Shown: positions 1-64,000 of the stretch, in pieces
Layout: each line of letters opens with the position of its first letter
How positions within the stretch are numbered: the stretch's first letter is position 1
Origin: Escherichia phage FFH2
Length of the DNA stretch: 64,000 bases
Reading direction: 5' to 3' (one strand)
Sequence record: KJ190158
Notes under the pieces: model-generated
What the model was told of the DNA's origin: nothing
Databases searched by the model: none
Seen by the model: only the letters and a program-made list of their open reading frames with translations
Program-made: the position numbers and the translations under genes

Positions 1-479
1 CTGCTGAGCGTATTGACTGGATCTGCAAACAGGTCAGATATTATATCCACACGCATCACGTTGACACCGTGGTTATGGAAGGGCTTTCCTTTGGATCACG
101 CGGGGATGCCACACGTGAACTGGCTGGGTTGTTTTACGGTCTTGAAATTATGCTTTGGGATGCCTTAGCTGATTGTGAAAATGACGGCCTGTTTAAGGTC
201 CACACAGTGACACCAACAACTGCCAAAAAGTTTGCTCGTAGTCATCTTCCTGAAGAACTTGCTTTTGAGGAGAAGAAAAAGCTTGACAAAAAGACAGGTA
301 AAGAGCATACTGTGAAGAAACCTGTTACAATGGATAAAAAGTTGATGGTTAAGGCCTGCGAAGTATCTGAACCTGGGTTCCTAGACGGGATCAATTTGGT
401 ACAAGGTAAGGCCGATCTCGCAGATGCTTATTGGATAGGCAGGGCTCATCTGGAGGGATTATCGCAAAGCGTAAAATAA
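1..479 (+). CDS. RuvC-like Holliday junction resolvase (5' partial; reading frame is open back to window start)
   Basis: Frame continues without a stop to position 1. C-terminal GKADLADAYWIGRAHL resembles the RuvC DAADALAIA..H motif, and an upstream VVMEG..SFG matches an acidic catalytic segment. Confidence 0.5.
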   Translation, partial: AERIDWICKQVRYYIHTHHVDTVVMEGLSFGSRGDATRELAGLFYGLEIMLWDALADCENDGLFKVHTVTPTTAKKFARSHLPEELAFEEKKKLDKKTGKEHTVKKPVTMDKKLMVKACEVSEPGFLDGINLVQGKADLADAYWIGRAHLEGLSQSVK

Positions 480-1036
480 GAAAGAAAGCTGTCAAAGCCC
501 CAGTTCATAACGGGTGGTTAAAAGATTCTAAGGACATAGCCAACTTTCGAAAAGAATTGTCAGAGGAGCAGGATGGTCTTGATCCGATCTTGTGCGAGCC
601 ACTTCGTAAGCCTTGTTTAGATCATGATCATCTGACTGGTCGTTGCAGGGGTGTTTTGTCTCAATGCACTAATACCTTTGAGGGGTATGTGCTTAAATAC
701 TGGATGAAATACTGTAACGAGTATACAGATTGCAGTTTATCAGAGGCGTTGCGCCGGATGGCTGACTATTTGGAGAAAGACTACAGCGACTTCCCGCTCC
801 ACAAAAACTACAGAGATGATATGACAAAGTTCTTGAGGAGATGCTCTAAAGCTACGATTATTGCACGAGCAGAATCAGATCTCAATCTTGTCATTGATCC
901 GGAGTGCACCAAGCATGAGGCTATTGAGTTCTACATGCAAGAGTTTATAAAGAAAACTGAGGAGAGAGATTTCTATGGGGATGAAAAAGGTATTCAATCC
1001 TTGCGACTCGGTCCTGATCAGGATGAAATACCGTAA
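431..1036 (+). CDS. Endonuclease VII-like (T4 gp49 family) junction-resolving nuclease; start codon uncertain (TTG at 431 or later)
   Basis: CLDHDHLTGRCRGVLSQCTNTFEG closely parallels T4 endo VII HLDHDHELNG..GLLCNLCNAAEG (zinc/His-Me finger). The 5' end overlaps the preceding ORF. Confidence 0.55.
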   Translation: MDRQGSSGGIIAKRKIRKKAVKAPVHNGWLKDSKDIANFRKELSEEQDGLDPILCEPLRKPCLDHDHLTGRCRGVLSQCTNTFEGYVLKYWMKYCNEYTDCSLSEALRRMADYLEKDYSDFPLHKNYRDDMTKFLRRCSKATIIARAESDLNLVIDPECTKHEAIEFYMQEFIKKTEERDFYGDEKGIQSLRLGPDQDEIP

Positions 1037-1196
1037 CTGGAAAGGTGTTGTTGCAGATCGCTGCGTTACTGAGCCTAATTTATGGTTTGGCTCTACAGAG
1101 TATCATAAAGAAGAGCAGTGGTTGATGCGTGCCTTCGATGTAGACAAGGGCGAATATCGTGACTTCGCTTTAAAAGACATTCTTCAGTTTTACTAA
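975..1196 (+). CDS. hypothetical protein (73 aa)
   Basis: ORF sits in the gap between neighbouring + strand genes; no recognisable motif. Confidence 0.3.
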   Translation: MGMKKVFNPCDSVLIRMKYRNWKGVVADRCVTEPNLWFGSTEYHKEEQWLMRAFDVDKGEYRDFALKDILQFY

Positions 1197-1208
1197 GGAA
1201 TCTTAACG

Positions 1209-2192
1209 ATGATGACAAAGTTAACTCTTGAGCAAATTTTAACACTAAAGCAACAGGGATACACTAATAGACAAATTGCTCGTGAATTTTTAGGCCGTGA
1301 GTCACGTGAGAGCTGGATCCGACTGCAGCTTAAACGTGCACAAGAGAATATGTCAGAGATTGTAGGAGAAGCAACGGAGCGCTTCCTTGAAGAGCACAAA
1401 GGTGCTAAAGTTTGGGTGTATGATACAGAGACATCTCCAACAAACGGCTGGTTCTTTGGGCACTATAAGACCAACATTCAAACCTGCGGTATTGAAATTA
1501 TGCCATATATGCTAACTTTCGCAGGTAAGTGGTTAGACAGTCCTAGTGTGGTTGACTGCGCTCTTCCTGATTATAAAATGTGGAGCGAAGATATTCACAA
1601 TGATCTTGAATTGATTCAGGACTTGTGGTATTATCTTGATAAATGCGATGTAGCAGTAGCCCACAATTCAGGTTTTGACTGTGGGTGGGCCAACCAACGA
1701 TTTGCATTTCACGGGTTGCCTCCAACAAGCTCCTACAAAGAGGTTGACACCCTTAAAATGATCAAGAAGGCATTCCGTTTGAATGCAAACACTTTAGAGT
1801 ATGCATGCAAATACTTCCAACTGGCCCGACAGAAACTGATTGACCACACATTTGAAATGTGGATCAAGTGTGTCCATGGCGATCTTGAGGCATTTAAACA
1901 GATGCGGGAGTATAATGTTGGTGATATCCTGTCTCTGGAAGGCTTGTATTTGCTGGCTCGCCCGTTTGCTAAGCAGCACCCAAACATGTCATTGTACTAC
2001 CAGGACGAGGAGCCAAAGGTTCGTTGCCCACGCTGTGGTGGAGAACACCTTCACGAGGAAGAAGCTTTGGCGTATACTCAGCTGAGTGCATTTAAAACAT
2101 ACCGCTGCGAAGGTTGTGGATCTGTTGTTCGTGATCGTAACAACATCCGTACCAGAGAAGAGATGAAAAACACCCTGATTCAGATAATCTAA
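1209..2192 (+). CDS. DEDDh-type 3'-5' exonuclease (DnaQ-like) with C-terminal CxxC..CxxC zinc ribbon
   Basis: YDTETSP (Exo I D.E) and VAHNSGFDCGW (Exo III H..fD) motifs. C-terminus has CPRCGG...CEGCG. Confidence 0.55.
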   Translation: MMTKLTLEQILTLKQQGYTNRQIAREFLGRESRESWIRLQLKRAQENMSEIVGEATERFLEEHKGAKVWVYDTETSPTNGWFFGHYKTNIQTCGIEIMPYMLTFAGKWLDSPSVVDCALPDYKMWSEDIHNDLELIQDLWYYLDKCDVAVAHNSGFDCGWANQRFAFHGLPPTSSYKEVDTLKMIKKAFRLNANTLEYACKYFQLARQKLIDHTFEMWIKCVHGDLEAFKQMREYNVGDILSLEGLYLLARPFAKQHPNMSLYYQDEEPKVRCPRCGGEHLHEEEALAYTQLSAFKTYRCEGCGSVVRDRNNIRTREEMKNTLIQII

Positions 2193-2200
2193 CAAGTAGA

Positions 2201-2228
2201 GGGAGGCTTGCGCCTCCCTTTTCCTTTT
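2201..2228 (+). terminator. rho-independent terminator after the exonuclease gene
   Basis: Hairpin gggaggcttgcgcctccc followed by ttttcctttt. Confidence 0.6.
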
Positions 2229-2237
2229 GGAGGCACT

Positions 2238-3056
2238 TTGAGCAAGAAAGAGTCTAACGACAAATACTACACAAACCCTGAGTATGCAGAATATCTTGTT
2301 GGTAGAGTAAAAGACAAGTATGGGAATTGTGCATACGTTGAGCCTTCTGCTGGAAGGGGTTCTTTTTCAAAACTATTTTCAGAGATACTGTCGTACGATC
2401 TAGTACCAGATCCTGAATTTGAAGGACCAACACCGTGCATTCAGGCAAACTTCTTGGAGGTGCATCCCAAGGCAGATGTCTTCATAGGTAACCCACCATT
2501 TGGCAAGAATTCATCTTTAGCTTGCAAATTCTTTAACCATTGTGCATCGTTGCTAGATCTTGGCGGGGCTATAGCCTTCATCTTGCCACGGACATTTGAA
2601 AAAATATTTTTTGCAAACAAACTGGACATGTCTATGCACCTTGTCTACAGCGAAAGGTGCCCTAAGAACTCGTTTTTACTTAATGGCAAACCTTATGACG
2701 TGCCATGTGTTTTCCAAATTTGGGAGAAAAAGGCGTGCAATAGGGATCCTGTAGAGATTGGAGAGAATAGGTTATTTTCTTTTAGCACACCAGATGACTA
2801 CGACTTCTGTGTAAGACGTGTTGGGTATAATGCTGGAAAAGTATTGGGTGATGATGACCCAAAATCTAAAGAATCTACATATTTCATAAAATCTTTAGTT
2901 GACGGTGTTGACAGAGTGTTTGCTGAATGCTATTCTTCTTTTCAAGAAGAAGCAGGTAAGACTGCTGGAATGAAGAGTATAGGCAAGAAAGAACTACAAT
3001 ACATTTTGGAGACCCGGTATGATCAAAAGTATAGACTTGACCAAAGAACTTACTGA
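2238..3056 (+). CDS. N6-adenine DNA methyltransferase (NPPF motif); probable TTG start at 2238 (six-frame ORF 2208 runs through the terminator)
   Basis: FIGNPPFGKNSS is catalytic motif IV of amino-MTases. GGAGG RBS at 2229-2233 lies 5 nt upstream of an in-frame TTG. There is no in-frame ATG near the 5' end. Confidence 0.6.
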   Translation: MSKKESNDKYYTNPEYAEYLVGRVKDKYGNCAYVEPSAGRGSFSKLFSEILSYDLVPDPEFEGPTPCIQANFLEVHPKADVFIGNPPFGKNSSLACKFFNHCASLLDLGGAIAFILPRTFEKIFFANKLDMSMHLVYSERCPKNSFLLNGKPYDVPCVFQIWEKKACNRDPVEIGENRLFSFSTPDDYDFCVRRVGYNAGKVLGDDDPKSKESTYFIKSLVDGVDRVFAECYSSFQEEAGKTAGMKSIGKKELQYILETRYDQKYRLDQRTY

Positions 3057-3477
3057 TGCAAAAGCTTTTGGTGAGACAGCAGTACAAAGGGGGCAGGCGA
3101 TGGGACTGGCACTACCTTTCGTCTTAAAAGAGCACTTTACAGATTTTCAACTTATCAAGGGTGATAAGGGAATGCTTATCCTGGAGCATAAGTTGAGTAA
3201 GAAACGCTATAAAGTTGTTTTTAATTCTAAAGCTCCAACAAAACTGGGATTCAGAACTTACAATCTTAACCCATCCTACACTAAGGGTGTTGGAAGGGTA
3301 GAACAACAGCATTTCAGTGCCAGAGCTTCTTTAGCCCCTTTGATGCTAAATTTCTCAGGGGTGGCTTTAGGATACCTTGATAAGAAAAGAGTTCTTCATG
3401 TCCGTTTCACAGACTTTGTAACGCTCTTAGCTAACAACGAGGTTGATGAAAAGGGACGTGTAAAAACAAACTTCTAA
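3019..3477 (+). CDS. hypothetical protein (start possibly ATG 3100 with AAAGGGGG RBS)
   Basis: ORF of 152 aa. Alternative in-frame ATG at 3100 is preceded by a strong RBS. Confidence 0.4.
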   Translation: MIKSIDLTKELTDAKAFGETAVQRGQAMGLALPFVLKEHFTDFQLIKGDKGMLILEHKLSKKRYKVVFNSKAPTKLGFRTYNLNPSYTKGVGRVEQQHFSARASLAPLMLNFSGVALGYLDKKRVLHVRFTDFVTLLANNEVDEKGRVKTNF

Positions 3478-3504
3478 TAACGCATAGTATGATTGGAGAC
3501 CGAA

Positions 3505-3696
3505 ATGACACTAAAGTTAACAATTCCAGACAGCTTTTCAGAAAACTTTATCCCAGAAATGATGAGTAAGATGCGATCATTGCTTGATCAGATTGAGGAG
3601 GCTGTTTGGGAAGACGATGCTGTAGTGGCTAACGAGCTGGTAGATAAGTGTAAAAGTATTATTGATGCAGTTGAAGAATACCACGGAGGTTTTTGA
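3505..3696 (+). CDS. hypothetical small acidic protein
   Basis: ATG with ggagaccgaa RBS; stop is 4-nt coupled to the next gene. Confidence 0.35.
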   Translation: MTLKLTIPDSFSENFIPEMMSKMRSLLDQIEEAVWEDDAVVANELVDKCKSIIDAVEEYHGGF

Positions 3697-4310
3697 TGGA
3701 TATTATTGTTCTTAACGCCCCACCCAGCAGTGGTAAGGATCACATTGCAGATCTCTTGTTGGAAGCTATTCCTAACTCACACCACCGCGAGGTTAAGGAG
3801 ATGCTCTTTAGTGTGGCAATTAAGGCAGCTGGTGTAACTCCTCAACTCTGGAATGCACTTTATGACCGCCACTACAAAGAAGAGCCTTGCCCTTTCTTAA
3901 TGATAGACGGCAAGCATGTTTCTCCGCGAGAATGGATGATCCATTGTAGTGAAAATCTGATTAAACCTATCTTTGGTGAAGATGCTTTCGGTAAAGCCGC
4001 AGTCGCATCTTTGAAGAAAGATTTCCCTAAAGGTAAAGGGGTTGTTGTTTACTCCGATGGTGGATTCAAAGAGGAGCTGGCATGCCTTAGCGAGTACGCA
4101 TACAGCACAGGTGGAGATCTGTTGTTGTTCCGTATTCACCGTGTCGGATATGACTGGGGAAATGATTCCAGAACCTATCTAAGTCTGGAAAAGAACGGAA
4201 TAAAAGGAATTGAGTTTGATGTTGTAAACCCTGAAGGTGCACCTTGGGAATGTGCATCGGAGATTGTGTGCAAGTATATTGATGCTAAAGAGGCCCAAGA
4301 AGAATGTTAA
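3693..4310 (+). CDS. deoxynucleoside monophosphate kinase
   Basis: N-terminal P-loop IIVLNAPPSSGKD and the size are typical of phage dNMP kinases (T4 gp1/T5 type). Confidence 0.55.
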   Translation: MMDIIVLNAPPSSGKDHIADLLLEAIPNSHHREVKEMLFSVAIKAAGVTPQLWNALYDRHYKEEPCPFLMIDGKHVSPREWMIHCSENLIKPIFGEDAFGKAAVASLKKDFPKGKGVVVYSDGGFKEELACLSEYAYSTGGDLLLFRIHRVGYDWGNDSRTYLSLEKNGIKGIEFDVVNPEGAPWECASEIVCKYIDAKEAQEEC

Positions 4311-4897
4311 TCGGAATTGATGTAGATTTGACACTGGTAGATTCAGGAACAGCATGGTGGGAGTGGTTGGAGCGTTTGTATGGTCCAGCCAGTAAGACAG
4401 TCGCTAAACCTTCTAATGGACTGATGTATTACGATCTGTCAAAGTATTGGCCTGATCGCCCCAAAGAAAACATCATAGGGCCTTTTGATTTCTGGAGTGA
4501 CCCATTCCTCTACGACTTTCTTAAGCCTGAAGAGGGGGCTATTGAGGTTATGAAAGATTTGGTGGCTCGTGGTCACAAGCTTGCATTTATCTCGGTATGC
4601 AAGAAAGGTCACCTTGCATCTAAATCAAGGTTCTTAAAGCGTTGGACCAGTGATTTTATGGATCTGGACGATCACACCCAGGGTCACGGCTTCTACGCCA
4701 CACATTTCAAAGGAAATGTGGCTGTAGATGTTATAATTGACGACAGGCATGAATACCTTAACCAATTCGCTTCACGACCTGAAGTTATTAAAATCCTAAA
4801 AGATACGCCTTATGAGCAATTCGAGGAGTTAAAGGTCAGTGTTGACTATACCGCTAATAGTTGGTATAAAATAGGAAAGTTTTTAGAAGGTATTTGA
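4304..4897 (+). CDS. HAD-superfamily 5'-(deoxy)nucleotidase-like hydrolase
   Basis: N-terminal IGIDVDLTLVDSG carries HAD motif I (DxDxT). Neighbours are nucleotide-metabolism genes. Confidence 0.5.
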   Translation: MLIGIDVDLTLVDSGTAWWEWLERLYGPASKTVAKPSNGLMYYDLSKYWPDRPKENIIGPFDFWSDPFLYDFLKPEEGAIEVMKDLVARGHKLAFISVCKKGHLASKSRFLKRWTSDFMDLDDHTQGHGFYATHFKGNVAVDVIIDDRHEYLNQFASRPEVIKILKDTPYEQFEELKVSVDYTANSWYKIGKFLEGI

Positions 4898-4898
4898 A

Positions 4899-5099
4899 AT
4901 GGGCAGATGTTCTAAAGGTGGCGATCCTGTAGTCAGATACGGTGACTGGCTGGAGGTATATGATCTGGGGGGTAAGCTAGTGTATGCCTCCAGGATCACC
5001 CAAGATATGTGCTCTGATATGTTTAACAGATACCTTGCATTTAAGGCCAATATAAACCCAGACGAAATTTCCAAAATTAAAACAAGGAGAGCTAAATAA
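4899..5099 (+). CDS. hypothetical protein (66 aa)
   Basis: ORF coupled to neighbours (stop overlaps next start). Confidence 0.35.
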   Translation: MGRCSKGGDPVVRYGDWLEVYDLGGKLVYASRITQDMCSDMFNRYLAFKANINPDEISKIKTRRAK

Positions 5100-6082
5100 T
5101 GCTAAAACTGTGCACTGCAAAGATCATTGCTGACAGCATTTCCGAGAAAGGTAAGCGTATCACCACTTTTGAACTAGAGTATCCTCGAATTATTCACTCA
5201 GAGCTTATGACGCACCGAGTATTCAGCCGAAACGCCATGTCTTCCCGTGCAGTGCCTGTCGGCAAGATGCTGCAGCAGATTGTGGAGAATCCGGCAATGC
5301 CAGTTCGCTTCGGTGTAAATAAGCGAGGGATGGAAGATGGTGGGGAACACGATCAAAAGATCCGTGTAGAGTACACTGACATGGAGCTAACCCCTGAAGA
5401 GTTTTGGAAAGAAGCTGCAAAAAACGCCGCTTGGCATGCAGAGAAGTTCGCCCTTGCTGGTTACCATAAACAAGTATGTAACCGCTTAGTGGAGCCGTTT
5501 CAGCGCATGAAAACAGTTGTAACAAGCACAGAGTGGAATAATTTTTTCCATCTCCGTTGCTGGCACGATGCGGATCCTACGATTCAGATGTTGGCTAATT
5601 GTATGTGGGAAGCTCTTGTGAATAGCACTCCTGAAATCCTTAAACCAGGTCAATGGCACACTCCATATGTAGAGCACGTTTATTTGGACGGAGAGTTTAA
5701 CTACGCTGTACGTGACACAGAAGGAAAGCTCTGCATTCTTGATACTAAAGAAGCTCTGTCTATTAGTGCTAGTTGCTGTGCACAAGTATCTTATCGAAAT
5801 ATTGACAGCACGTTTGAAAAGGCAGACAGTGTGGCTAAAAAATTGATTGGTGGGGATCGTATTCATGCAAGCCCTTACGAACACCAGGCAACACCTATGG
5901 ATCATGATAACGCAATGGAACGTTTAAACTACTACCTATCTTCATGTGAAATCACACAAGACATTAGTACTTGGCAGGAAGGTGTAACCCATCAAGACCG
6001 TGATGGTAAATTCTGGTCTGCCAACTTTTGTGGGTGGGTTCAGCACAGACAACTGCTTAATAACCACTTCGTGAAAGGTTAA
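5099..6082 (+). CDS. thyX: flavin-dependent thymidylate synthase ThyX
   Basis: ThyX signature RHRVFSRNAMSSRAVP (RHRxxxxxxxSxR) plus family-wide similarity. Confidence 0.85.
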   Translation: MLKLCTAKIIADSISEKGKRITTFELEYPRIIHSELMTHRVFSRNAMSSRAVPVGKMLQQIVENPAMPVRFGVNKRGMEDGGEHDQKIRVEYTDMELTPEEFWKEAAKNAAWHAEKFALAGYHKQVCNRLVEPFQRMKTVVTSTEWNNFFHLRCWHDADPTIQMLANCMWEALVNSTPEILKPGQWHTPYVEHVYLDGEFNYAVRDTEGKLCILDTKEALSISASCCAQVSYRNIDSTFEKADSVAKKLIGGDRIHASPYEHQATPMDHDNAMERLNYYLSSCEITQDISTWQEGVTHQDRDGKFWSANFCGWVQHRQLLNNHFVKG

Positions 6083-6083
6083 T

Positions 6084-6110
6084 CCTATCACAGCGATAGG
6101 TAACTTTTGT
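6084..6110 (+). terminator. terminator-like hairpin after thyX
   Basis: cctatcacagcgatagg followed by taacttttgtg. Confidence 0.45.
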
Positions 6111-6111
6111 G

Positions 6112-6140
6112 TTGACTAATAGTATCAGATAATCTATAAT
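6112..6140 (+). promoter_or_regulatory. sigma70 promoter (TTGACT-17-TATAAT) followed by 5' stem-loop ggctcac..gtgagcc (6144-6164)
   Basis: Near-consensus -35/-10 with 17-bp spacer. A perfect 7-bp stem lies immediately downstream. Confidence 0.6.
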
Positions 6141-6141
6141 A

Positions 6142-6642
6142 ATGGCTCACTTTGTTGGTGAGCCAGAAATGGAGACAGATATGAGTAATGTTATGATTCC
6201 TAAAAAGACATTTATTTCAGTTACTTTAGATTTCCTAGCTACCGTCCCTGGGTTTAACGTTCGCACACGAAACGGTCTCCGAGCTGCACTCTTCGCCGTA
6301 GGGTTTGATTTAAAAAATATTGATGTTCTTCGTGGAAAAAACGTTAGATGCAAAAATAAGCCAACCCATTATCGAAAGGCAGATGTATTTGCTGGTGTCA
6401 TGCGTGCAGACTTTAGATACCCACAAATGTATAACGGTGTAGATATTTTAGATGTAGATAAAGCACCTGGTGAGGCAATGCTTGTTCAAGATCTTCCGTA
6501 TGATATCCCTGTAGAGGATCGTGTTAATGTAAGAAAGTATACAAAACAATCTGAAAAGGCTGAAGATATTCATATTGTTGATGAACCTTTCAATTTTGAA
6601 GATCTGCATCGCCTAGAAAAATTATTCGGTATTGAAAGCTAA
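6142..6642 (+). CDS. hypothetical protein (true start probably ATG ~6181 downstream of the promoter/hairpin)
   Basis: Long ORF. The first ATG abuts the -10 element, so an internal start with ggagacagat RBS is likelier. Confidence 0.4.
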   Translation: MAHFVGEPEMETDMSNVMIPKKTFISVTLDFLATVPGFNVRTRNGLRAALFAVGFDLKNIDVLRGKNVRCKNKPTHYRKADVFAGVMRADFRYPQMYNGVDILDVDKAPGEAMLVQDLPYDIPVEDRVNVRKYTKQSEKAEDIHIVDEPFNFEDLHRLEKLFGIES

Positions 6643-6652
6643 GGTGGTGAAG

Positions 6653-6883
6653 ATGAGTCATAACTCCAAGTGGAAGGATCTTGGTTTTGCAAGTCGGGCA
6701 GAATATGTTGGCTGGCTTTGGTTCAACGGCCTGACAAACGATATTAAAATGTATGATGATGTTTATTATGACGAGTATACAGGTAAAATTATAAATATCT
6801 CTGTAGAAGAGGATACCTTTGTCCAGCAAGATACTGATACCTGCCTTGATAAATACGTTAATGAAGCGGAGGAAGCAAATTGA
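6653..6883 (+). CDS. hypothetical protein (~76 aa)
   Basis: ATG with aggtggtgaag RBS. Stop overlaps the nrdA start. Confidence 0.35.
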   Translation: MSHNSKWKDLGFASRAEYVGWLWFNGLTNDIKMYDDVYYDEYTGKIINISVEEDTFVQQDTDTCLDKYVNEAEEAN

Positions 6884-9195
6884 TCACCAAGGTAATTAAA
6901 AGCAACGGATGTGAAGTGGCATTCGATCCAGAACGTTTAAATAAGGCAGCTATTTTCGGTGACGACGGTAACGGCAATTGGTCACACATTGCACTGGATG
7001 CATACAAACGACTGTATGATGGATGTACAACCAAAGAAGTTAACCAAGCTATCATAGACTCCTGTGTTAGCCGTAAAGACGAAGCACATTCCCGTATGGC
7101 TGGTCGTGTTCTTATTGGTCAGATTTATAAAGAGGCTTTTGGAGGGTTTACAAAGATCCCTTCCTTACCATCATTCTACAATACCATGGTTGAGAAAGGG
7201 TATTGGGAGGATATGGGCTATAGCTTTACCGAGCTAAACACTTTAGACGCTGTTATTGACCACAGTAAAGATCTCGGTTATGGCTATGCAGTCCTTAAAC
7301 AGTTTCGCGACAAATACGGGATCAAGGATACTCTTAAAGACACCTTGTTTGAATCTCCCCAGATGATGTTTATGGGGATAGCAATGGCTGTCATGAAGAA
7401 TATGCCGAAAGAACGTCGTATCAACGATGTTGTAAAATTATACACTTATCTGTCCGACTTAAAGATCAATGCCCCGACACCGTACTTAAACGGGCTGCGC
7501 ACAGGTAAGACAGGGTATGCATCTTGTTGTGTAATAAAAGCTGATGATACAGCAAAATCTATTGGTGTGGCACGTGAAGTTGCGTACACAATGACGGTTA
7601 ACCAAGCAGGTATCGGCTACTATTTATCATCAAGATCTGCAGGCGATGGTGTTCGTGGTAACACTATTAAACACATGGGTAAGATTCCATATTATCGAGG
7701 TATTGATGCTGGGGTTAAGGAGAACAGACAACAATCACGTGGCGGTTCTGCAACAGTATCATTCCTTGCACTAGACCCGCAGATTGATGAGCTAATCCGT
7801 TTGAGAAACCCTATGACTGTTGCTTCAAAAAGAATCAACACCATGGACTACTCTATAGGTATTAATAGGTCGTTTATCAACCGTGTGGCTAAGAATTTAG
7901 ATTGGATGCTTGTTTCTTATAAGCACGCGCCTCAACTGCATGAAGGTATCTTCACCATGTCTATGGAGGAGTTTGATGCAGAGGTTGATCGTATCGCTAA
8001 AGATGACAGTATTCCTAAAACATGGATCCGAGCTAGAGATCTTGCTGTTGAACTGCTCACGCAGCGTATTGAGGTTGGAAGGCTGTTCGTATACTGGACA
8101 GACGAGATGAATAGACATACACCTTTTAAAGATGTGATCTATTCAAGTAACCTGTGTGCAGAAATAGCCCTCCCGACAAAAGGCTATTCAGATATGCGTA
8201 ATATCTTCAAGCACGATGTTGATGATGGCGAAGTTGCATTGTGCTTCCTGTCATCACTTGTAGCTGGAAGGGTTACCCCAGAGGAGTATGAGGATGTTGC
8301 ATATTACACGGTGCTTATGATTGACAATGTTATGGAAATCATGACATATCCGTATGAAAATATGGAGAGCACTGTTAAAAAACGCAGATCCATCGGAGTT
8401 GGCCTTACCAATGTTGCACATTTTATTGCCAGCCACAAGGTTACTTACGGATCTCCTGAAAGTAAACAGCTTGTTCACGATCTTGCAGAACTTCACAGCT
8501 ACAGCTTGCATAAGGCAAGTTTACGGTTGGCAAAAGAGCGTGGTGTCTGCGAGTGGATGCATAAAACAAAATATCCAGAAGGTTGGTTACCAATCGACAC
8601 CTATAACAAAGAGGTCGATAGCGTGGTGAAAGATCCTTCTCTTAAACAGGATTGGGAAGGGTTACGTAAAGAAATCATTGAAAATGGTGGGCTACGTAAT
8701 AGCGTTCTTGAAGCATATATGCCTAATGAAAGCTCTTCGCTGGCAACAAACACCACTAATGGGGTTTATCCTGTCCGTGAGCACATTATCTTTAAAAAAT
8801 CGCCACAAGGGCAGGTGCTGTTTATCGTTCCTGACTATGATGAGTTGAAAGAGTATTACACCTCGGCTTGGGACGTTGATACTAACGACATGATCGATAT
8901 GTATGCTGTGATTCAAAAATTCACAGGTCAGGCAATCAGCGCGGATTTATACATAGACTACACCAAGTTGAAAGATGGTAAAATTTCAATGAAGGAGCAG
9001 CTAGGGTATCTTATCCGTGCCACTAAATTCGGGATGAAGACATGGTATTATTTAAACTCCAGGGTTGGTGCTGGTGACTCCTTGGCAGAGGAACTTCATG
9101 CCAAGAAACAGGCTGAAGATGAAACCAGAAAGAACTATCCTTTGATTGCAGATAGTTCAGTTGAAGATCCGTATTGCGAAAGTTGTGCACTATAA
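6880..9195 (+). CDS. nrdA: class Ia ribonucleotide reductase large subunit (TTG start)
   Basis: N-terminal ATP-cone (VIKSNGCEVAFDPERL), active-site region NLCAEIALP, C-terminal YCESCAL tail; 771 aa. Confidence 0.9.
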   Translation: MITKVIKSNGCEVAFDPERLNKAAIFGDDGNGNWSHIALDAYKRLYDGCTTKEVNQAIIDSCVSRKDEAHSRMAGRVLIGQIYKEAFGGFTKIPSLPSFYNTMVEKGYWEDMGYSFTELNTLDAVIDHSKDLGYGYAVLKQFRDKYGIKDTLKDTLFESPQMMFMGIAMAVMKNMPKERRINDVVKLYTYLSDLKINAPTPYLNGLRTGKTGYASCCVIKADDTAKSIGVAREVAYTMTVNQAGIGYYLSSRSAGDGVRGNTIKHMGKIPYYRGIDAGVKENRQQSRGGSATVSFLALDPQIDELIRLRNPMTVASKRINTMDYSIGINRSFINRVAKNLDWMLVSYKHAPQLHEGIFTMSMEEFDAEVDRIAKDDSIPKTWIRARDLAVELLTQRIEVGRLFVYWTDEMNRHTPFKDVIYSSNLCAEIALPTKGYSDMRNIFKHDVDDGEVALCFLSSLVAGRVTPEEYEDVAYYTVLMIDNVMEIMTYPYENMESTVKKRRSIGVGLTNVAHFIASHKVTYGSPESKQLVHDLAELHSYSLHKASLRLAKERGVCEWMHKTKYPEGWLPIDTYNKEVDSVVKDPSLKQDWEGLRKEIIENGGLRNSVLEAYMPNESSSLATNTTNGVYPVREHIIFKKSPQGQVLFIVPDYDELKEYYTSAWDVDTNDMIDMYAVIQKFTGQAISADLYIDYTKLKDGKISMKEQLGYLIRATKFGMKTWYYLNSRVGAGDSLAEELHAKKQAEDETRKNYPLIADSSVEDPYCESCAL

Positions 9196-9202
9196 TTTTA
9201 AA

Positions 9203-9224
9203 GGGGCTTCGGCCCCATTTTAGA
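9203..9224 (+). terminator. terminator-like hairpin between nrdA and nrdB
   Basis: ggggcttcggcccc followed by attttag. Confidence 0.45.
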
Positions 9225-9234
9225 GGTTAGAATA

Positions 9235-10323
9235 ATGGCTGTATTTAATGCTGAGAACACCGCTCATAAAACTGGTGACTATCCGCTGTTTCTAGGACAG
9301 CAAATGGGTATGTACGACTCTATCAACAAAAAATATCCACAACTGTTTGAACTATACAAAAAACAAAAAGAACAAGACTGGGCAGAGGATGAAGTGGATT
9401 TGTCGCAATCTATTTCAGATTTTGTAACATGCTCCAAGTCAACTTATGATGTGATGGTGCAGACCTTGATGTGGCAATGGGAGGCTGATAGCGTTGCGGC
9501 AAGATCGATCATCTGCCTCTTTTCACCATTCATCACTAATAGTGAGCTTTTCACTCTATTGATGAAACAGTCAGAGATTGAAGTTCTTCACGCACTAACT
9601 TACTCAGAGATTGTTAGACAATGCCTCCCCAATGCCCGTGAGATTATAGAAGAGATTCAGGAAAACCAAAACGTTCTGAGCAGATCTGGCGTTATTGTCA
9701 AATACATGCAAGAGCTTGAGGTTATTGGTGCAAAATACCGACTGGATCCTTCTAGTGTTAAAGAAGATATTGTGCGGAAATGCATTCTTAGAGCGCTTTT
9801 TGCACTTTTAGCCCTGGAAAGTATTGAGTTTATTGCAAGTTTTGCATGCACTTTCGCAGTAGCTGAACAGGGTATTTTTGTTCAGGTGGCGCAGCTTGTT
9901 CAAAAAATCATGCTTGACGAAATGCTACACTCGAAAGGTGATTTTGCCATCATTGATATCCTGCTTAATGATCCGGCATGGGAGAAAAGCTTCCTTGAGA
10001 TAAAAGGGGAGTTAAAAGAGATTCTTGATGAAGTACGAACCAAAGAGTACGGTTGGAGTGACTATATTTTCAGCGAAGGAAGAGCGATTATAGGTCTTAA
10101 CTCACCGTTGCTTAAAGAATGGGTTGACTATAACTGCTCACCAATTTATGATTACTATGGCATCGACAAAGACTTTGTGCCGCCAACAAAGGACCCTCTA
10201 CCGTTTATGCAGGTGTGGATGAAACCTTCATTGCAACAGACGGCGAACCAAGAAATGTCGAACACTGACTACCGCGTCAACACAACTGTTAACGACGCTG
10301 AAGAAGAAATTTGGGAGTTTTAA
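9235..10323 (+). CDS. nrdB: class Ia ribonucleotide reductase small subunit
   Basis: Ferritin-like di-iron helices (E..H pairs), C-terminal EEIWEF-type tail; 362 aa next to nrdA. Confidence 0.9.
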   Translation: MAVFNAENTAHKTGDYPLFLGQQMGMYDSINKKYPQLFELYKKQKEQDWAEDEVDLSQSISDFVTCSKSTYDVMVQTLMWQWEADSVAARSIICLFSPFITNSELFTLLMKQSEIEVLHALTYSEIVRQCLPNAREIIEEIQENQNVLSRSGVIVKYMQELEVIGAKYRLDPSSVKEDIVRKCILRALFALLALESIEFIASFACTFAVAEQGIFVQVAQLVQKIMLDEMLHSKGDFAIIDILLNDPAWEKSFLEIKGELKEILDEVRTKEYGWSDYIFSEGRAIIGLNSPLLKEWVDYNCSPIYDYYGIDKDFVPPTKDPLPFMQVWMKPSLQQTANQEMSNTDYRVNTTVNDAEEEIWEF

Positions 10324-10326
10324 TAT

Positions 10327-10605
10327 ATGAGCTGTGAAAAATCTTTTTTCTTTATTATTTACGGTAAAGATAACTGCCCACATTGTGTAAGAGCAAAAGA
10401 ATTTGCAGTCAGTAAGGGTCTGCCTTTTGTATATAAGACACTTGGCGAGGGTTACACAAAAGAAGAGCTTATTGAGAAGTGCAGTCCAATCGTACCCAGA
10501 ACGTTGCCGCAGATCTTCTTAGAAAGTAATCTTGAAAGTGTCCATATAGGCGGTGCCGACGATTTCATCTCTTTTGTTAAAAATGGTTTTGGAGAGAAAA
10601 AGTGA
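10327..10605 (+). CDS. glutaredoxin/NrdH-like redoxin
   Basis: CPHC active-site motif in a ~90-aa protein immediately after nrdAB. Confidence 0.7.
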   Translation: MSCEKSFFFIIYGKDNCPHCVRAKEFAVSKGLPFVYKTLGEGYTKEELIEKCSPIVPRTLPQIFLESNLESVHIGGADDFISFVKNGFGEKK

Positions 10606-11462
10606 AAGTTGTAAAACGGGACGGTAGAGAAGAGTTCTATAACGGAATTAAGGTGATCAAGGCGGCAGAGTCCGCCTTACTTGAGTCTGGACATACTGAA
10701 GAAGAAGCTTACCGGATCGCCTGCGCGGTTAATGAAGTTGTTGCTAACAATCTACCAACCGACCAGTGCACGATCTCTGTAAAAAATATCCATATCCTTG
10801 TTGAAGACGCTCTTATGGATATGGGTTTAAAATGTGCAGCCAGAGAATACATCCAGTATAGGCAGACAAGAGATAATAACAGAGAGGCAGGTGGAAAACT
10901 GCTTGCAGATATTAGTGGCTTCTTGGATCGCACTTGTGATGAATTTACAAAAGAAAACGCAAATAAGCCTACCAATCATGTACACACTCATCGTGACCTG
11001 CTTGCAGGCATCCTTAGCAAACACCTTGCATCAACACAGATCCTGACAGACCGTGTCTCAGAAGAGCACAATAAAGGCTTCATCCATGTGCATGATCTTG
11101 ACTACTTGATCAGTCCGTTAACAAACTGTTGTTTGGTAAATTATCCAGATATGTTGGAAAACGGATTCAACATTGGTAACGCCCATGTCAGTAAGCCGAA
11201 GTCAATAGGGGTTGCAACAACAATCCTTAGCCAAATCTCTAGTGCAGTAGCTAGTGCTCAATATGGAGGTCAGACTATGAGCCATATTGATCATTATCTG
11301 GCACAGTATGCTGAAGCGACCTATGAGAAGAACCTTAAATTTTGCCAGGAACATTGGTTGCCAGATGCTGAGACTGTTGCAATGCAAATGACAGATAAAG
11401 ACGTATTTGACAGCATGCAGACTTTGCTCTATCAAATCAATACGTTAACCTCTGTCAACGGT
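10602..11462 (+). CDS. nrdD: anaerobic ribonucleotide reductase NrdD, exon 1
   Basis: N-terminal ATP-cone MKVVKRDGREEFYNGIKV. The frame ends ..TSVNG and is interrupted by an intron. Confidence 0.8.
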
Positions 11463-12260
11463 TAACAAACTGGCCGTTGTAAAACTCTCCTAACCTCATA
11501 AGAGGGGTCGGTAAATCCGGCTAACGGGGAACGCTAAGGCGAAAGCTATGCCAATCCCGTGACTAGTTCTTACAGGAGTTGGAACGGTTGTAACGACTAA
11601 CGAAAGGCAGAGATGCTTGACAAACATTTCTGAACCAAGTAGTGTAGAGGTTAGTTGAAATACTAACTTCGAAATGGAGAGGCTCTATGAAAAAGATCAT
11701 TCTTAATGGTGAAGAATCAAACTATGTGATTGATGAGGTTGGAAACGTATACGGAAAACGTGGAATGCTACACCCAATATTGTGGGGAGGTTATGGAAAA
11801 GGTAACAAGCATGTTAAACGCCGTTATATGTACTCTTTCAACCACAAAGGTAAAAAGATTCGAATCCAAACCTCAAGGATTGTTGCCTTGTATTGTTTGC
11901 CAGATGTCCCAGAAGACCCTGAAAACTGGGAAGTGAATCATAAAGACGGCAATACATTGAATGATCATCCGTCTAACCTAGAGTGGGTTTTGCCGGAAGA
12001 TAATAAGAGACATGCTTTCCGAACAGGGCTTTGCCCAGGCAAGTGCTATAGGAAAGTGCAGGCATACAAAGGGAAAACCTTGGTGGGTGAATATCCTTCA
12101 CTCTATGCCTGTGCAAAAGCCTTAAATTTGAACGTAGGTAACGTTCATAGGGCTATCGAAGGAAATGCCGAAGGTAAGCATCTCACAATAAAGGGTTATT
12201 ATCTTATTGAAGTAGAGTAAGAGATAGTCTGGCCCTGTGGAAACACAGGGGAGGAGACAG
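11463..12260 (+). mobile_element. group I intron interrupting nrdD, carrying an HNH homing-endonuclease ORF (boundaries approximate)
   Basis: Exon 1 ends on U (ggt). Exon 2 resumes in frame at cag act cca (QTPF) after a G. The ~800-nt insert holds a free-standing HNH ORF. This parallels the T4 nrdD intron. Confidence 0.6.
11687..12220 (+). CDS. HNH homing endonuclease (intron-encoded)
   Basis: WEVNHKDGNTLNDHPSNLEWV HNH motif. Paralogous to the ORF at 51736-52242. Confidence 0.7.
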   Translation: MKKIILNGEESNYVIDEVGNVYGKRGMLHPILWGGYGKGNKHVKRRYMYSFNHKGKKIRIQTSRIVALYCLPDVPEDPENWEVNHKDGNTLNDHPSNLEWVLPEDNKRHAFRTGLCPGKCYRKVQAYKGKTLVGEYPSLYACAKALNLNVGNVHRAIEGNAEGKHLTIKGYYLIEVE

Positions 12261-13523
12261 CAGACTCCATTCATCACATTAAGTTTAGGACTGGATACCT
12301 CGGTCTTTGGTAGAATGATTACCAAAAATTACTTGAAAGTCCACAAAATGGGTCTTGGTGAAGAACGTATCACACCTGTGTTCCCTAAAGTGCTGTTCTT
12401 CCTAGAAGAGGGTGTCAACATGAACCCTGGAGATCCTAACTATGATTTGAAAAGATTGGCTCTGGAATGCTCTGCAGAGCGGATTTATCCTGACTTTGTT
12501 TCTGTTCCACTAAATCGTAAAGTGACAGGCTCGACAGATGGTAAAGTAACGAGCATGGGTTGCCGGAGTTTTCTTAGCAAATACAATGACTTGGAAACAG
12601 GCGAGGAGAAATACCTTGGCAGATTTAACTTAGGCGTTGTTAGCCTTAACCTGCCAATGATTGCGGCAAAAGCTAAAACGGAAGGTGTTGATTTCTTTGC
12701 AGTTCTTGACGAATACTTGGATCTTGCATACGAGGCTCACCTTGTAAGGGTTAACCGTCTAAAAGGAACAAAGGCAGGGCAGAACCCTATCATGTGGTGT
12801 GAAGGCGCTCTTGCTCGCCTGGATCCTGAAGAGAGTATTGATAAACTCTTCTATGACGGGTACGCTTCCATCAGTATTGGGTATATTGGTGTGTATGAAA
12901 CCTGTCAGATTTTGGGCAGAGAGGGTGACAAGGCTTTAGCTCTTGGAATCCTTCAGCACATGAAAGATGCTTGTGAGCGATATAAGAAGGAAAGTGGACT
13001 AGCATTTAGCTTGTACGGCACCCCTTCTGAGAGTTTATGCTATAAAGCTGCAACCTGTCTGGATCGTGAATATCCAGAAGTGTTGAAGCACGAGCATGAA
13101 TACCTCACCAACAGTTTCCATCAGCCAGTATGGATCAATAGTTCACCTTTTGATAAGTGGAAGTATGAAGAAGGTTTTGCTATGATCTCTTCTGGTGGCA
13201 ACATTGGATATATAGAGACACCTAACCTGAAAAACAACCTGGATGCTTTAGAGGCTCTTGTTGACTTCGGGTATAAACACATTATGTATTTTGGTATTAA
13301 CCAACCTGTGGATAAATGTCTCAAGTGTGGTTTCTCTGGTGAGTTCAGTGCAACAGCTAAAGGCTTTGTATGCCCAGAGTGTGGAAACCATGAAGAGGGA
13401 ACGATCAGTGTAATTCGACGTGTGTCCGGATACCTTTCCAGTCCTAACTCCCGTCCTTACAATAAAGGTAAGCAAGCGGAAGTTATCGAGCGAGTTAAGC
13501 ACTATGGAAGTTGTAGTTGCTGA
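12261..13523 (+). CDS. nrdD: anaerobic ribonucleotide reductase NrdD, exon 2
   Basis: Has the glycyl-radical motif RVSGYLS and a C-terminal CxxC..CxxC zinc ribbon (CLKCG..CPECG). Confidence 0.8.
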   Translation, partial: QTPFITLSLGLDTSVFGRMITKNYLKVHKMGLGEERITPVFPKVLFFLEEGVNMNPGDPNYDLKRLALECSAERIYPDFVSVPLNRKVTGSTDGKVTSMGCRSFLSKYNDLETGEEKYLGRFNLGVVSLNLPMIAAKAKTEGVDFFAVLDEYLDLAYEAHLVRVNRLKGTKAGQNPIMWCEGALARLDPEESIDKLFYDGYASISIGYIGVYETCQILGREGDKALALGILQHMKDACERYKKESGLAFSLYGTPSESLCYKAATCLDREYPEVLKHEHEYLTNSFHQPVWINSSPFDKWKYEEGFAMISSGGNIGYIETPNLKNNLDALEALVDFGYKHIMYFGINQPVDKCLKCGFSGEFSATAKGFVCPECGNHEEGTISVIRRVSGYLSSPNSRPYNKGKQAEVIERVKHYGSCSC

Positions 13524-13526
13524 TAC

Positions 13527-13556
13527 TTGACAAAAGCTACAAGGATGTGGCATATT
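13527..13556 (+). promoter_or_regulatory. sigma70-like promoter (TTGACA-18-CATATT)
   Basis: Consensus -35 with an acceptable -10, upstream of a small zinc-ribbon ORF and nrdG. Confidence 0.45.
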
Positions 13557-13586
13557 ATTGACACACAGTGAGCTAGGAGGTACAGT

Positions 13587-13703
13587 ATGTCTACAGGTAT
13601 TTATAAAATTTGCAAGTGTGGTTGTCGTTGCAATCTTCGTTGGTGCAAGGCACTGGACGATTTTATTTGGCATTGCCCTAAATGTGATGCGGAGTATCTA
13701 TGA
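13587..13703 (+). CDS. small zinc-ribbon protein (38 aa, CxC..C....CPKC)
   Basis: GGAGG RBS. ATGA overlap with the nrdG start. Below the ORF-track size cutoff. Confidence 0.35.
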   Translation: MSTGIYKICKCGCRCNLRWCKALDDFIWHCPKCDAEYL

Positions 13704-14173
13704 ACATTGCCGGATACACAGAAATATCTTACACCGAAGGACCAGGTATTAGAACTGCCTTATGGGTATCTGGGTGCCCACACGCTTGCCCTGGTTGCTT
13801 TAATCAGGCATTTTGGTCAAAAGATAAGGGGAGAGAGTTTACTGAAGAAGATTTGCAAAAAATCTTGTCAGATTTAGATAACCCGTCTGTGTGCGGTATC
13901 TCTCTGCTGGGTGGAGAACCATTAGCATACTATAATGAGCCAGATATTATTAGCCTGATGGAGAAAATTAAGGAAAAATTTGGTGACAAGAAAACTATTC
14001 TTGTATATACTGGGTTCACATTTGACCATATCTCTAGTGATGTTCTTAAACTGGCTGATATCATCATTGACGGTAAGTATGTAAAAGATTTACCAACCAA
14101 GAAACCGTTCCGAGGTAGCGATAACCAAAGAATGTTTAAAAAAGTAGCAGGCGGTTGGGTTCAGGTAGACTAG
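13700..14173 (+). CDS. nrdG: anaerobic RNR activating enzyme (radical SAM)
   Basis: CPHACPGC 4Fe-4S cluster motif; size and position after nrdD. Confidence 0.85.
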   Translation: MNIAGYTEISYTEGPGIRTALWVSGCPHACPGCFNQAFWSKDKGREFTEEDLQKILSDLDNPSVCGISLLGGEPLAYYNEPDIISLMEKIKEKFGDKKTILVYTGFTFDHISSDVLKLADIIIDGKYVKDLPTKKPFRGSDNQRMFKKVAGGWVQVD

Positions 14174-14176
14174 TTG

Positions 14177-14206
14177 TTGACAAAGCTTTGTTTAGATAGG
14201 TATAAT
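14177..14206 (+). promoter_or_regulatory. sigma70 promoter (TTGACA-18-TATAAT)
   Basis: Consensus hexamers directly downstream of the nrdG stop. Confidence 0.6.
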
Positions 14207-14237
14207 TATCGTAAAATGAAAGAAGAGGGGGTGCCAA

Positions 14238-14351
14238 ATGGCTAAAAAAGCCTTGAAGAAGGCGTACAAAAAAGAGATTGCGCTTGAGCTTAAGAAAAAA
14301 CACAAGCGTGAAAAGAAATATCATGAGGATGAAGAGGGGGTGCAACAGTGA
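14238..14351 (+). CDS. small lysine-rich protein (37 aa)
   Basis: agaagaggggg RBS. MAKKALKKAYKKEIALELKKKHKREKKYHEDEEGVQQ. The GTGA overlap couples it to the next ORF. Confidence 0.3.
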   Translation: MAKKALKKAYKKEIALELKKKHKREKKYHEDEEGVQQ

Positions 14352-14698
14352 CACAAGAACGTATCGATTTGGCTAATAAGTTTGTAGATCTCATTTTGCC
14401 ACGGTTAGTTACTCAACATGCAGATGCTATTTCTACTAATCTTGATGGCTTACGTCTAATGCTGAATCGCACAGATGACCCTCGTATTCGGGCTGATTTA
14501 GAAGCCTCTGCCAACAAACTGGAAAAGTTCTTGCAAGTGGACACGCAAGAAGCCTTGCACAAGATCATGGTGGAAGGTTTCTCTAAAGAATTTACCGTTA
14601 AAGAGCTTAAGGAGCTGATCCACCAAGAAGAGATGAATATCCGAGTTCAGGCTGTTGCAAGCAGCATGGAAGCGGCTATTGAAAAACTGTTGCAGTAA
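14348..14698 (+). CDS. hypothetical protein (116 aa, GTG start)
   Basis: ORF coupled to the upstream small gene. Confidence 0.4.
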   Translation: MTQERIDLANKFVDLILPRLVTQHADAISTNLDGLRLMLNRTDDPRIRADLEASANKLEKFLQVDTQEALHKIMVEGFSKEFTVKELKELIHQEEMNIRVQAVASSMEAAIEKLLQ

Positions 14699-14736
14699 AA
14701 GTACTTGGCACATCTCAATCTGAAAGGAGTCCCAAC

Positions 14737-15525
14737 ATGGGTCGAGCTAAAGAAACAAAACGCATGCGTGATGAAGCTAGAGAGGCTCGCAAATCTGATC
14801 GCCTGCGTAAGGCTGCTGAGAAATTTGCTGACGAAAGAGAGCACACTGCTCCAGCTCTCCGACCAATGAATAAGAAGCAGCAAAAGTATCTTGATTATCT
14901 AGGGTCACGTAAGATTATTATTGTAAACGGTGTGTTTGGATCCGGTAAGACGTTCATGGCATCTGCATATGCAGGTGATCTTCTGCGTAAGAACGAGATT
15001 GATAAGATCATTGTTGCACGTCCTTACGTTCAGACAGGAAAGACTTCAGGATTTAAACCTGGAAATGCAATGCAGAAACTGTGGCCCTATCTTCGAAGCA
15101 TGATGGACACGATTTGTCGTCGTGTTGGCAAAGGTGCTTTTGCCGCAATGCTGGGAGACGGTCAGAACAGCCGTATCGAGATTTGTGAGGTTGAAAGCAT
15201 TCGTGGTCGTAGTTTCGATGAGCGATGCTTTGTCCTGATTGACGAGGCACAGCAAACTAACCCTGAAGAAATGTTGTCAATTATCACAAGGATCTCTGAT
15301 CAGGCCACCCTTGTAATTATGGGCGATAATAGCCAACGTGACATCCCTGGTAAATCTGGCCTTGCATGGGTGACGGATTTCTTTACTCGTCATCCAGATC
15401 CTGAGGTTGGAATGATCAGCTTTGATAGTCCAGACGATGTTGTTCGTTCCGGGTTGGGTCGTCAGATTGCACTCAATCTTATTGAGGATCGTGCAAATCA
15501 TATTTGGACCCCTGTTTCCGAGTAA
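14737..15525 (+). CDS. phoH: PhoH-like ATPase
   Basis: Walker A GVFGSGKTFMA and overall PhoH family architecture. Confidence 0.85.
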   Translation: MGRAKETKRMRDEAREARKSDRLRKAAEKFADEREHTAPALRPMNKKQQKYLDYLGSRKIIIVNGVFGSGKTFMASAYAGDLLRKNEIDKIIVARPYVQTGKTSGFKPGNAMQKLWPYLRSMMDTICRRVGKGAFAAMLGDGQNSRIEICEVESIRGRSFDERCFVLIDEAQQTNPEEMLSIITRISDQATLVIMGDNSQRDIPGKSGLAWVTDFFTRHPDPEVGMISFDSPDDVVRSGLGRQIALNLIEDRANHIWTPVSE

Positions 15526-15569
15526 TACAGAAGGGTGGTTATTCCACCCTTAGATATCTAAAACAGCTG

Positions 15570-15598
15570 TTGACAAACAGGTAAGATTTAGATATTAT
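15570..15598 (+). promoter_or_regulatory. sigma70 promoter (TTGACA-17-TATTAT)
   Basis: Preceded by hairpin aagggtgg..ccaccctt (15531-15552), a possible terminator. Confidence 0.55.
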
Positions 15599-15628
15599 TA
15601 CCGGACAAGACAAGGAGAAGGAGATAGT

Positions 15629-15940
15629 ATGGCTACAATACAAGAGAGGCTGAATAAAATATACTGCCTGTTTGTCTATAACGGCGAGACAATTTTGGCA
15701 TATAAAGGATCCAAGAATGTATGGATCAAGGACAGTGGTGGTAATATAATCAACTTAGCGTTGCTACGTGAGCGCCGACACAGATTCTTTATCGAGTCTC
15801 GGATTATTGAAAGCAACACCTGCTACAGAACAGGCGATAAAGTGATTGTTGACAATGATACGTGGTATGTGGTAGACTGGCAATCATTGAGCTGTGATGC
15901 TTCTGACAATCGTAAGTATTCCCTAGTGATTGCTAAATAA
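15629..15940 (+). CDS. hypothetical protein (103 aa)
   Basis: ORF with ggagaaggagat RBS downstream of the promoter. Confidence 0.45.
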   Translation: MATIQERLNKIYCLFVYNGETILAYKGSKNVWIKDSGGNIINLALLRERRHRFFIESRIIESNTCYRTGDKVIVDNDTWYVVDWQSLSCDASDNRKYSLVIAK

Positions 15941-16000
15941 AGGTAAATGTGAATCAGGTTTAAATAAATAGCTTTCAACTTCCAATATTAAGGATTTCTC

Positions 16001-17050
16001 ATGAATTTAACACCTCGCAGCACCATGGTACACGGCATGAAAGAAAAACAGAACGGTTTCGAACCTATGAGTAATAAAATGTTTGGTATGCCGGGTGGTA
16101 TTATGGAAACATACAGCTACCCAACACCTGTTGTTGACCACGTTCTTTATATCGACGATTTGGAAGACTTACAAGATCATATGTCTCGTCTGCAGACGAT
16201 CCGTATGGCTCAGCCGGAAGAAAGCATTCGGGTGATCATCAATAGCCCTGGGGGTTGCGTGCACATTGCAATGGCTTATCTGCAGGCATTCCGCGAGTCT
16301 CAGGCAAGCGTTGTTGCACATGCCGAAGGGATGTGTTGCTCTGCTGGAACAATCTTATGGCTTGGTTGCAAAGAACGTACTGTGGCTCCGGACACAGAAT
16401 TTATGTTCCACTACTATCAAGGTGGCACTTATGGTAACGGTGTGAACATGAATACTCAGGTCAGCTACTGGAAAAAACGTTTTGAACGCCTGATCGAAAA
16501 ATACTACGGTGGGGTGCTGACAGAAGATGAGATCGCATCCATCACAGCTGGTGGCGAAGTGTGGTTGGACGGAGAAGAGCTGGCAGCACGCACTGGAGCT
16601 ATTATTCTGGATGAAGGCAACATACAACGCATCCAGAACGGACAAAAACCGAAAAAGCTTCTGGCAAAAGGTGATGAGGAAGGCGTGTTAGGTGAAGCAG
16701 GTCTTCCGGAGATTCACCAGTGCACATCTTTAGATGAGTTAGTTCATGCTGTTGAATCTGCAAAAGCGGGCGGTTCGAAAGGTGATGTTCACACCGTGTT
16801 CCTGAACCTGCAGATGGAAAGTGGCGAGACCGTCAGAATTGCCCTGGGTGAAATTACTTCAGAAGATCTGCAGAGATTCTCTGTCGTTGAACTTCAGGAT
16901 ATTCTGTCTCAATTGAAGACTACTCTGAACGGCGGTGAAGAGGTTAAGGTGAAAGATAAGACTCGCAAGCGTCTGGTGGATAATATTATTAAAACAGCAA
17001 AAGAGCTCAATGAAAAAATCCTGGGTGCAGGAATTGTCGAAGAAGTTTAA
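16001..17050 (+). CDS. ClpP-like (S14 family) serine peptidase
   Basis: INSPGG motif and surrounding ClpP-fold similarity, with an acidic/lysine-rich C-terminal extension. Confidence 0.55.
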   Translation: MNLTPRSTMVHGMKEKQNGFEPMSNKMFGMPGGIMETYSYPTPVVDHVLYIDDLEDLQDHMSRLQTIRMAQPEESIRVIINSPGGCVHIAMAYLQAFRESQASVVAHAEGMCCSAGTILWLGCKERTVAPDTEFMFHYYQGGTYGNGVNMNTQVSYWKKRFERLIEKYYGGVLTEDEIASITAGGEVWLDGEELAARTGAIILDEGNIQRIQNGQKPKKLLAKGDEEGVLGEAGLPEIHQCTSLDELVHAVESAKAGGSKGDVHTVFLNLQMESGETVRIALGEITSEDLQRFSVVELQDILSQLKTTLNGGEEVKVKDKTRKRLVDNIIKTAKELNEKILGAGIVEEV

Positions 17051-17062
17051 ACATTAATTCTA

Positions 17063-17086
17063 AAGCCCTCTTCGGAGGGCTTTTAT
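17063..17086 (+). terminator. rho-independent terminator
   Basis: aagccctcttcggagggctt followed by ttat. Confidence 0.6.
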
Positions 17087-17101
17087 GATCTGGAGATTTG
17101 C

Positions 17102-17635
17102 ATGACTTGTGCTAGAAAACCTGATGAACAACGTAACGCCTACGATGAGTATGTGACACCGGAGTGGTGTGCAGAAGGGCTGTATGACCTTATTCCGTTC
17201 CCAGAAGACTGGACCTACTTAGAGCCTTGCAGGAATAGTGCCTCAGGTGTGTTCTACTCCCGTATGCCGTTAGGATCTGCATGGGGAGAAATCCAAGAAG
17301 GTGTTGACTATCTGAATACAGAATACAACCATGTTGACTGTATTATCACCAACCCACCATACAGCTTGGCTCGTGAGTTTGTAGACAAGGCGTTGAAAGA
17401 TGCTGACGTAGTTATTATGCTTTTACGTCTTAATTTTCTGGAAAGCAAAGCCAGATTTGAATGGTGGCTTGATAATGCACCTACCACTGTGATCACAATA
17501 TCTAAGCGTCCATCATTTCAATCAAATGGTAGAACTGACGGGCAAGCATATGCATATTTTGTATGGGACAAGAAAAACCGTCTAGACTTGCCGCCATTTA
17601 TGTGGTTGGCACCACCAGAGGCAGATTTGAAATGA
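17102..17635 (+). CDS. N6-adenine DNA methyltransferase (NPPY motif)
   Basis: CIITNPPYSLAREF catalytic motif IV; small Dam/T4-Dam-like size. Confidence 0.7.
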   Translation: MTCARKPDEQRNAYDEYVTPEWCAEGLYDLIPFPEDWTYLEPCRNSASGVFYSRMPLGSAWGEIQEGVDYLNTEYNHVDCIITNPPYSLAREFVDKALKDADVVIMLLRLNFLESKARFEWWLDNAPTTVITISKRPSFQSNGRTDGQAYAYFVWDKKNRLDLPPFMWLAPPEADLK

Positions 17636-17916
17636 AAATGAGTGCTAAGGACAAGTTGCACCAGTTAGCGCTAAAACGTCCTGTAACGCTCCCTGACGAG
17701 CTTAACTCCATTTATGATGCGATTGTAGGGGAGATACAAAATAAAGCGTTAGCAGGCTTTCTGGGATGCGGATTTTCGATAAATCTACCCTCGCATCTCT
17801 CAGATTACTTCCCGCACATTGTTGGGGATTTGAGGGCAGGAGGTCTGCAGGTGGATGTTGTTGGCATCTCTCCGGAGAAAAATAACACAGTTGCCTACTT
17901 GACAGTGACCTGGTAG
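17632..17916 (+). CDS. hypothetical protein (start ATG 17632 overlapping MTase stop)
   Basis: ORF; ATGA overlap. Confidence 0.4.
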   Translation: MKMSAKDKLHQLALKRPVTLPDELNSIYDAIVGEIQNKALAGFLGCGFSINLPSHLSDYFPHIVGDLRAGGLQVDVVGISPEKNNTVAYLTVTW

Positions 17917-17951
17917 TAGTGTATTTTGTTTTCAACAAGAGGGGGTCATTT

Positions 17952-18191
17952 ATGTACAAGTCATTCTCAATCTACTCAAGACAGGCGAAACACTACACAG
18001 AGATCCTGATCACTCAGAAAAAGTCTGTAGAAGGTGAGTGGGAGTATCACCATAAAATGTTGCGTCCAGATTGGGTTTTTGATAGACTTATTGCTATGAT
18101 CCCTCTTGGAGAAGTATACCCTCTGACAGGTCATAGGGATGCTTGGGATTTAATTGATTACATAGATTCATTTAAGGAGCCCAGTGTATGA
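17952..18191 (+). CDS. hypothetical protein
   Basis: ATG with agagggggtc RBS. Confidence 0.4.
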   Translation: MYKSFSIYSRQAKHYTEILITQKKSVEGEWEYHHKMLRPDWVFDRLIAMIPLGEVYPLTGHRDAWDLIDYIDSFKEPSV

Positions 18192-18586
18192 AGATTGAGA
18201 TCACTAAAGAAGGTAAGAAAGTGTCTGGAGACTATGCAACAGTAATTCGAGATTTAATGTTTGAAACCACCAAGTTCGGCACATCTAAAGTTGGTCAAAC
18301 TGTTAGTGTGCAAGGCAATATCACCACAGGGGAGAAGATAATCATCGTGATCAAAGGACAAGATCCTGTGGAAGGAACAGTGGGCCGAGGAGGCTACCTG
18401 TGCATTTCTGAAGAACCGCGCATGCTGGTTGCTGATAACTCCACAGGTAAAAAGCGGGTATGTAACACGGACGAGGTGATGATTATCTATCCAGTCAATC
18501 CAGATGATCCGGCAACATGGATTGTGGGAAATGAAATCTTCTCTTTAGAAGAGTTATCCTTTCCAGCTCCGCGCTCTGTTCAGTAA
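18188..18586 (+). CDS. hypothetical protein (132 aa)
   Basis: ORF; coupled to upstream gene. Confidence 0.45.
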   Translation: MKIEITKEGKKVSGDYATVIRDLMFETTKFGTSKVGQTVSVQGNITTGEKIIIVIKGQDPVEGTVGRGGYLCISEEPRMLVADNSTGKKRVCNTDEVMIIYPVNPDDPATWIVGNEIFSLEELSFPAPRSVQ

Positions 18587-18625
18587 TAATTTATCTTACC
18601 AGGGACGGTAGAAGTAGGAGGTAGC

Positions 18626-18859
18626 ATGAAAGTTAAATTTCTTACAGATTTAGGGTACCCTTCCTTGGTTGACTGCATTGGTAAAATTGTGGAAGCAAAA
18701 CGGCTATCTGCAAACGATAATGTTGTCATGGTTAAGGGAAAAGATTTATTAGCTGCAGGTGCAGAGTCTGGCAGGATCTCTCCTGACTATACATATTACT
18801 TATCTTTAAGTAATCTACCAGAACGAGGCGGCAAAGGCCTTGAAGTTGTGGAGGAGTGA
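18626..18859 (+). CDS. small acidic protein, MKVK-family paralog 1
   Basis: N-terminal MKVKFL... and C-terminal LEVVEE match the family spanning 22286-26674. Confidence 0.5.
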   Translation: MKVKFLTDLGYPSLVDCIGKIVEAKRLSANDNVVMVKGKDLLAAGAESGRISPDYTYYLSLSNLPERGGKGLEVVEE

Positions 18860-19401
18860 CAGGTATGCTTCTGATTAACTGGGAAGACCTCTATGGGGAC
18901 AAAGACCCTGTTGCGTTTGTTGATCGTAGATGGAGATACACTGAAGAACAACTGGCTGCAAAAAATTTAACTGCGAAACGCAGAAAGATCATCCAGTGCA
19001 AGTACAAATACGCACAATTTGCTGCAAAAGTGTCTCCACAAATCGAGAGTTTTGTACTTAAATTGTATGACGAATACCTCAAGTTCAAATTGGATTTTGT
19101 ACAGGTGTACCGTGCACAGGTACGCCCAGATACCAACATATGTAGATGGAAGGTTGTTTGTGACGGTAAAGATTTGCCGCTCAGCTTGACAATTGAGTGG
19201 CGTTATGGGTATCATGAGTGTGGTCTGTATGATACTTGGGATGTCATTGTAGATCCTGCTAAGTACCTGAACACAGAGGAGCTGGAATATATCAATAAGG
19301 TTATTCTCGATATGTTTTTCAGATACACCCGTGAAAACTCTGAGAAAGAACGGGATGATTTTCTTGACACCATCAGCAACCATCTGCAGTATACAATTTA
19401 A
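18856..19401 (+). CDS. hypothetical protein (181 aa)
   Basis: ORF. Confidence 0.45.
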   Translation: MTGMLLINWEDLYGDKDPVAFVDRRWRYTEEQLAAKNLTAKRRKIIQCKYKYAQFAAKVSPQIESFVLKLYDEYLKFKLDFVQVYRAQVRPDTNICRWKVVCDGKDLPLSLTIEWRYGYHECGLYDTWDVIVDPAKYLNTEELEYINKVILDMFFRYTRENSEKERDDFLDTISNHLQYTI

Positions 19402-19419
19402 CCTACAAAGGGAGGGCTA

Positions 19420-19644
19420 ATGAGTATAAATGTTGTGCTAATAGGCTACCTGGTAATAGCCGTTATAACAGCGGTATTCTTGACAGGTATATGCATCGTG
19501 TCTAGACGAAAGGTGAAGTTTGATGATTTTATCACCATCATCACTGCTGCACCTTTTTGGCCTATTGTTATCTTCATCGTAATAATGTGCCTAGTTGATT
19601 ACTACAAGAATATTCGTAAGGAGAAAAAGGAGAGTAGGGATTGA
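19420..19644 (+). CDS. small membrane protein (2 predicted TM helices)
   Basis: Hydrophobic segments IGYLVIAVITAVFL and WPIVIFIVIMCLV. Confidence 0.45.
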   Translation: MSINVVLIGYLVIAVITAVFLTGICIVSRRKVKFDDFITIITAAPFWPIVIFIVIMCLVDYYKNIRKEKKESRD

Positions 19645-19875
19645 GACCGCACCTAAAACTGTTTATACTGTTCTTAAAGAGATTGCGTTCTACGCAGATC
19701 TTAGCCAGGCACCTTTATGGGAAAAGAGCATGTATTTAAAATGGTGCGTTAATTTAGGGAGACCTTCCAGTGTTTCAAGCCATGTTTATTGAGATGCTAT
19801 CTGGGGTATTGTTACTGGTAGCCATCTTAGGTGGTGCAGTTCTGATGTATAACTATCTTGAAAAAGGAGACAGCA

Positions 19876-20061
19876 ATGGCAAAAAATAAATCTTTAGAGC
19901 AGGCTGAAAACCTTCTCCACGAGCTGGTAAAGGAGTGGAAAGTTGAATACTCAGATTTTAATGCACGAGAGGGTGAAGATTATTGGCCTACGGAGCGCTC
20001 AGAGGGCGAATGGTATCAAGATTTTATAGAGTGGTTATATCAGACGTGCGATGAGGGGTGA
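19876..20061 (+). CDS. hypothetical acidic protein (start ATG 19876)
   Basis: aaaggagacagca RBS. A 35-aa hydrophobic peptide ORF (19783-19890) overlaps upstream. Confidence 0.4.
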   Translation: MAKNKSLEQAENLLHELVKEWKVEYSDFNAREGEDYWPTERSEGEWYQDFIEWLYQTCDEG

Positions 20062-20519
20062 CGATGTTTGTTAAATATGTAAAAACGTGCCTCAACAGTC
20101 TTGGCAGAGAGCATTGGTACACCTTACTTGAAAAAGGAGAAATTTTAACAAAATCTGGAAAGATAACTTTGATACCCTTGGACGATAAAGACCCGTCACT
20201 CCTTGTCATAGATGATTACGTTACAGGTGTGTCGTACGAGGTCTCTGTGGAGAGGTTAATACGCAGAGCTGGCGGCCCTTGTGATCAAAGAGAGTATGTT
20301 TTCGATTCCGTTACAGAGAGGGATCATCCGTCTTTAATGTTCAGGATGGTAATCAGGGATATGAGGTCATCTATAGATAGGATCGTAAAGGACATTAAGG
20401 AACCTTTTAGGGTAAAAGTTAAGAAGTTTTTTGATTCTAAGATTAACATACTTGCTGTTGTGCTAGGCGTAATTCAACTTCTGTTAATTTTGCACTATTT
20501 TGAACTGTTGTTTAAGTAG
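20058..20519 (+). CDS. hypothetical protein with C-terminal TM helix
   Basis: ORF; C-terminal ILAVVLGVIQLLLIL. Confidence 0.45.
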   Translation: MTMFVKYVKTCLNSLGREHWYTLLEKGEILTKSGKITLIPLDDKDPSLLVIDDYVTGVSYEVSVERLIRRAGGPCDQREYVFDSVTERDHPSLMFRMVIRDMRSSIDRIVKDIKEPFRVKVKKFFDSKINILAVVLGVIQLLLILHYFELLFK

Positions 20520-20579
20520 TGTGCAACAAGGCACAAAGGATGTGCCATAATTAAACAAATTAAGAAAGAGGTAGAGAGA

Positions 20580-20927
20580 ATGTCAAAGATTAAATCGATA
20601 TTAATGTGGGTAGCTGTTGTGGCTTTTGTAGGATACTGGACTTGGGAAACTGAATTAAAAGATATCGGATATACCAGTCTTGAGAGCAAGGCATGCATTG
20701 GCATAACCGATGCATTCAGGCAAAATGCTATGGATCACGAATGTGTCGATGCAGATATAGATGAGAAACTGTCTAAGGACAAGGATTTTTACCATGGTCA
20801 TGCCTTGCTTGATAGTGGTGACACTGTAGAATTCTGGTCGTGGTTCCGTGAAGATGGAACAATAAAGACAGCAGTAAAGATTTCCAACAAAGAGTTAATG
20901 CTGTTGCAGCAGAAGGAGGTGCAATGA
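20580..20927 (+). CDS. hypothetical protein with N-terminal TM/signal anchor
   Basis: N-terminal ILMWVAVVAFVGYW. Confidence 0.45.
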   Translation: MSKIKSILMWVAVVAFVGYWTWETELKDIGYTSLESKACIGITDAFRQNAMDHECVDADIDEKLSKDKDFYHGHALLDSGDTVEFWSWFREDGTIKTAVKISNKELMLLQQKEVQ

Positions 20928-21211
20928 TTTGGATATCCTACACTGATGGCACCATGCTGTATACTGCAGGTACTAGGTATGAAGTTCAGGAGGACGATAA
21001 AAAATTTATCGTAAAAACATTTGACAAGGACGACAACCTTTTGTTAGAATTGACTTACAAGGTTGGGGAGGTATCTAGCATCCAATTGGATTGCGGTCAT
21101 AAAGATAACCCGCTCAAGAAACCTGGGGTAGGTAAAGCTTCAGAAGAACGCCTGTCTCGTATTGCAGAAAGCGTTTCTGCACAAAAATCTAAGAAGAGGA
21201 TTAGAAAATGA
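20924..21211 (+). CDS. hypothetical protein
   Basis: ORF coupled. Confidence 0.4.
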   Translation: MIWISYTDGTMLYTAGTRYEVQEDDKKFIVKTFDKDDNLLLELTYKVGEVSSIQLDCGHKDNPLKKPGVGKASEERLSRIAESVSAQKSKKRIRK

Positions 21212-21408
21212 GTGACAAAATTCTTAAATTTAATACCTACTATGAGAATGATTTGAACGATCTGTATTATATAGTGCGTAGCGAAAACCCAAATGTAGTA
21301 CTGTTTTGCCGAGAACCTTTCAAAAAAGAGGAGATTGAATCTACCATGGATGTGGATCAGATTTCACACCTGCTGCTCCTTGGATCATTAAAAGAGGCAG
21401 TATTCTAA
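21208..21408 (+). CDS. hypothetical protein
   Basis: ORF coupled. Confidence 0.4.
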   Translation: MSDKILKFNTYYENDLNDLYYIVRSENPNVVLFCREPFKKEEIESTMDVDQISHLLLLGSLKEAVF

Positions 21409-21427
21409 ACCAGGATGGAGGGTTTTT

Positions 21428-21613
21428 ATGAAGCACTATTGTCTGTCTGGTAGAATGGGTGCAGATTGTGATTGGGTTTTCTTAAAACTTGTCAGCATTC
21501 GAGAGTCCATTTCAGAGGAAGAGCAAGAAAGTGAGCTAATGTCCTGGATCAACCATTACGGTAACACTTTTCGGCATGTTAAGGTAGAAGAGTTGCCAAG
21601 TGAGGCTGATTGA
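21428..21613 (+). CDS. hypothetical protein
   Basis: ORF. Confidence 0.35.
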   Translation: MKHYCLSGRMGADCDWVFLKLVSIRESISEEEQESELMSWINHYGNTFRHVKVEELPSEAD

Positions 21614-21708
21614 CTATGATTGCATCAATATTAACGTTTATGGGTGGCGTGGCATTCGGATTCATTGTTTGCCTGTTTATAGTGATTATGTCTATGCGAG
21701 GCTGAATT

Positions 21709-22005
21709 ATGAAACTTTTTGAGTGGTTTAAAAAGTTTAAATATAAAGCTGTAGCCATCGTGCCGTGGTCCATTCAGTGGGTTGATGAAGGTGGTCTACC
21801 AATACCTGGTGACAAAGATACTGGGTACTGGATTATGATGGAGAACGGGTTTGGAAAGCGAAAGTATACGTGCACAAACTCTACTCGATCTGCGCTTAAT
21901 AGAGTGCCTGGTTACAAACTTATGGTTGTGTGGAAAATGTCAGGCGTGCCTCCAGCTAATGCTCAATTTCTTACTGACAATCCGACCACGGTAGAGGAAG
22001 ATTGA
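21709..22005 (+). CDS. hypothetical protein
   Basis: ORF. A 29-aa hydrophobic peptide ORF (21616-21705) precedes it. Confidence 0.4.
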   Translation: MKLFEWFKKFKYKAVAIVPWSIQWVDEGGLPIPGDKDTGYWIMMENGFGKRKYTCTNSTRSALNRVPGYKLMVVWKMSGVPPANAQFLTDNPTTVEED

Positions 22006-22289
22006 TAATGAAAAAGATTAACAGTGGTGAAGTTGAGTTTAAACTTGTCGGGAAAGGCACTTACTGGGAAGTTCGTCAAAAGGTATATTTGTTCGGTCTT
22101 ATTCCCTATTGGTCTAAATTCTACTGGGGAGCTAACGAGTGGGGAAGATACGCCACCAAATCAATGGCACTTATTGGTATAGCAGAGTACATTGCAGCCA
22201 GAGATAGGGTTGGAGACACTTATTACTATACTGCGGACGATATTCGTAACAGTGTTTACGTCCCACAACCACCTGATGGAGACCGTTGA
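22002..22289 (+). CDS. hypothetical protein
   Basis: ORF coupled. Confidence 0.4.
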   Translation: MIMKKINSGEVEFKLVGKGTYWEVRQKVYLFGLIPYWSKFYWGANEWGRYATKSMALIGIAEYIAARDRVGDTYYYTADDIRNSVYVPQPPDGDR

Positions 22290-22513
22290 TGAAAGTTAAA
22301 GTTTTAGATTCAAGCTTCTATATTGGTCAGGAGCCTTTAGTAGGAAAAGTGTTTACTGCTGTCCCTAACGAAGATTACCCTGACCTTTTAAAAATAAAAG
22401 GAGCAGATCTTATTGCCGCTGGTGCATCTCAGGAATGCTTTGACAGTCAGTGGACCTACAACTTTGCCCTAGGTGAGGATGTAGAGGTAGTGGAGGACGA
22501 TCATGAAGGTTAA
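22286..22513 (+). CDS. small acidic protein, MKVK-family paralog 2
   Basis: MKVKVLDSSFYIGQ... LIAAGA ... VEVVEDD. Confidence 0.5.
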   Translation: MMKVKVLDSSFYIGQEPLVGKVFTAVPNEDYPDLLKIKGADLIAAGASQECFDSQWTYNFALGEDVEVVEDDHEG

Positions 22514-22757
22514 AATTCTTGATTCTAACGTCTACTTGGGACAATCCTTCCTGAATGGAAAGGTCGTTCCTGCGGTATACTTTGAAGGGTTGCCGTGGGA
22601 TGATCCTGTGCGGCAACATCACAGTTATGTAGGCCACAACGTGGTGTTTATCTTGGGATCAGACCTGATCACCGCTGGTGCACCTGAATATTATTTCGGG
22701 GAAGAGTCCTACTATGCCTTTGGGGTAGGGTCAGATGCAGATATTGTAGAGCTGTGA
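22503..22757 (+). CDS. small acidic protein, MKVK-family paralog 3
   Basis: MKVKILDSNVYLGQ... LITAGA ... DIVEL; similar to 22286. Confidence 0.5.
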   Translation: MKVKILDSNVYLGQSFLNGKVVPAVYFEGLPWDDPVRQHHSYVGHNVVFILGSDLITAGAPEYYFGEESYYAFGVGSDADIVEL

Positions 22758-22769
22758 TGGGTAACCGTT

Positions 22770-23168
22770 GTGAAAAATAAACTGTTTAAAGTTACAATGA
22801 AAATTCGCGGGGCTTGGAGCGTAAAGCAAGGGCGTATTCCAGAATTTGAGAAAGACTTCTACGTAGTCTCCACCTCGGAGGAGGCTGCATGCTGGCAGGC
22901 TGGCTATGCCTATGCAAGAACCTGGTACGAAGGGTACCAGACTGGGGGCTATGACGGAGAAATTATCAGCAAGGGTGTAGAAGAAATTAATGTGTTGACA
23001 AGTGAAAAAGTTTTTGTTATAGTGCATCCAGATTCCAGAGTGAAGCATTACTGGAATGCCAGAACAAAAACTTGGACACCGTTTGCAGATTCTGCTACGC
23101 CACTTTTAAACCAGAAAGCTCTTGACTCTGCCCCAAGTTATGGGGTTGTTGAAGAAAAGCTAAACTGA
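22770..23168 (+). CDS. hypothetical protein; paralog of 24975-25370
   Basis: Shared VIVHPDSRVKHYWNARTKTWTP / VMRHPHSNIAYYWDVLNNEWTP block. Confidence 0.45.
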   Translation: MKNKLFKVTMKIRGAWSVKQGRIPEFEKDFYVVSTSEEAACWQAGYAYARTWYEGYQTGGYDGEIISKGVEEINVLTSEKVFVIVHPDSRVKHYWNARTKTWTPFADSATPLLNQKALDSAPSYGVVEEKLN

Positions 23169-23185
23169 AACAGTGAGGTGTCACC

Positions 23186-23476
23186 ATGATGGATTTAATT
23201 CTAAATATTGATAACGCAGGAGAGTTTAAAGACGATGGTGTAACAAGCATGGACAAACCCTGCTCTGCTAAGGTTGACTCAAAATGGACCTACAAGTTTG
23301 ACGGAGAGATCTTCGCAAATGATGAGAAGGTTGTAGATGCTGCAGCCATTTTAAACGCTCTAGGGTACGACCCTGTGAATTCTTTGATCAAGGATCCTGT
23401 TGAGTTTGCAGAGTATGTTCGAAAAATGGCAGATCTTGCTGTGGATATTTTAAAAACTATCGACAACAAGCTGTAA
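23186..23476 (+). CDS. hypothetical protein
   Basis: ORF with gaggtgtcacc RBS. Confidence 0.4.
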   Translation: MMDLILNIDNAGEFKDDGVTSMDKPCSAKVDSKWTYKFDGEIFANDEKVVDAAAILNALGYDPVNSLIKDPVEFAEYVRKMADLAVDILKTIDNKL

Positions 23477-23482
23477 AAACTG

Positions 23483-23511
23483 TTGACACAACGCTTCAGA
23501 TTTAGTATCAT
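23483..23511 (+). promoter_or_regulatory. sigma70 promoter (TTGACA-17-TATCAT) followed by stem-loop 23520-23540
   Basis: Consensus -35. Hairpin aagagggtttggttccctctt lies between the promoter and the HPF gene. Confidence 0.55.
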
Positions 23512-23558
23512 TGTTTTCAAAGAGGGTTTGGTTCCCTCTTCTTTAAAAGGAACACGTT

Positions 23559-23876
23559 ATGCAAATTGAAATCACTGGCAACGTAGAAATCACTGAAGGT
23601 ATGGTGTCTTTCATTTCCCACAAAATGTCTAAGCTGGAGCGTTTGCACCCCTCTGCCAACTATGCACGTGTGAGTGTAAAAGTTGAAAATGATCACCAGG
23701 AAGTTATGGCGCTCATTTTTGACAATTCTGGAAAAGAAGTTATTGCCAGGGCTAAAGGTAGTGATGCTTACGAGGCAACTGACCGTATGGTAGATGTTGC
23801 AGCACGTCAGCTGGCTAAATGCGGTGGAAAGAAAGGTAAGGGGAAAGGCAAAGTAAAGATTGACTTTGGAGAATGA
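23559..23876 (+). CDS. hpf: ribosome hibernation promoting factor / RaiA (YfiA) homolog
   Basis: MQIEITGNVEITEGM...KLERLHP...VKVE...GKEVIARAKGSDAYEATDRMVDVAARQLAK aligns with the bacterial HPF/RaiA signature (MQLNITG..EIT..L.., A.G.D.Y.AID...DKL.RQL.K). Confidence 0.75.
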   Translation: MQIEITGNVEITEGMVSFISHKMSKLERLHPSANYARVSVKVENDHQEVMALIFDNSGKEVIARAKGSDAYEATDRMVDVAARQLAKCGGKKGKGKGKVKIDFGE

Positions 23877-24013
23877 GGTGCTACAATGGGCGTGATTAAG
23901 AAACTAGTCCCAAATGTAGAGATTGCATGCTTTGAAATTATGTTTGCAATCGCAGTTGTAGTTAATGTGTTAGGTTACGGCTATTAATATCAAATAATTG
24001 AGGAGACCTCTAA

Positions 24014-24283
24014 ATGAAAATTAAATTATTCAAAACTGAGCTGGCAGACAAAAACTGTGGACTGGTTGAAGGCATGATTGTCGAAGCACGACCAGTTGAC
24101 TATATGAAGGTGGTTCGTGATGCCCTGGGTGAAGGTTTTGATCTGATGGAGCCAGCTCTGCGAGAAGATGTTATCGAGATGGCTAAAAAGCACACACCTG
24201 AAGGAATGGTGGTGTTTGTTGCACCAGGTAACGGAGAAGAGTTGATTGTAACTCCGGATGTGTATGAGATTGTAGAGGAATAA
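24014..24283 (+). CDS. small acidic protein, MKxK-family paralog 4
   Basis: MKIKLF... C-terminal YEIVEE. Confidence 0.45.
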   Translation: MKIKLFKTELADKNCGLVEGMIVEARPVDYMKVVRDALGEGFDLMEPALREDVIEMAKKHTPEGMVVFVAPGNGEELIVTPDVYEIVEE

Positions 24284-24374
24284 TCCTGCTTGGATTAGCA
24301 TACTTCCTCGACAAGGAAGGTTTGTAATTATTTGTGGGAAAGGAATCCCAATCTCTTACCATAGGTGATACTAT

Positions 24375-24638
24375 ATGATTGTTTATTTTAAAACTTCAGG
24401 TGGATACCCTGATTCTCAAAGCTTGATCGGAAAAACGTGCACAGCATACTCACCTCTTGATGAGGAGGTAGGCGATATTCTACGAAATATGTATCGGATT
24501 GATCCCCAAGAAGCCTTTGATCAAAACCTTGTATTTGTCAAGGGCTCAGACATGAAGTCTTTGGGAGCATTCCCTGAAGCAGATGATGATGCCGTTTATT
24601 CGTTCATGACCCCTTTTGAAGCTATGGTTGTCGGGTGA
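24375..24638 (+). CDS. small acidic protein, family paralog 5
   Basis: YFKTSGGYPDSQSLIGK...; acidic; family-like. Confidence 0.4.
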   Translation: MIVYFKTSGGYPDSQSLIGKTCTAYSPLDEEVGDILRNMYRIDPQEAFDQNLVFVKGSDMKSLGAFPEADDDAVYSFMTPFEAMVVG

Positions 24639-24642
24639 TAAT

Positions 24643-24975
24643 ATGAAAGTACGCTTTATTGGTGAAACAATTCCTGTGCATCTCCGGTCGCCTGAAGATT
24701 CTGCAGATCTTGCATCTCAGAAGGCGAGAGGTTATGATAAGAAAGTAATCTCAACCGATGTAGAACTTGAGGCTACTAGTCTACCTGACCCTGCTGCATT
24801 CTTTAATCATTATGGATACTATTTCAGCAATCTGATGAATATCGGTGAGCTTGTGTTTATTAGTGGTGGAGAAATTGTTAGCAAGCTTGGCGGCGATCCG
24901 GATGTCTTTCATGAAACCTGTCCTTTTGCATTTGTGGTAGGTTCAGATGTGGAAGTTATTGAGGAGGTGCGGTAA
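24643..24975 (+). CDS. small acidic protein, family paralog 6 (start MKVRFIG)
   Basis: C-terminal VEVIEEVR. ATG 24643 preferred over 24616. Confidence 0.45.
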   Translation: MKVRFIGETIPVHLRSPEDSADLASQKARGYDKKVISTDVELEATSLPDPAAFFNHYGYYFSNLMNIGELVFISGGEIVSKLGGDPDVFHETCPFAFVVGSDVEVIEEVR

Positions 24976-25370
24976 TGGTAAGCCTATACCGTGTTGAGTA
25001 TAGCTCAGATACTGTGTACAACGTAAGAAGCAAAGATCGCAGCGACAGAGTGCAAGAAATGTATGTTCTTGCCGACAGTCCGTTATCTGCAGCGTTCAAG
25101 GCAGGGGCTCTTGCATCTCGTTGGAAATTTGAAGGCGGATCTTTCTATGAAGAAACCCTTGAAGATTCTGTTGTTATTTCTTCTGTAGAGGTTTCAGATG
25201 ACTACGAAGGGAAAAAGTTCGTAATGCGGCACCCACACAGCAACATTGCGTACTACTGGGATGTTCTGAACAACGAGTGGACCCCAGATCTTCAGAAGGC
25301 TACTGTGCTAACACCGTTTTTGGCAGATAAGTTCCCACCAGAAGGTAATTTATCCGCACTGTTTCAGTAA
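24975..25370 (+). CDS. hypothetical protein; paralog of 22770-23168
   Basis: Shared HP.S...YW.....WTP block. Confidence 0.45.
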   Translation: MVSLYRVEYSSDTVYNVRSKDRSDRVQEMYVLADSPLSAAFKAGALASRWKFEGGSFYEETLEDSVVISSVEVSDDYEGKKFVMRHPHSNIAYYWDVLNNEWTPDLQKATVLTPFLADKFPPEGNLSALFQ

Positions 25371-25387
25371 TTTTCTTGCACACAGGT

Positions 25388-25416
25388 GTTGACAACACCA
25401 ACCCTGTGTGAAATAA
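25388..25416 (+). promoter_or_regulatory. sigma70 promoter (TTGACA-17-AATAAT)
   Basis: Consensus -35 embedded in the imperfect palindrome cacaggtg..ccctgtgtg. Confidence 0.45.
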
Positions 25417-25446
25417 TACCTTCATCTTAACAAGACGGGAGACTGA

Positions 25447-25707
25447 TTGATGAAGATTAAACTGAAAAACCTTGAAATGGCAGAGATTCAGGATGGTGTT
25501 GATTTCCGCTCTAAAGATGGTGACATCTTAGAGGTAAATCTTCCAACCTACGAGCTGATTAAAGGTTTTGGCAACGTTCAGGAAGAGGATATTCCAGAAA
25601 TTCTTATGATGTTGATTCTTGACGGAACTGTGTTTGTAGGTGAAGGTGAGAACGCTATTGCAATCCCAGGCCATTTTTATGAAGTAGTTGACGAAGAGGT
25701 GCTGTAA
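25447..25707 (+). CDS. small acidic protein, family paralog 7
   Basis: MMKIKLKNLE... C-terminal EVVDEEVL. Confidence 0.45.
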   Translation: MMKIKLKNLEMAEIQDGVDFRSKDGDILEVNLPTYELIKGFGNVQEEDIPEILMMLILDGTVFVGEGENAIAIPGHFYEVVDEEVL

Positions 25708-26058
25708 ATGAAAGTAGAAATTACCGGTTTTGATGTGAATGTGGTTCCGGAAGATATTTTAGCTAAACTTCCAGAAGGTTTTGGTAACGGCGTTGTGGTG
25801 GATGCTGTTCCTCCTACCAAAGACATTCTGCTGCAGTATGGTGTAGCAGAGGAAGATGTCGATAAAGTTCTTACAATGATGGCAATCGATCGTGTTGTCG
25901 TTGTTAAAGGTCTCGATAATTTTGAGAGTGATCCACTGATTATTCGTGGAGATGACTACAAAATCATCGATAATGAAGGCCAAGAGTTCTATGAGCCTTG
26001 TGCAGAAGATATTCTTAACTTATTACTGGAAGCAGGCACCGAAGAGGAGGACGAATAA
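25708..26058 (+). CDS. small acidic protein, family paralog 8
   Basis: MKVEITGFDV...; highly acidic C-terminus. Confidence 0.45.
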   Translation: MKVEITGFDVNVVPEDILAKLPEGFGNGVVVDAVPPTKDILLQYGVAEEDVDKVLTMMAIDRVVVVKGLDNFESDPLIIRGDDYKIIDNEGQEFYEPCAEDILNLLLEAGTEEEDE

Positions 26059-26387
26059 TGAAGATTGACCCGTTACTGAAGGCTCGTGCAGAAAAAGCGT
26101 ACACCATTAAGTTGACCAACTTGGTTCCTACTTGTCATCCGGATGTAGGTTGGCCCGAAGGTTTGGTGGAGGGAACTGTAACAGCTGCATACCTTCCTAA
26201 CATCAAATACCTCATGGAAATCTTGGAGCTGGATGAGGAAACGGCAGAAGAGTTCCAGTTGGACATGAAACAAAGTGGGACTCTGGTTATTCACGGGTGG
26301 TATAATACTAAAGATGCAGAAGACCCTCTGGTAACTTCTAATCTGGCATATGAAATCTTAGGGCCTTTGAACCTGGAGGAAGACTAA
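26058..26387 (+). CDS. small acidic protein, family paralog 9
   Basis: MKIDPLLK...LNLEED. Confidence 0.4.
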   Translation: MKIDPLLKARAEKAYTIKLTNLVPTCHPDVGWPEGLVEGTVTAAYLPNIKYLMEILELDEETAEEFQLDMKQSGTLVIHGWYNTKDAEDPLVTSNLAYEILGPLNLEED

Positions 26388-26674
26388 TGAAAGATCTGGT
26401 TAAGATTAAGATTAAAGATACCAATGGAGAACTCAGTCATTTTGGAATTAATGATGGTGACGAGCTGATCGCACACCTGCCTACCAAGGAGGTTGTAAGC
26501 AAAGCAGTTGCCGGAGAAGAAGCTGCAATGCAGGCTGCAGGTGTGGATGAAAACTATGTAGCTATGTGCATGTGCCGAGATCAGGTTGTTCTGTATAAAG
26601 CGTATCGACCAAACGGAGCCACGGAGTGGCTTGTATTCCGACCCGAAGGATATGAAATCTTAGAGGCACTATGA
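26387..26674 (+). CDS. small acidic protein, family paralog 10
   Basis: MKDLVKIKIKD...EILEAL. Confidence 0.4.
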   Translation: MKDLVKIKIKDTNGELSHFGINDGDELIAHLPTKEVVSKAVAGEEAAMQAAGVDENYVAMCMCRDQVVLYKAYRPNGATEWLVFRPEGYEILEAL

Positions 26675-26763
26675 TAAATCTTGCCAAGGTTGCAACGGCA
26701 CTGTTAATTATTTGCTGGTCAGTAACCTTAACACTGTGTCTTGTATTTCAGTGAGGTGCTTGT

Positions 26764-27027
26764 ATGAACATCCTGATGTGGGTTATAGCAGTGGCGTTTG
26801 TTGCATGTTTTTGCTGCTGGGTTGCGGTGAGGATTTCTGTAGCTACCCTTCGGAAGTTGGGGTTCTCAGAATGGGATATTAATATCCTTTCTTTTCGCAA
26901 TGAAACAATCTCAGCCGCCCTGCTTTGTAAGAAATTTAAGTGGGAACCTTGTGAGGTCATGAGCTATCTAAGAACAGGCGATATCCCTGAAAGATTTAAA
27001 AAAGTTCTTGACGGCAAGGATAAATGA
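26764..27027 (+). CDS. small membrane protein
   Basis: N-terminal ILMWVIAVAFVACFCCWVAV. Confidence 0.4.
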   Translation: MNILMWVIAVAFVACFCCWVAVRISVATLRKLGFSEWDINILSFRNETISAALLCKKFKWEPCEVMSYLRTGDIPERFKKVLDGKDK

Positions 27028-27182
27028 CAGTATAGTGACTAACAAGAGGTGAGGGGTGACTGATTTTACTGAAGCTTTAATGATGGCCTTGTCTGTTTTA
27101 GCGCTATCGGTGTGTTTTGGGGCGTTATTCACATCTCTGGTTAAAGTTTTACATACAGTATTATTACCCAAGGAGCGCAGTA

Positions 27183-27434
27183 ATGACGAAGATTGACTTG
27201 AATGCTGGTGATCATGTTGTTGTCAAATGCATTGGAGATTATCTTGGATTCACAATCGGCAATACTTACGAGGCGGTAGTGGCGAAGGTTTATCATGATA
27301 AAGTCCTCAGTCTTGTATTTGACTGTGATGATGACGGAGATGACCGTTACGTCTGTGAGGTGCTGGCTCGTGACGATAGTGAAGACCAGAAATTCCTGGT
27401 TATTGAACTGAACGGTATTTTTGTAGAACGTTAA
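27183..27434 (+). CDS. hypothetical acidic protein (start ATG 27183)
   Basis: aaggagcgcag RBS. A ~38-aa hydrophobic peptide ORF overlaps upstream. Confidence 0.4.
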   Translation: MTKIDLNAGDHVVVKCIGDYLGFTIGNTYEAVVAKVYHDKVLSLVFDCDDDGDDRYVCEVLARDDSEDQKFLVIELNGIFVER

Positions 27435-27462
27435 TTTAAAACAACATAAGGAGACTCTTACT

Positions 27463-27768
27463 ATGGCTAAATCTAAAGTTGAACTGTTCACCTCTCTTCC
27501 TTCTGACACTGCAGAGCGTGATCGCCTTCGCAAAACAATCGAAGAACTGGTGGAACTCCAACTTCAGATTAAAGATCTGAAAGATGCCATTAAGGATATC
27601 ATTCTCGTTGAGAAGCAGGATCACCTGTATTCTCCTAAATTCATCAAATCTCTGGTTGCTACCGAGTTTGATATTCGCTATGAGGCTGAAAAACGTCGAG
27701 CTAAAATCGAAGAAGAGGTTGAGCACATGTCCGAGGCAGACATTCTGTTCAAACGCTCTGTAGAATAA
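27463..27768 (+). CDS. hypothetical coiled-coil protein
   Basis: aaggagactctt RBS; heptad-rich sequence. Confidence 0.45.
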   Translation: MAKSKVELFTSLPSDTAERDRLRKTIEELVELQLQIKDLKDAIKDIILVEKQDHLYSPKFIKSLVATEFDIRYEAEKRRAKIEEEVEHMSEADILFKRSVE

Positions 27769-27773
27769 TGACA

Positions 27774-27803
27774 AAGAGGGGGGCTTGGGCCCCTCTTTTT
27801 ACT
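27774..27803 (+). terminator. rho-independent terminator
   Basis: aagaggggggcttgggcccctctttttact. Confidence 0.65.
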
Positions 27804-27823
27804 ATCTATGGAGGAGATTTAAG

Positions 27824-28156
27824 ATGGGTATACCGATCACTGTAAAAGAATTGAATGAACGTGATGCAGGTGGTCTATGGCCTGCACGAAAAATACGCTG
27901 CATCCGTATGAAAGAGAACCTTGAGCATCTTGAGCAACAGAAACGGATTGAGGTTGGCGATATTTTCGAAGTATTTTATTCTGATCGCCGTAACTGGGAA
28001 ACCATTCAACCTTCCGGTTTTGTTCTTGCTAAGCTTGACACTGGAGAAGTGATTGTTCCTGGGTTGGATATTGTCTTCGAAATTATACAGGAGTGGGATC
28101 CGGACAAGATTAGATACGAAGAGCTATTCGGTGAAGGTATTATCAAACCTGTGTGA
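27824..28156 (+). CDS. hypothetical protein
   Basis: ATG with tggaggagat RBS. Confidence 0.45.
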   Translation: MGIPITVKELNERDAGGLWPARKIRCIRMKENLEHLEQQKRIEVGDIFEVFYSDRRNWETIQPSGFVLAKLDTGEVIVPGLDIVFEIIQEWDPDKIRYEELFGEGIIKPV

Positions 28157-28164
28157 GGTGGATT

Positions 28165-28464
28165 ATGTCTACAAAGGCGGCTAAATACTCCTATATGCCA
28201 TCAACCTCTGCAGAGGTAGACTTTAGTTTCGATGTGTTTCCACTGTTTGAGGTGGTTCTGGCATACCCAACAATACTATCTACTCCTGAATCACTTGTGC
28301 CTGTTAAGTTGCAGAACGCTATGCATTACATGCACTACAACAACAAATGTAGGCACAGATGGTGTCAGGACGAGGAAAAAGATTTGGATAGTTTGAGAGA
28401 TTTTGACAGTCACCTTTTGACACCTTTCAGCTACTCCAACCTTGATAAGCCCTCGTGGGTATAG
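28165..28464 (+). CDS. hypothetical protein
   Basis: ATG with gaggtggatt RBS. Confidence 0.4.
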   Translation: MSTKAAKYSYMPSTSAEVDFSFDVFPLFEVVLAYPTILSTPESLVPVKLQNAMHYMHYNNKCRHRWCQDEEKDLDSLRDFDSHLLTPFSYSNLDKPSWV

Positions 28465-28488
28465 CAAAATATCAAATTTAAGACACCT

Positions 28489-28516
28489 AGGACGCTCTGT
28501 GGCGTCCTTTTCTTTA
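28489..28516 (+). terminator. rho-independent terminator
   Basis: aggacgctctgtggcgtcct followed by tttctttat. Confidence 0.65.
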
Positions 28517-28824
28517 TCTGGTGCACGATTGCATACCTTGGGTAGTTAATCTCATTACAGAGCGTTTAAGAGCTCCCTACAAACAACTCCATATTTCGAG
28601 CGTAGCGAGAACGCACGTCCGTTTTGACCCAAATCACCATACGCTCGGATTTTAACCAAACCCTCGCGGCGTTTCTGTGGACACATTACCGATCCAGTGA
28701 TAGTATCCACACATAGTTTGTAGAATATGGAGTACACAATGAGAACATTGTCCGAAGTTTTAGTGGTGATCCTGATGATCATTACGTCCATAGCGGCTGT
28801 TGCCGGAATACTCACGGGTGGAAC

Positions 28825-29037
28825 ATGATCAACACACATGCATCTGAAGAGACATCCGAAGGAGTTACCATCTGTCCCTTGGCTGAGCCAGTGAAAGAGG
28901 AAAACTTCGATTCTGAAGATTATCCATCTCCGTCCCAGGTAGATCCTGAGGCTGATGACCTAACGTGGGAAGACATCGTAGATATCTGGTTCTCTATTAT
29001 GCCTGAGCACGAAGAGTTCAGGGGTGGTAGACTATGA
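28825..29037 (+). CDS. hypothetical acidic protein
   Basis: ORF. Preceded by a 29-aa hydrophobic peptide ORF (28738-28827) and a TGGACA-17-TAGTAT promoter-like site (28677-28705). Confidence 0.4.
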   Translation: MINTHASEETSEGVTICPLAEPVKEENFDSEDYPSPSQVDPEADDLTWEDIVDIWFSIMPEHEEFRGGRL

Positions 29038-29156
29038 AGCACCGAGCCCACACAGGTTCCTCATACTAAAGCATGGCCTGAAGAGGCAAACGTGCATAAT
29101 TCCTGCGCATTTGGACGTATAATCCTGTTCACACTCTCATTTCCAGAGGAGATTTT

Positions 29157-29372
29157 ATGAAGATAGAAATATTTGGTGGAGCTGACAACACTCGTGGCCT
29201 GATTTACCTTGAATTTGATGAATCATACCTGCCAGAGGTGTTAAATATAGACTCTGTTGCTGAGGCTTTGGGAGTAAACCCTAAAGAACTCCACTCTTGT
29301 GCTGAGATCGATGGTTGGGAAGAGACCATGAACATTGATTTCAGTGAAGTAGAGGATGAACCGCTGGACTGA
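29157..29372 (+). CDS. small acidic protein (MKIEIFGG..., family-like)
   Basis: gaggagatttt RBS. Last + strand gene before the ORF-free region. Confidence 0.4.
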   Translation: MKIEIFGGADNTRGLIYLEFDESYLPEVLNIDSVAEALGVNPKELHSCAEIDGWEETMNIDFSEVEDEPLD

Positions 29373-30823
29373 CACACAATTAGCTGCCCGGCTAAAGTGC
29401 TGGAAGCACCTATAACACATCTTTCAACTAAATTTCCTACCACCACAATCACTTACCTCCCACACATGACTGTTTGCTTGTTTAGTGAGCAGTCATGCCT
29501 TGACATTCTTGCCTATCCTGATAAAATTAAGTTCTTCTCTTTTCTTTTACCGAGTAATTCGGGTTTTCTGTTCTCTTCGGTTTGAAGGGGTATAGAGATA
29601 CACCTGAGTGAACAGGGTGAACAACCGAACATTTGGCTATGGCATTAGCATGGCGAAGCGGACGGGTGACGAAAGAGGGGCCGGAGGACACCAGTCACTG
29701 CCATATGATATATGGGTGATAACCTGAAGAGTCTGAATAAGTGTTTAAGTACCAGTCAGAGGAAAAGGTGAATGGTAGCCGAAGGGGGAGGGGGGTTTCT
29801 TGTATCTTTAATTTGTATATTATGTATACACTTGTAAACCAATCTCATCTGAATTTGTTTACCACACAAAGTGGATAGGGACAAATATTACCTATTAAAC
29901 TTGAATTATTTATAGAAATACCACAACACCACTTAAGTCTTTGATTTTACACACAAATCCTACAGATATTCACCCTCCATATTTAACATACCTGTAACAT
30001 ATTCCATACCCTACCTGACCGATCAATTCACCCAACTACATCCCCATATTTTCCCTGTCTGTACTACCCCTGCCCCGCCGGGAGTCCCGTCATATCTGGC
30101 TTTCCAGCAAATATCACACCCACAAATATCATTGCCTGAAGAGGGTTTCATCCCATAATACATGCCTTACCTGAAGAGCGCTTCATACACCACGTAAATT
30201 TTTTAATTGACCCCCTCCCCGCCGCCGGAGAGGTTGGCTTTTCCCACACAGACCTGAAGAGTCAGCCAGAAATATCTGAACAGGTCCAGCTATGCCACGA
30301 TTTTGTGCTTGTCCTACAGGAGTGCCTCCCTGTCAGGAGCCGGTAGCGACTGGAGTGCTGCCAGGCGGACGAAATGGGAATCATTCTCATTCTTATAACA
30401 ATTCTCAAATATCGAGGCAGTGAGGCAAATTAATAGGTGAGGCCGTTCACACAATGGCACAACATTTGCAACCTATCTTGTGGGAGTGAATGAGAATACC
30501 TATCATTGTGAGAATAGTTATCATTACGGGCAATTTAACATAATACCCATTATGCGCACCACTGGCGATCCATACAGGGATTGATAACATGGGTTACTGT
30601 TTACACACATAACAATTATATTTCTTACTATTTGTGTGGGATATAGTTAGCAGCCGATAGATTAGATATTGACCTGTAGACTTCCAACCGTCCAGACGTC
30701 TAAACGCCCACACAACAAGGGTTATACATACACAACTGAATGTAAACAGGGCCGCAAAAATGCTACCATACAAGCTTGTAAATTTTTCATGCAGCACTTG
30801 ACAAAGAGGAGGAAAACTTGTCT

Positions 30824-30894
30824 GACACTTTAGACACAATAGTGACATAATATGACATAATGGTGACACTGAACATAATTGACATGCCTGACTG
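30824..30894. repeat. helically phased array of TGACA pentamers (about 8 copies at ~10-11 bp spacing)
   Basis: TGACA/AGACA at 30824, 30833, 30844, 30854, 30865, 30881, 30890 (plus 30800) in an ORF-free region. Confidence 0.6.
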
Positions 30895-30928
30895 TTTACA
30901 TAGCTAACTATTCATACAGAAATGATAA

Positions 30929-31161
30929 GCCATGCCATTCGTTTGCATGATAATAATTAACTTGTTTACAATAGATGACATAATATAAAAGCAGGGCAAC
31001 TATTAGAAGATCTATAGTTGCCTTGCTTGTTATGTCATGATTAACTAAATACAAGGCAACTATGATCTGATTAATAGTTTGCAGACAAACTATCACGGGG
31101 GTGATGGTTACTGCTTTTATATTATGTCGCGACTCCGTCGCGCCATGCCATTCGTTTGCAT
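30929..31161. repeat. nested repeat structure: 20-bp direct repeats flanking 18-bp inverted repeats that enclose caactat inverted iterons
   Basis: gccatgccattcgtttgcat occurs at 30929-48 and 31142-61; gacataatataaaagcag at 30977-94 pairs with ctgcttttatattatgtc at 31111-28; ggcaactat..atagttgcc at 30995-31022. Confidence 0.6.
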
Positions 31162-31774
31162 AGTTGCCTTATTGTTACAGATAAAATAATTGTATTGTTA
31201 ATTATTTCTTATCTTTCTCTTAGTCATCTAATGATTCCAGTCAGTATAGTAATGTACAGTAAACATTAGACGACTAAAGATTTCTCTGTTTATTATAACT
31301 TACCGTGACAATTTCAGGCTGTTTACGAAAAATGTTGACACCTGGGCCGATTTATGTTATGCAGTTTACACGAATAATTATTTTATGCAGGTATTGACTA
31401 TTCCGTTATTCTATGGTTGGAATAAATACTTAGCAGACTATAGAATGGTGAGCGTACGTAAATTCTGAGATCTGGCGGCTATAGTTATACTCGATTTTTC
31501 ACGTAGAACACGCTTTTGTTAGTGTGTAAGTGTATGACTTATAAAGATTTTTAGTTGTTGACAAGATATTGAAGATGTGCATCAGGTTAAATTTTGTGCA
31601 ATAGCGGCATTACGTGCAATTTTGAGAGAGAAAACGGGTAAAAATGGCCTTGCTATCACACAATGAAAAATTATGCAATAGTTATTTTACATGTATGTTT
31701 GTACAGTGTGTGGGATTGATGGCTAGTCAATTATTCCACTTGCCAGGCTGGGCCGTTTGTGGTAGGAGAAATAC

Positions 31775-31808
31775 AGACAAAAAGAAAGGGGCCTTTTAAA
31801 GCCCCTGA
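31775..31808 (-). terminator. rho-independent terminator ending the leftward early cluster
   Basis: On the - strand: aggggctttaaaaggcccct followed by ttctttttgtc. Confidence 0.65.
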
Positions 31809-31824
31809 TAGTTTAGTTAAGAAA

Positions 31825-32244
31825 TTATAATGATTCGTATATTTCATAGATTCGATTTGCCAGGTCGTTACGGTAGCGGAATTTTTCCTCACGTTTGATC
31901 ATCAGATCTTTAAAGCCATATTCTTTAAGCACTTCATTAACTTTATGGCGGCATACCTTCATATTATCCTGTGCGTCACCAATAAACCTGTTGCTATGGT
32001 GCATGGCTTTAATTTCTTCTTCCAGGACCAGAGCAACTATGCGGACCGGATCAAGCTGATAGGCGGTAACATCCATGCGGCATTGTAAACGACTTTTTAC
32101 GTCTGCCACCGGATATACTGCAACCTCTTCCCCGTCAACATTGACAATAATTAGTTTACCATCGATTTCGAATCCTTTCGCCGCCGGACCGTGACAAAAA
32201 GCGTTATCAAAGCTATATGCCGGATTATTAGATTTAATGTTCAT
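31825..32244 (-). CDS. hypothetical protein (139 aa)
   Basis: ORF; own promoter at 32294-32322 (TTGACA-17-TATATT, - strand). Confidence 0.5.
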   Translation of the reverse strand: MNIKSNNPAYSFDNAFCHGPAAKGFEIDGKLIIVNVDGEEVAVYPVADVKSRLQCRMDVTAYQLDPVRIVALVLEEEIKAMHHSNRFIGDAQDNMKVCRHKVNEVLKEYGFKDLMIKREEKFRYRNDLANRIYEIYESL

Positions 32245-32293
32245 GGTGTTTTTACCTCTTAGTTAATTTTCTTACAACTTCCCTTCAAAAAAG

Positions 32294-32322
32294 AATATAG
32301 CAAAACTGCCGATCCTTGTCAA
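32294..32322 (-). promoter_or_regulatory. sigma70 promoter (TTGACA-17-TATATT)
   Basis: The -35 lies inside the palindrome atccttgtcaaccaaggat. Confidence 0.55.
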
Positions 32323-32390
32323 CCAAGGATAGCATAATTTTTATGTGATCAAGGGGCTTTATTGCCCCCCTGATCGTGCAACTTGTTGTA

Positions 32391-32654
32391 TTATTTGTTG
32401 CTCATCCAGTTTTCCCAAGCTGCCTGATAATCTGCCTCACTGCGGCGGATCTCTTCTTGTTCTTCAAGCCGGATCTCTTCTTCCAGGTACCCCAGGATAT
32501 CGGCTTTTTTGGTCTGGCGTAACATCCAATCATCTTTTTTACGAGTAAAGATCTTATAAGCTTTCTCGCAAACCTCTTTTTTGCTACCTTTTTGGACTTC
32601 AAGAACACGATAAGCCATATATTGAACTAGTTTGAGCTGGTCAAGACGTTTCAT
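32391..32654 (-). CDS. hypothetical basic protein (87 aa)
   Basis: ORF; upstream hairpin gggccttttggccc. Confidence 0.45.
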   Translation of the reverse strand: MKRLDQLKLVQYMAYRVLEVQKGSKKEVCEKAYKIFTRKKDDWMLRQTKKADILGYLEEEIRLEEQEEIRRSEADYQAAWENWMSNK

Positions 32655-32714
32655 AGTGTTTTCCTCTTTGTGCGGTTCTGATTAGTGGGCCTTTTGGCCC
32701 GTGTCATTATCTTA

Positions 32715-32987
32715 TTACTTATGGCGGCAGAATTCAAGCGTTTTTAATTGATAATCTTCCTCAGCCTGGAGTACTACCGCCTCGATCATTTCGTTGGCAT
32801 TGTTAAAGCCATAACCTTTAGCGAACTCATCCGCGCCACCTTCGTGATCATGTTCTGCGTTCATCGCTTCCACAAAATGGAATTCCAAATTGTTGAGGTA
32901 GGGGCTTGATGTTCCGTCCTCTTTTTCGATGAGATCCCAGATAGCATTAAAACGTGATTCGACTTCTTGATTAATCCAGCTTGACAT
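32715..32987 (-). CDS. hypothetical acidic protein (90 aa)
   Basis: ORF; promoter TTGACA-17-TAACAT at 33042-33070 and 5' hairpin gggcacttttgccc. Confidence 0.45.
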   Translation of the reverse strand: MSSWINQEVESRFNAIWDLIEKEDGTSSPYLNNLEFHFVEAMNAEHDHEGGADEFAKGYGFNNANEMIEAVVLQAEEDYQLKTLEFCRHK

Positions 32988-33198
32988 AATGTTTTCCTCT
33001 CTTCTGGTTGTTGTGTGGGCACTTTTGCCCCTTCAAGATAAATGTTACCCCACCCCCTGGCAGATGTCAACGGTTTTTATAGTTCTTATATGACAGGCAG
33101 GCCCGGTGATTGTCTCCCCCCGTCGCCAGGTGCCTGCCGTTGAATAAGTATAACAAAAAACAGGACCATTGCAAGCCCTGTTTTCTAGTCAATAAGGA

Positions 33199-33390
33199 TT
33201 ATATTTTTTCGCCTATGTAGTCCGGTCGGTTTTTCTCTGTCATGCGCTTTAGCAATTCTTGCATGTTACTTATGGCTTGTAGTGTATCCCCTTCCAGGCT
33301 TGAATCAACATAATCAGGATCGTCTATGACCTTTCTATGATTATGATAACGCAGTACCGCTAATACCTTTCTAACTTGTTCGATATTCAT
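33199..33390 (-). CDS. hypothetical protein (63 aa)
   Basis: ORF. Confidence 0.35.
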   Translation of the reverse strand: MNIEQVRKVLAVLRYHNHRKVIDDPDYVDSSLEGDTLQAISNMQELLKRMTEKNRPDYIGEKI

Positions 33391-33539
33391 TTTTACCGCT
33401 CTTTAAAACAAGGTGCCAACCGTTTCCAATAGATCACTGACTACCAGGACAATACTGATCAGCACATACCTAACCATAAGGGGAAAGAGCGCCAGCGATC
33501 CCGCCACAATCCCCAAGGTGATGATTATCTTTCTCATGG

Positions 33540-33824
33540 TTAACGGTTTACGTAAGCTTTACCGTTTACGGTGATGGGCAGATCTTCCAGGTCTGGATCT
33601 TCCTTAAGGTCGCGAGCAAGCTCACCGCACCGGATACCCTCGAATCCGTAGTACTCTGTCGTGCCGTCCTGGAAAGTTTTAGCGGCAAGGCATAAGCGAT
33701 AAGTAACCCCGATTTGATTGACGGCATGAATATCCGTTAGATTAACCTCTTTTGCCAGCTCTTTAGCCATTACAGGCGCATTAAGTCCAACAACCAGGGC
33801 AACCACTGCGATCATCTTTTTCAT
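33540..33824 (-). CDS. small secreted/periplasmic protein (signal peptide)
   Basis: N-terminal MKKMIAVVALVVGLNAPVMA|KE signal-peptide pattern. A 44-aa hydrophobic peptide ORF (33408-33536) follows. Confidence 0.45.
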   Translation of the reverse strand: MKKMIAVVALVVGLNAPVMAKELAKEVNLTDIHAVNQIGVTYRLCLAAKTFQDGTTEYYGFEGIRCGELARDLKEDPDLEDLPITVNGKAYVNR

Positions 33825-33915
33825 TGTGTCTATCCTCTTTCTGCTACGTTTAAGGCGGCGGTAACCGCCTGTTTATGCTTTGTTGGTTAATTTTCGGGTA
33901 TCGGTATAAATTAAA

Positions 33916-34131
33916 CTATGCTGTACGCTCAACTATAACAACGGTTTGGGGGATCTCCCCTTCCACCACTAGTAAGGCCTTTTTCTGCGTGATAGATATC
34001 TTTACCCGTTGCAGCGTGGCGGTGAAGTCTTTCATTTCGTCACGTGGTGTTTTAGTGCAATGCCAGATTTCAGGCTTGCCGATCTGTAAGTTGCGTAAAA
34101 ATTCTGTTTTTCCTGTTTTGTTAGTGATCAT
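33916..34131 (-). CDS. hypothetical protein (71 aa)
   Basis: ORF. A 34-aa hydrophobic peptide ORF (34144-34245) lies upstream. Confidence 0.35.
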   Translation of the reverse strand: MITNKTGKTEFLRNLQIGKPEIWHCTKTPRDEMKDFTATLQRVKISITQKKALLVVEGEIPQTVVIVERTA

Positions 34132-34322
34132 TTGTCAACCTCACCCGATACCGTTGGAAGACAAGATCACATTAGCCATGGTTGCAATCAGGCCAATACC
34201 TAAGGCAATAACCAGGATCACAGCATCAATTAATTTTTGTTTCATGGTGTTTATTCTCTTCTGTTAGTAACCTTATTCATGGGGCCGTAGCAGCGGCCCC
34301 AGGGTAAGGCGGCTATATGCTT

Positions 34323-34568
34323 TTAGTGTTTCATTCCAACCATCGCGGCACGGATCGCCGTAGTGCTGTACTTGAAGCCGTCCGGGGTCTTATCTTGTCC
34401 GGTTAGCTCCAGAAAAAGCATCATATCCCGCGCCGCATCATTACGATTAGCATTGGCGTTAATAAAGCCTTGGGCCAACCGGTACAATGACTCATCGTTA
34501 TTAATCCAAAGGCTTACATTCCAATGAGTTTTGTTTTTGTAACCGTTATAACCTTTATTGCTTTTCAT
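34323..34568 (-). CDS. hypothetical protein (81 aa)
   Basis: ORF. Confidence 0.4.
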   Translation of the reverse strand: MKSNKGYNGYKNKTHWNVSLWINNDESLYRLAQGFINANANRNDAARDMMLFLELTGQDKTPDGFKYSTTAIRAAMVGMKH

Positions 34569-34914
34569 GGTGTTTACCTCTTCTTTGTTCCAGGTGGCGG
34601 ATCATTCTACCACCTTATGTATTATGCTTTGTTAGATGGTTGTTTGTTGTCAAACTATTTTAACGATAATCATCATATGCTTTATTGACCTGGCGAATAT
34701 AACATTCAAAAGCTAGATCAATAGATTTATATTCACGGATATATTCACCGTAGGAAACCACATACATTTCTATAGCTTCCTCATATGCGAGTAGAATAGA
34801 ATCTAAGCCTACGATCTCAGTCTTTGCAATAATAGCCATGATTTTTATCCTCTTTGTGGTTGGTGGGGCTTGTTGCCCCCTTTGATTTATATATTACAGT
34901 CTTATATGGTCATG

Positions 34915-35148
34915 TCAACTATTTTCAAAAAATTTTTCTGCTGTGATATTCTTCCCGGTAGGGTTCGCTACTTTCAAAATTTTATCATGCACTGGACGCC
35001 CAAAAGAATAAGCGCCGTACACAGTAAACCAATAATCGCCGTCAGGTTGTACTATTACCGCCGCATATGGTACGCCTTTTTCGTTTTTGCTGACAAAATA
35101 GATCACATTGCCATTAATAGCCTCAGCGCGTTTAATTTGTTCCATCAT
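34915..35148 (-). CDS. hypothetical protein (77 aa)
   Basis: ORF; upstream hairpin ggggcttgttgcccc. Confidence 0.4.
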   Translation of the reverse strand: MMEQIKRAEAINGNVIYFVSKNEKGVPYAAVIVQPDGDYWFTVYGAYSFGRPVHDKILKVANPTGKNITAEKFFENS

Positions 35149-35202
35149 GATGATTTACCTCTCTTTATTTTCATAATTGGGGCCTTTTCGGCCCCGCCAG
35201 GT

Positions 35203-35487
35203 TTATTTATTGATAGCGTGCAGTGGGAAAGGTACGCCAGGTTGATAAATAACCTTTACAACCTCATCAGGACAAAAGAAGTTGCAGAACTCACCGCAAT
35301 ATGCCTCATCCTCTTTCAACTCTTCATCAACATACTCAAAAAAGTAGTCGATGCTTGGATAATCCTGGCCGGGATTATAGTCAACCATCGTTAATAATAA
35401 CTCTTGATCATTCCGTAGGATGTGCATACCCGCTTTTAAGTATTTTGCTTCCATTTCTACTACATCGCCAGCGGTAACAATAGCCAT
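35203..35487 (-). CDS. hypothetical acidic protein (94 aa)
   Basis: ORF; promoter TTGCAT..caatatggaTAATAA and 5' hairpin gggggaggccccc upstream. Confidence 0.45.
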   Translation of the reverse strand: MAIVTAGDVVEMEAKYLKAGMHILRNDQELLLTMVDYNPGQDYPSIDYFFEYVDEELKEDEAYCGEFCNFFCPDEVVKVIYQPGVPFPLHAINK

Positions 35488-35689
35488 GATTTTAACTCCT
35501 ATCTATCTGGTCAACGATTGGGGGCCTCCCCCTCGACAACTCTTATTATCCATATTGTCGGGAATGATGCAAGTACTTCTTTAAAAATTTTTTAAGCGCC
35601 CCGTATGCCGTTGTAACGCCAAAATAATAAAGGCCATGCGGTTGCATGGCCTTTATGTGATTATATTGCTGCAGGCCCTGCTAGGGGCC

Positions 35690-36040
35690 TTATTTTGCAT
35701 TCTTGCCTGTATTGCCGCCACGGTACCAGCGTCTGCGGTGAAAATGGTAATAATCACCCTCGGCATTAAACATCAGATGATTTTCAATAACCAGCTTACG
35801 AAGGTAGGCCGGATCTTGTTCCATTCTTGCCAGATTCCAGCGGCTGTTACGTAAGCGTATAAATTCCATATTCAGGCCGTTGATTGCAGTATGGATGTCA
35901 AAGTAACCACCTTTGAGACGTTCACGCATGGCGTTAAGCTCAACACAATATACAGATTTCTCACAAATCAAGGTATTAGCTATGGCGCGGACCTGGGCAA
36001 GGGGGTTAAGCTCATTAAGGTAATATAGTTTTATTTTCAT
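35690..36040 (-). CDS. hypothetical protein with basic C-terminus (116 aa)
   Basis: ORF. Confidence 0.45.
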   Translation of the reverse strand: MKIKLYYLNELNPLAQVRAIANTLICEKSVYCVELNAMRERLKGGYFDIHTAINGLNMEFIRLRNSRWNLARMEQDPAYLRKLVIENHLMFNAEGDYYHFHRRRWYRGGNTGKNAK

Positions 36041-36057
36041 AAAATCACCTGCTGAAA

Positions 36058-36366
36058 TTAGTTTGAGAAAACATCGTTCACAATAGCGATCACAATGCCG
36101 CCCACCTTGTCACGGTCAACAACGCACAAATCACCATAGATCATGCGGTAGTCTGGATGATCTTTCACAGAATAGTCAATAAGTGTTTTCTTGTCGTCCA
36201 GCTTCGTAACTTCCATTCTCATAACGATATGAGAATCATCAAAGGCATTATTCCGAAAAGTCATAGCCTGACCGCCAGGGCACCCGGTGATCTCCACTTC
36301 CACACCATCTACGATCTGACCATCAAAGAAATAAAGATTATTAGCCTGGATAAACATGTCTATCAC
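36058..36366 (-). CDS. hypothetical protein (102 aa)
   Basis: ORF; conserved 45-bp element copy 1 immediately upstream. Confidence 0.45.
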   Translation of the reverse strand: MIDMFIQANNLYFFDGQIVDGVEVEITGCPGGQAMTFRNNAFDDSHIVMRMEVTKLDDKKTLIDYSVKDHPDYRMIYGDLCVVDRDKVGGIVIAIVNDVFSN

Positions 36367-36403
36367 TCCTTGTTAACTGCGTGGTCTTTTAACAGGGTTT
36401 AAA

Positions 36404-36448
36404 TTTACTTTATTGATGGCCCTGAAGTCAAGGCCATCTAAAAATAAA
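36404..36448 (-). repeat. conserved 45-bp intergenic element, copy 1 (hairpin GATGGCC..GGCCATC with TTGACT in loop, then CAATAAAGTAAA)
   Basis: Near-identical copies at 40146-40190 and 40764-40810. On the - strand it reads as -35 TTGAC(T/G) plus 18 bp plus TAAA(C/T)T. Confidence 0.6.
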
Positions 36449-36450
36449 TT

Positions 36451-36651
36451 TTACAGGCCTACAATCTCTTTGATTCGTTTAACCGCCGCCTCAGCGCCTT
36501 GGGGGTAAAAATTATGGTAACCAATCACGCGAGTGATACTAATCGCCGTTTGATGATCTTCATAGTCGCCCTTGAAGATTTCTTGACCGTCAATCAGCAC
36601 GGCAATTTTTTCTTCTTTTTTGAAGTTAATAACGCGGATATTGTTGCTCAT
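36451..36651 (-). CDS. hypothetical protein (66 aa)
   Basis: ORF; promoter and ggggaaacatcccc hairpin upstream. Confidence 0.4.
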   Translation of the reverse strand: MSNNIRVINFKKEEKIAVLIDGQEIFKGDYEDHQTAISITRVIGYHNFYPQGAEAAVKRIKEIVGL

Positions 36652-37129
36652 TTTTGTTTCTCCTTTCTGGTTTTTGTGTTGGTGGGGATGTTTCCCCGTT
36701 GATTGTTATTATCCATATTGCGGACCAGATTGCAACACCCTGGAAGAAAAATTTTTTGAAAAAGTTAAGCCCCCATGATCGGGGGCGTTATCAGTTACTT
36801 ATAGCAATAAAGTACATTCCTACCCCTAACAATATTTCAAGGGCGATGATCTCAAGCCATACCATAACACGGCGCACCTTATCAGCGCATGGCTTATCCT
36901 TGGTTGTCATCGTCTCCCCCTTCCCTCCTGTTAGTAGTGACGTGGTTTACAATGGCCCCCAGGAGTCCTATCACCACGCACACCACAAGAAAAATTATCT
37001 CCGCTGTTGTTCGATCCATTGTTATAAAATTCCTCAAGATCAGGCCTGAAAATAAAGCGTTCGTTATTGAATCCGTCACGCCAGGCGGCTGGCTTCAAAT
37101 CTTCACTAAAGGGATTAATTAACGTGACG

Positions 37130-37503
37130 TTATTTAAACGGCTGGTCCACATATTTTCTATTCCTCTCAAATAGGCGATCCGCCTCAGTTAAACATATCT
37201 CATGGGCTTGGTCTCTGGTTTTAGCCTCATCAAAAACCTGTTGTGCCAGGCTGCAGCGTAGGGAGACTGGAAGATCACTATAATAGGCGTTGACAAACGT
37301 TTGTGCGTCATACAGGTCGGAAAACACTTTACCCTTTCTATTATCGCCCTTGTCAACAATTGCAAGGATAACCAATACAATAGTTGCAACCACTCCCAGG
37401 AAAATAGATATAACAAACCATAGAAAAGCGGATCTACCTATCTTGCCAGCGATCCAGGCGTTGAACAAGGCAACTACTACAGCCAAAATAATAAATTCCA
37501 TTC
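37130..37503 (-). CDS. membrane protein (2-3 TM helices; start ATG 37503)
   Basis: gaggtacatag RBS; hydrophobic stretches. Confidence 0.45.
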
Positions 37504-37565
37504 TATGTACCTCTTTTGCAGTTCTGTTTAACAATAAGGCGGCAAATATGCCGCCTGTTACCTGA

Positions 37566-37946
37566 TTAAAAATTATCGCCGTAAATCTTTCCGCTTTCTG
37601 CCCACACCACCACGCGGGGCATGTTATCCCATACATCTTGTTTCAGATTTAACGCGTGCAATTCTTCGGTGGTGCTCATACCAGGCACGGGCTGATTGTA
37701 TACTGCAAAACGACCACCTGCATAATCATAGGCCAGGGTTAAATCACACTGAATCATCTTTTTGATCATGGCGTTGAGCATAGCGTTAGCCGCATACTGG
37801 TCACGTTTTAAAGGCAACTCTTTGATTAGTTTGCGATAGTTTTCAATGTGATCGCACACTGTTTCACGTGGAAGATCTTTCATATCCTCGCGAAAGGTAA
37901 CCAGGTTAAACATAACGGTGTCAATAGCTTTAGTAGTGTTTTTCAT
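37566..37946 (-). CDS. hypothetical protein (126 aa)
   Basis: ORF; promoter TTGCAA-17-TATATT (37999-38027) and 5' hairpin ggggcaaacgtcttgcccc (37971-37990). Confidence 0.5.
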   Translation of the reverse strand: MKNTTKAIDTVMFNLVTFREDMKDLPRETVCDHIENYRKLIKELPLKRDQYAANAMLNAMIKKMIQCDLTLAYDYAGGRFAVYNQPVPGMSTTEELHALNLKQDVWDNMPRVVVWAESGKIYGDNF

Positions 37947-37998
37947 AATGTTTTCCTCTTTGTTTTGTGTGGGGCAAACGTCTTGCCCCCTTGAGTTT

Positions 37999-38027
37999 TA
38001 ATATAGCAGGTTTTTAGATTATTGCAA
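37999..38027 (-). promoter_or_regulatory. sigma70 promoter (TTGCAA-17-TATATT)
   Basis: Hexamers with 17-bp spacer upstream of a 5' stem-loop and the gene at 37946. Confidence 0.5.
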
Positions 38028-38035
38028 CACTTTAT

Positions 38036-38659
38036 TTATGAAAAACTCATCTCTCCATATTCATCTACATCAAACCGCCAATCATTGGCCTCAATAAGGC
38101 CGATCAGGTTTTCGGTAGTGAACTGCTCTAGATAGGCCTCCTCCAGGTCTACGTAAACCTTGCGGGATAGCTCCCGTACCGTCTCGGTGATCAGCTCTTC
38201 CAGGTCTTCCACTTTGTTTTCTTGTTTGGCGGTCAGATCTAGCCAGGTGGTATCAATGTATCCGCTTACAGTGTTTTCATGGCTGTAATGGCTGTACTTG
38301 TCGCGTTCAATACTGGCTGATAACTCGCCATCGTGCATTGTGCCGAACAAGTGACGAATTGATCGGAACTTGGTCAGGGCCTTTACTTTACGCAAGAATT
38401 TTTCTAAATCCACGTTTTCAGCACTGATTGACGCGCCGTCACCCTGGCACCAAAAGCCGGACCAATGTACATCGGTATCTTCAAGGCCGTACTCTGGAAA
38501 AACTTGTTCTTTATAATATTCAATTACACTTTCTGCGAAAAAATCCTCTCCGCTGTGTTCTTCTCTTTCGCGGACCATTTCAATAGCTTTTTCTTTTTGT
38601 TCGTCGGTCAGCACGTCGAAAGATAAATTGCAACCTGTGGTAATGTTAACGGTGGTCAT
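38036..38659 (-). CDS. hypothetical highly acidic protein (207 aa)
   Basis: ORF; promoter TTGACA-16-TATAAT at 38717-38744 and 5' hairpin ggcgggaagttttcccgcc (38688-38706). About 25% D+E. Confidence 0.5.
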   Translation of the reverse strand: MTTVNITTGCNLSFDVLTDEQKEKAIEMVREREEHSGEDFFAESVIEYYKEQVFPEYGLEDTDVHWSGFWCQGDGASISAENVDLEKFLRKVKALTKFRSIRHLFGTMHDGELSASIERDKYSHYSHENTVSGYIDTTWLDLTAKQENKVEDLEELITETVRELSRKVYVDLEEAYLEQFTTENLIGLIEANDWRFDVDEYGEMSFS

Positions 38660-38716
38660 GATATTTTCTCCTGTTTTCTTTGTTAGTGGCGGGAAGTTTT
38701 CCCGCCTGTGTGTTTA

Positions 38717-38744
38717 ATTATACTTATTGAGATTTACTTGTCAA
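38717..38744 (-). promoter_or_regulatory. sigma70 promoter (TTGACA-16-TATAAT)
   Basis: Consensus hexamers on the - strand. Confidence 0.6.
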
Positions 38745-38994
38745 CACTATTTTTTAAATTATTGTGGCGCAAAATGTTTAAAATCTCTTCAACGTCATCA
38801 ACACGGCGGCAATTTTTAAACGCTACCAATTGCCCCATGATTTTAATCACTGGGCGGCCTTGCCAGTGCCCCTGGAGAAAGCGCGCCTTGACTTTATCGG
38901 TGGGACTATCACGCCACCAAATGGCCTTGTTATTGCAGTAGTAAAAATTATTCAGGACAATATCAACTTTATCAAAATTTTTTAATTTACGCAT
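38734..38994 (-). CDS. hypothetical basic protein (86 aa)
   Basis: ORF. Confidence 0.4.
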   Translation of the reverse strand: MRKLKNFDKVDIVLNNFYYCNNKAIWWRDSPTDKVKARFLQGHWQGRPVIKIMGQLVAFKNCRRVDDVEEILNILRHNNLKNSVDK

Positions 38995-39239
38995 AGTGTT
39001 TACTCCTTCCTTCTTGCTTTGATGTGGTTAGTATATCCGGACTATTCCAAGGTGTCAAGCTTTAAATAAAATCACTGTCAATGATATTTTTAACACCATA
39101 AAACGGCCCTAGGCGATGTTTTCAGGTTAATAAAGGGGATTGCATAGGTAGGGGCTTTTGTGGCGTTTGTGGGGCCAACCAGGGGCGCTATTCGTAGGAT
39201 AGAAATAAAAAGCCCCGCACAATGGCGGGGCGTTGGTTG

Positions 39240-39437
39240 CTATTTGTCTTTGTGGCGGTATCGTTCCGCCTGTCGTTCACGTTCCAAAAGCAGGCCCGGT
39301 AATTTGCGATCATAGTGATTTCTCCAGATCTTCCCGAACCTTTTCGGTTTATTCAGTTTATTGTTACGCTGGCGGCGTTCCGGCAGCTCTTCGGAATCGT
39401 GGGGGCGCTTTACAATTTTTTCGAAATTAATTTTCAT
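39240..39437 (-). CDS. hypothetical very basic protein (~65 aa, start MKINFEK)
   Basis: aaagggggcg RBS; R/K-rich. Confidence 0.4.
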   Translation of the reverse strand: MKINFEKIVKRPHDSEELPERRQRNNKLNKPKRFGKIWRNHYDRKLPGLLLERERQAERYRHKDK

Positions 39438-39798
39438 AAACGCCCCCTTTACTGATCTCAATATTTGCCTGAATCGCCCGGATACGACGTTTTATAGTCT
39501 CCTGATCCTTGCAATCATATCCCCAAAAGTCTACGATTTTTGCGCCGCCAGCCTTTAAGCGGTATAATGTTTCTTGCATCTTGTAAGCTGGGATCGGTCT
39601 CGGTGTTACCTGGTCCCCTTTCCCATCCTTGTACTTGATAATGTAGTCTTCGTTGTCGTTGAATACCCAAAATGGGTATTCTGTAAGCGCGTTGCTCTCT
39701 TTTTCGTTTTTGGATTGGATCTTGTTTACAATTAAAGCCGTAGCAATAGCGCCAATAATAAAACTTGCCCCGCTGATCATGTTACTTTCTCCTTTCAT
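39427..39798 (-). CDS. hypothetical protein with N-terminal TM helix (123 aa)
   Basis: ISGASFIIGAIATALIV hydrophobic segment. Confidence 0.45.
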   Translation of the reverse strand: MKGESNMISGASFIIGAIATALIVNKIQSKNEKESNALTEYPFWVFNDNEDYIIKYKDGKGDQVTPRPIPAYKMQETLYRLKAGGAKIVDFWGYDCKDQETIKRRIRAIQANIEISKGGVYEN

Positions 39799-39856
39799 TG
39801 TGCTGATAAACTATCTTTATAGATGGCCCTGCCACCAGGACCACCGAAAAAACAGT

Positions 39857-40102
39857 TTATTTGACGATACCGACAAAACAGATCCCGCCTTCCCCTATAT
39901 AGGCAATATCGGTAATTTTATAATTTGTCAAGATCCGCGTGTTCAGATCATTAATAAAATCGGTCATCGCGTTGGTGTAGTTGTCTTCCGTGTCTAAGGC
40001 ATAATCCCAGGTGTAAACCTTTTTACGTCCGAAGCCTTTTACCATGATACGGGCGCTTTTGGTGTTGGTAGGGGCATAATATTTGGTAATTAGTGCGGCC
40101 AT
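39857..40102 (-). CDS. hypothetical protein (81 aa)
   Basis: ORF; conserved 45-bp element copy 2 (40146-40190) upstream. Confidence 0.45.
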   Translation of the reverse strand: MAALITKYYAPTNTKSARIMVKGFGRKKVYTWDYALDTEDNYTNAMTDFINDLNTRILTNYKITDIAYIGEGGICFVGIVK

Positions 40103-40191
40103 TGTTTTAACTCCTCTATATTAGTTCAGTGTTAACAGTGTAAAGTTTACTTTATTGATGGCCCTGGAGTCAAGGCCATCTAAAAATAAAT

Positions 40192-40533
40192 TTACTCGTT
40201 TTCTTCCAGTTCTGCAAGCTCTTCTTTCACTTCTTCAAGCTCTGTCTGTAATTCTTGGTATTCTTCATCGTCCTCAATATCCAGGCTGTCGATGTAGTCG
40301 CTAAATCCGCAGCGGTAAGCGATAGGATCTAGCTCCTTGAGGATACGCGACGGAAGAAAAGAAATGTTTCCGATCATAATTTCGCCGTAGATCTCGTCTA
40401 ACCATTCATCATAGTTTTCGTCGTACTTGTCCTCGTCGATTTCAAAGTTATCGATCTTATTCTCAAGGTCTGCGATCTGTTTTTTCAGCGCGGCGATCTG
40501 CATGGCTTTTTCTGCGGCGGTCATAGTAGTCAT
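40192..40533 (-). CDS. highly acidic coiled-coil protein (113 aa); possible DNA mimic
   Basis: About 30% D/E (ELEEVKEELAELEENE, DEDKYDENYDEW). Size and charge resemble Ocr-type anti-restriction proteins. Promoter TTGACA-16-TATACT and 5' hairpin gggaaaacttccc upstream. Confidence 0.45.
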   Translation of the reverse strand: MTTMTAAEKAMQIAALKKQIADLENKIDNFEIDEDKYDENYDEWLDEIYGEIMIGNISFLPSRILKELDPIAYRCGFSDYIDSLDIEDDEEYQELQTELEEVKEELAELEENE

Positions 40534-40810
40534 GGTGTTTTCTCCTTTTGTGTGTTCTGGGAAGTTTTCCCGTTTATGTGTTTAGTATACTGATCTAAGT
40601 TAGCTTGTCAATTAAAAGTTTAAGAAAAATTTTGCGATACCGTTGGCGCTACCCATCAACATTTGCGCCAGGATGTAACCAATGATGCAAACGATAATAG
40701 TTACCTTTGTGTGCTGGCGTGTAGTACTCATCTTCAAGCCTCCTTTTAGCTTAACTGGGATTAGTTTACTTTATTGATGGCCCTGGCGTCAAGACCATCT
40801 AAAAATAAAC

Positions 40811-41206
40811 TTAGTAAGTTTTCAGTACTTTCCCGTCCAATCTGTCAAGCTGGATCTCGATAGCTGCAGAAAACCTATTATAAACCACATCGCCCATGGA
40901 GTCCAGCCAATCTATGACGTTATACACCTGCTCTTTATTCTTGCAAGTCCGGATCCGTTTCATTACGTAAGACGGATCAATATTAGTGCTCTCGTTGTTG
41001 TGGTCATGCGCCTGGCCTGCTGCATTAGTTATAGATTTTACAACCACCTGAAAGGGCTTTAAGGTGCCTTTTGCGTTCATCTCACGCGCTTTTGCGGCGC
41101 GGTTGTTATATGTTACACAACGGCGGCAAATGTTGACCAAATGCATATCAATAATTTTTTCATCGTTTGCCAGTTCGTTCATGATGCGGCGTACGTTCTT
41201 ATTCAT
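40811..41206 (-). CDS. hypothetical protein (131 aa)
   Basis: ORF; promoter TTGACA-16-TAAACT and hairpin ggcgggaatgtttcccgcc upstream. A 35-aa hydrophobic peptide ORF (40624-40731) lies downstream. Confidence 0.45.
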   Translation of the reverse strand: MNKNVRRIMNELANDEKIIDMHLVNICRRCVTYNNRAAKAREMNAKGTLKPFQVVVKSITNAAGQAHDHNNESTNIDPSYVMKRIRTCKNKEQVYNVIDWLDSMGDVVYNRFSAAIEIQLDRLDGKVLKTY

Positions 41207-41292
41207 GATCTTTTTCCTTTGTGTTGGCGGGAAACATTCCCGCCTTTTGTGCCCAGTTTACTTTAATTTTGCAGCGTGTCAATAATTTTTTT

Positions 41293-41691
41293 TTATTCGT
41301 GGGCGCATGTCACAATGTGCTTTTTATACCCCAGGTGGGCAGCAAGTGCTGACAAAAACTCATCTTCATAGATCCAGCCGTTGGCAGTGATCCCCATAGC
41401 ATTTAACGCGCTTTCAAGTGCTGCATTGGCCTTATCATAACCGTGACCGCTCGCCTTGCCACCAGTATAACCGTACTTGTTGTTCTTGCTGTCGTGCATC
41501 CAAAAGACGCAATAATGAGTGTTACCGCTGGAGGCGGCATAGTACCGGATCTCCGCTACTTCGTGCAAATTATTATCATCGTCCAGGCCAACCAGATTAT
41601 AAGCCTTGTAAAATCCACGATCACGGCGGCAGTTCTTGACATCAGAAAAAGAGAAGTCGGCATTGTCAAAATTAAAGGTTGTGGTTTTCAT
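41293..41691 (-). CDS. hypothetical protein (132 aa)
   Basis: ORF. Confidence 0.45.
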   Translation of the reverse strand: MKTTTFNFDNADFSFSDVKNCRRDRGFYKAYNLVGLDDDNNLHEVAEIRYYAASSGNTHYCVFWMHDSKNNKYGYTGGKASGHGYDKANAALESALNAMGITANGWIYEDEFLSALAAHLGYKKHIVTCAHE

Positions 41692-41755
41692 GATTTTATC
41701 CTCTTAGTGTCTTTTGTGATTTCAGTATATTTTGTGTCGGGGCGTATGTCAATAC

Positions 41756-41953
41756 TTATTTTTTATTAAACCAGTGATTGATCTGACCTTTTGTCAGGGC
41801 GCAACGATTAAGTTGGTGCCGGGTATAGCTCTGACCGCGACGGAATTTATAAAGGCCTTGCCCGTTGTTGATGGTTACGTCCACCTGGCAAACCATTTGA
41901 TCGGTGACCACCTGGCGAGCGTTGCGACGTACTTTGATTCCGTAGGCGTTCAT
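41756..41953 (-). CDS. hypothetical basic protein (65 aa)
   Basis: ORF. A ~58-aa ORF (42041-42217) lies upstream. Confidence 0.35.
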   Translation of the reverse strand: MNAYGIKVRRNARQVVTDQMVCQVDVTINNGQGLYKFRRGQSYTRHQLNRCALTKGQINHWFNKK

Positions 41954-42374
41954 GATTTTTTATCCTCTCTGTTAATTAGTGTGGTGTTGTTCACCTTGCG
42001 AGGATAAGAATAACAAGAACTGTCCGAGCTGTCAACTATTAGTTAAAATTATTTTTTGGGCGGAATTCTCCAGCCGCCGCCCCTGCCAGGTTAACCATCA
42101 TTTTTTCGTACTCTTCTTTATATTCCAACGCTCCCGCTATAGCCTTTTCAACCAGGGCGATAGCCTCAGCGTCATTAATAGCTACATTTTCCAGGGGGAT
42201 CATATTACCTTTCATTTTTGTACCTCCTCTTCAATTGTTACCTATCCTATAGCATAGGCCCACCAGGTTTACAAGCCTTCATTCTCTCCTACCTGGTCAG
42301 TTAGGTCCTGCCAGGCTGGCCCCACTAGGTTGCAGCGGTTAGTGCATCAGGTTAGAAAAATTTTTTGAAAAGTG

Positions 42375-42403
42375 TTGACAGCGGCCCCGCCAGGTGGCAC
42401 AAT
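42375..42403 (+). promoter_or_regulatory. promoter-like site (TTGACA-17-CACAAT), module copy B
   Basis: Consensus -35 with a weak -10. Followed by structured element B (42421-42456) and Fur-box-like palindrome 42475-42496. Confidence 0.35.
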
Positions 42404-42518
42404 ATACCTATCGAAAGGACGGCAGGCACCGGTGACGGGGGAGACAACCACCGGGGATGGGCGCTGCATAAAATGAGAACGGTTATCATTATCATTTAAA
42501 AATTTATGCAAAAAATCC

Positions 42519-42546
42519 TTGCTTTCTTTGTCCTGTGTGATACTAT
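42519..42546 (+). promoter_or_regulatory. promoter-like site (TTGCTT-16-TACTAT), module copy C
   Basis: Followed by element C (42571-42595) and Fur-box-like palindrome gagaATGATTATCATTc (42611-42627). Confidence 0.4.
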
Positions 42547-42739
42547 AATAACAAGCCGGGGCAACAGGGGCCGGGAGACAATCACCGGGCCTGCCCGTTA
42601 TTCTGCAAACGAGAATGATTATCATTCAAAATTCTAAATGAGAACTCCTCGCATTTAATAAATTTAATTAGCACGCTAATTACACTCCGTAACAATTTAC
42701 TATAAAATAGTATCCACTAAAATATTCCCATATAGAAAT

Positions 42740-43200
42740 TTTAAAAATCCATTTCTGAAAACGAAAAATCGATTTCGTCCCTAAAAATTTCAGGCCTAGA
42801 TCCGGAACGATTTCCAGAAAATCCGATTCAGAAAACGAAAAACAGATCGAGTACTGAGAAATTTATCGAGAAAAATTTTCAGAAAATCCAAGCCCTGAAA
42901 TGAAAAGTAGATCGAGTACCTGGAAAGCTGCACCGCAACTTCAAGATAGTGGTTAGATTGTTACCATAGAAGGTCAAGGGTAAGTGGAGGAAGTTCTAGT
43001 AGAGGGAGGTTAGCATGTGTGGGAAATCTATAATGGTGGCCTGGAATATAGTGCAAACGATAGGATGAGTTATTCAGCTTGTCGCGCCTACTCTGAAAAA
43101 TCCATTTTAGTTTTCGATCCATTTTCTGATTTTCTAAGAATTTTAAAATATCCGGCCCGGTGAAATATCAAAAGGAGGAAATCCATTTTAGAAATCCCCC
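42740..43200. repeat. iteron-like direct repeats (gaaaacgaaaaa; agatcgagtac; aaatccatttt)
   Basis: gaaaacgaaaaa at 42757 and 42832; agatcgagtac at 42844 and 42909; aaatccatttt three times. ORF-free. Confidence 0.5.
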
Positions 43201-43231
43201 TTATACTTGATATGCCAGGAATTTTCAAGTA

Positions 43232-43561
43232 TCAGCTGTCTTTGTTTTTAGGTTTGTACATGCGCAGAGGTATGGTCTTTGTAACATTCCATTTCCTCAA
43301 CCCTTCCCAGCTCCAGTTGTGGGCGTGATACCCGGTTATGCATGCACTGCTGGCGTGATCATAAGCATAAGAGAACGCTATGTGCACCAGGTGGGGCCAG
43401 TCCTTCCACGGCTGTGGACCGTAAGCCTTTCTCCAACACCGACACAAACTAATTGTCTCAAGAATAGGGAGAATAACAATTCCATATACCACCACCAGAA
43501 TGGTCAGTGCAATGATTGTCAGGAACACATACCCTGCAGTTGAAATGATGATCTCTGTCAT
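43232..43561 (-). CDS. membrane protein (2 N-terminal TM helices)
   Basis: IIISTAGYVFLTIIALTILVVVYGIVILPIL. Confidence 0.45.
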   Translation of the reverse strand: MTEIIISTAGYVFLTIIALTILVVVYGIVILPILETISLCRCWRKAYGPQPWKDWPHLVHIAFSYAYDHASSACITGYHAHNWSWEGLRKWNVTKTIPLRMYKPKNKDS

Positions 43562-43761
43562 TTGTCGTCCCCTTTCTTACGAATATAGATGTGAGAGCCT
43601 GCCTGTATATAAATTTCTCGACCATCCTCTGCAAAGATATGAAATACACGATCACCTTCGTACTCGATACGAGATATCTTCATAATGGTCTTTCCACCTG
43701 GGATACGGATCTCGTCCCCCACAGCGATGTTCCATGCAGATTTAAGCTTAAACATCTGCAC
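43558..43761 (-). CDS. hypothetical protein (67 aa)
   Basis: ORF coupled. Confidence 0.4.
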   Translation of the reverse strand: MQMFKLKSAWNIAVGDEIRIPGGKTIMKISRIEYEGDRVFHIFAEDGREIYIQAGSHIYIRKKGDDK

Positions 43762-43993
43762 CCTCCTTTGGGAACTTGAACTCTGGCATAGCCATATACG
43801 CTACAACAGGGTTGTGATCAAAGTAGAACTGACCGTTAATTATCCCGGTTTTGTCCACATAGTTACCAGATCCTGCAAGAACAACCTCGCAAGCTCCGAA
43901 ATCCACATTGCCATTCTCATCTGCCATGGCTACAATATACTTTCCTAGAGGCATGTTTTTAACGCCGTCTACAAATGTCCACCCTTTGTTCAT
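43748..43993 (-). CDS. hypothetical protein (81 aa)
   Basis: ORF. Confidence 0.4.
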   Translation of the reverse strand: MNKGWTFVDGVKNMPLGKYIVAMADENGNVDFGACEVVLAGSGNYVDKTGIINGQFYFDHNPVVAYMAMPEFKFPKEGADV

Positions 43994-44014
43994 AACTTTA
44001 TCTCCTGGACTTTC

Positions 44015-44347
44015 TTAAGGTAACCAGTAAACAATTTCGCCTTTCAGTTCCATGTCGTTACCGACATAGATTTTCCAGCCATCCATTTTAGCCACTGCAG
44101 GAGTGAAGTCCGAAGAACCACTAACCTCTTTCCAAGTCCCGTAGTCAGGTTGCCAGATATAGAATCCACCTTCCTTGTCCCATGCTCCATATACCACATC
44201 GAGCAGGTTGCCCATTGCAACAATAGTAGGCCGTGGGAACAATGCATCTACAGATGCGCCACAATATCTAGTATCTTTTAAATTGCACTCCCAAAAGATG
44301 TCTGCCAGTGTGGCGGCGATAGCTTTACGTCTTTCTAATGTTACCAT
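44015..44347 (-). CDS. hypothetical protein (110 aa)
   Basis: ORF. Confidence 0.4.
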   Translation of the reverse strand: MVTLERRKAIAATLADIFWECNLKDTRYCGASVDALFPRPTIVAMGNLLDVVYGAWDKEGGFYIWQPDYGTWKEVSGSSDFTPAVAKMDGWKIYVGNDMELKGEIVYWLP

Positions 44348-44354
44348 ATCATAC

Positions 44355-44546
44355 TCACTTGTTGTTGATAAGTTCTAAAACTTTCTGTCTTACTTTGTCA
44401 AGGTCTGTGGATTCAAAAACTGTACGATATCCCCAACTTTGCCCATAGGAGTGACTGCAATCCCCGTAGCACCATTGCTCAATTTGATAGTATTCAAGGA
44501 ACGGGTGCTGTCTAACTATGATACCATCCCGGTTAAAAATTACCAT
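44355..44546 (-). CDS. hypothetical protein (63 aa)
   Basis: ORF. Confidence 0.35.
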   Translation of the reverse strand: MVIFNRDGIIVRQHPFLEYYQIEQWCYGDCSHSYGQSWGYRTVFESTDLDKVRQKVLELINNK

Positions 44547-44609
44547 AATACATCACTCTCTGTTAGTTTATGCATATATTATACACTGCAGTTTTCAGAT
44601 GTCAATCTT

Positions 44610-44861
44610 TTACAGGTTACTCCAGTATAATCGGCATTTACATTTTGGGCAATAAGGTTCTTTTATGTAATAACCATCAGTCTTTGGAACACTTTTTGGT
44701 GCAGTTTTAAGATTGTACCTGGTAAAACATCGGAAGCAGGTTACCTCTCCCACCTGTTGATCGTTGATCCACTCACCAGAGTAAAGCTCTTTCTTGTTTC
44801 TCATAATTCTCTCCCAAATCCTCTGCAATCTTATACCAAAATCTCCAGCCAGAAAGCACAC
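44610..44861 (-). CDS. hypothetical zinc-ribbon protein (83 aa)
   Basis: C..C ... CPKCKC motifs. Confidence 0.4.
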   Translation of the reverse strand: MCFLAGDFGIRLQRIWERIMRNKKELYSGEWINDQQVGEVTCFRCFTRYNLKTAPKSVPKTDGYYIKEPYCPKCKCRLYWSNL

Positions 44862-45054
44862 GGGAACACTTTGAGGATTGAATCTTTACTTGGCTCGGAA
44901 GTTCTTTTTCCGTATGGTAGGTAGAAATACCCTCCTGCAGACTCTAACACAGCCCCTTCGGTTGTATCTATCACAGCCAGAATTAAGATTTTAGTCTCCA
45001 TAGTGCTCCCTCTCTCAATCGTTGTGGTGACTATACCATCTCAAAAACCAGCTG

Positions 45055-45594
45055 TCAACACTTTTTGTACTCCACCACGATAATATCCATATCAAAAGTG
45101 GCAAGGTTAATAACGTCCTCTACGTGCTCCCACTTCAAACCGCCTATGCCGCACCCGATCTTAGGGATGTAGAATGGTAAAGTCGATCCACTGAATACCT
45201 CATTGACTAGCTCAAAGCCTTTCAGGATTGAGAAATATTCAGCATTAGGTCCTGGGTAGAACTGAGTATACAGATTGATTCCGTAGACAATACCTCTCGG
45301 AGATAAGTGCTCCCATCGGGAGAACGCACCCAGTTTACTTAGGCAACCATGTCTGGTCTCTTTGTCAGCTGCCAATGCTTGAGGGAACTCACGGGCAATC
45401 TGTTTTGCTATCCCCTTGCCCATTGTGTGGAAGCAGTTACAACCGTGGATCAGGTGACCAGCACCACTCTTAAAAAGGGAGATTAAATCTCCCTCTACAG
45501 TATCAATAATCACGGTATGCCAGCTCCTCTTCCACAATTTCAAAAAACTCATCCCAACCTTGTGGCATATTTGAGTTACCGAAGTGGCTTTCAT
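45055..45594 (-). CDS. macro-domain protein (ADP-ribose binding/hydrolase-like)
   Basis: HLIHGCNCFHTMGKGIAKQI matches the macro-domain core (NAAN..GGGV.GAI-like). A second G-rich loop IGCGIGGL follows. Confidence 0.6.
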   Translation of the reverse strand: MKATSVTQICHKVGMSFLKLWKRSWHTVIIDTVEGDLISLFKSGAGHLIHGCNCFHTMGKGIAKQIAREFPQALAADKETRHGCLSKLGAFSRWEHLSPRGIVYGINLYTQFYPGPNAEYFSILKGFELVNEVFSGSTLPFYIPKIGCGIGGLKWEHVEDVINLATFDMDIIVVEYKKC

Positions 45595-45928
45595 AGTAAA
45601 GGTTCTTACCGCTAGGAAGGTAGAAATCTGTTACCTCATAAAATCCACAATCGTCGCACTCACCTTCTTCAAACTTGGCCTTAACCTTAATACCGAGGAA
45701 GGTGAAAAGTTTATGGACATCTTCAGTTTCGAACTCCCAGGGAATGTTGTTTTCCGCATCGGTGTAGAACTGGATCAGCAGACCATTGTCCAGTTTACCA
45801 AAATACTCTGTGAAGTAACTTCCTTCCCAGAAATCTTTATGACAAATAATATCCATGCGTTTGCCCATAATAATGGTGTGAGCGTTTTGGGCATCGTCAC
45901 GAATCAGTTTTGGCATTTCATAGATCAT
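45503..45928 (-). CDS. hypothetical protein (141 aa)
   Basis: ORF overlapping the macro-domain gene start. Confidence 0.4.
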   Translation of the reverse strand: MIYEMPKLIRDDAQNAHTIIMGKRMDIICHKDFWEGSYFTEYFGKLDNGLLIQFYTDAENNIPWEFETEDVHKLFTFLGIKVKAKFEEGECDDCGFYEVTDFYLPSGKNLYYESHFGNSNMPQGWDEFFEIVEEELAYRDY

Positions 45929-45996
45929 CTTAGTTCTCCGGGTTCAACAGGTGGTGGCGCTACAGGAAGATCATAAAACATAGCTATCACAGTCTC

Positions 45997-46194
45997 TTAC
46001 ACAGGAATTGCTTCAAACAGGCCGTTATCTATACCGTCCTTCAGATAGAGATTATATTCTATGTCGGTATCTGTGTAAAGGGCAGCATCCAGCATTCTAT
46101 CTGTGAGTCCATCCATTGGGTGGAGAAACCACCACCCACGCCAGTCAAAGTAACAGCCTGGTGCATCTTCTCTTACACGGATTCGATAAATCAT
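45997..46194 (-). CDS. hypothetical protein (65 aa)
   Basis: ORF. Confidence 0.35.
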   Translation of the reverse strand: MIYRIRVREDAPGCYFDWRGWWFLHPMDGLTDRMLDAALYTDTDIEYNLYLKDGIDNGLFEAIPV

Positions 46195-46290
46195 GGGCAG
46201 TGGCCTCCTGTTAGTTATACATCCCAGTTTTCTTCGTTCATCACGTCCTCCCGTTCTATGAAGTTATAATTGCACACCTTTCAACCTGTG

Positions 46291-46707
46291 TCAACAGAAA
46301 ACTTCAACAAATTCTTCCACAGTTTTAATGTCGTGGGAAAAAGGTTTACGGCTATAACGGGCAATAGCACTATCAACCACCGCCCGGTACTCTAAATCTT
46401 CAGAGTATTTCATGAAGCATTGTAGCGTCTCTGGACAGATAGCTAAATAGCTCCACCACCCCTCTTCAGATTGGTAGTCGAATCCCATACTCTCCAACCA
46501 TGAAGCGTACACACCTGCACCCTCTAGCCAGTGGGTATTTTCATCAAGAAATTTATTCACCGACATGTGTGCTTCCAGGCACTCGTCAAGCTCTTTTCCG
46601 TTAACCAGCCATGCACTGACTGTGGCGCATCCGAGGTCTACAGATTGAGTTGACAGGTTGTATTGGTCATAGTTCTCAGGTTTAACAATGATATCTTCTA
46701 ATGTCAT
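46291..46707 (-). CDS. hypothetical acidic protein (138 aa)
   Basis: ORF. Confidence 0.4.
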   Translation of the reverse strand: MTLEDIIVKPENYDQYNLSTQSVDLGCATVSAWLVNGKELDECLEAHMSVNKFLDENTHWLEGAGVYASWLESMGFDYQSEEGWWSYLAICPETLQCFMKYSEDLEYRAVVDSAIARYSRKPFSHDIKTVEEFVEVFC

Positions 46708-46769
46708 TTTTCAGATCTCCTTATACAAAAATGCCCCACCCTTTCGGGCAGGGCTATGTTAACTAGATG

Positions 46770-47996
46770 TTAAAACGGTATGTCATCATCAAAGGCGTAC
46801 TGTGCTGGATTCTGATCCATCGGGTCATCTTCCTCATCATTTACAGGAGGAGCGTCTACAGTGTTTTGCTGTGGAGCTGCTTCCTGTTTGGCAGCCTGAG
46901 GTTCTTGATGGTCAGTTGACCCAGCACCGTTCTTGATCCAATCGTACAACGGCTCAGCCAGATTAGTCAAGACATCTTTTGCTTCTGCAGTAATTGCCAC
47001 TGCAAAATCATCAACTTTCGTTTTCTTGTCAATACGGCGACAAGCGTTCAACACCGCATTACCGACACTGGCACCTACTTCATCTTCAGTTCGGTTGGTG
47101 GCTTGAGCATACTCTTTCTTAAGCTCAATGGTGACTACGTGCAGTGTTTTAGCCACTCCCAGTGGGTCGTCTACCTTAAACCCGCGATCCAGGATGATCT
47201 GCAACGCATTGATGCTATGCCCCGTTTCCACACCGATAGGGTCGTAAGAGGATTTACGCTTGCCACCAGATCCTTGAGTGCCGTTCTCTGCCTTAGGGGG
47301 ATAGGCCTTGAAACCACTGATAATGTTTCCGGTGTCTTTGTCAACAATGGCTGCAACACGACCACCTACCACCAGGTCTTTAAGCTGCTCATCAGTTACA
47401 ACCATAGCACCTTCGCCAATCTTGTGGTCATTAACAGTAACCACGTTGCCAACAATCTGAGTCACATCACCATAGATGCGTAAAACGTCCTGATTGGCAT
47501 TCTGCTGAGGTTTCTGCTTCTGGCCTTGTGATTGTGCACCTTGTTGCTGTTTTTGCTGCTGAGTCGCTGCTGGAGCCTCTCCTGCACCCAGCTTAACCAT
47601 CTTAGCCAGTGAGCCCTTGTAATAGGTCTTACCGTTATGCTCGTTTGCCTTCAAAGGGATATTTACGATCCATCCTGGCGTTACGGTTTCCCACTTGTCA
47701 TCAATCTTAACAGAGACAGAGTCTTGATGACCTGGTTTAAGCAGCTTATCACCCATGCTGATCCAGACTTCTTCACCACCTTGAAGCAGGTTATCAGAGG
47801 AATCCAGTTCAGAAATCAGTAAAGAGATGGTGTGGCTGGATTCAATTTTCTTACCTTGCCACACAGTGGTTTTAATACCTGTTGTAGGATCAGCACCTTT
47901 AATAGGCTTGATGCTAACACGTTTAATCATGCCGTGAGCTAGTAAAACAGTTTCACGCGGATTCATTGGGTTAGCGAATTGTTGAATAACGCTCAT
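46770..47996 (-). CDS. ssb: single-stranded DNA-binding protein with host-SSB-like acidic C-terminal tail
   Basis: Gln-rich linker, then C-terminus ...FDDDIPF (identical to the E. coli SSB C-terminal DDDIPF tip). Sits in the replication module. Confidence 0.6.
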   Translation of the reverse strand: MSVIQQFANPMNPRETVLLAHGMIKRVSIKPIKGADPTTGIKTTVWQGKKIESSHTISLLISELDSSDNLLQGGEEVWISMGDKLLKPGHQDSVSVKIDDKWETVTPGWIVNIPLKANEHNGKTYYKGSLAKMVKLGAGEAPAATQQQKQQQGAQSQGQKQKPQQNANQDVLRIYGDVTQIVGNVVTVNDHKIGEGAMVVTDEQLKDLVVGGRVAAIVDKDTGNIISGFKAYPPKAENGTQGSGGKRKSSYDPIGVETGHSINALQIILDRGFKVDDPLGVAKTLHVVTIELKKEYAQATNRTEDEVGASVGNAVLNACRRIDKKTKVDDFAVAITAEAKDVLTNLAEPLYDWIKNGAGSTDHQEPQAAKQEAAPQQNTVDAPPVNDEEDDPMDQNPAQYAFDDDIPF

Positions 47997-48361
47997 TATT
48001 TGTCTCCTTGTTCTTCGTTAGTGCTTGCCGTGTGTGCGAACCCTGCTTGAATTAATTTGTCCTGAACTTGAGCCAACAGGCCCATTGCAAAACTTGTGGT
48101 CCCAGAGAGGGCCATCAGCATATCCCGTTGTTGAGCTACCCAACCTAAGGCATAGTCCAAACGACGATATTTTTCTTCTTCACGCAGAGCCTGAAATAAT
48201 TGTTCAGCCTCCGGTTGTTGTGTGAGCTCCTGAAGTCTTCCCATGAAAGAAGAAAGCACTAGCAAAAGAGACACTTGATCTTTACTTAACCCTAAGAAAA
48301 ATTCTTGAGGTTGTTCTTGCTCGTTCATCGCAACCGACTCTTGATCGTTCATTTGTTCCAT
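47996..48361 (-). CDS. hypothetical protein (121 aa)
   Basis: ORF coupled to ssb. Confidence 0.4.
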   Translation of the reverse strand: MEQMNDQESVAMNEQEQPQEFFLGLSKDQVSLLLVLSSFMGRLQELTQQPEAEQLFQALREEEKYRRLDYALGWVAQQRDMLMALSGTTSFAMGLLAQVQDKLIQAGFAHTASTNEEQGDK

Positions 48362-48444
48362 TATGGAATCTCCGATTTTATTTGAACAACATAGAAGGAG
48401 ACACTATTTTAGCATCCCCTTCTGTAAATTACAATAGGTATTTG

Positions 48445-48690
48445 TTAGCCAATCACTTCGAAAGTTCCCCAATTCCCGTCCAGCAGGCAGGTGATCGGAT
48501 CCCCATCGTCGTCAAAGATTTCAAAGTTTTCAGCATCCAGGATGTGGCCCTCGAACACAATACTTTCGTCGCCACCACCAGAGATAACAGCGTATTCCTT
48601 ACCTTGAGTCAAGTTTTGACACCCTTTGCCACCAAAACCTACTTCAACACAACGTACTTTCTGTCCTGCGCGAGCAACTACTTCAGTCAT
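48445..48690 (-). CDS. hypothetical protein (81 aa)
   Basis: ORF. Confidence 0.4.
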   Translation of the reverse strand: MTEVVARAGQKVRCVEVGFGGKGCQNLTQGKEYAVISGGGDESIVFEGHILDAENFEIFDDDGDPITCLLDGNWGTFEVIG

Positions 48691-48707
48691 CTTAAGGTCT
48701 CCTGATA

Positions 48708-49028
48708 TTAATCGTCAAGTTCAAAATAGATTTTAACAGCTTCATCGAAGATTGGAATCCCGATGTTGTTGATAAGCTGCCAAACTACCATATCTTTACC
48801 TGGATCTGGGAGAATGTCAACCTTTCTCCATGCGCTGTATACCCAGTTCGGACCGCCTTCTGCACTAACTGGCAGATTTTCACCAGCCTCCTGTAGATAC
48901 TTATACAGCAAAAGATATTCTGGATACTCCAGAACACTGTCCTCTGTAGTATATAGCAGTTCACGGTATACTTTTAAGAACCCTGCTGGGGTGATGTTTT
49001 CAGTCTTCATTTGCTGCTTCTCCTGCAT
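48708..49028 (-). CDS. hypothetical protein (106 aa)
   Basis: ORF. Confidence 0.4.
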   Translation of the reverse strand: MQEKQQMKTENITPAGFLKVYRELLYTTEDSVLEYPEYLLLYKYLQEAGENLPVSAEGGPNWVYSAWRKVDILPDPGKDMVVWQLINNIGIPIFDEAVKIYFELDD

Positions 49029-49389
49029 TCATCAGATCTGCCATAGCGTCACCCACGAAGAGAACAACCACATCGTTTACCGCGTCAGCATCATCTTTGT
49101 TGACGTTGCTGAATTTAGGACACACAGCAATAATCATATAGACACCGTTACCCACCTGAACTGTCCGTGTGGTGCACATCATGGCGGTATTTGTGCCTTC
49201 TTTGAAGGCGAAGCCTTGAAGACGCTCCTCTAGAGTGTTACCGGTAGACTTCAGAAGCGCCAGCTCGTCCAAGGCATAGATGATATCTCCGGAAGTTAGT
49301 GTTGCCTTGCCATCAGACACCATAATCACTCCATCAGCACCGTCAAGCTTAGAGGCTTCAAAGATATCAATATCCCAAATATTTTTCAT
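49000..49389 (-). CDS. hypothetical protein (129 aa)
   Basis: ORF. Confidence 0.4.
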   Translation of the reverse strand: MKNIWDIDIFEASKLDGADGVIMVSDGKATLTSGDIIYALDELALLKSTGNTLEERLQGFAFKEGTNTAMMCTTRTVQVGNGVYMIIAVCPKFSNVNKDDADAVNDVVVLFVGDAMADLMNAGEAANED

Positions 49390-49721
49390 TACGCTTCCTC
49401 GTCGTCTAAGTAATCATCAAGAGAGGTGAAGATTTCACCGAAGTATTCTAAGATTTCTAGCTCACGTGTGGTGCAGCAAACATAATCGCCTTGGTCGTCC
49501 TTAATAGTGGCCTCTTTACCCAGAATATCTACTTCAAGTTCATCGTTCAACAGGACGGCCCCTGTGTAAACTTTGTCAGCTGTGCAGTCCCGAAAAGCAG
49601 AGTCCTTCTCCAGATAGTCTGGCTTAACCTTGGCTTTAATTCGTTGGTATTGTTTGGTCATTGTTGTGGTCCCCTTTCGTTTTGATAGGACCATTGTATT
49701 AGGTCCTATCGCTGTTGTCAA
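49389..49721 (-). CDS. hypothetical protein; paralog of 49725-49979
   Basis: Shared KPDYLEKDSAFRDCTADKVYTG / KPECVANDRAFKDCTVGAIYEA block. Confidence 0.45.
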   Translation of the reverse strand: MTTAIGPNTMVLSKRKGTTTMTKQYQRIKAKVKPDYLEKDSAFRDCTADKVYTGAVLLNDELEVDILGKEATIKDDQGDYVCCTTRELEILEYFGEIFTSLDDYLDDEEA

Positions 49722-49724
49722 GTA

Positions 49725-49979
49725 TTAATGTTCAGGTTTTACAAAAACGACTTCATTAACAGTGCACCAGACAGAGTCTCCTTCATCATCTTTAAAGGTA
49801 AGGCACTGTGCTGAGTTTTCCAGCTCATCGATCTCTTCTTGTGATAAAGGGGCCCCTTCTTCCAGAAGGGCTTTTACCAGAGGGTTCTCACAAAACTCTG
49901 CTTCATAAATTGCACCGACTGTGCAATCTTTAAAAGCTCGGTCATTTGCAACGCATTCTGGCTTCAAAGTAATTTTCAT
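49725..49979 (-). CDS. hypothetical protein; paralog of 49389-49721
   Basis: See paralog. Confidence 0.45.
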   Translation of the reverse strand: MKITLKPECVANDRAFKDCTVGAIYEAEFCENPLVKALLEEGAPLSQEEIDELENSAQCLTFKDDEGDSVWCTVNEVVFVKPEH

Positions 49980-50055
49980 CTTGGCAGTCTCCTTAGTTAT
50001 TTAAAAATCACCGATCTGTTTGTGTGAAGCATCTTATATCTAATCTTACTTCTTG

Positions 50056-50454
50056 TCAATGGCTATTTTCAATCAGCCACACAGGGTCGAGGTAAATTTG
50101 TTGGCGTGTTGCCCAATGACAAACTTCATTGTACATCTGAATCTCTTTGTCCGTCAGTTCACGAATAGGCTCATCTATACCCTCATTTTTGTGGTAATCC
50201 CAGTCGGCATCGATTTCCCACAGCCATGACTTGTTGTCACCACGCTTACGCACACAGAAGTCACCGGGACGGCCTGCCAATGCATTTAAGAACTCGTTCT
50301 CCGCTCGCTCTTGGAGAATACTAAGGAGCAAAACGTTAGAACATGACCGTAGAATATGCTTCAGCTCACAATCATCAATCTCAACTTCAATACGTTGTTT
50401 GACTGTGTGGGTACCTTTTACTAACATCCTACCTCCTCTAAACGAACTCTGCAA
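50056..50454 (-). CDS. hypothetical protein (132 aa)
   Basis: ORF. Confidence 0.4.
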   Translation of the reverse strand: MQSSFRGGRMLVKGTHTVKQRIEVEIDDCELKHILRSCSNVLLLSILQERAENEFLNALAGRPGDFCVRKRGDNKSWLWEIDADWDYHKNEGIDEPIRELTDKEIQMYNEVCHWATRQQIYLDPVWLIENSH

Positions 50455-50632
50455 GGGTTGTGTTGTTCACTGCACCGCAGTAAATGGAGTATCCCAGCCC
50501 ATTAGAGTGCAGAAACCACGGCGTTCCGAAATTATCTTTCACGTAGACATCGCCGTTGCTTGTAAAGGGCCAATATTCTTCGCCAAGGGTAAAATACCTA
50601 CTCATACCTTCAGCAAGATACTTTACTTTCAT
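50438..50632 (-). CDS. small protein, KD..G..W(F/Y)L family member 1
   Basis: YVKDNFGTPWFLHSNGLGY. Confidence 0.4.
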   Translation of the reverse strand: MKVKYLAEGMSRYFTLGEEYWPFTSNGDVYVKDNFGTPWFLHSNGLGYSIYCGAVNNTTLAEFV

Positions 50633-50856
50633 AGGTCCTCTTCTACAGCTACAAACTTGGCAAGCAGGGTGGTTCCGTAGATATGATACTCACCGTTTGC
50701 CAGATGGGAGATAAACCAGGCAATCCCTTCCTCGTCTTTAATCATCTTGTTTGCACGATTTTTATCGTAATAAACCTCGTAGGTCTTTCCTTCTTTAAAG
50801 AATGACAGGTCTGTCATCTTTTCTTCTACAAAAGTAGCTTTAACCAAAGTTGTCAT
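50629..50856 (-). CDS. small protein, family member 2
   Basis: MIKDEEGIAWFISHLANGEY. Confidence 0.4.
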   Translation of the reverse strand: MTTLVKATFVEEKMTDLSFFKEGKTYEVYYDKNRANKMIKDEEGIAWFISHLANGEYHIYGTTLLAKFVAVEEDL

Positions 50857-51227
50857 TGATCGGTCTCCTTCTTGTTAAGTCTGAATACTGCAATAATAAC
50901 ATTCCCAAGGTGCAGTGTCAAATCATTTCCAAGATACCACAACATTCCACGGTCATCTTTGATGAAAGGGTAACAATCTGGTGCCTTCCAGACATTGTAC
51001 ACTTTCCCAACCTGAAAGAAATCAGGCCCTGTTGGGATTTTGGTACCAGGCCACACTTGAGATACCTGAACACACTCCACCTGCATAATAACAGGGATAG
51101 TCATAGATGTAAATGTTTTTGTTGGTTCTACTACCATAAAAGTCTCCTCTTTGCTCAACAACACTTCCATGTGTTGATAGTTTACATTAGTGACAATCAC
51201 CCCAATTACGACCACACAAGTATTCAC
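50853..51227 (-). CDS. small protein, family member 3
   Basis: FIKDDRGMLWYLGNDLTLH. Confidence 0.4.
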   Translation of the reverse strand: MNTCVVVIGVIVTNVNYQHMEVLLSKEETFMVVEPTKTFTSMTIPVIMQVECVQVSQVWPGTKIPTGPDFFQVGKVYNVWKAPDCYPFIKDDRGMLWYLGNDLTLHLGNVIIAVFRLNKKETDQ

Positions 51228-51543
51228 CTGTGATCTGGAACGGGACTCCCATCATTTTAGAAGCTTGCCAGAAGCAATGTACCACCATTTCGCCCACAGG
51301 ACTCCAGATAAGTTCAAGCTTTCCGTCATCGTTCAAGATAGGATCGTACACCGTGTTTCCGTCTCTGTCAACCACTTCGTTTCCGTCCTCATCCTTGCGT
51401 GCCTTTTTGTACTTATGACCGTCGAACACATGAAGTTTGGCCTCCTGCTCTGCCTTAAATGCTTCCAGTTCTTCGATTGTGTCGAAGGTGTACACAGTCT
51501 TATACTTCGGTGTGTCAGGGACTTGAAGCTGATATTCATCCAT
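51187..51543 (-). CDS. hypothetical protein (118 aa)
   Basis: ORF. Confidence 0.4.
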   Translation of the reverse strand: MDEYQLQVPDTPKYKTVYTFDTIEELEAFKAEQEAKLHVFDGHKYKKARKDEDGNEVVDRDGNTVYDPILNDDGKLELIWSPVGEMVVHCFWQASKMMGVPFQITGEYLCGRNWGDCH

Positions 51544-51735
51544 CTGTTCAGGTAGGTCGTTAAGCTACCCCGCACCATTACGTGCATAGCCATACAGTTT
51601 CCTGTATGGATCGGACTACCTCACTGCCTTGGTAACAAGGCACCTCCCATTTCGACCGCACTTGCTGGCCTACTCTACTCGCTTCTTCACACCAACCTAT
51701 GTTGGAGCTATGCTTTCGATAGTCTCTGAACGTTA

Positions 51736-52242
51736 CTACCAGGTGTAGTTTTTAGAGATATGTTTCCACTGTCTTCTTTGCTTTATAGCCCTGACGGTCT
51801 CATAAGGATATCCAAGATCCCTAATCTCGCATTGTCGTAGACCACTCTGCAACAGTTCGCAAATCTCTATTACCTCATCTTCTGTCAGCACAGCGTTAGC
51901 ATTATACTCACCAACTGGCCTTACTCTGAGGTCATTATCATAGGCGTGCTTGATATTTCCACCAGGGGTGGTCCATTCTAGGTTCCAGTATGCATTGTTG
52001 TACTTATTCCCATCCTTATGGTTCACCCATGTGAGTCTTTCAGGATCTGGGTTTGATACAAAGCATTCAGCAACCAGGTGGTGGACACCTTTTGTGCACT
52101 GCTTCCCCTCGATTAGCATGGTTACGCAAAGGTAACCTCTACCATTATCAAAACAAAACATTGTTGTATGATCACGTTTCGATAAAGGTATTGTTCCATC
52201 ATCAAACACGGTATACCCGTGATAATCAGCTGTTCTAGCCAT
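51736..52242 (-). CDS. HNH homing endonuclease (free-standing)
   Basis: WVNHKDGNKYNNAYWNLEW HNH motif. Paralogous to the nrdD intron HEG. Lies immediately downstream of the DNA polymerase gene. Confidence 0.65.
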   Translation of the reverse strand: MARTADYHGYTVFDDGTIPLSKRDHTTMFCFDNGRGYLCVTMLIEGKQCTKGVHHLVAECFVSNPDPERLTWVNHKDGNKYNNAYWNLEWTTPGGNIKHAYDNDLRVRPVGEYNANAVLTEDEVIEICELLQSGLRQCEIRDLGYPYETVRAIKQRRQWKHISKNYTW

Positions 52243-52377
52243 TTTAACTACACCCCTTTAGTCTTCGCTGCGGATTAGCATATTGAGCTTTTACCATACT
52301 CAGGTGTAAAAGTCAACTTAGCTTCCCCGTCAATTAAAGAGGTTATTCGACATAGATTACTCTATGAAGCCACAATG

Positions 52378-54807
52378 TTATTTATGGTAATAAATAATAC
52401 GACGAACACCTTCATCGTACCACCCACGCTTCACCATTTGGTGGTGCATGAGTATCCCAACTAAGTCACACAACGATGCACCACCATTTTGTTGGTATGC
52501 ATTAAGTAAAGAGTGTTTAGATCGGGTCCAGATGGCATGACCATCAAAAGAGTAGATAAACTTCTTACCCGTTGCTTCCCAGAATTTCTCCAGATCCTCT
52601 TTACGGCCCTTAAGACCAGGGTTGGCATCCCAAAGCGCATCGATTACCCTTTGTCCCAACTCTGGAGAGATGTCCAGCATATCTGCAACTTTATCTTTTT
52701 GTGCCCCGTACATAACCCCATACGTGATAGGTTTACCGTCGTTACGGGACACCTCTCTGCCTGCTACTTTTGTATATGCCTCAGCATTGTTTTGGTGTGC
52801 GTCTCCGTTACTTACAACATCATAATACAAGCCGTTGTCGAACTCAAAGGCACCCCAAGCCCCGATAAGCTGCTCTAAGTTGGACCCGTCAATACCGATC
52901 TCAAAGTATCCAGGAGGAACACCCCACAGACTACGCATCTCTTTACCCATAACCACTTTAGGAGATGGTTTAGGCATGTTTGCACAAATACTGTGTTTCT
53001 GTCTGGAAGTGTTTGTTAATCCAGAGCTTTTAGCAGGAAGCTTATGGTCAATCTTCAAACGTGGGTGATTAAGAAGACCAGTGTCAACCTTATCCTCCTT
53101 GATTGGATCAAGTACCGATCTGCGGTTTCGCAATGATAACCATAAGACGATATCTTTAGCCATCTCTCCGTTCAATTTTTCAAGATTCGGACACAGGTGT
53201 CCAAACGTATCTTTCAGTTGCGGAGAAGTAATAAGTGCCCTAGCTTTTCTACGTATTTTCCCGAATACTTCCTTTTTAATCCTTTCGGAGTTAGGAAAGC
53301 TTCGGAACTTGTGCACTGTTGTCTGAAACTTAGCATCAGTTTTGTTCCAGAAGTTGATAATTAGGTCACAATACTCTGACTCTAAAAGCTCGTCCATGTA
53401 TGCATATACTCGTGCATCAACATCTGCATCAGGTAGAGCTTTCTTCTTGCTGTCTTTAGTTACATCCTTAGTTCTCCACATTGTCGGAAGCCAACCAGCA
53501 CTGATCAGGTATCGCTTAATGTCGTCCTGATTGCTGATTTTCATAGGTATCTTGCAGTCAGGCATTCGCTTCTGCTGCAGATCGCTTATTGCCTGATCCA
53601 TCAGCTCTTTAGGCAAAGGTTGTGGTGTGGAGGTGCCCTTAATATAGCCTCTCAAGAAATCAGCCATCTTATCGTGGTCTTTGCAGCCCATCTCTTCACA
53701 CCATTTTATCCCCATTTTACTGACATCTCCTGTGGAGGTAAATGCTCGCTTAGGTGGGGCTTTGAACTCTAAAGCGCTCATGTCTACAGGATAGCCAAGC
53801 TTATCTTTTAACCATTTCCAACCATTATTGGAGATTGTCCCATCTTGGTTAAACGGCTTTTCAGGGAACTTGGGCCGCTGAGACATTGACAGCTCTTTTA
53901 AAGGTAGTTGTGGTTCAACACGATCAGCTATTTCTTTCATCCACGCATCGCAACGGTCACGTAAAGCAATAGCCCCGTCTATGTCGAAATACACACCCTG
54001 ACGGGCCTGCAGCTCCATCAGGAAGTGCTGCAGCATGCCTCGACGTAGTGCGTTCTTCCAGGTGATCTTCTTGAACCCTTTCGGCTTCTCTTTGGCTGGA
54101 TCGTACATAAAGTTCTGCATGTCAGATTTGCCGTAGAATACACCTTTTGATTCCGCTACCAGCTCTTTCCAGAGCAGCTCCTGGATGATAACGTCCTCGA
54201 ATACACGATCCACATACTTCCACAACGGAAGATCGCGCCAGTCATCAATTTGAACTTTCTGGTTACCAAGGGCGTAGCCCCATGCCATAAGGCCGTGAGG
54301 ACCAACAGGCTGCATTTTCTTAGTAACCGGGTTGAATACAGAGTCCGGACAACCTTTTGGTAAAGGGCGATCAGGCCACAAGATTCGGCTCATCGCCAAC
54401 GTATCAAACAGGTTAACCTGGTGGTCGTTGATAGTCCCCATACATTTAGGATCACGGAACATATCAAAATGAATACCGGATAATCTCTCCATCAGCATAA
54501 AGTCATAACTGTAGCAGTTATGGCAGTTCAAAGCTGTTGGTGACCAGTCGGAATTGCCTGTAAGCCAACCCTCCAACTCCGAAAAATCTGCTATGCGAAC
54601 TTCAAAATCCTTATAAAGAGTTTTCTTTGCCAGAATAAAGTTCTTAGCCTTCTCTATATCCTCCTCGGAGTAGTGTGTGCGGTCATTTAGAGGAAGGAAC
54701 AGCATAAAACGGTTCTTATTCAGCTCTTTAAACAGGCCGCAATGATAATAAAGATCTGGGTCTTCCAAAAGCCCTGAGGCCTCCAGATCGAAGCACCAAT
54801 TACTCAT
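52378..54807 (-). CDS. family A DNA polymerase, T7 gp5-like
   Basis: Exo I FDLEASGL; HCGLF, AWGYALG, AGWLPT, GIDGSNLEQL...FEFDNG (motif A) and KPITYGVMYGAQ (motif B) parallel T7 gp5 blocks; 809 aa. Confidence 0.85.
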   Translation of the reverse strand: MSNWCFDLEASGLLEDPDLYYHCGLFKELNKNRFMLFLPLNDRTHYSEEDIEKAKNFILAKKTLYKDFEVRIADFSELEGWLTGNSDWSPTALNCHNCYSYDFMLMERLSGIHFDMFRDPKCMGTINDHQVNLFDTLAMSRILWPDRPLPKGCPDSVFNPVTKKMQPVGPHGLMAWGYALGNQKVQIDDWRDLPLWKYVDRVFEDVIIQELLWKELVAESKGVFYGKSDMQNFMYDPAKEKPKGFKKITWKNALRRGMLQHFLMELQARQGVYFDIDGAIALRDRCDAWMKEIADRVEPQLPLKELSMSQRPKFPEKPFNQDGTISNNGWKWLKDKLGYPVDMSALEFKAPPKRAFTSTGDVSKMGIKWCEEMGCKDHDKMADFLRGYIKGTSTPQPLPKELMDQAISDLQQKRMPDCKIPMKISNQDDIKRYLISAGWLPTMWRTKDVTKDSKKKALPDADVDARVYAYMDELLESEYCDLIINFWNKTDAKFQTTVHKFRSFPNSERIKKEVFGKIRRKARALITSPQLKDTFGHLCPNLEKLNGEMAKDIVLWLSLRNRRSVLDPIKEDKVDTGLLNHPRLKIDHKLPAKSSGLTNTSRQKHSICANMPKPSPKVVMGKEMRSLWGVPPGYFEIGIDGSNLEQLIGAWGAFEFDNGLYYDVVSNGDAHQNNAEAYTKVAGREVSRNDGKPITYGVMYGAQKDKVADMLDISPELGQRVIDALWDANPGLKGRKEDLEKFWEATGKKFIYSFDGHAIWTRSKHSLLNAYQQNGGASLCDLVGILMHHQMVKRGWYDEGVRRIIYYHK

Positions 54808-55538
54808 ACTGTCTCCTCCTGTGTCTTCTCAGCATTCTTTCTTGCAGCTATTGCATCGTCCCTGTTCTTGAAATACCCAAGGCATTTCCTTTTACCATCT
54901 ACATGAATTCTGGCTACCCATCTTTCATGGGTTTTATCCCAATTCACCCCTGAGCAACCGCTGGTGTTATTATACTGCACGGCTCTTCCACTCTTGTGCG
55001 AAAAACCATTATCTTCGAAGAACTTTCTTGCCCACTCTGCCTCTTCAAAAGTTCTGTACTGGCCTAGCCAGACCCTTTCACCTACAGAGTCTGTGCCTTG
55101 AGCTACCCATGCCCCTCTTTCTTCAGAATAGTGCACCCCGACCCTGCCAGATTTGTTGTTGCTACGAGGTATCTTGCAACTTTTCTTTTTGTTATCTGTA
55201 GGTTCGAGTAGTTGCAAATTATGAATACTGTTGTCAGCCACACCACCTGTTTCCCTTATCTCCTTGATGTGGTCAACCTCATACCCTTCCGGTACAGGAC
55301 CGTTAAACATTTCCCAGATTATAACGTGGGCACCTTTAGTGCAATGCTTTCCTAGACTAACCACAGGCCTGCCATCAGCATCTTGCCCCTTGTCAGCTCT
55401 GGAGCCTGCTGAAGTTTTAACATATCCTACACCGCTGCCTGCCAGAATGTCTATCTTCCAAAAAAGATTTTGACCGTCATACTCCAATATTTCTGACCAC
55501 AAGTGATTAGCTACACAGTGATCTCTGAACTCGTTCAT
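54804..55538 (-). CDS. HNH homing endonuclease with AP2-like DNA-binding repeats
   Basis: EVDHIKEIRETGG HNH core plus two RVGVHY../GVNWDKTHERWVARIHV AP2-type repeats. Inserted between the polymerase and primase-helicase genes. Confidence 0.65.
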   Translation of the reverse strand: MNEFRDHCVANHLWSEILEYDGQNLFWKIDILAGSGVGYVKTSAGSRADKGQDADGRPVVSLGKHCTKGAHVIIWEMFNGPVPEGYEVDHIKEIRETGGVADNSIHNLQLLEPTDNKKKSCKIPRSNNKSGRVGVHYSEERGAWVAQGTDSVGERVWLGQYRTFEEAEWARKFFEDNGFSHKSGRAVQYNNTSGCSGVNWDKTHERWVARIHVDGKRKCLGYFKNRDDAIAARKNAEKTQEETV

Positions 55539-55596
55539 AAAGTGTTCTCCTTAAAGGGGAGGCGGTTGTACTACCCCTCCCACTCTTTGTTAAACA

Positions 55597-57675
55597 TTAA
55601 AAAGGTGTTTCATCATCCTCAAAACCAGGGACCGGATCAGAGGATGGATCATCGTATTGGAGGTCTTCCTGCGTGTCAATAGGCTTGACAGTGGGTGTTA
55701 CAACCTTATCAGCCACAACCTTGCCCATAGGTGTTTCTACAACTGCATGCTCTTGATCCTCAAACATAGCCTGAGGTCTCCAAACAACCTCCCCACCTTC
55801 TCCGTCTGTAAACATTTGCATTTCTTTGTCCCAGTACCAATTACTGGCATCATGGAACTTACCTGTGTGCGGGTCCATAACTAAAGTGTCAGCAATACCT
55901 AAAGTTTTTGCTGGACGGTTCTTAAGACCTACCAGACGGACACGTCCACGAGAACGATCCACCATTTCTTCGGCCTCGACACCTATGACTACCCAACTCA
56001 ACTGTTCAAGCCCAGCCGATCCTCGCAAATTCTCTTTTCGCACAGGATACCAGAAAGGTAACGGGTTACCATCTTTGTCCTTAGGAGGCACAATCTCTGT
56101 ACGTTTGAGGTGAGCGATCACCAAGATAAACACGTTAAACTGCTTACAAAACGCAGCCAGTTGGGTCATAGCCATGTCCAGTTCTTTTCGCTCATCCTTA
56201 ACATTAAGCCCTGAAATTACCATGGACAGGTGATCCAGCACAATATAACGACAATAGTACAGGCAAACCATTTGCTTAAGCTTGGTAATCAACTCGTCCA
56301 CCGGAATAGACCCGAAATGTTTGAACACTTTGATTTTTCCAGCTTTTGCCCATGATTGGTGAATCTCTGCGTGTTCTTGATCAGTTAAAAACTGGCTAGG
56401 ATCTTCAACAAACTCTTTAACATCAAACCCTAACTGGTTTGCATACAAGGAGTTAATTGCTTCCTCTGGATCCTCCTCAAGATGGATCATGCATAGACGA
56501 TCATCCTCTTCATAGTCATCGGCCTTCGGGCATGTCGGGTCCATTAAGTATCTTGCAATACAGTGTTCCAGTTTTTTAGCCACGGTTGTTTTACCGCCGC
56601 CTGATGGACCTGTAAGCATTACGAGTGTCCCTTTGTGCAAGCCTTTTAGCATTTTTTGCAGTTTTGGGAACTCTGCACTGATATCTACCCCGTTGGAAGT
56701 CTTTTTCCGCAAAGACTCGATAGAGAAGTCTTCTAAATCCGACACAGCATCAGGCACATATTTAACAGGGTGCCGGAACATGTTGACAATATCTTCCAGC
56801 TTTTTAGCCTTCAGCATGTCTCGGATATCTTTTACACCGTCAGGGTCATTTACTTCACCAGGGTATTCTACGTGGTAAACGTTATCAGCCATCAAAAATG
56901 CTGCGATATTGTGCGTGGCCTCAACACCTTTAATGACGTGTTTTTGCTTCTCTACCTCGTTAGCTGCATCGTTATCCATTGCCAGCACAACTGTTCCATA
57001 GCTACGGATAAACTTCTCATTGTTTGCAAAAGTATCTACTGCGTTTGCACATCCACAGTTAATTCCAACAAAAGGCAGGCAGGGTTTTCCTGCCAGATCA
57101 CCACCGTTGATAACTGCGTCGATCCCGTCCTGGACCTCTTTAGCCCACTGCTTCACCTTTGCCGGGGCTTTAGCGTTGGTGAGAATCCCTTTTACTTGTA
57201 TCTGATATGCAGCCTGCCATGCTGCAATAACATCACCTTCTCCCTCACAAACGTTAATCTGCTTACGGTTGTTGGAAGATGCACACAGCTTTTGACCAAA
57301 CATCTGGGAGTTGGCCTTTACGATGCCAACAACGGAGAAATGGCCCCTTTGCTCTTTAGGAATAGTCCAGTCACGCTTTTTGAAACCAGACAGATTTCCG
57401 TAGCGGTCGTAATATGGGAAATATGTTGCAGTGACTGTCACACCGTCTTCTTGGGACAATGCTGATCGCACACCAAAATATTGTGCAGCCATCAGACCGA
57501 TATTTTGTTGTGGGACAGGGACAATTTTAGTATTTTCTAAAACAGTCTCTACAGTTTCAACTTCTTTTTCATCACGATAGTCTCGTTTCACACTTCCCCC
57601 ACTTTTATACTTAGTTGCTTTCGGGTTTGGCTCACCGAAACGGTTGTATGCAGATGCCATAAATTTACTTCCCAT
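55597..57675 (-). CDS. primase-helicase (T7 gp4-like: TOPRIM primase + DnaB-family helicase)
   Basis: TOPRIM NVCEGEGDVIAA / AMDNDAAN; Walker A LTGPSGGGKTT; acidic C-terminus ending ...EDDETPF. Confidence 0.8.
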   Translation of the reverse strand: MGSKFMASAYNRFGEPNPKATKYKSGGSVKRDYRDEKEVETVETVLENTKIVPVPQQNIGLMAAQYFGVRSALSQEDGVTVTATYFPYYDRYGNLSGFKKRDWTIPKEQRGHFSVVGIVKANSQMFGQKLCASSNNRKQINVCEGEGDVIAAWQAAYQIQVKGILTNAKAPAKVKQWAKEVQDGIDAVINGGDLAGKPCLPFVGINCGCANAVDTFANNEKFIRSYGTVVLAMDNDAANEVEKQKHVIKGVEATHNIAAFLMADNVYHVEYPGEVNDPDGVKDIRDMLKAKKLEDIVNMFRHPVKYVPDAVSDLEDFSIESLRKKTSNGVDISAEFPKLQKMLKGLHKGTLVMLTGPSGGGKTTVAKKLEHCIARYLMDPTCPKADDYEEDDRLCMIHLEEDPEEAINSLYANQLGFDVKEFVEDPSQFLTDQEHAEIHQSWAKAGKIKVFKHFGSIPVDELITKLKQMVCLYYCRYIVLDHLSMVISGLNVKDERKELDMAMTQLAAFCKQFNVFILVIAHLKRTEIVPPKDKDGNPLPFWYPVRKENLRGSAGLEQLSWVVIGVEAEEMVDRSRGRVRLVGLKNRPAKTLGIADTLVMDPHTGKFHDASNWYWDKEMQMFTDGEGGEVVWRPQAMFEDQEHAVVETPMGKVVADKVVTPTVKPIDTQEDLQYDDPSSDPVPGFEDDETPF

Positions 57676-58459
57676 TAATTCTGCTCCTTACTACAGGCTC
57701 GTTTGCTAAGAATACGGCTTTTGCCCAGCCACGTGGTGTGAGGCTTCGGATCATCTTCGTTCTTGCACTCTTTCCACCCAGCTTGGCGTGTTGCATGGAA
57801 TACCCGCTAACCGCGTCAACTATTTGCGGGACAGGTTTTGTGGCCGGGATTATAAATCCATTACCTATCCAGCCGCAAGTTATTTTTGGATAGGCATCAC
57901 GTGGAGCTATAAATTCAGGAAACCAGGGGTTTACATCATCCTCCGGTAAATACCCGCCATAGTCAGAAGGGTGAAAACGGTAATCAGGTTTGCGCCACAG
58001 TGTGGACATAACACCCACAGGATTCTCTACATGCCACGGGCAATCGTAAATCTCTCCCAACTCTTCTGCAACCCGAGCATCCTTTACAGCATTAATCTGG
58101 ATCAGCGGGTCCTTAGCCAGCTTCTTCTTAAAGTGTGCAGCACCTGACACCGCTAAGTGGGTGCACGGAGGAAATGCAAGAACAAAGTCCGGAGCGGGGT
58201 ACATGCAGAAAGTTTCCTGAGGGAACCATGGATCAATCCAATAATCTACATAGTGAATATTTGGATGATCGGTGATCACCTCTGCATAACTGCCGTGGTC
58301 AGCACCTTCTGCATTAAAGCACAGGCACAGGTACCCAGCTTTTGCCCAGTCAATAACTGCACCACCAGACCCGTCAAATAGGCTCCACACAACACCTTTG
58401 TGGTAGTGTTCTTTGTAGATGAATTTCAATTTGCTGTCTCCTAATGCAAAAAGCCCCAC
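57665..58459 (-). CDS. C5-cytosine DNA methyltransferase-like protein
   Basis: LFDGSGG (motif I-like F.G.GG), FPPCTHLAVSG (motif IV PC) and HVENPVG (motif VI ENV) in canonical order. Confidence 0.5.
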   Translation of the reverse strand: MGLFALGDSKLKFIYKEHYHKGVVWSLFDGSGGAVIDWAKAGYLCLCFNAEGADHGSYAEVITDHPNIHYVDYWIDPWFPQETFCMYPAPDFVLAFPPCTHLAVSGAAHFKKKLAKDPLIQINAVKDARVAEELGEIYDCPWHVENPVGVMSTLWRKPDYRFHPSDYGGYLPEDDVNPWFPEFIAPRDAYPKITCGWIGNGFIIPATKPVPQIVDAVSGYSMQHAKLGGKSARTKMIRSLTPRGWAKAVFLANEPVVRSRINGK

Positions 58460-58480
58460 CCTTTCGGGCAGGGCCTAATG

Positions 58481-58963
58481 TTAAACCCGGATACCTATTG
58501 TATACTCGGTGGATACCAATGTCAAATCTAAATTTAAAATTTCTTGCATCTCATAGTATGCGTCCAGGGTGAGATACATTTCCCCATCCTTTTCTACATA
58601 TTTGTCCAAGTGCTTGAGGCATTTCGGATAACTATCAAGTGCAGCTTTCAGGCACTCAAACTCTGTGCTGTTGATGAACCCTTCCATCTTGGCTACCCGT
58701 TCTGGGGTAACGATAGCACTGTAGTGAGATTTAGCTTCCTGAATGCAATGCGTCCAAGCATCAACCTTCTCTTCGAAAAGCCCGAAGAACTTCTTTTTGG
58801 TGAGCTTCAGATTCTTCAAGTGCTTAAGCACTCGGTTGCCGATTACAGCCACATCACGAAACTTAAGGATCACCTTGTCGATATCCTCGCGGCCTATTTT
58901 CACAAAGCAGGCTTCGCACATTTCAGGGGCTGCGTAACCTACTTTCCACATAAAATCTGACAT
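58481..58963 (-). CDS. hypothetical protein (160 aa)
   Basis: ORF. Confidence 0.4.
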   Translation of the reverse strand: MSDFMWKVGYAAPEMCEACFVKIGREDIDKVILKFRDVAVIGNRVLKHLKNLKLTKKKFFGLFEEKVDAWTHCIQEAKSHYSAIVTPERVAKMEGFINSTEFECLKAALDSYPKCLKHLDKYVEKDGEMYLTLDAYYEMQEILNLDLTLVSTEYTIGIRV

Positions 58964-58975
58964 ACCGCCTTCTCC

Positions 58976-59371
58976 TTATTCCTTAAAAGCTATGATATCA
59001 TAGGAACTTGCAGATGATTCTGGTGAAGAATGACTCCAGTCCAGGTCATCAGAATAGTCAGCGTACTGTGCGCCACTACGCAGTTTGTATTTTACCCACT
59101 TACCTGGTGCAGGGTTTTCACCACCTTCCCATACTTCCCAGCCTTCTGGCAGGCCGTCCTGAGCGTAGTCATCCACCTCACTAATGATCTTAGGGTTTGG
59201 CACCAAGATCCCCGCAGGCTCTTCCTTCCGGATAAGTGTCCACACAGCGTAGGTGTCTGAGCAGGCGCATGATAGTAAAGTATATCCACTATTCAGAACT
59301 TCTGCAAGCTCTTTTTCAGCATCTTCCAATTTGGTTAAGTGGTATTGGATAATCTTCACACCTGTAATCAT
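58976..59371 (-). CDS. hypothetical protein (131 aa)
   Basis: ORF. Confidence 0.4.
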   Translation of the reverse strand: MITGVKIIQYHLTKLEDAEKELAEVLNSGYTLLSCACSDTYAVWTLIRKEEPAGILVPNPKIISEVDDYAQDGLPEGWEVWEGGENPAPGKWVKYKLRSGAQYADYSDDLDWSHSSPESSASSYDIIAFKE

Positions 59372-59676
59372 CAGAAACCTCCCACTTCTTCAGCAAATGC
59401 AGCTGCTGTCGTCGCTGCATCCAGATATGACTCTAGTTCACGGGCTGCACGTTTGTAAATTGAGTGGCGCATATCGTTTGGCAGTTGGTGGAAGTCCACC
59501 TCTTCACCGTTGTGGTAAACATGCACATCAGTGATTTGTCTAAATCCATAATAGTCAACATCAGAATCACGGCACTCTGGGTCTGGCAACTGGACAACTG
59601 CCTGAGCTTCCACAGTGAACATATCGTCAAGTTCGAAATCGATTTCAAAAGTGTATGGTTTATAACGTTTCATCAT
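59371..59676 (-). CDS. hypothetical protein (101 aa)
   Basis: ORF coupled. Confidence 0.4.
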   Translation of the reverse strand: MMKRYKPYTFEIDFELDDMFTVEAQAVVQLPDPECRDSDVDYYGFRQITDVHVYHNGEEVDFHQLPNDMRHSIYKRAARELESYLDAATTAAAFAEEVGGF

Positions 59677-59689
59677 TTGATTGTACTCT

Positions 59690-61015
59690 TTATTGATCAG
59701 ACTTATCTTTCGTAATTAAGGTCGGAGTAAGTTTGTAATAGCGGAAGCCACCACCACCTTGCCAGTTTACAGACTTAGAAATACCCCCTTGATCTTCACC
59801 ATCGATCACTTTTTCCAAGCGCGGAATAATATGGGTATGACAATGATCACCTAGCTCGATTGAGATCCAACGTCTTTTCATCTTGTGAGCTACAGCAGCA
59901 GTAGTTCCCGAACCACCGAATGAATCCAATACCAAATCGCCTTCTAGCGTACACATTTCGAAAATCCGCTTCAAAAGAGCTTCTGGTTTTTTCCCATTTT
60001 TGAAACTAACGCCGCCTTCATTTGCTATTCCATTCCAACTAATGTCTGTCCAAACATCAGTTATTAGTTCTGCAGGTTGCATCTCACCGTCAATTTCCAA
60101 AAGTCTATTGGAGTAAAAGACCATTTGCCTACCATTTGCGATATAAAATCCTTCAACATCCTCATTTGGATGTACATAAACCTTATTCCTATCTCTCTTT
60201 GACTTCTCGATAGTTTCTTTTCTCTTTATTTTAGCTCCACCACCAATTGCAACAGATTGAAATACACGTTCTGCATTATCAATTGCGAATTGTGCTAATT
60301 CATCATCGAATGTATCAGGCAGTTTTTTCTTGGCTTCTTTTGCATCTTTATAGCCATTGGCCTTTGCAAACGCATCGGCAATACCGCACCACGTCCAATT
60401 TTTATAATGGTCGTCCGGGTTTAATAAGTATTTGTTATACCCTGTATCATACCCTTTAGGTATATAGATTTTGTTAAGCGGTTTCTGGGTGCGATCTTTT
60501 GCATATACAAGCAAAAAGTTTGCTGTGGAGAAAACTGTAGCTCCTGTTGCCTTAAATCCTGAAGGGGAGTTTGTGGTCATCGATATGGTATTTAACTGAT
60601 TTGCACGACCAAAAATCTCGTCCATCAAAACTTTTAAATACGCCATTTCGCAATCATCTAAGTGAACGAATATTACCCCATCATCACTTAGAAGATTACG
60701 AATTATTTCTAACCTATCCCTCATTAAGCCCAGCCAAATGGAATGCTCCAGGCTATCATCGTAGTGCTCAAAAGCCCTTCCGGTATTGAATGGTGGGTCG
60801 ATGTAAACACACTTCACTTTGCCTGTATACTCTTGCTCTAGCGCCTTCAATGCTAATAAGTTATCTCCAAAAATCAGTTTATTATCAAAAATATCGTTTT
60901 CGGTCACTTTCTGGCTGCGGTAAGACTTGCTCGAATCTTCTAACAAAATGTGCGGCTCTAGCTTTTTGCGCTCGTTTTTACCTATCCAGGTAAGTTCTAA
61001 TTTAGTTTTGCTCAT
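59690..61015 (-). CDS. beta-class amino DNA methyltransferase (N6-adenine or N4-cytosine)
   Basis: DPPFNTG (motif IV) precedes FGGSGTT (motif I), the circular permutation typical of beta-class MTases. Confidence 0.7.
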   Translation of the reverse strand: MSKTKLELTWIGKNERKKLEPHILLEDSSKSYRSQKVTENDIFDNKLIFGDNLLALKALEQEYTGKVKCVYIDPPFNTGRAFEHYDDSLEHSIWLGLMRDRLEIIRNLLSDDGVIFVHLDDCEMAYLKVLMDEIFGRANQLNTISMTTNSPSGFKATGATVFSTANFLLVYAKDRTQKPLNKIYIPKGYDTGYNKYLLNPDDHYKNWTWCGIADAFAKANGYKDAKEAKKKLPDTFDDELAQFAIDNAERVFQSVAIGGGAKIKRKETIEKSKRDRNKVYVHPNEDVEGFYIANGRQMVFYSNRLLEIDGEMQPAELITDVWTDISWNGIANEGGVSFKNGKKPEALLKRIFEMCTLEGDLVLDSFGGSGTTAAVAHKMKRRWISIELGDHCHTHIIPRLEKVIDGEDQGGISKSVNWQGGGGFRYYKLTPTLITKDKSDQ

Positions 61016-61076
61016 CGTTTGGTGCTCTCCTTAGTTTTTGTGGGGAGGAGTGCCTCCCCTTTATACTCACATCTTA

Positions 61077-61418
61077 CTACTCAAGGTCTTCAGAGTCAAG
61101 CTCAAAAAGAATCAAACTGTGCATGCCTGCAGAGAGATCAACACACCCTGCAACAATAAGGGTCTGATAGTAAGGTTCAGCACCCTCAATGTCTTCGTTA
61201 AAATCTACAACAAGATAGTCACCTTTGTTAAAGGTGTATTTGTCCGATGTAAACGCAAAACCTGCCCAGTCCCCGACTGCAGGATCTTTATCAGTCACCT
61301 TTGTTAGCAGCAGGTCTTTTTCACGAGATCTTTTAGTAAAATCGTGAATCACAACATCCTTCTCTTCAGGAGTTGGATTGCCACACACGTAGTTAACTAT
61401 ATTTCTCCACAAACTCAT
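61077..61418 (-). CDS. hypothetical protein (113 aa)
   Basis: ORF coupled to the helicase gene. Confidence 0.4.
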   Translation of the reverse strand: MSLWRNIVNYVCGNPTPEEKDVVIHDFTKRSREKDLLLTKVTDKDPAVGDWAGFAFTSDKYTFNKGDYLVVDFNEDIEGAEPYYQTLIVAGCVDLSAGMHSLILFELDSEDLE

Positions 61419-62785
61419 ACGTCCCCCTCTTCTGCTCTGGTTTCAAAATCTTTCCTGACAATTTTGTCTAAGTCAGGGAATGTTGTATTGTAAAACTCTA
61501 CGACTCGCGGGTCAACAATAATGTCAACTTCTCTTAGTGGACGCAACAAGTTTATTCCTTGTATTGTCTTAACTCTACTCAAAGCGACATACGTCATCCC
61601 AGGAGAGAAAGCTCCGTTCTTTCCAAGGTCTAGGTTGTAACAATCTAGCGTAAGTCCTTGACTTTTATGAGATGTTACGGCGTACCCAGATTTCAGAGGA
61701 AGTTGCTTGTATGACCCAATCACTACCCTCTCTATAAACTTCTCCATCTTCCTTTCTGCAATGTTGTATCTTTGAGAGGGCTTATACTCGTTATTCTCCC
61801 ACAACCTCTGCTCTATGTCAACCTGTGTTCCATCTTCAAGCTCTACCACCACCGCCTTGTTCTTAAATTTAACAATTGTGGCACGTGTTCCGTTAACATA
61901 ATAAGGTACTTTGTGCGTCGGGTCAACATCGTTGGCGGTTATCATAACTTTCATGCCAATTTTCAACTTCATCTCCTGCTCAACTGGCAGGGTGGAGGGA
62001 AACTTACCCTTCATTTCACCAGTGTATACCTTCTCTGGGGCGTTGATGGCATCATAGAACCTTCTGTTTACTTCCTCTGCTTGTTTGTTGGTGGCGCAAA
62101 TTGTGAGAGCATCTGTTGGTACACCACCTTTGTAACAGCGAGCATTAAGTTCTGCTACAACCTCTTTTATGCGACGACCCTCACGAACACAGTTGAGCAT
62201 TGTGGCAAATCGAATAGACTCCTGTCGGAACTGATCTATTAGGGCTATGTTGTGGAGGTCAAGCTCTTTCCAAGATTCGGTGTAGCAACACAGGTCCGTA
62301 TGGTAGAAGTTGAAGTAGGCTTCCTTCTCCATAGAAGAGACAACAGGAGGTGCCTGGTAAAAATCGCCAAACAATATGACCTGTATGCCTCCGAAAGGTT
62401 TGTCATTTTTTCGAAGGAAGCGGAGTTTCCTATCCATCTCTATAAACTTATCAGCACGGATCATAGAGATTTCATCGATAATTAGGATGGTAAATGCCTT
62501 GCTTTTCAAAGGCTTTGCTGTTTTTGCCCTTATTGCGGTCCAGTCCGACTCCATGCTCACACCTGCTGCAAGATCGAATGTTCGGTGTGCTGTTGCTCCA
62601 TTAACGTTTAAAGCGGCTACCCCTGTCGGGGCAACCGTTATGCAAGAGTCTCCATACATTGACTGGATCATGTTGATGAGATACGTCTTCCCACAACCTG
62701 CAGGTCCTGAAACGAAGACATTCTCACCGCTCATGATTGCAATGAGGGCAGCATCTGTGCCTACGTCATACTGCCCTTTTTCCAT
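61415..62785 (-). CDS. SF1B helicase, Dda/RecD-like
   Basis: Walker A SGPAGCGKTY, Walker B ILIIDEISM, and a C-terminal TSHKSQG..ALSRV motif typical of Dda/Pif1/RecD helicases. Confidence 0.75.
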   Translation of the reverse strand: MEKGQYDVGTDAALIAIMSGENVFVSGPAGCGKTYLINMIQSMYGDSCITVAPTGVAALNVNGATAHRTFDLAAGVSMESDWTAIRAKTAKPLKSKAFTILIIDEISMIRADKFIEMDRKLRFLRKNDKPFGGIQVILFGDFYQAPPVVSSMEKEAYFNFYHTDLCCYTESWKELDLHNIALIDQFRQESIRFATMLNCVREGRRIKEVVAELNARCYKGGVPTDALTICATNKQAEEVNRRFYDAINAPEKVYTGEMKGKFPSTLPVEQEMKLKIGMKVMITANDVDPTHKVPYYVNGTRATIVKFKNKAVVVELEDGTQVDIEQRLWENNEYKPSQRYNIAERKMEKFIERVVIGSYKQLPLKSGYAVTSHKSQGLTLDCYNLDLGKNGAFSPGMTYVALSRVKTIQGINLLRPLREVDIIVDPRVVEFYNTTFPDLDKIVRKDFETRAEEGDV

Positions 62786-63990
62786 TACGCCTCCTCGTAG
62801 ATAATGTCGATGATGTTACCATCACGGTCAACTACGTATTCAATCGGATCGCCATCTTTGCGTGATTCCGGTGCTGCTACGATTTCGTAGCGGCATGCAC
62901 GGCACTTAGCACTGTTGTGTTGGTATGGCACACTAACCACATCCGCAGGGTCAACCATAACCATCATTACAGTGCCATAGCCCGCTGCATACTCTTTGCT
63001 GGCGCAGTGCAGGCCATAAGAACACGCAGCTTCCGGATCATCTTCTACAAAGTTACGAGGCATGGACACAAAAGCACCCTGGTATTGTGGAACTTTACCG
63101 CTGTGCCAATCCACCCACCTGCTCCCGTTAAACTGAACCCCCTTATAGCAAATGATTCGACCATCTTCTGCAACCTGGATGTCATTAGCCTGCATGAAAT
63201 CGTAGAGCATGTTCACAGATTTTGCAGACGGGTTGCGTAGCAGACGGACAAGGAATTTAACATATCGGTCGTCCAGTGTTCCATCTACATAATCTTCCTC
63301 AATTTTCTTTGCAATGGTGGATCGCATCTCTACACCGTAGTAGTAGAGCTTACCATCTTTCATGATCAGGTTGTCTGCAAGTGTGGTGAACTCATTCTTG
63401 CGTTCCAGCCAGACAAGGATTTCACCAATTGCCTCGTCATATTCCTGAACAGAGATATGATCGAAGACTTTCTGGTAAACTTCCTCACTTTCGCTGCGGC
63501 GAATTTCAAAAATGCCTTCGTTGCAGGTGATCTGGAGGAGTTCCCCGCAAATAACTACCAAAGGCTCGATGCTTCGAGTCTGTTGCTGAGACACACTGCT
63601 CACCACCTCCAGCACCGGATCTTTGACTTCTACTAAAGGTTCTTCTGACTTGATTGCCACTCCAGTGAACCCCACACCGTGAACAACACACAGTGGGTAT
63701 ACCACACCCCAACGTTTAACGGAACCTTCCCCTAAGTCTAAGATCATGGCGTACTTACCGTTATCTTCCAGCCCATATCGAAATAAACGGGCCTCTTCAC
63801 GGGTTTCAAAATCCTCACGGGTGTAGCAGACGCTGTCACGGTCAGGATCGAACAGCTCTGGGGCACCTACTGCCAGTGTCCAGGTTGTGTCACCTTTCTC
63901 AATGGCACATGTGAAACCCTTCTTCTCAAGTTCTGCACGGCGGTCGCGTGCTTCTTTACGAGTTTTGAAATGTTCGTAGATGAAAATCAT
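62785..63990 (-). CDS. hypothetical protein (401 aa) in replication module
   Basis: Long ORF coupled to the helicase; no motif recognised by eye. Confidence 0.4.
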   Translation of the reverse strand: MIFIYEHFKTRKEARDRRAELEKKGFTCAIEKGDTTWTLAVGAPELFDPDRDSVCYTREDFETREEARLFRYGLEDNGKYAMILDLGEGSVKRWGVVYPLCVVHGVGFTGVAIKSEEPLVEVKDPVLEVVSSVSQQQTRSIEPLVVICGELLQITCNEGIFEIRRSESEEVYQKVFDHISVQEYDEAIGEILVWLERKNEFTTLADNLIMKDGKLYYYGVEMRSTIAKKIEEDYVDGTLDDRYVKFLVRLLRNPSAKSVNMLYDFMQANDIQVAEDGRIICYKGVQFNGSRWVDWHSGKVPQYQGAFVSMPRNFVEDDPEAACSYGLHCASKEYAAGYGTVMMVMVDPADVVSVPYQHNSAKCRACRYEIVAAPESRKDGDPIEYVVDRDGNIIDIIYEEA

Positions 63991-64000
63991 CTTGGTCTCC

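What the first reader, a model, noticed from the sequence alone, without database searches (positions are those of the whole stretch)
29400..31800. 2.4-kb ORF-free convergent junction packed with ordered repeats: candidate origin / packaging or partition-like cis locus
No ORF of 60 aa or more occurs on either strand. The segment contains four cctgaagag boxes (see separate finding), a phased TGACA array (30824-30894), and 20-bp direct repeats gccatgccattcgtttgcat (30929, 31142) bracketing 18-bp inverted repeats (30977-94 / 31111-28). The inverted repeats in turn bracket caactat inverted iterons (30995-31022, 31055-31083). GAGAAT..TATCATT boxes (30379-30527) and a long AT-rich stretch (31160-31760) are also present. 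The plus-strand and minus-strand gene clusters converge here. This density of hierarchical symmetry is typical of replication origins, terminase recognition sites or centromere-like sequences, and not of simple terminators.
Basis: seen in the sequence. Interest (0 to 1): 0.6.

Follow-up and report, generated by a model that had tools for sequence, protein, structure and literature searches.

The report
Phage genome ends and terminal repeat
This gene-free 2.4-kb stretch is where the linear DNA of an rV5-like E. coli phage begins and ends: a 458-bp repeat present at both ends, flanked by fast-changing short repeats and conserved signal motifs, with a probable small RNA gene beside it. This settles what the published "non-coding box" is, but it is a known kind of structure.

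Summary
The window comes from an rV5-like Vequintavirus. The segment is the "non-coding" box of the rV5 paper, between ORF163 and ORF164.

Three mechanical ORFs of 62-91 aa also exist, but they do not behave like genes.

The unifying feature is a 458-bp direct terminal repeat (DTR) at 30364-30821. Three independently deposited relatives (HdK5, Gotham, YN3) carry exact 458/459-bp repeats at both record ends that map to these coordinates. Other records start or end at one of the two boundaries. Korf et al. 2019 report a 458-bp terminal redundancy for this genus. KPP-1, in a sister genus, has a read-mapped 514-bp DTR with the same end sequences.

The two hypervariable patches of the locus lie just outside the two DTR boundaries. 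An AAATATC motif sits 44-45 nt inside the left end in three genera. The palindromic GGCAACTAT module is absent from FV3, so it is dispensable.

On the left side, a conserved promoter drives a probable structured RNA of about 280 nt, followed by a Rho-site-like C-rich tract.

Best reading: a T7-type concatemer junction and packaging-processing locus. An origin here is untested, and a partition site is unsupported.

The parts
29157..29372 (+). Last gene of the rightward cluster (rV5 ORF163 homologue, phrog_12108); left border of the locus
29500..29527 (+). Near-consensus sigma-70 promoter: TTGACA, 16-nt spacer, TAAAAT, with an extended -10 TG. It is kept as a promoter (TTGCAA ... TGaTATAAT) in a clade only 74-79% identical
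29534..29812 (+). Candidate structured non-coding RNA of about 280 nt. The CU-rich 5' end pairs with the G-rich 3' end. The block is 96-99.7% identical in 117 records. It has no Rfam match
29723..29731 (+). CCTGAAGAG box 1, inside the candidate RNA
29880..30130 (+). C-rich, G-poor tract, the most extreme in the 64-kb window (C/G up to 7). Its plus strand hardly folds. Rho-utilisation-like (inferred)
30109..30276 (+). Left-flank motif cluster: AAATATC at 30109, 30124 and 30270 (-254, -239 and -93 from the left cut), interleaved with CCTGAAGAG boxes at 30135, 30170 and 30253
30296..30350 (.). Hypervariable patch abutting the left DTR boundary on the outside. It holds 1-3 CWGGAGYGC-like units, or a 50-nt hairpin insert in some relatives (identity 0.37, gaps 0.46)
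30364..30821 (.). Direct terminal repeat (DTR, 458 bp), present at both ends of virion DNA and once in this junction-style representation
   Evidence: PMC6563267
30401..30413 (+). ATTCTCAAATATC, unique in the window. It lies at DTR offset 38, as in Mt1B1_P17 (39) and L005 (38). Its AAATATC core lies at +44/45 in KPP-1 as well
30491..30525 (+). Two tandem (T)GAGAATnnnTATCATT boxes inside the DTR. The same box occurs in the DTRs of Mt1B1_P17 and KPP-1, and also at window 42475 and 42611
30797..30821 (+). Conserved right-end sequence CTTGACAAAGAGGAGGAAAACTTGT, ending at the cut. It resembles the read-mapped right end of KPP-1 (z = 4.5)
30822..30928 (+). Hypervariable arrays abutting the right DTR boundary on the outside. 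First TGACAYAAT units (about 10-11 nt period, 4-8 copies among relatives), then CTGTT(T/C)AC(A/G) iterons (15-16 nt period, about 2 copies here and 10 or more in rV5 and JES2013)
30929..31161 (.). Palindromic cassette bracketed by 20-nt direct repeats (30929-48, 31142-61). It contains 18-nt inverted repeats, GGCAACTAT palindromes and a hairpin at 31088-31109. It folds as one long hairpin or cruciform. It is deleted in FV3, leaving one direct-repeat copy
31162..31786 (.). Conserved AT-rich non-coding block (34% GC, 86-98% identity). From 31445 it is conserved even in the diverged clade. Function unassigned; possible origin or early-promoter region
31787..31806 (-). Intrinsic terminator of the leftward cluster (8-bp stem followed by TTCTTTTT)
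31825..32244 (-). Last gene of the leftward cluster (rV5 ORF164 homologue, phrog_12277); right border. It is absent in HdK5 and FV3

Best explanation
The segment is the genome-end (concatemer-junction) region of a Vequintavirus.

Virion DNA is linear with fixed ends and carries a 458-bp direct terminal repeat, window 30364-30821. The window shows the junction form with one repeat copy: right-end unique DNA (29373-30363), then the DTR, then left-end unique DNA (30822-31824).

Inferred mechanism, by analogy with T7-type packaging:
1. After replication into concatemers, terminase recognises signals in and around the repeat.
2. It cuts at A30363|G30364 and T30821|C30822.
3. The repeat is duplicated by repair synthesis, so each packaged genome carries a copy at both ends.

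Candidate recognition elements:
- The position-locked AAATATC / ATTCYCAAATATC motif, 44 nt inside the left end, with same-strand copies 90-255 nt upstream interleaved with CCTGAAGAG boxes.
- GTGCT just outside the left cut.
- The GAGAAT..TATCATT boxes.
- The conserved right-end sequence TTGACAAAGAGGAGGAAAACTTGT.

The short-repeat arrays just outside each boundary expand and contract quickly. They are positional analogues of the short-repeat arrays next to the T7 terminal repeat.

The locus also carries at least one unrelated passenger: a promoter-driven structured RNA of about 280 nt (29534-29812). This is followed by a C-rich, Rho-site-like tract that would stop rightward transcription before the repeat. 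The direct-repeat-bracketed palindromic cassette (30929-31161) is non-essential.

What is shown: the position of the repeat in relatives, the conservation pattern, the motifs, and the dispensability of the cassette. What is inferred: that this particular phage has the same ends, the roles of the motifs, the cutting mechanism, and the RNA and Rho functions.
For: 1. Identity of the locus: the segment is 92-95% identical to about 100 Vequintavirus genomes and is the 'non-coding' box of rV5.

2. The terminal repeat in relatives: HdK5, Gotham and YN3 have exact 459/459/458-nt repeats at both record ends, mapping to window 30364-30821/2. Gotham annotates them as repeat_region. Korf et al. report 'short terminal redundancies of 458 bp' (PMC6563267).

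3. Other records break at the same points. bov10K2, bov11CS3 and bov25_3 start at 30364. Pr121LW starts at 30822 in reverse orientation. CM1 has an internal junction exactly at GGCGGACG.

4. Related taxa. KPP-1 (Mydovirus) has a two-fold coverage step and a PhageTerm-called 514-bp DTR of T7 type (PMC9862379). Its ends share GRCGGAC at +1, GTGCT upstream, AAATATC at +44 and a similar right end (z = 4.5, 3 of 2000 shuffles). Mt1B1_P17 (Phapecoctavirus) has an exact 328-bp DTR in the homologous gap, with ATTCCCAAATATC at offset 39 and the GAGAAT box. Stephanstirmvirinae genomes 'terminate with direct terminal repeats' (PMC12695924).

5. Conservation pattern. In a 13-genome alignment the only hypervariable patches are 30300-30340 and 30822-30980, immediately outside the two boundaries. 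The rest is 86-100% identical.

6. The diverged relative L005 retains a block that starts exactly at 30363.

7. AAATATC clustering in the window has P of about 2e-4.

8. RNA gene: the promoter is conserved across clades. The fold has 50 pairs, 12 of them compensatory, with 99% of cells paired against 50-57% for slid controls.

9. The C/G extreme at 29880-30080.

10. The FV3 deletion of the cassette.
Against: - No sequencing reads of this phage were available, so its own termini are inferred from relatives that are 90-95% identical.
- Two papers using PhageTerm call Vequintavirus genomes circularly permuted or headful. The rV5 paper also assumed permutation.
- YN3 and the re-oriented bov records could have copied an earlier record's start point, so the truly independent end determinations may be as few as three labs (Korf, Gotham, KPP-1), plus assembly breaks.
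- No experiment links any motif to terminase.
- The GAGAAT box also occurs at 42475 and 42611, far from the ends. This argues that it is a general regulatory site rather than a packaging signal.
- Left-end similarity to KPP-1 and Mt1B1_P17 is not significant as a global alignment (z = 1.1 and 2.1). Only the positional motifs are shared.
- The RNA covariation rests on two clades, CU/G-rich helices, and a structure derived from the same alignment.
Confidence: 0.78

Rival explanations
1. Replication origin. The iteron arrays (CTGTTYACR, GGCAACTAT), the long palindrome and the AT-rich block 31162-31786 form an initiator-binding and DNA-unwinding region. This could coexist with the terminus function.
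For: Direct and inverted repeats lie next to a 625-bp block of 34% GC. The palindrome is strong (z = -8.3). The cumulative GC skew peaks here, and the rV5 paper saw a skew change here. T7 is known to have secondary origins near its ends (own knowledge).
Against: - The GGCAACTAT/inverted-repeat module is deleted in viable phage FV3.
- CTGTTYACR copy number varies from about 2 to more than 10, and this window has the fewest.
- DnaA boxes are not enriched: 7 found, 8.4 expected, and only one in the locus.
- No initiator-like gene is nearby.
- The skew change coincides with the switch in transcription direction, as the rV5 authors noted.
- A cumulative skew maximum is the bacterial signature of a terminus, not an origin.
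Confidence: 0.2
2. Headful pac site of a circularly permuted genome. Terminase makes one initiating cut here and then fills heads; there are no fixed ends.
For: PhageTerm-based statements of 'circular permutated' or 'headful (PAC)' for Vequintaviruses, and the rV5 paper's assumption of permutation.
Against: - Exact repeats of identical length and position in records from independent labs.
- The explicit 458-bp terminal redundancy.
- The two-fold coverage step and T7-type call in KPP-1.
- Conserved sequences at both boundaries across genera.
- A headful phage would not give a defined right end.
- The bov records were later re-deposited starting at the DTR left end.
Confidence: 0.07
3. Mainly a non-coding RNA and regulatory island. 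The conserved DNA encodes small RNAs and operator-controlled promoters (for example GGCAACTAT palindromes acting as operators over the promoter-like site at 30957). The terminal repeat merely happens to lie among them.
For: Conserved promoter and covarying RNA of about 280 nt. A promoter-like site, TTAACT-16-TGaCATAAT, lies just upstream of the first GGCAACTAT palindrome. A transcriptional-regulator gene is 1.7 kb away. A second locus at 42.3-42.8 kb has promoters, hairpins and the same GAGAAT box.
Against: - Apart from 29400-29680 and the symmetric palindrome, the conserved DNA shows no strand-specific folding signal.
- There are no Rfam matches.
- This does not explain why the hypervariable patches and the position-locked motifs track the DTR boundaries.
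- It is compatible with the best explanation rather than a replacement for it.
Confidence: 0.3
4. Anti-defence decoy repeats. The variable-copy arrays are transcribed mimics of a host RNA, like the pseudo-ToxI repeats of the rV5-like phage PhiTE, and expand under selection.
For: There is a precedent in this phage group for expandable non-coding repeats (PMC3475682). Copy number here varies strongly between isolates.
Against: - Unit lengths are 11 and 15-16 nt, not the 36 nt of ToxI-type antitoxins.
- The arrays abut the DTR boundaries in every relative.
- No promoter is consistently placed to transcribe them, and promoter-like spacing is not conserved in HdK5.
Confidence: 0.04
5. Partition (centromere-like) site.
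For: Only the presence of phased short repeats.
Against: There are no ParA/ParB or other partition genes in the flanks. This is a strictly lytic phage group with no plasmid-prophage state (PMC3606486). The repeats are explained by their relation to the DNA ends.
Confidence: 0.01

Closest known systems
T7-type short direct terminal repeat and concatemer junction (T7/T3: 160-230-bp terminal repeat flanked by short-repeat arrays SRL and SRR; Dunn & Studier 1983, recalled from own knowledge)
   Same: An exact short repeat sits at both virion ends and once per junction. The ends are fixed, sequence-defined cut sites. Arrays of short imperfect repeats lie immediately internal to each repeat copy. 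A promoter lies on the right-end side reading toward the junction. PhageTerm classes the sister-genus phage KPP-1 as T7-type.
   Different: This is a 137-kb myovirus using host RNA polymerase, not a 40-kb podovirus with its own polymerase. The repeat is longer (458 bp). The motifs (AAATATC, GAGAAT..TATCATT, TGACAYAAT, CTGTTYACR) are unrelated in sequence. There is no evidence for a polymerase pause site like T7 CJ. The terminase relationship was not tested.
Vequintavirus/Vequintavirinae terminal redundancy as already reported (HdK5/EdH4 458 bp, PMC6563267; Gotham repeat_region; KPP-1 514 bp, PMC9862379) and Stephanstirmvirinae DTRs (PMC12695924)
   Same: Same coordinates and length as in HdK5, Gotham and YN3. 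Same end signatures as KPP-1.
   Different: Those reports give only the length. They do not link the repeat to the rV5 'non-coding box'. They also do not describe the flanking hypervariable arrays, the position-locked motifs, the dispensable palindrome or the RNA gene.
Phage P1 pac site / lambda cosB (clusters of short terminase-binding repeats flanking the cut; own knowledge)
   Same: Several same-strand copies of a 7-9-nt motif lie on both sides of a defined cleavage point (AAATATC at -254, -239, -93 and +44; TGACA at -24, +2, +22, +32, +43 and +59 around the right cut).
   Different: P1 packages by headful and lambda has cohesive ends, so neither generates a direct terminal repeat. Binding by a small terminase subunit is not shown here.
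Phage T5 injection-stop-signal region (large repeat- and palindrome-rich non-coding region near a genome end; own knowledge)
   Same: It is the largest non-coding region of the genome. It is close to a DNA end, rich in direct and inverted repeats, and conserved within the group.
   Different: The T5 element lies inside a 10-kb terminal repeat and is tied to two-step DNA transfer, which is not known for rV5-like phages. There is no sequence similarity, and this cannot be tested here.
phi29 pRNA (structured RNA encoded next to the genome end and used by the packaging motor; own knowledge)
   Same: A promoter-driven structured RNA gene lies within about 550-830 nt of a genome end.
   Different: There is no sequence or Rfam similarity. 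rV5-like phages use a terminase, not a protein-primed pRNA motor. The resemblance is one of location only.

Membership tests
Short direct terminal repeat (T7-type) genome terminus | The same exact sequence is present at both ends of the linear virion DNA | tested here: met
   Met in close relatives: exact 459/459/458-nt repeats at both record ends of HdK5, Gotham and YN3, mapping to window 30364-30821/2, plus 458 bp stated in PMC6563267. For this phage itself it is inferred by homology (the DTR is 86-98% conserved).
Short direct terminal repeat (T7-type) genome terminus | Fixed, non-permuted ends: read-start pile-ups and a two-fold coverage step over the repeat | not testable with these tools
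   No reads were available. Literature support comes from KPP-1, with two-fold coverage over 514 bp and a PhageTerm T7-type call. Contrary PhageTerm calls are in PMC8407724 and PMC13211470.
Short direct terminal repeat (T7-type) genome terminus | Sequence-specific cut sites conserved among relatives | tested here: met
   The left end is GRCGGAC preceded by GTGCT in the window, HdK5 and KPP-1, with GTGCT also in Mt1B1_P17. The right end, TTGACAARGAG..TTGT, is similar in KPP-1 (z = 4.5). AAATATC lies at +44/45 in 4 of 4 phages.
Short direct terminal repeat (T7-type) genome terminus | Terminase large subunit belonging to a DTR-type clade | not tested
   I did not look for a terminase gene in this window, and no TerL phylogeny was made.
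Iteron-type replication origin | A stable array of initiator-binding direct repeats next to an AT-rich unwinding element | tested here: inconclusive
   Repeats and a 34% GC block exist. However, copy number varies from 2 to more than 10, and one repeat module is deleted in FV3.
Iteron-type replication origin | An initiator gene in cis, or host DnaA boxes | tested here: not met
   The flanking proteins have no Pfam domains and belong to PHROGs of unknown function. There are 7 DnaA boxes against 8.4 expected.
Iteron-type replication origin | Replication initiates here (marker frequency, 2D gels) | not testable with these tools
   This needs an experiment.
Headful pac site | Circular permutation with no defined second end | tested here: not met
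   Both ends are defined and conserved in independent records and in the read-mapped KPP-1.
Plasmid/prophage partition centromere (parS) | Adjacent partition ATPase and centromere-binding protein genes | tested here: not met
   None of the 10 flanking ORFs has such a domain.
Known RNA families (Rfam 15) | A covariance-model match at or near the gathering score | tested here: not met
   No match at gathering thresholds in the whole window. The only match at E up to 5 in 29000-32000 is the terminator hairpin, to suhB/mmgR, at E = 0.13.
Type III antitoxin-like repeats (ToxI / pseudo-ToxI of PhiTE) | Tandem repeats of about 34-40 nt, transcribed | tested here: not met
   The tandem-repeat periods are 11, 15-16 and 18 nt.
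Mobile miniature element (MITE-like) for the 30929-31161 cassette | Multiple copies in other genomes, with terminal inverted repeats directly abutting the duplicated target | tested here: not met
   There is no match in 5,426 E. coli genomes, and only one 'plasmid' hit, which is itself a phage genome. The inverted repeats lie 28 and 13 nt away from the direct repeats.

The most novel reading that the evidence does not exclude
Two things together would be new.

(a) The position-locked AAATATC/ATTCYCAAATATC motif, the upstream AAATATC-CCTGAAGAG pairs and the boundary arrays form a previously undescribed terminase-recognition architecture. It would be shared by large myoviruses of two subfamilies (Vequintavirinae and Stephanstirmvirinae).

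(b) The ultra-conserved RNA of about 280 nt, encoded 550 nt from the right end, is a new phage RNA class. It may have a role in end processing or packaging, or in host takeover.
Probability: 0.25. Interest if true: 0.55.

Novelty: new member of a known kind. Interest (0 to 1): 0.4.

Why it matters
Vequintaviruses are among the most commonly isolated E. coli phages and are used in therapy cocktails. Even so, about 100 deposited genomes leave this 2.5-kb box unannotated, and published accounts disagree on whether the genomes are circularly permuted or have fixed ends.

Placing the terminal repeat inside the box gives four practical gains:
- A natural, biologically meaningful start coordinate for genome records.
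- An explanation for why assemblies break or duplicate here.
- Concrete, mutable candidate packaging signals for engineering, such as packaging of cosmid-like vectors or control of transduction.
- A candidate new phage RNA gene.

It is not a new principle, because T7-type terminal repeats are well known.

Tried and rejected
- Rfam at gathering and permissive thresholds found nothing beyond a terminator hairpin. There are no tRNA or tmRNA genes.
- DnaA boxes and Chi sites are not enriched and are not placed near the ends.
- The three internal ORFs of at least 60 aa, and six smaller ones, were rejected as genes on frame conservation, codon-position substitution pattern and PHROG search.
- Partition or initiator genes in the flanks: none.
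- The palindromic cassette as a mobile element: no copies in E. coli genomes or plasmids.
- Type III antitoxin-like repeats: the unit lengths are wrong.
- TGACA arrays as conserved sigma-70 promoters: the -35/-10 spacing seen in this window is not kept in HdK5.
- An IMG/VR scan with the 16-mer ACAATTCYCAAATATC gave 95 scattered hits, evidently chance.
- blastn between the Vequintavirus and Phapecoctavirus non-coding DNA found no similarity. Only short positional motifs are shared.
- 241Ecol014PP's record ends turned out to be a 99-nt assembly overlap, not termini, so record ends alone are not evidence.
- The Fur-box resemblance of the GAGAAT..TATCATT box (14 of 17 to the consensus as I recall it) was not pursued.
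- No record in the phage collection matches this phage's junction above about 95%.
Full report
**What the window is.** The 2.4-kb segment is 92-95% identical to about 100 Vequintavirus (rV5-like) genomes. It corresponds to rV5 104014-106617, between ORF163 and ORF164. In the rV5 genome paper this stretch is drawn as a grey box labelled "non-coding". The authors found no bidirectional terminator there and noted a GC/AT-skew change at 104425-105475 (PMC3606486). No deposited record assigns it a function. A few annotate short repeat_regions or spurious small CDSs.

**Check of the observation.**
- CCTGAAGAG occurs 9 times in the window against 0.67 expected. Four copies are in-frame Pro-Glu-Glu codons inside genes. 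The meaningful cluster is the five copies at 29077-30261.
- TGACAY is not enriched window-wide (70 against 80 expected), but five same-strand copies fall within 63 bp.
- All four exact GGCAACTAT copies in 64 kb lie at 30995-31168.
- The "no ORF of 60 aa or more" statement is wrong once GTG/TTG starts are allowed: there are ORFs of 62, 91 and 62 aa.
- None of these ORFs shows the third-codon-position substitution excess of the flanking genes (ORF163 10/6/52, ORF164 15/19/127). Most are frameshifted or stopped in relatives, and none has a PHROG match. The DNA is therefore non-protein-coding.
- The gene clusters do converge here, and the GC skew changes sign.

**The key finding: a direct terminal repeat in the middle of the box.** A tblastn search with the flanking ORF164 protein showed that many records begin or end 0.9-2 kb from that gene, which is inside the box.
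- Mapping the record ends showed that YN3 and bov11CS3 start at window 30364. HdK5, bov10K2 and bov25_3 start at the same nucleotide.
- I confirmed exact repeats at both record ends of HdK5 (459 nt), YN3 (458 nt) and Gotham (459 nt, annotated repeat_region). All map to window 30364-30821/2.
- Pr121LW starts, in reverse orientation, at 30822.
- CM1 contains a tandem copy of the DTR plus 66 nt, whose junction is exactly at GGCGGACG, the left end.
- Not every record end is informative. 241Ecol014PP's ends are a 99-nt assembly overlap, and isim, ECP2303 and others start at arbitrary points.

**Support from other genera.**
- KPP-1 (Mydovirus, same subfamily) has a two-fold coverage step over 514 bp and a PhageTerm call of a 514-bp DTR with T7-type packaging (PMC9862379).
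- Its read-defined ends resemble those inferred here. The left end is GACGGAC against GGCGGAC, and both are preceded by GTGCT. The right end is CTTGACAAGGAGAGAGAATTGTGTT against CTTGACAAAGAGGAGGAAAACTTGT (z = 4.5, 3 of 2000 shuffles).
- Mt1B1_P17 (Phapecoctavirus, Stephanstirmvirinae) has an exact 328-bp DTR in the homologous gap next to the ORF164 homologue. That subfamily is reported to "terminate with direct terminal repeats" (PMC12695924).
- There is no blastn similarity between the non-coding DNAs of the two subfamilies. Even so, ATTCYCAAATATC lies at DTR offset 38, 39 and 38 in the window, Mt1B1_P17 and the diverged relative L005, and occurs once in the 64-kb window.
- Its AAATATC core lies at +44/+45 from the left cut in all four phages, including KPP-1. 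Further same-strand copies lie 84-266 nt upstream. In the window, 4 of the 14 plus-strand copies fall within 300 nt (P about 2e-4).
- A GAATGAGAATAnnTAT(C/T)ATT box also occurs inside the DTRs of the window, Mt1B1_P17 and KPP-1, but not in L005.

**Conservation anatomy.**
- In a 13-genome alignment the box is 86-100% identical, often more conserved than ORF163. The exceptions are two hypervariable patches.
- These are 30300-30340 (identity 0.37) and 30822-30980 (0.52-0.76, with large insertions). They lie immediately outside the left and right DTR boundaries.
- The left patch holds 1-3 CWGGAGYGC-like units, or a 50-nt hairpin insert.
- The right patch holds 4-8 TGACAYAAT units (period about 11). 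These are followed by CTGTT(T/C)AC(A/G) units of period 15-16, with about 2 copies here and 10 or more in rV5 and JES2013.
- ESCO5 and Mt1B1_P17 likewise diverge sharply just after their DTR.
- L005 retains four blocks: 29500-29731, 30046-30151, 30363-30421 (starting at the DTR left end) and 31445 onward.

The 20-nt direct repeats bracket a module that folds into one long hairpin or cruciform (dG -50 kcal/mol, z = -8.3). The signal is symmetric on both strands, so it is a DNA palindrome rather than a strand-specific RNA.
- FV3 has exactly one direct-repeat copy and nothing between, so the module is not essential.
- A135 carries an insertion at the apical loop, which preserves the palindrome.
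- The module is found only in Vequintavirus genomes.
- This argues against the module being the origin or the pac site.

**The left-hand (right-end) side.**
- A near-consensus extended -10 promoter at 29500-29527 is retained as a promoter in a clade only 74-79% identical. There it reads TTGCAA ... TGaTATAAT, with a different spacer.
- The downstream block is 96-99.7% identical in 117 records. Only its plus strand folds better than shuffles (z = -2.0 against -0.4).
- A two-clade consensus fold has 50 pairs, 12 of them with compensatory double changes. The CU-rich 5' end pairs with the G-rich 3' end near 29783-29812.
- Controls: 99% of cells paired against 50-57% when partners are slid, 12 against 0-4 compensatory pairs, and a covariation score of 0.42 against 0.10-0.18.
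- Caveats: there are only two clades, the helices are low-complexity, and the structure was derived from the same alignment.
- I regard an RNA of about 280 nt (29534-29812, plus strand) as probable, at about 0.55. It has no Rfam relative.
- Downstream, 29880-30080 is the most C-rich, G-poor tract of the whole window (C/G up to 7), and its plus strand hardly folds. This is the expected signature of a Rho-utilisation site. It would account for the missing intrinsic terminator of the rightward operon. This step is inference.

**Mechanism proposed.** The window shows the concatemer-junction form. By analogy with T7-type phages, terminase recognises signals in and around the single repeat copy and cuts at 30363|30364 and 30821|30822, and the repeat is duplicated by synthesis. 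The position-locked AAATATC family, interleaved with CCTGAAGAG on the left, and the conserved end sequences are the best candidate recognition and ruler elements. The boundary arrays are positional analogues of T7's SRL and SRR arrays (own knowledge). The GAGAAT..TATCATT box is less likely to be specific to packaging, because two copies occur at 42475 and 42611 in another ORF-poor locus.

**Rivals.**
- An origin may coexist in 30822-31786. It has no positive support beyond repeats and AT-richness, and part of it is dispensable.
- Headful packaging is claimed in two PhageTerm-based papers. It is contradicted by defined, conserved ends on both sides.
- Partition, mobile-element and ToxI-like readings fail their defining features.

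**Verdict.** The locus is the genome terminus with a T7-type 458-bp terminal repeat. That repeat has already been reported in one sentence for this genus, but it had never been connected to the "non-coding box" or dissected. This is a new member of a known kind. Interest is moderate, and comes mainly from the cross-subfamily end motifs and the candidate RNA gene.

Noticed in passing
window 42260-42800: A second ORF-poor stretch inside the leftward gene cluster. It holds two tandem plus-strand units, each made of a sigma-70-like promoter, a GC-rich hairpin region and a GAGAA(T/C)nnnTATCATT box (42475, 42611). These are possible small RNA genes or a shared operator. By my recollection of the consensus, the box resembles an E. 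coli Fur box (14 of 17).
   Followed up: partly
L005 8716-9486 (+), equivalent to between window 29731 and 30046: The diverged relative (IMGVR_UViG_3300045988_159287) carries a 256-aa HNH homing endonuclease (phrog_99, E = 1.8e-46) inserted into the non-coding box.
   Followed up: partly
L023 (Shigella phage CM1, MK962749.1), about locus 1700-2700: The record contains a tandem duplication of the whole DTR plus the first 66 nt of the right-flank array. The junction is exactly at the left genome end, GGCGGACG. It is either a real end-joining variant or an assembly artefact caused by the terminal repeat.
   Followed up: partly
L025 (phage A135, MG065690.1), within the homologue of window 30949-31050: Two short GC-rich hairpin insertions (for example GGTGACCTTCGGTCACC). 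One sits before the left inverted repeat and one at the apical loop of the palindromic cassette.
   Followed up: no
L019 (HdK5) and L026 (FV3), homologues of window 31825-32244: The ORF164 homologue is absent from HdK5 and FV3, where the alignments jump from about 31808 to 32351. The gene bordering the terminus region is therefore dispensable.
   Followed up: no
CP057073.1 (PLSDB 'plasmid', 137,565 bp): A record filed as a non-mobilizable E. coli plasmid from cattle faeces matches the phage-specific cassette at 91% and has the size of a Vequintavirus genome. It is probably a phage genome deposited as a plasmid.
   Followed up: no
Records MG0656xx ('Campylobacter phage', UNVERIFIED): About 18 records named Campylobacter phage are 93-95% identical to E. 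coli Vequintaviruses across this locus. Their host attribution looks doubtful.
   Followed up: no
window 32391-32654 (-): The 87-aa protein is annotated 'DNA translocase FtsK' in phages navn and naswa. It has no Pfam match and only a PHROG of unknown function, so the name seems unsupported.
   Followed up: partly
window 30817-30849 and KPP-1 DTR right end: A strong Shine-Dalgarno-like AGGAGG (AAGGAG in KPP-1) lies 5-6 nt before a TTG that opens a 10-codon mini-ORF spanning the right cut site. It is probably coincidental to the purine-rich end motif.
   Followed up: no

Follow-up and report, generated by a model that had tools for sequence, protein, structure and literature searches.

What is a tight cluster of TGACA pentamers doing in a 2.45-kb ORF-free gap between the converging genes of a coliphage? 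The cluster lies in a stretch of 64,000 nucleotides of Escherichia phage FFH2 (sequence record KJ190158), hereafter the window, where genes run on the + strand over 1-29372 and on the - strand from 31825 onward, so that transcription converges on the region of the array. The 2.8 kb surrounding the array matched 163 phage records at 80-99% identity, almost all of them Vequintavirus, and rV5 itself is about 95% identical over this distance; the window is thus identified as Vequintavirus, an rV5-like E. coli myophage (a 137-kb myovirus). About 18-20 records of near-identical rV5-like coliphages are named 'Campylobacter phage' (UNVERIFIED). In the genome paper of rV5 the same gap appears as a grey box, 'non-coding', with no function assigned. 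Public records carry no annotation on the array, the sole repeat_region annotated near it being a TGAGAAT tandem in phages navn and naswa, and a literature search found no paper on this TGACA array.

The initial annotation had described about eight TGACA or AGACA copies, spaced 9-11 bp apart and all on one face of the helix, as a site for the cooperative binding of an initiator, a partition protein or the small subunit of terminase. The existence of the cluster is confirmed, with six exact TGACA and one AGACA in 82 bp, which makes TGACA the densest cluster of all pentamers within the 64-kb window. TGACA occurs 93 times in the 64 kb (1.45 per kb), and no other 100-bp window holds more than 3 copies. 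When 300 first-order Markov simulations of the window were run, the maximum was 2-4 TGACA per 100-bp window as against the 6 observed, and none of the 300 exceeded 4; the cluster therefore lies far above chance expectation. Seven of the proposed copies match, whereas the eighth reads TGACT, and the positions given for them were those of the G of each copy, one base past its start (Table 1).

The regularity of the array is narrower than had been described. Successive spacings from the copy at 30799 to that at 30889 are 24, 9, 11, 10, 11, 16 and 9 bp, so that the 9-11 bp spacing belongs to the five central copies (30823-30868), the others being 24 and 16 bp apart. At 10.5 bp per turn these five core copies fall within about 50 degrees of one another, whereas the copies at 30799, 30880 and 30889 stand at 257, 154 and 103 degrees; a common helix face is thus a property of the core only. 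Tandem Repeats Finder reports an 11-bp unit in 3.4 copies over 30833-30868, and the consensus of the unit is TGACAYAnTnG.

Table 1. Features at and around the TGACA array, in positions of the 64,000-nucleotide window (^ marks a boundary of the direct terminal repeat, DTR).
Feature	Position	Strand	Remarks
Hypervariable left DTR flank	30304-30363	+	1-2 copies of a GGAGYGCTGCC module, the last abutting the boundary (...GGAGTGCTGCCA^GGCGGACG)
DTR, 459 bp	30364-30822		Single copy, in concatemer-junction form; placed by homology to relatives' record ends
TGAGAAT boxes in DTR	30383-30389, 30401-30407	-	
TGAGAAT boxes in DTR	30491-30497, 30509-30515	+	
TGACA inside DTR	30799-30803	+	In invariant TTGACA, 24 bp upstream of the array; polypurine AAAGAGGAGGAAAA then follows
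Invariant junction block GGAAAACTTGTC^TGACA	30811-30827	+	Spans the DTR right boundary, 30822/30823
TGACA, exact copies	Starts 30799, 30823, 30843, 30853, 30864, 30880	+	
AGACA copy	Start 30832	+	
Core array, five phased units	30823-30879	+	TGACActtt, AGACAcaatag, TGACAtaata, TGACAtaatgg, TGACActgaacataat
Distal TGACA	30880-30884	+	16 bp from the core, out of phase, within block AATTGACATGCCTGACTGTTTAC
TGACT	30889-30893	+	Copy '30890' of the initial annotation; neither TGACA nor AGACA
Second variable-copy array, TTYACR-type units of 13-16 bp	30893-30916	+	Two units here: TGTTTACA, CTATTCATA

Two mechanical open reading frames that run across the array (30594-30869 on the - strand and 30669-30833 on the + strand) were rejected as genes, because relatives differ here by unit indels of 9, 10 and 11 bp. 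An Rfam scan of 28000-33000 returned no family except a chance-level match at 31772, and a tRNA scan of the non-coding box returned none. When the neighbouring ORFs were compared with PHROGs, only families of unknown function were matched, with no DNA-binding candidate and no initiator or Par family among them.

The position of the array was elucidated from the ends of related records. Several close relatives have public records that start about 197 bp before the search query, and this prompted inspection of the record ends. In the record of EdH4 (MK327930) the first and the last 459 bp are an exact repeat, GGCGGACG...AAACTTGTC, and ECP2309 (PP464953), deposited by a different group, carries at both of its record ends an exact 459-bp repeat whose ends are identical to those of EdH4; BLAST places the ends of the repeat at 30364 and 30822 of the window. 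A terminal redundancy of 458 bp has been reported for EdH4, with HdK5 (Korf 2019). In Pr121LW the record is a one-copy permutation, and its opening point falls exactly where ...CTTGTC gives way to TGACA.... The right end thus agrees in three separately deposited genomes (EdH4, ECP2309 and Pr121LW), although these records are maybe not fully independent determinations, and in the window the boundary is placed by homology to them. The first base past the right boundary, 30823, is the start of the array. By this homology the non-coding box is the seat of the physical chromosome ends, and the window represents the single-copy, concatemer-junction form. The Vequintavirus reference records (NC_011041 and others, rV5 included) mostly start elsewhere than at a physical end and are without the second copy of the DTR.

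The junction was then compared among relatives, where 29 junctions gave 25 distinct arrays, the first alignment comprising 20 distinct sequences; IMG/VR pattern scans for further junctions yielded only 2 loci, then 1 locus. The sequence AAAACTTGTC^TGACA is unchanged in 24 of the 25 distinct relatives, the exception being phage inoa with TAACA as its first pentamer. In the 20 aligned sequences, positions -12 to +5 (GRAAAACTTGTC^TGACA) are identical throughout except for an A/G site at -11, and divergence is sharp from +6 onward. The DTR is 90-100% identical among 18 relatives, while in the conservation profile no DNA of the region varies more than the stretches directly on either side of it: identity is about 0.5 with gaps of 0.3-0.4 on the left (30304-30344), and 0.42-0.71 with up to 25% gaps on the right (30824-30920), conservation being resumed from 30924. 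Selection is therefore evident at the junction, in that the block from -12 to +5 is invariant and variation begins at +6, with a conserved DTR between variable flanks. The mapped end is also the centre of a 4+1+4 palindrome, TGTC-T-GACA (30819-27).

Some further features of the two boundaries may be recorded here. The left flank is an indel hot spot, in which three relatives carry a hairpin insert, and an RGTGCT motif stands 1-4 nt before the left boundary, as it does in KPP-1 and Mt1B1_P17. The polypurine run AAAGAGGAGGAAAA (30803-30816) ends 6 nt before the right boundary; it resembles a Shine-Dalgarno sequence, with no conserved ORF after it, and KPP-1, Mt1B1_P17 and BME3 each have a comparable run ahead of their right boundary.

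In every relative examined the array is present, with at least one copy in 25 of 25 arrays and at least two contiguous copies in 20 of 25. The contiguous GACA run ranges from 1 to 6 copies, a single copy being left in 5 of the 25 arrays, and the 5 copies of the window stand near the top of this range. Among the 52 spacings within runs, 9, 10 and 11 bp occur 17, 18 and 17 times (mean 10.0), and the phasing score R is 0.58-0.69 in three arrays. Since a spacing of 9 bp is as common as one of 10 or 11, strict phasing on one face is not conserved among relatives. Information content within the units is 1.26 bits at T position 1 and 1.02 at Y position 6, as compared to 0.3-0.6 at most spacer positions; GACA itself served as the search key. 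The core of the repeat is thus kept while the spacers drift, the 9-11 bp spacing being held over 25 arrays.

These observations fit best with a functional short-repeat array at the edge of the DTR, which reiterates the motif of the cut site and serves the formation of genome ends by terminase, a reading to which we give about an even chance. The linear genome packaged would be bounded by the 459-bp DTR, while replicating concatemers would carry one copy of the repeat per junction. The right genome end would be cut at ...AAAACTTGTC^TGACA..., and the first TGACA would be one half of the end-forming site, because the cut falls in the centre of TGTC-T-GACA. The 1-6 units that follow would be copies of this half-site in the same orientation, about one helical turn apart, and would offer putative docking or positioning sites to the terminase holoenzyme, whose small subunit is an oligomer able to contact successive turns on one face of the DNA. 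During duplication of the terminal repeat, the extra sites may help the enzyme to be placed at the right boundary or to halt there. Replication slippage would add and remove units, and copy number would drift as a result. That a protein binds here, that the binder is terminase and that the copies beyond the first are relevant are all points that we infer. Among the binders proposed initially, position favours terminase, which must cut at the mapped right end of the DTR, directly beside the array; the array adjoins the cleavage position mapped by homology between 30822 and 30823, as do the repeats of cosB- and pac-type sites.

An extension of the terminase reading, which we hold to be doubtful, is that reiterated cut-site motifs at the DTR edge are a general, convergent device of DTR phages, with TGACA in Vequintavirus, CAACAAATAG in BME3 and CCTAAAG in T7, and that the array acts as a protein-loaded roadblock or ruler at which the translocating motor halts and cuts. 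Each unit would then be a potential stop or cut register of terminase. If so, each gain or loss of units would move the right end, or spread it into a ladder, by increments of about 10 bp, which would tune the length of the repeat and the efficiency of packaging.

Variation in the array also bears on a simpler possibility, namely that only the TGACA at the junction is functional, as the cut site, and that the other units are a neutral minisatellite made by slippage in the recombination- or repair-prone DNA beside the DTR. Contiguous copy number varies from 1 to 6, unit types are shuffled between phages, and a single TGACAtaata unit is the whole difference between two relatives (L031 and L033); in phages such as C15 and FV3 the inner units have decayed to RRCAY, both flanks of the DTR are indel hot spots, and KPP-1 and Mt1B1_P17 are without an array. 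Against this, the 9-11 bp spacing is kept in 25 arrays, with the T and the Y beside GACA better conserved than the spacers, and the unrelated DTR phages T7 and BME3 keep reiterated motifs at the equivalent place. In addition, the GACATAAT form of the unit recurs outside the array, at the conserved positions 30977 and 31121. We consider the neutral origin of the extra units possible, though on the unlikely side, and the comparative data are equally compatible with a role for the first copy alone and a neutral remainder. From the same comparisons, a multi-copy cooperative site cannot be essential, because some relatives keep a single copy and two related DTR phages have no array. Copies beyond the first are likewise not needed for DTR packaging in general, because KPP-1 and Mt1B1_P17 make DTRs without an array after the boundary. 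The extra TGACA copies may therefore be dispensable.

The resemblance of TGACA to a -35 hexamer, and of TGACATAAT to an extended -10 element, raises the question whether the array is instead a cluster of sigma-70 promoters for rightward transcription that would run from the left end of the genome into the non-coding region. Two pairs can be drawn in the window, CTGACA-18-CATAAT (with TG) at 30822-30851 and ATGACA-16-CATAAT at 30852-30879. However, such sites are not enriched in the 2.6-kb region (13 found versus 9.2 +/- 3.2 expected), no -35/-10 pair exists in the array region of 7 of 20 relatives, and the positions of the pairs differ in the remainder. There is no coding sequence downstream on the + strand, and the rV5 authors annotated no promoter in the region. 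A promoter cluster is accordingly judged improbable.

The first two binders of the initial annotation amount to reading the array as the iterons of a replication origin or as a partition site, with an initiator or a ParB-like protein as the binder. Such sites generally look as the array does, with phased direct repeats in a large stretch of non-coding DNA, and GC skew changes sign here. The cumulative GC skew, however, is at its maximum, as is expected of a terminus, where an origin would show a minimum, and the flanking genes are transcribed toward the array instead of diverging from it. DnaA boxes (TTWTNCACA) are not enriched in the 64 kb (7 versus 8.4 expected), one of them lying in the non-coding box and none within 800 bp of the array. 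The units of 9-11 bp are shorter than the 17-22 bp of iterons, the single-strand fold of the array is no better than that of shuffled sequence (z = +0.86), and the site coincides with the genome ends. An initiator is thus disfavoured by the skew, the DnaA boxes and the size of the units, and partition finds no support in the neighbouring ORFs, in view of their PHROGs matches; an origin or partition site is, in our judgement, very unlikely.

A second array, with units of the ACTGTTTACA or TTGTTCACG type, follows the TGACA array; rV5 has about 7 of its units where the window has 2, and a copy related to its TTYACR units lies inside the DTR at 30587-30617. By eye its TTTACA/TTCAC units resemble DnaA boxes, an assignment that was rejected as TTWTNCACA is not enriched and the skew is terminus-like.

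The terminase reading has to be weighed along with another motif within the repeat. Of the 13 copies of TGAGAAT in the window, 4 lie inside the 459-bp DTR, where an 18-bp tandem, TGAGAATAnnTATCATTG, is repeated 1.9 times at 30491-30525. The sequence ATGAGAAT(A/G)ATTAT(C/T)ATT is the sole motif conserved inside the DTRs of all three lineages, KPP-1, Mt1B1_P17 and BME3 included, and the TGAGAAT box resembles the 7-1-7 palindrome of the Fur box with 2-3 mismatches. The TGAGAAT box is a candidate for binding by a conserved protein, which may be terminase or the Fur protein of the host. It is better conserved than TGACA and an equally good or better candidate recognition site, and could itself be the site of the small terminase subunit.

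Other conserved elements were recorded on either side of the DTR. To its right, a near-invariant and strongly self-complementary element at 30977-31128, located 155 bp inside the left genome end, is flanked by the two copies of a perfect 20-bp direct repeat, GCCATGCCATTCGTTTGCAT (30929 and 31142). Folded as DNA, the element gives -51 kcal/mol (z = -7.8); its base is formed by a perfect inverted repeat of 18 bp, in which the array unit is present in its GACATAAT form, and relatives have optional GC-hairpin insertions in it. It may be a cruciform or a ncRNA. To the left of the DTR, in 29600-30300, repeated CCTGAAGAG motifs (29722, 30169 and 30252), a 20-nt repeat pair (30132/30167) and two CCCCGCCG(G) GC-rich stems (30066 and 30210) are conserved in relatives. 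The 139-aa protein that adjoins the non-coding box (31825-32244, - strand) is rV5 gp159. The Phapecoctavirus genomes, of another subfamily and differing in size by roughly 15 kb, have a homologue with about 90% identity to it, which there too adjoins the genome end; this suggests a conserved or exchanged end-proximal module.

Among coliphages, those of the rV5 type are common choices for therapy and as models, and some belong to the BASEL collection. Placing the genome ends in the non-coding box turns it into a set of concrete cis elements in a tractable E. coli system, namely the palindromic junction, the TGACA array and the TGAGAAT boxes. The correct linearisation of rV5-like genomes follows from the mapped ends, and the formation of DTR ends is made testable in a tractable group of coliphages.

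The closest comparisons are with other rV5-like lineages. In KPP-1, a Klebsiella Mydovirus, PhageTerm maps a T7-type DTR of 514 bp whose left boundary (...GTGCTA^GACGGAC) and right boundary (CTTGACAAGGAGAGAGAATTGTGTT^) both lie on homologous motifs, and its CTTGACAAGGAGAGAGAA is homologous to the TTGACA region inside the DTR; unlike the window, it has no array after the boundary. Mt1B1_P17 belongs to a distant rV5-like subfamily, Stephanstirmvirinae; its DTR is exact, 328 bp long and ends ...AAGAGAAGATGCT^CAACATAT..., with a single copy of the motif at the boundary and no array. BME3 (Justusliebigvirus, Stephanstirmvirinae) has a 342-bp DTR ending ...AAGAAAGTAGGCT^CAACAAATAG..., and was used as a comparator once Mt1B1_P17, from a sister genus, had corroborated the same boundary. 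As in the window, its right-boundary motif is reiterated, CAACAAATAG being repeated four times, always in the same orientation, in the unique DNA just past the boundary, but the motif is another one and the spacing is irregular (22, 23 and 10 bp). In the BME3 record (PP239276), bases 332-788 are repeated at 146500-146956 besides the 342-bp terminal repeat, and the annotated 'DTR-L' (146957-147298) matches neither repeat; this odd right end is probably an artefact of assembly or annotation. All three rV5-like lineages have in common a polypurine run 4-7 nt before the right cut and an RGTGCT motif 1-4 nt before the left cut. As read from these boundaries, each lineage has a motif of its own starting at the right boundary, reiterated in Vequintavirus and BME3 and not in KPP-1 and Mt1B1_P17.

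Reiterated sites beside a packaging cut are familiar from other phages. In lambda cosB, the R3, R2 and R1 sites for gpNu1 lie beside the nick site cosN and are bound by the small terminase subunit so as to position the nuclease. The present array resembles cosB in that a short motif is reiterated right next to the terminase cut (placed here by homology) and on one side only. It differs in that lambda has 12-nt cohesive ends and no DTR, and its R sites are 16 bp long, only three in number and of mixed orientation with an IHF bend between them, whereas binding to the present units is putative. The P1 pac site, with its TGATCA/G hexamers, and the pacL and pacR boxes of SPP1 are recognised by pacase or the small terminase. 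There too reiterated motifs of 6-7 bp flank the region of packaging cleavage, but packaging is headful, with imprecise cuts and permuted genomes; in P1 the hexamers stand on both sides of the cut and are under the control of Dam methylation, whereas the present array is without GATC.

Comparison with T7 concerns architecture only, as the CCTAAAG motif of T7 and TGACAYAnTnG have no sequence similarity. T7-type phages carry one copy of the repeat per concatemer junction, terminase cuts precisely and the second copy is synthesised, by steps whose details are poorly understood. When the T7 ends were read directly, about 12 heptamers of the CCTAAAG type were found at 175-345, every 12-13 bp, after the 160-bp repeat, and similar heptamers precede the right-hand copy of the terminal repeat. 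These arrays, which Dunn and Studier are said to have named SRL and SRR in 1983, are not known to have a proven function, and the present array, if dispensable, would bear on this old question. In T7, a podovirus where the present phage is a 137-kb myovirus, the period is 12-13 bp instead of 9-11 bp and the array leaves a gap of about 15 bp after the boundary, whereas here the first unit stands at the boundary itself. The T7 motif also occurs on both sides of the repeat and inside it, whereas the left flank here has GGAGYGCTGCC and no TGACA run. What the two have in common, by homology in the case of the window, is an exact short DTR bordered on its inner side by short repeats in the same orientation, and they would fall in the same packaging class, in which concatemers have one repeat copy per junction. 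Short repeats at DTR edges, like reiterated terminase sites beside cut sites, are thus already known as kinds, and it is with these that the TGACA array of the rV5-like phages can be compared.

Follow-up and report, generated by a model that had tools for sequence, protein, structure and literature searches.

A leftward run of small genes carrying host-type promoters and conserved hairpins in an rV5-like coliphage

The window analysed is a 64,000-nucleotide stretch of Escherichia phage FFH2 (KJ190158), an rV5-like coliphage (Vequintavirus) that is 93-96% identical to A6-1, AlexBoehm and Murica. Between 31825 and 42215 lie 30 minus-strand genes encoding proteins of 34-207 amino acids, all judged to be real and all with a PHROG family match spanning their full length (Table 1). 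The region is downstream of the genes for rIIB, helicase, primase and DNA polymerase, and ends where the rightward unit converges. Though the original prediction closed the island at 42260, small genes continue past that point, to approximately 51 kb, as far as the DNA polymerase gene in the gene order of AlexBoehm. Its description of a mixture of secreted, membrane, very basic and very acidic products was accurate: six small products are membrane proteins or have a membrane anchor (g06, g09, g14, g16, g24 and g27), one (g26) is a signal-peptide protein, seven are acidic with a pI of 4.1-4.7 and several are basic with a pI above 9.5. Eight of the genes (g10, g14-g16, g19, g25, g27 and g28) are translationally coupled or operonic.

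Table 1. Genes, promoters, hairpin cassettes and terminators of the region, in window coordinates. Cassette entries give -35 box, spacer length (nt), -10 box, distance to the hairpin and hairpin sequence.
Feature	Positions	Strand	Description
g02	42039..42215	-	58 aa, acidic; phrog_21957 over full length
g03	41756..41953	-	65 aa, basic, pI 10.7; phrog_7119
g04	41293..41691	-	132 aa; rV5 gp195; phrog_7028
g05	40811..41206	-	131 aa; rV5 gp194; phrog_13245; type-A cassette upstream
g06	40612..40731	-	39 aa; one hydrophobic segment; phrog_16391; type-B cassette upstream
g07	40192..40533	-	113 aa; acidic, pI 4.1; coiled-coil-like (Pfam coiled-coil matches below threshold only); rV5 gp192; phrog_9294
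g08	39857..40102	-	81 aa; phrog_3199; type-B cassette upstream
g09	39427..39780	-	117 aa; N-terminal hydrophobic anchor; phrog_12734
g10	39240..39437	-	65 aa; T7 gp1.1-like; 11-nt overlap with g09
g11	38734..38994	-	86 aa; basic; rV5 gp186; phrog_11241
g12	38036..38659	-	207 aa; acidic; rV5 gp185; conserved motifs SGFWxQGDGAS, YSHENTV
g13	37566..37946	-	126 aa; phrog_7352; type-A cassette upstream
g14	37130..37501	-	123 aa; two hydrophobic segments; phrog_13090; annotated elsewhere among relatives as 'putative holin' or 'membrane protein'; directly 3' of terminator, without promoter
g15	36931..37152	-	73 aa; overlaps g14; phrog_12060
g16	36791..36910	-	39 aa; hydrophobic; phrog_13629
g17	36451..36651	-	66 aa; phrog_12347; type-A cassette upstream
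g18	36058..36357	-	99 aa; acidic; phrog_7366; type-B cassette upstream
g19	35690..36040	-	116 aa; basic; phrog_8549
g20	35203..35487	-	94 aa; acidic; phrog_12610; type-A cassette upstream
g21	34915..35148	-	77 aa; phrog_9227
g22	34660..34839	-	59 aa; acidic; rV5 gp174; phrog_9374; type-A cassette upstream
g23	34323..34568	-	81 aa; DUF7249, Pfam PF23907, E 7e-13
g24	34141..34245	-	34 aa; hydrophobic; phrog_14631
g25	33916..34131	-	71 aa; basic; phrog_5988; 9 nt 3' of g24
g26	33540..33824	-	94 aa; signal-peptide-like N-terminus, MKKMIAVVALVVGLNAPVMA; phrog_9845
g27	33403..33537	-	44 aa; hydrophobic; phrog_16005
g28	33199..33390	-	63 aa; phrog_9599
g29	32715..32987	-	90 aa; acidic; rV5 gp168; phrog_7287; type-A cassette upstream
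g30	32391..32654	-	87 aa; phrog_11701; type-A cassette upstream
g31	31825..32244	-	139 aa; rV5 gp164; last gene of leftward unit; phrog_12277
g03 promoter	42007..42035	-	rV5 P195A; no hairpin
g04 promoter	41724..41752	-	rV5 P195; no hairpin
g11 promoter	39030..39058	-	rV5 P186; no hairpin
g31 promoter	32294..32322	-	TTGACA-17-TATATT, extended -10; rV5 P164; no hairpin
g05 type-A cassette	41226..41282	-	TTGACA-16-TAAACT, 10 nt, ggcgggaatgtttcccgcc
g07 type-A cassette	40559..40611	-	TTGACA-16-TATACT, 12 nt, gggaaaacttccc
g12 type-A cassette	38688..38744	-	TTGACA-16-TATAAT (12/12), 10 nt, ggcgggaaaacttcccgcc; z -5.4
g13 type-A cassette	37971..38027	-	TTGCAA-16-TATATT, 10 nt, ggggcaagacgtttgcccc
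g17 type-A cassette	36684..36735	-	TTGCAA-16-GATAAT, 10 nt, ggggaaacatcccc
g20 type-A cassette	35520..35572	-	TTGCAT-16-GATAAT, 12 nt, gggggaggccccc
g22 type-A cassette	34865..34918	-	TTGACA-16-TAATAT, 11 nt, ggggcaacaagcccc
g29 type-A cassette	33017..33070	-	TTGACA-17-TAACAT, 11 nt, gggcaaaagtgccc
g30 type-A cassette	32687..32737	-	TTGAAT-17-TAAGAT, 8 nt, gggccaaaaggccc
g06 type-B cassette	40763..40803	-	
g08 type-B cassette	40144..40184	-	
g18 type-B cassette	36402..36442	-	
Degenerate type-B hairpin 5' of g09	39822..39845	-	stem kept with two G-U pairs; -35/-10 lost
Hairpin 5' of g21	35179..35195	-	ggggccgaaaaggcccc; no clear promoter
g23 leader hairpin	34592..34615	-	
Hairpin 5' of g24	34281..34300	-	no recognisable promoter; near reverse complement in rV5_ev158
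Hairpin 5' of g26	33853..33870	-	no recognisable sigma70 promoter; reverse-complemented in FV3
Intrinsic terminator 3' of g10	39212..39231	-	7 T in next 8 nt
Intrinsic terminator 3' of g13	37537..37556	-	rV5 t184
Intrinsic terminator 3' of g16	36769..36786	-	rV5 t181
Intrinsic terminator 3' of g19	35627..35656	-	rV5 t177
Terminator 3' of g28	33147..33187	-	loop bears TTGCAA, then TGtTATACT: terminator/promoter overlap
Intrinsic terminator closing leftward unit	31787..31806	-	rV5 t164

The promoters are of the host type, are conserved in evolution and are real. On the coding strand 29 sigma70-like sites were found, against 13.1 ± 3.2 in dinucleotide shuffles and six on the plus strand, and a separate promoter scan of 30-45 kb gave 58 sites against 35.2 ± 5.5. 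Among 12 relatives none of the 54 -35 columns varies and only nine of the 57 -10 columns do, the corresponding figures for spacers and third codon positions being 0.32 and 0.34, and nine of the promoters coincide with independent predictions for rV5. It had been suggested that almost every gene has a promoter of its own. While the enrichment is indeed strand-specific, a site scoring at least 9/12 within 110 nt is present for 15 genes, to which g20 and g30 can be added with conserved sites at 8/12, so that only 15-17 of the 30 genes are individually served, eight being operonic; upstream of g02 no site of at least 8/12 was found.

Short GC hairpins are also in excess (45 against 8.0 ± 3.5 in shuffles), as are combinations of a promoter and then a hairpin (6-7 against 0.1). 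In nine genes this layout, which we call type A, places the start of the hairpin 8-12 nt 3' of the -10 box, most often at 10 nt. The proposal that a hairpin follows the promoter holds only for these nine; in three other genes the hairpin surrounds the -35 box instead, and four strong promoters (g03, g04, g11 and g31) have no hairpin. The three examples originally quoted were all correctly positioned, with those at 38717-38744 and 38000-38027 (the latter given in its plus-strand reading) leading into the hairpins of g12 and g13, but the one at g31 is without a following hairpin. The promoter sub-families noted as recurring do so, CAATATGGATAATAA exactly twice and CAATAAAGTAAACT in four copies, two of them exact, one with one mismatch and one with two. 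The cassettes occupy intergenic spaces of 60-90 nt, serve about half of the 30 genes and run from an A/T-rich tract through the host sigma70 promoter, in which TTGACA and a spacer of 16-17 nt are usual, the GC hairpin and a leader to a strong ribosome-binding site. The leader is 19-32 nt long and consists of 58% A, 26% C, 10% G and 6% T, the portion ahead of the ribosome-binding site being CA-rich (84% A+C). Each of the nine predicted 5'UTRs folds into one hairpin, which lies 2-6 nt from where transcription is assumed to start, and leaves the ribosome-binding site and AUG unpaired. In eight of the nine the fold has a z-score of -1.8 to -5.4 (for g05, -14.6 kcal/mol and z -4.3), but that of g20 is no better than shuffled sequence (z -0.2, not significant).

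The type-B cassette is a 41-nt repeat with three copies where none is expected, in which the two hairpin arms, GATGGTC and GGCCATC, flank the -35 box TTGACG, with TAAACT following; the stem is invariant among relatives. The g23 promoter, TTGACA..CATAAT, has a spacer of 21 nt here and 17 nt in A6-1, isim and AlexBoehm. Since the hairpins before g21, g23, g24 and g26 have no convincing promoter, the hairpins must also have a role that is independent of promoters.

The hairpins are selected as structures and not as sequences, because nine different stems occupy one position, loops vary more than stems (71% against 25% of columns among relatives), and both inversions and compensatory changes are seen. 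FV3 has the entire g13 hairpin as its reverse complement and SYGMH1 has it with a longer stem, the g05 loop is inverted in L012, the g17 hairpin has three loop variants, and that of g20 has nine stem/loop variants, with one pair running G-C, G-U, A-U across the relatives. Stems survive the inversions at g13, g26, g24 and g05, and are extended in some relatives; substitutions that weaken the stem are found at g12 in A6-1 and RudolfGeigy and at g05 in JLBYU08. The cassette hairpins are not terminators in the sense direction: seven of the nine have only 0-1 T in the 8 nt 3' of the stem, where the six true terminators have 5-7.

Gene content changes one gene at a time between close relatives, as expected of accessory genes. 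g19 is absent from RudolfGeigy, FV3 and SYGMH1, leaving a precise gene-sized gap (35700..36044); g27 is similarly missing from Murica, JLBYU08 and isim with a gene-sized gap, g28 and g31 from FV3 and SYGMH1 (alignment gaps), g26 from SYGMH1, and g23 from RudolfGeigy and WalterGehring. In FV3 and SYGMH1 g22-g24 are replaced, and most relatives have an extra gene of 312 nt at the site of the terminator at 33147..33187. g23 is horizontally mobile: it has 353 homologues, and jumbo phages and other unrelated coliphages share its coding sequence alone at 80-86% nucleotide identity (about 85% for the jumbo coliphages). Many indel junctions fall between operonic genes where there is no cassette (g19, g27), so recombination through cassettes cannot be the sole means by which genes come and go, and may not be the chief one.

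The claim that no product belongs to a known family was nearly right, with only two of the 30 products reaching Pfam thresholds. These are g23 (DUF7249) and g10, which matches Phage_1_1 (PF08200; E 2.6e-11, 44.2 bits against a cut-off of 21) and is thus a relative of T7 gene 1.1, an early gene. The model of g23 (pLDDT 88.2) gave only non-significant, winged-helix-like matches, and for the two confident structure models no neighbour among solved structures was found. A cluster for host takeover and counter-defence had been proposed, but no functional match for the region's products, and no assignment to such a role, was obtained from Pfam, PHROGs, NCBIfam, PADLOC, PDB sequences or two fold searches. 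An effective anti-restriction gene in the region is argued against by published data showing that these rV5-like phages, AlexBoehm/Bas56 included, are exceptionally restriction-sensitive; the AlexBoehm/Bas56 copy of the region is approximately 95% identical. The products, several membrane and several acidic proteins among them, are probably dispensable early proteins that act on the host.

We therefore consider, with moderate confidence in the explanation as a whole, that 31825-42260 is where an rV5-like coliphage's leftward transcription unit, which carries early and replication genes, has its variable distal end. The part of the original prediction that describes a region of individually promoted small accessory genes is supported, and the host polymerase most likely reads the region early; the promoters are conserved and of the host type, and the late-promoter motif proposed for rV5 was not found in the region's intergenic spaces. 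Our best reading, which we judge somewhat probable, is that accessory ORFans are transcribed early by the host polymerase into mRNAs that open with a protective 5' hairpin. From their type and conservation, the promoters would be fired by unmodified host RNA polymerase on entry of the DNA. Judging by the spacing, transcripts would start 2-6 nt 5' of the hairpin, giving an mRNA with a 5'-terminal stem-loop that would protect it, in the manner of the ompA 5' stem-loop, against the 5'-end-dependent decay pathway (RppH/RNase E), while the U- and G-poor leader would remain unstructured and allow efficient translation. A 5'-terminal stem-loop is described as stabilising E. coli mRNA (Emory et al, 1992, as cited in PMC7509114). 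The searchable literature on rV5-like phages yielded neither mapped transcription starts nor a time course, so both 'early' and '5'-terminal' are inferred. With a start 9-10 nt 3' of the -10 box the 5' end would coincide with the edge of the hairpin or fall inside it, and one at 5 nt would leave a single-stranded tail too long for protection. Against this explanation we count the g20 fold, the promoterless hairpins, the strong promoters without hairpins and the stem-weakening substitutions. Where RNA reads through from promoters further upstream, it is possible that the hairpins serve as barriers or attenuators. Gain, loss and exchange of individual genes are observed among the relatives, and the repeated cassettes and the junctions between genes may be the sites at which they occur.

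The closest known system is the PeSL promoter/stem-loop cassette in the hyperplastic regions of T4-type phages, from which the promoter-hairpin layout is already known. The same design is found in phAPEC8, of another subfamily, where in five cassettes the spacer is 16 nt and the hairpin lies 10-14 nt 3' of the -10 box.

Thirty minus-strand genes, coding for proteins of 34-207 aa, lie between 31825 and 42260. They were called from the list of open reading frames together with ribosome-binding sites and the annotations in relatives, and are numbered here g02 to g31 from right to left. Each matches a PHROG family from end to end, so that all 30 are taken to be real, and every one of the families matched is labelled 'unknown function'. 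Only two of the proteins pass a Pfam threshold: g10, which matches PF08200 (Phage_1_1, the T7 gene 1.1 protein) with 44.2 bits against a gathering cut-off of 21 (E = 2.6e-11), and g23, which matches PF23907 (DUF7249) with 49.8 bits against a cut-off of 27. PF23907 is also carried by all 120 of the g23 homologues listed. The protein of g26 is the only one of the set with a signal-peptide-like N-terminus, six are small and hydrophobic or membrane-anchored (g06, g09, g14, g16, g24 and g27), seven are acidic with a pI of 4.1-4.7 (g02, g07, g12, g18, g20, g22 and g29), and several others are basic. No match was found amongst PDB sequences at E up to 1 with the 30 proteins as one concatenated query, and nothing meaningful in NCBIfam and PADLOC with the proteins joined into three queries; in both cases the joining may lower the sensitivity. 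Structures were modelled for g12 and g23, and neither model has a significant neighbour in the PDB. The g23 model (pLDDT 88.2) shows only a non-significant likeness (E >2) to the winged-helix part of topoisomerase IV/gyrase A, and for g12 the fold searches likewise recover none of the functional labels given in relatives. The labels 'YeeU-like antitoxin', 'acetyltransferase', 'phosphonoacetaldehyde hydrolase', 'DNA translocase FtsK', 'Rel homology domain' and 'holin', which are attached to the genes in relatives, were reproduced by neither Pfam nor NCBIfam. We found no literature on DUF7249 or on characterised early genes of Vequintavirus.

A database search matched the region to 288 phage records, 69 of which span at least 80% of it at 90-96% identity. 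All 69 are rV5-like myoviruses of the genus Vequintavirus (A6-1, SophiaRose, AlexBoehm, Murica and rV5 variants). Twenty-three records named 'Campylobacter phage' (MG0656xx, host C. jejuni) are 92-95% identical to the region; several of them are unannotated partial genomes, and they look like mislabelled or contaminant rV5-like coliphage sequence. In AlexBoehm the counterpart of the region forms the distal end of a long block of leftward genes, in which rIIB, helicases, a primase/helicase, a Dcm-like methyltransferase and DNA polymerase are followed by ~55 small hypothetical genes, and this block converges on a rightward nucleotide-metabolism block with ~2.5 kb of non-coding DNA between the two. 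The sign of the GC skew changes at ~28-30 kb of the window, as would be expected where leftward and rightward units converge. No tRNA genes are present in the window. The rV5 genome paper proposed four transcription units and placed nine sigma70-type promoters (P164, P168, P174, P185, P186, P192, P194, P195 and P195A) and four terminators (t164, t177, t181 and t184) in this stretch. From its promoter map g31 corresponds to gp164, g29 to gp168, g22 to gp174, g12 to gp185, g11 to gp186, g07 to gp192, g05 to gp194 and g04 to gp195. Late transcription was discarded, since none of the intergenic spaces of the region matches TGGTAAAATA, the late motif proposed for rV5.

The DNA on either side has features of its own. 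Between the convergent units ~3 kb is non-coding (28500-31800), corresponding to the 'non-coding' box of the rV5 paper, and the numbering of several GenBank relatives begins inside it. Its AT-rich part (30.6-31.65 kb, GC 0.33-0.37) carries clustered direct and inverted repeats, including GGCAACTAT, GACATAATAT and an exact 20-mer, GCCATGCCATTCGTTTGCAT, at 30929 and 31142; the repeat-bearing stretch looks like an origin or a packaging site. On the other side, 42260-43230 is gene-poor and holds GC hairpins and a caaaaaattttt tract resembling those upstream of the cassette promoters. The open reading frame g01 (42347-42625) is doubtful, being annotated in Murica and not in AlexBoehm, relative to which there is a 117-nt gap inside it. 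Sites for Dcm (CCWGG) recur beside GC hairpins from 31.8 to 42.4 kb (e.g. cctggcggggcc, ccagcctggcagg and ccacctggaac), and relatives encode a Dcm-like cytosine methyltransferase (AlexBoehm bas56_0071).

Promoter-like and hairpin-like sequences are strongly enriched on the coding strand. Between 31.8 and 42.3 kb it carries 29 sigma70-like sites, compared with 13.1 +/- 3.2 in dinucleotide-preserving shuffles and 6 on the opposite strand. There are 45 perfect GC-rich hairpins against 8.0 +/- 3.5 in the shuffles, and 6-7 promoter-then-hairpin pairs against 0.1. The excess is thus strand-specific, with z ~5 for promoters and ~10 for hairpins, and a separate promoter scan gives an agreeing result; elsewhere on the minus strand of the window there is one comparable cassette, at ~61.1 kb. 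The original prediction, that almost every gene has its own promoter, was a real observation overstated in scope: the enrichment holds, but only 15 genes have a site scoring at least 9/12 within 110 nt. Beyond these, the promoters of g20 and g30 score 8/12 yet are conserved, five genes have a hairpin alone or a poor promoter site, and eight start less than 25 nt after the preceding gene, overlap it, or lie behind a terminator with no promoter (g14). A search for sequence occurrences did recover both of the recurring promoter sub-families that had been described.

The dominant arrangement, here called type A, is a sigma70-type promoter followed by a GC hairpin and then a CA-rich leader with the ribosome-binding site, and it precedes nine genes. 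The stop codon of the preceding gene often abuts the -35 box and the spacer is 16-17 nt. The hairpin, of 5-8 bp with a GGGG/CCCC or GGCGGG/CCCGCC stem, begins 8-12 nt past the -10 box (mode 10), and the ATG follows another 19-32 nt on. Between the hairpin and the ribosome-binding site the leader is 58% A, 26% C, 10% G and 6% T, compared with 33, 20, 23 and 25% for the region. By eye there is also an A/T-rich tract upstream of the -35 box, as in g05 (aaaaaaaaatta), g12 (aatttaaaaaatag), g17 (caaaaaatttttc), g20 (ttaaaaaatttttaaag), g22 (gaaaaattttttgaaaa) and the type-B repeats (aaatttattttta). If the start is assumed to be 7 nt after the -10 box, all nine predicted 5' UTRs fold into a single hairpin with 2-6 nt unpaired at the 5' end and with the ribosome-binding site and AUG unpaired; eight of the folds have z-scores of -1.8 to -5.4, and that of g20 has -0.2. 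No Rfam family reaches threshold between 28 and 46 kb, where a scan yielded two sub-threshold hits only.

Promoter cassettes and terminators at 31.8-42.3 kb
Feature	Genes	Position	Strand	Description
Type-A cassettes	g05, g07, g12, g13, g17, g20, g22, g29, g30		minus	
Type-B cassettes	g06, g08, g18		minus	41-nt repeat TTTAGATGGCCTTGACnCCAGGGCCATCAATAAAGTAAACT
Canonical intrinsic terminator		39212-39231	minus	GC stem and U-tract
Canonical intrinsic terminator		37537-37556	minus	GC stem and U-tract
Canonical intrinsic terminator		36769-36786	minus	GC stem and U-tract
Canonical intrinsic terminator		35627-35656	minus	GC stem and U-tract
Canonical intrinsic terminator		33154-33187	minus	GC stem and U-tract
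Canonical intrinsic terminator		31787-31806	minus	GC stem and U-tract

The second arrangement, type B, is a repeat present in three copies where none would be expected, with a 7-bp stem that surrounds the -35 box and a T-rich tract upstream of the hairpin rather than downstream. In all, 3-4 hairpins of the region surround a -35 box. A degenerate copy of the repeat before g09 retains the stem though both hexamers are gone, and an overlap of terminator and promoter of a related kind follows g28. The stem, GATGGCC/GGCCATC, is unchanged in 10-12 relatives while adjacent loop bases vary, and because it is invariant it yields no covariation signal either way.

The hairpins of both types differ from the canonical terminators that lie amongst them. 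Seven of the nine type-A hairpins are followed by 0-1 T in the next 8 nt, as against 5-7 T for the six canonical terminators, and a GC stem with a U-tract directly after it is found in none of the nine type-A and three type-B hairpins. Sense-strand intrinsic termination was dropped as their function on this U-tract content. A terminator scan does flag several of the hairpins on the plus strand, but the T-richness there is weak and simply mirrors the A-rich stretch that separates the -10 box from the hairpin, and we give little weight to the hairpins being antisense terminators. Antitermination of the boxB/nut kind, considered for the 5-bp GC stems with A-rich loops, was rejected: the loops, which in a lambda-type boxB would be recognised by an N-like protein and hence conserved and stable in orientation, differ between cassettes, vary at 71% of their columns and are inverted in relatives.

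Two further observations concern particular genes. The membrane-protein operon g14-g16 (37130-37556; 'putative holin' in some relatives) lies directly behind a canonical terminator and has no promoter of its own, so that it could be expressed only via read-through, which suggests that its expression is deliberately low. At the g23 promoter (34620-34655) the distance from TTGACA to CATAAT is 21 nt in the window and five relatives and 17 nt, through a 4-nt deletion, in A6-1, isim and AlexBoehm; judged by spacing, this natural variation should make the promoter weak in the one form and canonical in the other.

By aligning the nine type-A cassettes with 10-12 Vequintavirus relatives we found that the promoters and the hairpins change in different ways. 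None of the 54 columns of the -35 hexamers varies, and 9 of the 57 in the -10 hexamers do. The variable fraction is 0.32 for spacers, 0.25 for stems and 0.71 for loops, with 0.34 at third codon positions for comparison. As a rough guide, if columns evolved independently at the third-codon-position rate, the lack of any -35 change would have P ~2e-10, and the invariance of these hexamers indicates that the promoters are under purifying selection. The hairpins are retained as structures while their sequences move. The g13 hairpin is present as its exact reverse complement in FV3 and is lengthened by matching insertions in SYGMH1, the g26 hairpin is again an exact reverse complement in FV3, that of g24 is a near reverse complement in rV5_ev158, and the g05 loop changes from TGT to ACA in one relative. 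At g20 one stem pair is G-C in the window, G-U in WalterGehring and JLBYU08, and A-U in an IMG/VR relative. This compensatory series was read from the folds of the individual sequences, formal pair counting having been abandoned because MAFFT slips the runs of G and C out of register. Stem-weakening changes occur in a few relatives. Since G-U intermediates pair in RNA and not in DNA, the series favours a role at the RNA level. A search of viral_contigs for further orthologues of the cassettes with the 15-mer CAATATGGATAATAA gave only chance matches in unrelated contigs.

Reverse complements of whole hairpins in place, with the stem kept and the loop flipped, were seen at 37971-37989, 33853-33870, 34281-34300 and 41226-41244 in comparison with three relatives (L007, L009 and L012). 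Inversion thus affects four of 13 hairpins in a set of only 12 genomes, and columns in loops are variable at twice the frequency of third codon positions, a pattern which suggests that palindrome-driven template switching is frequent.

The gene content of the region also varies between close relatives. Six genes are singly absent in some of them, most have one extra gene, and one block is replaced. Precise gene-sized gaps relative to the window remove g19 and g27 in three relatives each, g23 in two, g26 in SYGMH1, and both g28 and g31 in FV3 and in SYGMH1; in FV3 and SYGMH1 g22-g24 are swapped for unrelated sequence. The extra gene, of 312 nt, lies between g28 and g29, is inserted within a terminator/promoter hairpin cassette (33158-33191) and brings with it a different hairpin/-35 element of the same design. 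The junctions of the g19 and g27 deletions are at plain operonic gene boundaries with no cassette, and cassettes are therefore not the only points of exchange. The g23 family has 353 detected members in several phage groups. The coding sequence of g23 (34329-34564), taken alone without flanking DNA, has 80-86% nucleotide identity to sequences in the jumbo coliphages SD-1_S14, Sharanji, SP27 and JP4 (310-370 kb), in A7_1 and in the 42.7-kb phage PGT2, which points to a recent horizontal transfer of this single small gene between unrelated phages.

The closest known system is that of the promoter-early stem-loop (PeSL) cassettes in the hyperplastic regions of the T4-type phages RB49/phi1, T4/PST and KVP40/nt-1, for which promoter, terminator and recombination (mini-circle) activity were demonstrated experimentally (Arbiol et al. 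2010, PMC2839356; Comeau et al. 2014, PMC4122927). Four structural and contextual hallmarks of PeSLs are found here: the promoter, the adjacent stem-loop, the A/T-rich tract (by eye) and the hyperplastic setting amongst ORFans. As in PeSLs, the intergenic spaces before small ORFans pack together a strong promoter of the sigma70 type, the A/T-rich tract ahead of it and a GGGG...CCCC stem-loop, in the most variable part of the genome and with single-gene indels between close relatives. PeSLs also have positional subclasses, in some of which the stem-loop comes after the -10 box or covers the -35 box (PMC2839356), the positions taken here by type A and type B respectively. The present cassettes, however, belong to Vequintavirinae and Stephanstirmvirinae rather than Straboviridae, share no sequence similarity with PeSLs, are known from their sequence rather than from experiments on termination and mini-circles, and are absent from many of the indel junctions. 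Most PeSL stem-loops, moreover, lie between the boxes or over the -10 box, whereas the dominant class here lies past the predicted start and is followed by a CA-rich leader, which suggests that it acts within the new transcript and not as a terminator. By analogy, the cassettes of the region would be best filed as PeSLs with a variant geometry. We found no paper tying PeSLs to rV5-like phages.

The same design is seen outside the genus. At the equivalent locus of phAPEC8 (Stephanstirmvirinae; GenBank JX561091) there are five cassettes in which a TTGACA-16-TAATAT-type promoter with a 16-nt spacer is followed, 10-14 nt past the -10 box (a gap of ~10 nt), by a GC hairpin, a ribosome-binding site and a small ORFan, and its annotators named the repeated hairpin 'PHIRE promoter'. 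Three of the phAPEC8 cassettes share one identical hairpin, GTAGGGCGGCAATGGTGCCG, whereas all type-A hairpins in the window differ. The presence of the cassettes in phAPEC8 means that the design predates the genus. It would appear that the promoter-proximal hairpin design, its conservation in two subfamilies and its evolutionary behaviour are previously undescribed for the rV5-like group, the promoters themselves being partly known for rV5.

The predicted geometry of type A also resembles that of the E. coli ompA 5' UTR, where a short stable hairpin stands a few nucleotides from the 5' end, the leader and ribosome-binding site after it are unstructured, and the sequence of the loop is immaterial. 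A stabilising hairpin of this kind reportedly tolerates no more than ~4 unpaired nt at the 5' end. The region differs in that its 5' ends are predictions made from the -10 box, and in that 9-10 promoters carry the element, which in ompA is a feature of a single gene. The ompA-type 5'-terminal stem-loop stabilises E. coli mRNA (Emory, Bouvet and Belasco 1992, as cited in the review PMC7509114). We favour a similar role for the cassettes, in which the host polymerase would transcribe the region at once and the mRNAs would be capped by a protective 5' hairpin; here we infer the start sites, the timing and the effect on stability. This reading is preferred because the hairpin lies inside the new transcript, at a short fixed distance from the start, lacks a U-tract and is followed by an unstructured CA-rich leader, a geometry which a 5'-terminal stabilising stem-loop requires and a mere insulator would not. 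Insulation and recombination may be secondary or alternative roles. We found no transcriptomes of Vequintavirus or rV5-like phages in the literature.

The original PeSL proposal would make the hairpins insulators that terminate or attenuate upstream transcription, so that each small gene is read from its own promoter with no spill downstream. The drop in lacZ expression caused by the stem-loop of an RB49/phi1 PeSL was similar to that caused by the rrnB T1 terminator (PMC2839356), and PeSL subclasses include both of the hairpin positions seen here. The GC-rich GGGG...CCCC stems are also alike, hairpins with no promoter exist at g21, g24 and g26, and the degenerate type-B copy has kept its stem though its promoter has decayed. 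Against this, the A/C-rich sequence after the type-A hairpins and the upstream T-tract of type B both depart from the rule for canonical intrinsic terminators, which the phage does use elsewhere in the same region, and insulation gives no reason for a fixed position 8-12 nt past the -10 box, within the new transcript, instead of ahead of the promoter. We consider insulation as the main role unlikely. It is distinctly unlikely that the palindromes act as DNA, either as protein-binding operators through which a phage regulator shuts the early promoters, above all at the type-B palindrome about the -35 box, or as cruciform or template-switch sites for shuffling cassettes, with the RNA hairpin a by-product. 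The invariant stem of the three-copy type-B repeat amid varying loop bases would fit such a role, as would the inversions in place, which show that palindrome events at the DNA level occur, the site of the extra gene inside a cassette, and the recombination of PeSLs to yield mini-circles (PMC2839356). However, type-A stems are specific to each cassette and change by compensatory substitution, so that no single protein could read them, the G-U intermediates (g20 in WalterGehring and JLBYU08, g12 in L012, and the g09 copy) pair in RNA only, and several indel junctions have no cassette.

That the promoter-like and hairpin-like strings are compositional noise or an artefact of annotation has next to no probability. 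Sigma70-like hexamer pairs are frequent in AT-rich DNA, and the shuffled region still yields ~13, but this reading is already refuted by the strand-specific excess, the invariant -35 boxes and the structure-keeping changes, and the spacing is fixed and shared in design with phAPEC8. A more elaborate version of 5' protection, which we regard as a long shot, would make the start-proximal hairpin and U/G-poor leader a 'self' mark, common to the whole lineage, on the early mRNAs of rV5-like and phAPEC8-like phages. These mRNAs would survive a 5'-end-dependent or single-strand-specific decay that is unleashed or boosted by the phage for host shut-off or triggered by host defence, with at least one early product being the matching RNA-decay factor; separately, the type-B palindrome would be the operator of a protein switching from early to middle expression.

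What the products do is a different matter from how they are expressed. In lytic coliphages early accessory regions include the class I genes 0.3-1.3 of T7, the pre-early genes of T5 and the early ORFan clusters of T4, and roles have been proven for several of their products, such as Ocr, gp0.7, A1 and Alc. The region has in common with these its host-polymerase promoters, its small, probably non-essential genes and, in g10, a homologue of T7 gene 1.1, and by analogy its architecture fits such a region. In T7, T5 and T4, however, products have been characterised, which is the case for none here, and the present phage group is restriction-sensitive. The original prediction went further, taking the island to be an arsenal of anti-restriction, anti-CRISPR, anti-Abi and host-shutoff genes. 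Along with the early host-type promoters, small ORFans and gene-by-gene flux, it could draw on the seven small acidic proteins and the membrane and secreted ones, on g10, and on g23 and g12, which are common to unrelated coliphages as portable accessory functions would be. Yet no likeness to a characterised counter-defence or takeover protein (Ocr, ArdA, anti-CRISPRs, Acb/Tad/Gad) emerged from the PHROG, PDB-sequence, Pfam, NCBIfam and PADLOC searches of the 30 products or from the fold searches with the g12 and g23 models, and the six small membrane or membrane-anchored products would be more typical of superinfection exclusion or envelope functions. The Vequintavirinae are, moreover, "exceptionally susceptible" to the restriction-modification systems that were tried on them and often affected by abortive-infection systems (PMC8594841), and they are targeted by Druantia III and ARMADA II (PMC13463889). 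The published restriction data, the one pertinent experimental set, argue against an anti-restriction role for the region, and the sensitivity of the group makes an Ocr-like function unlikely. Overall the arsenal is possible but doubtful.

Phages of the rV5-like group are amongst the coliphages isolated most often and are candidates for use in therapy and biocontrol, and about a quarter of their genes, all 30 of the present ones among them, are without known function. The map of conserved promoters and variable genes indicates which units to delete or express in screens for host takeover or counter-defence. The fixed position of the hairpin just past the start offers a simple and testable idea, that of 5' protection of early mRNAs. 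If PeSL-like cassettes were shown outside the T4-type phages, the architecture would become a general way for phages to express small accessory genes and to exchange them.
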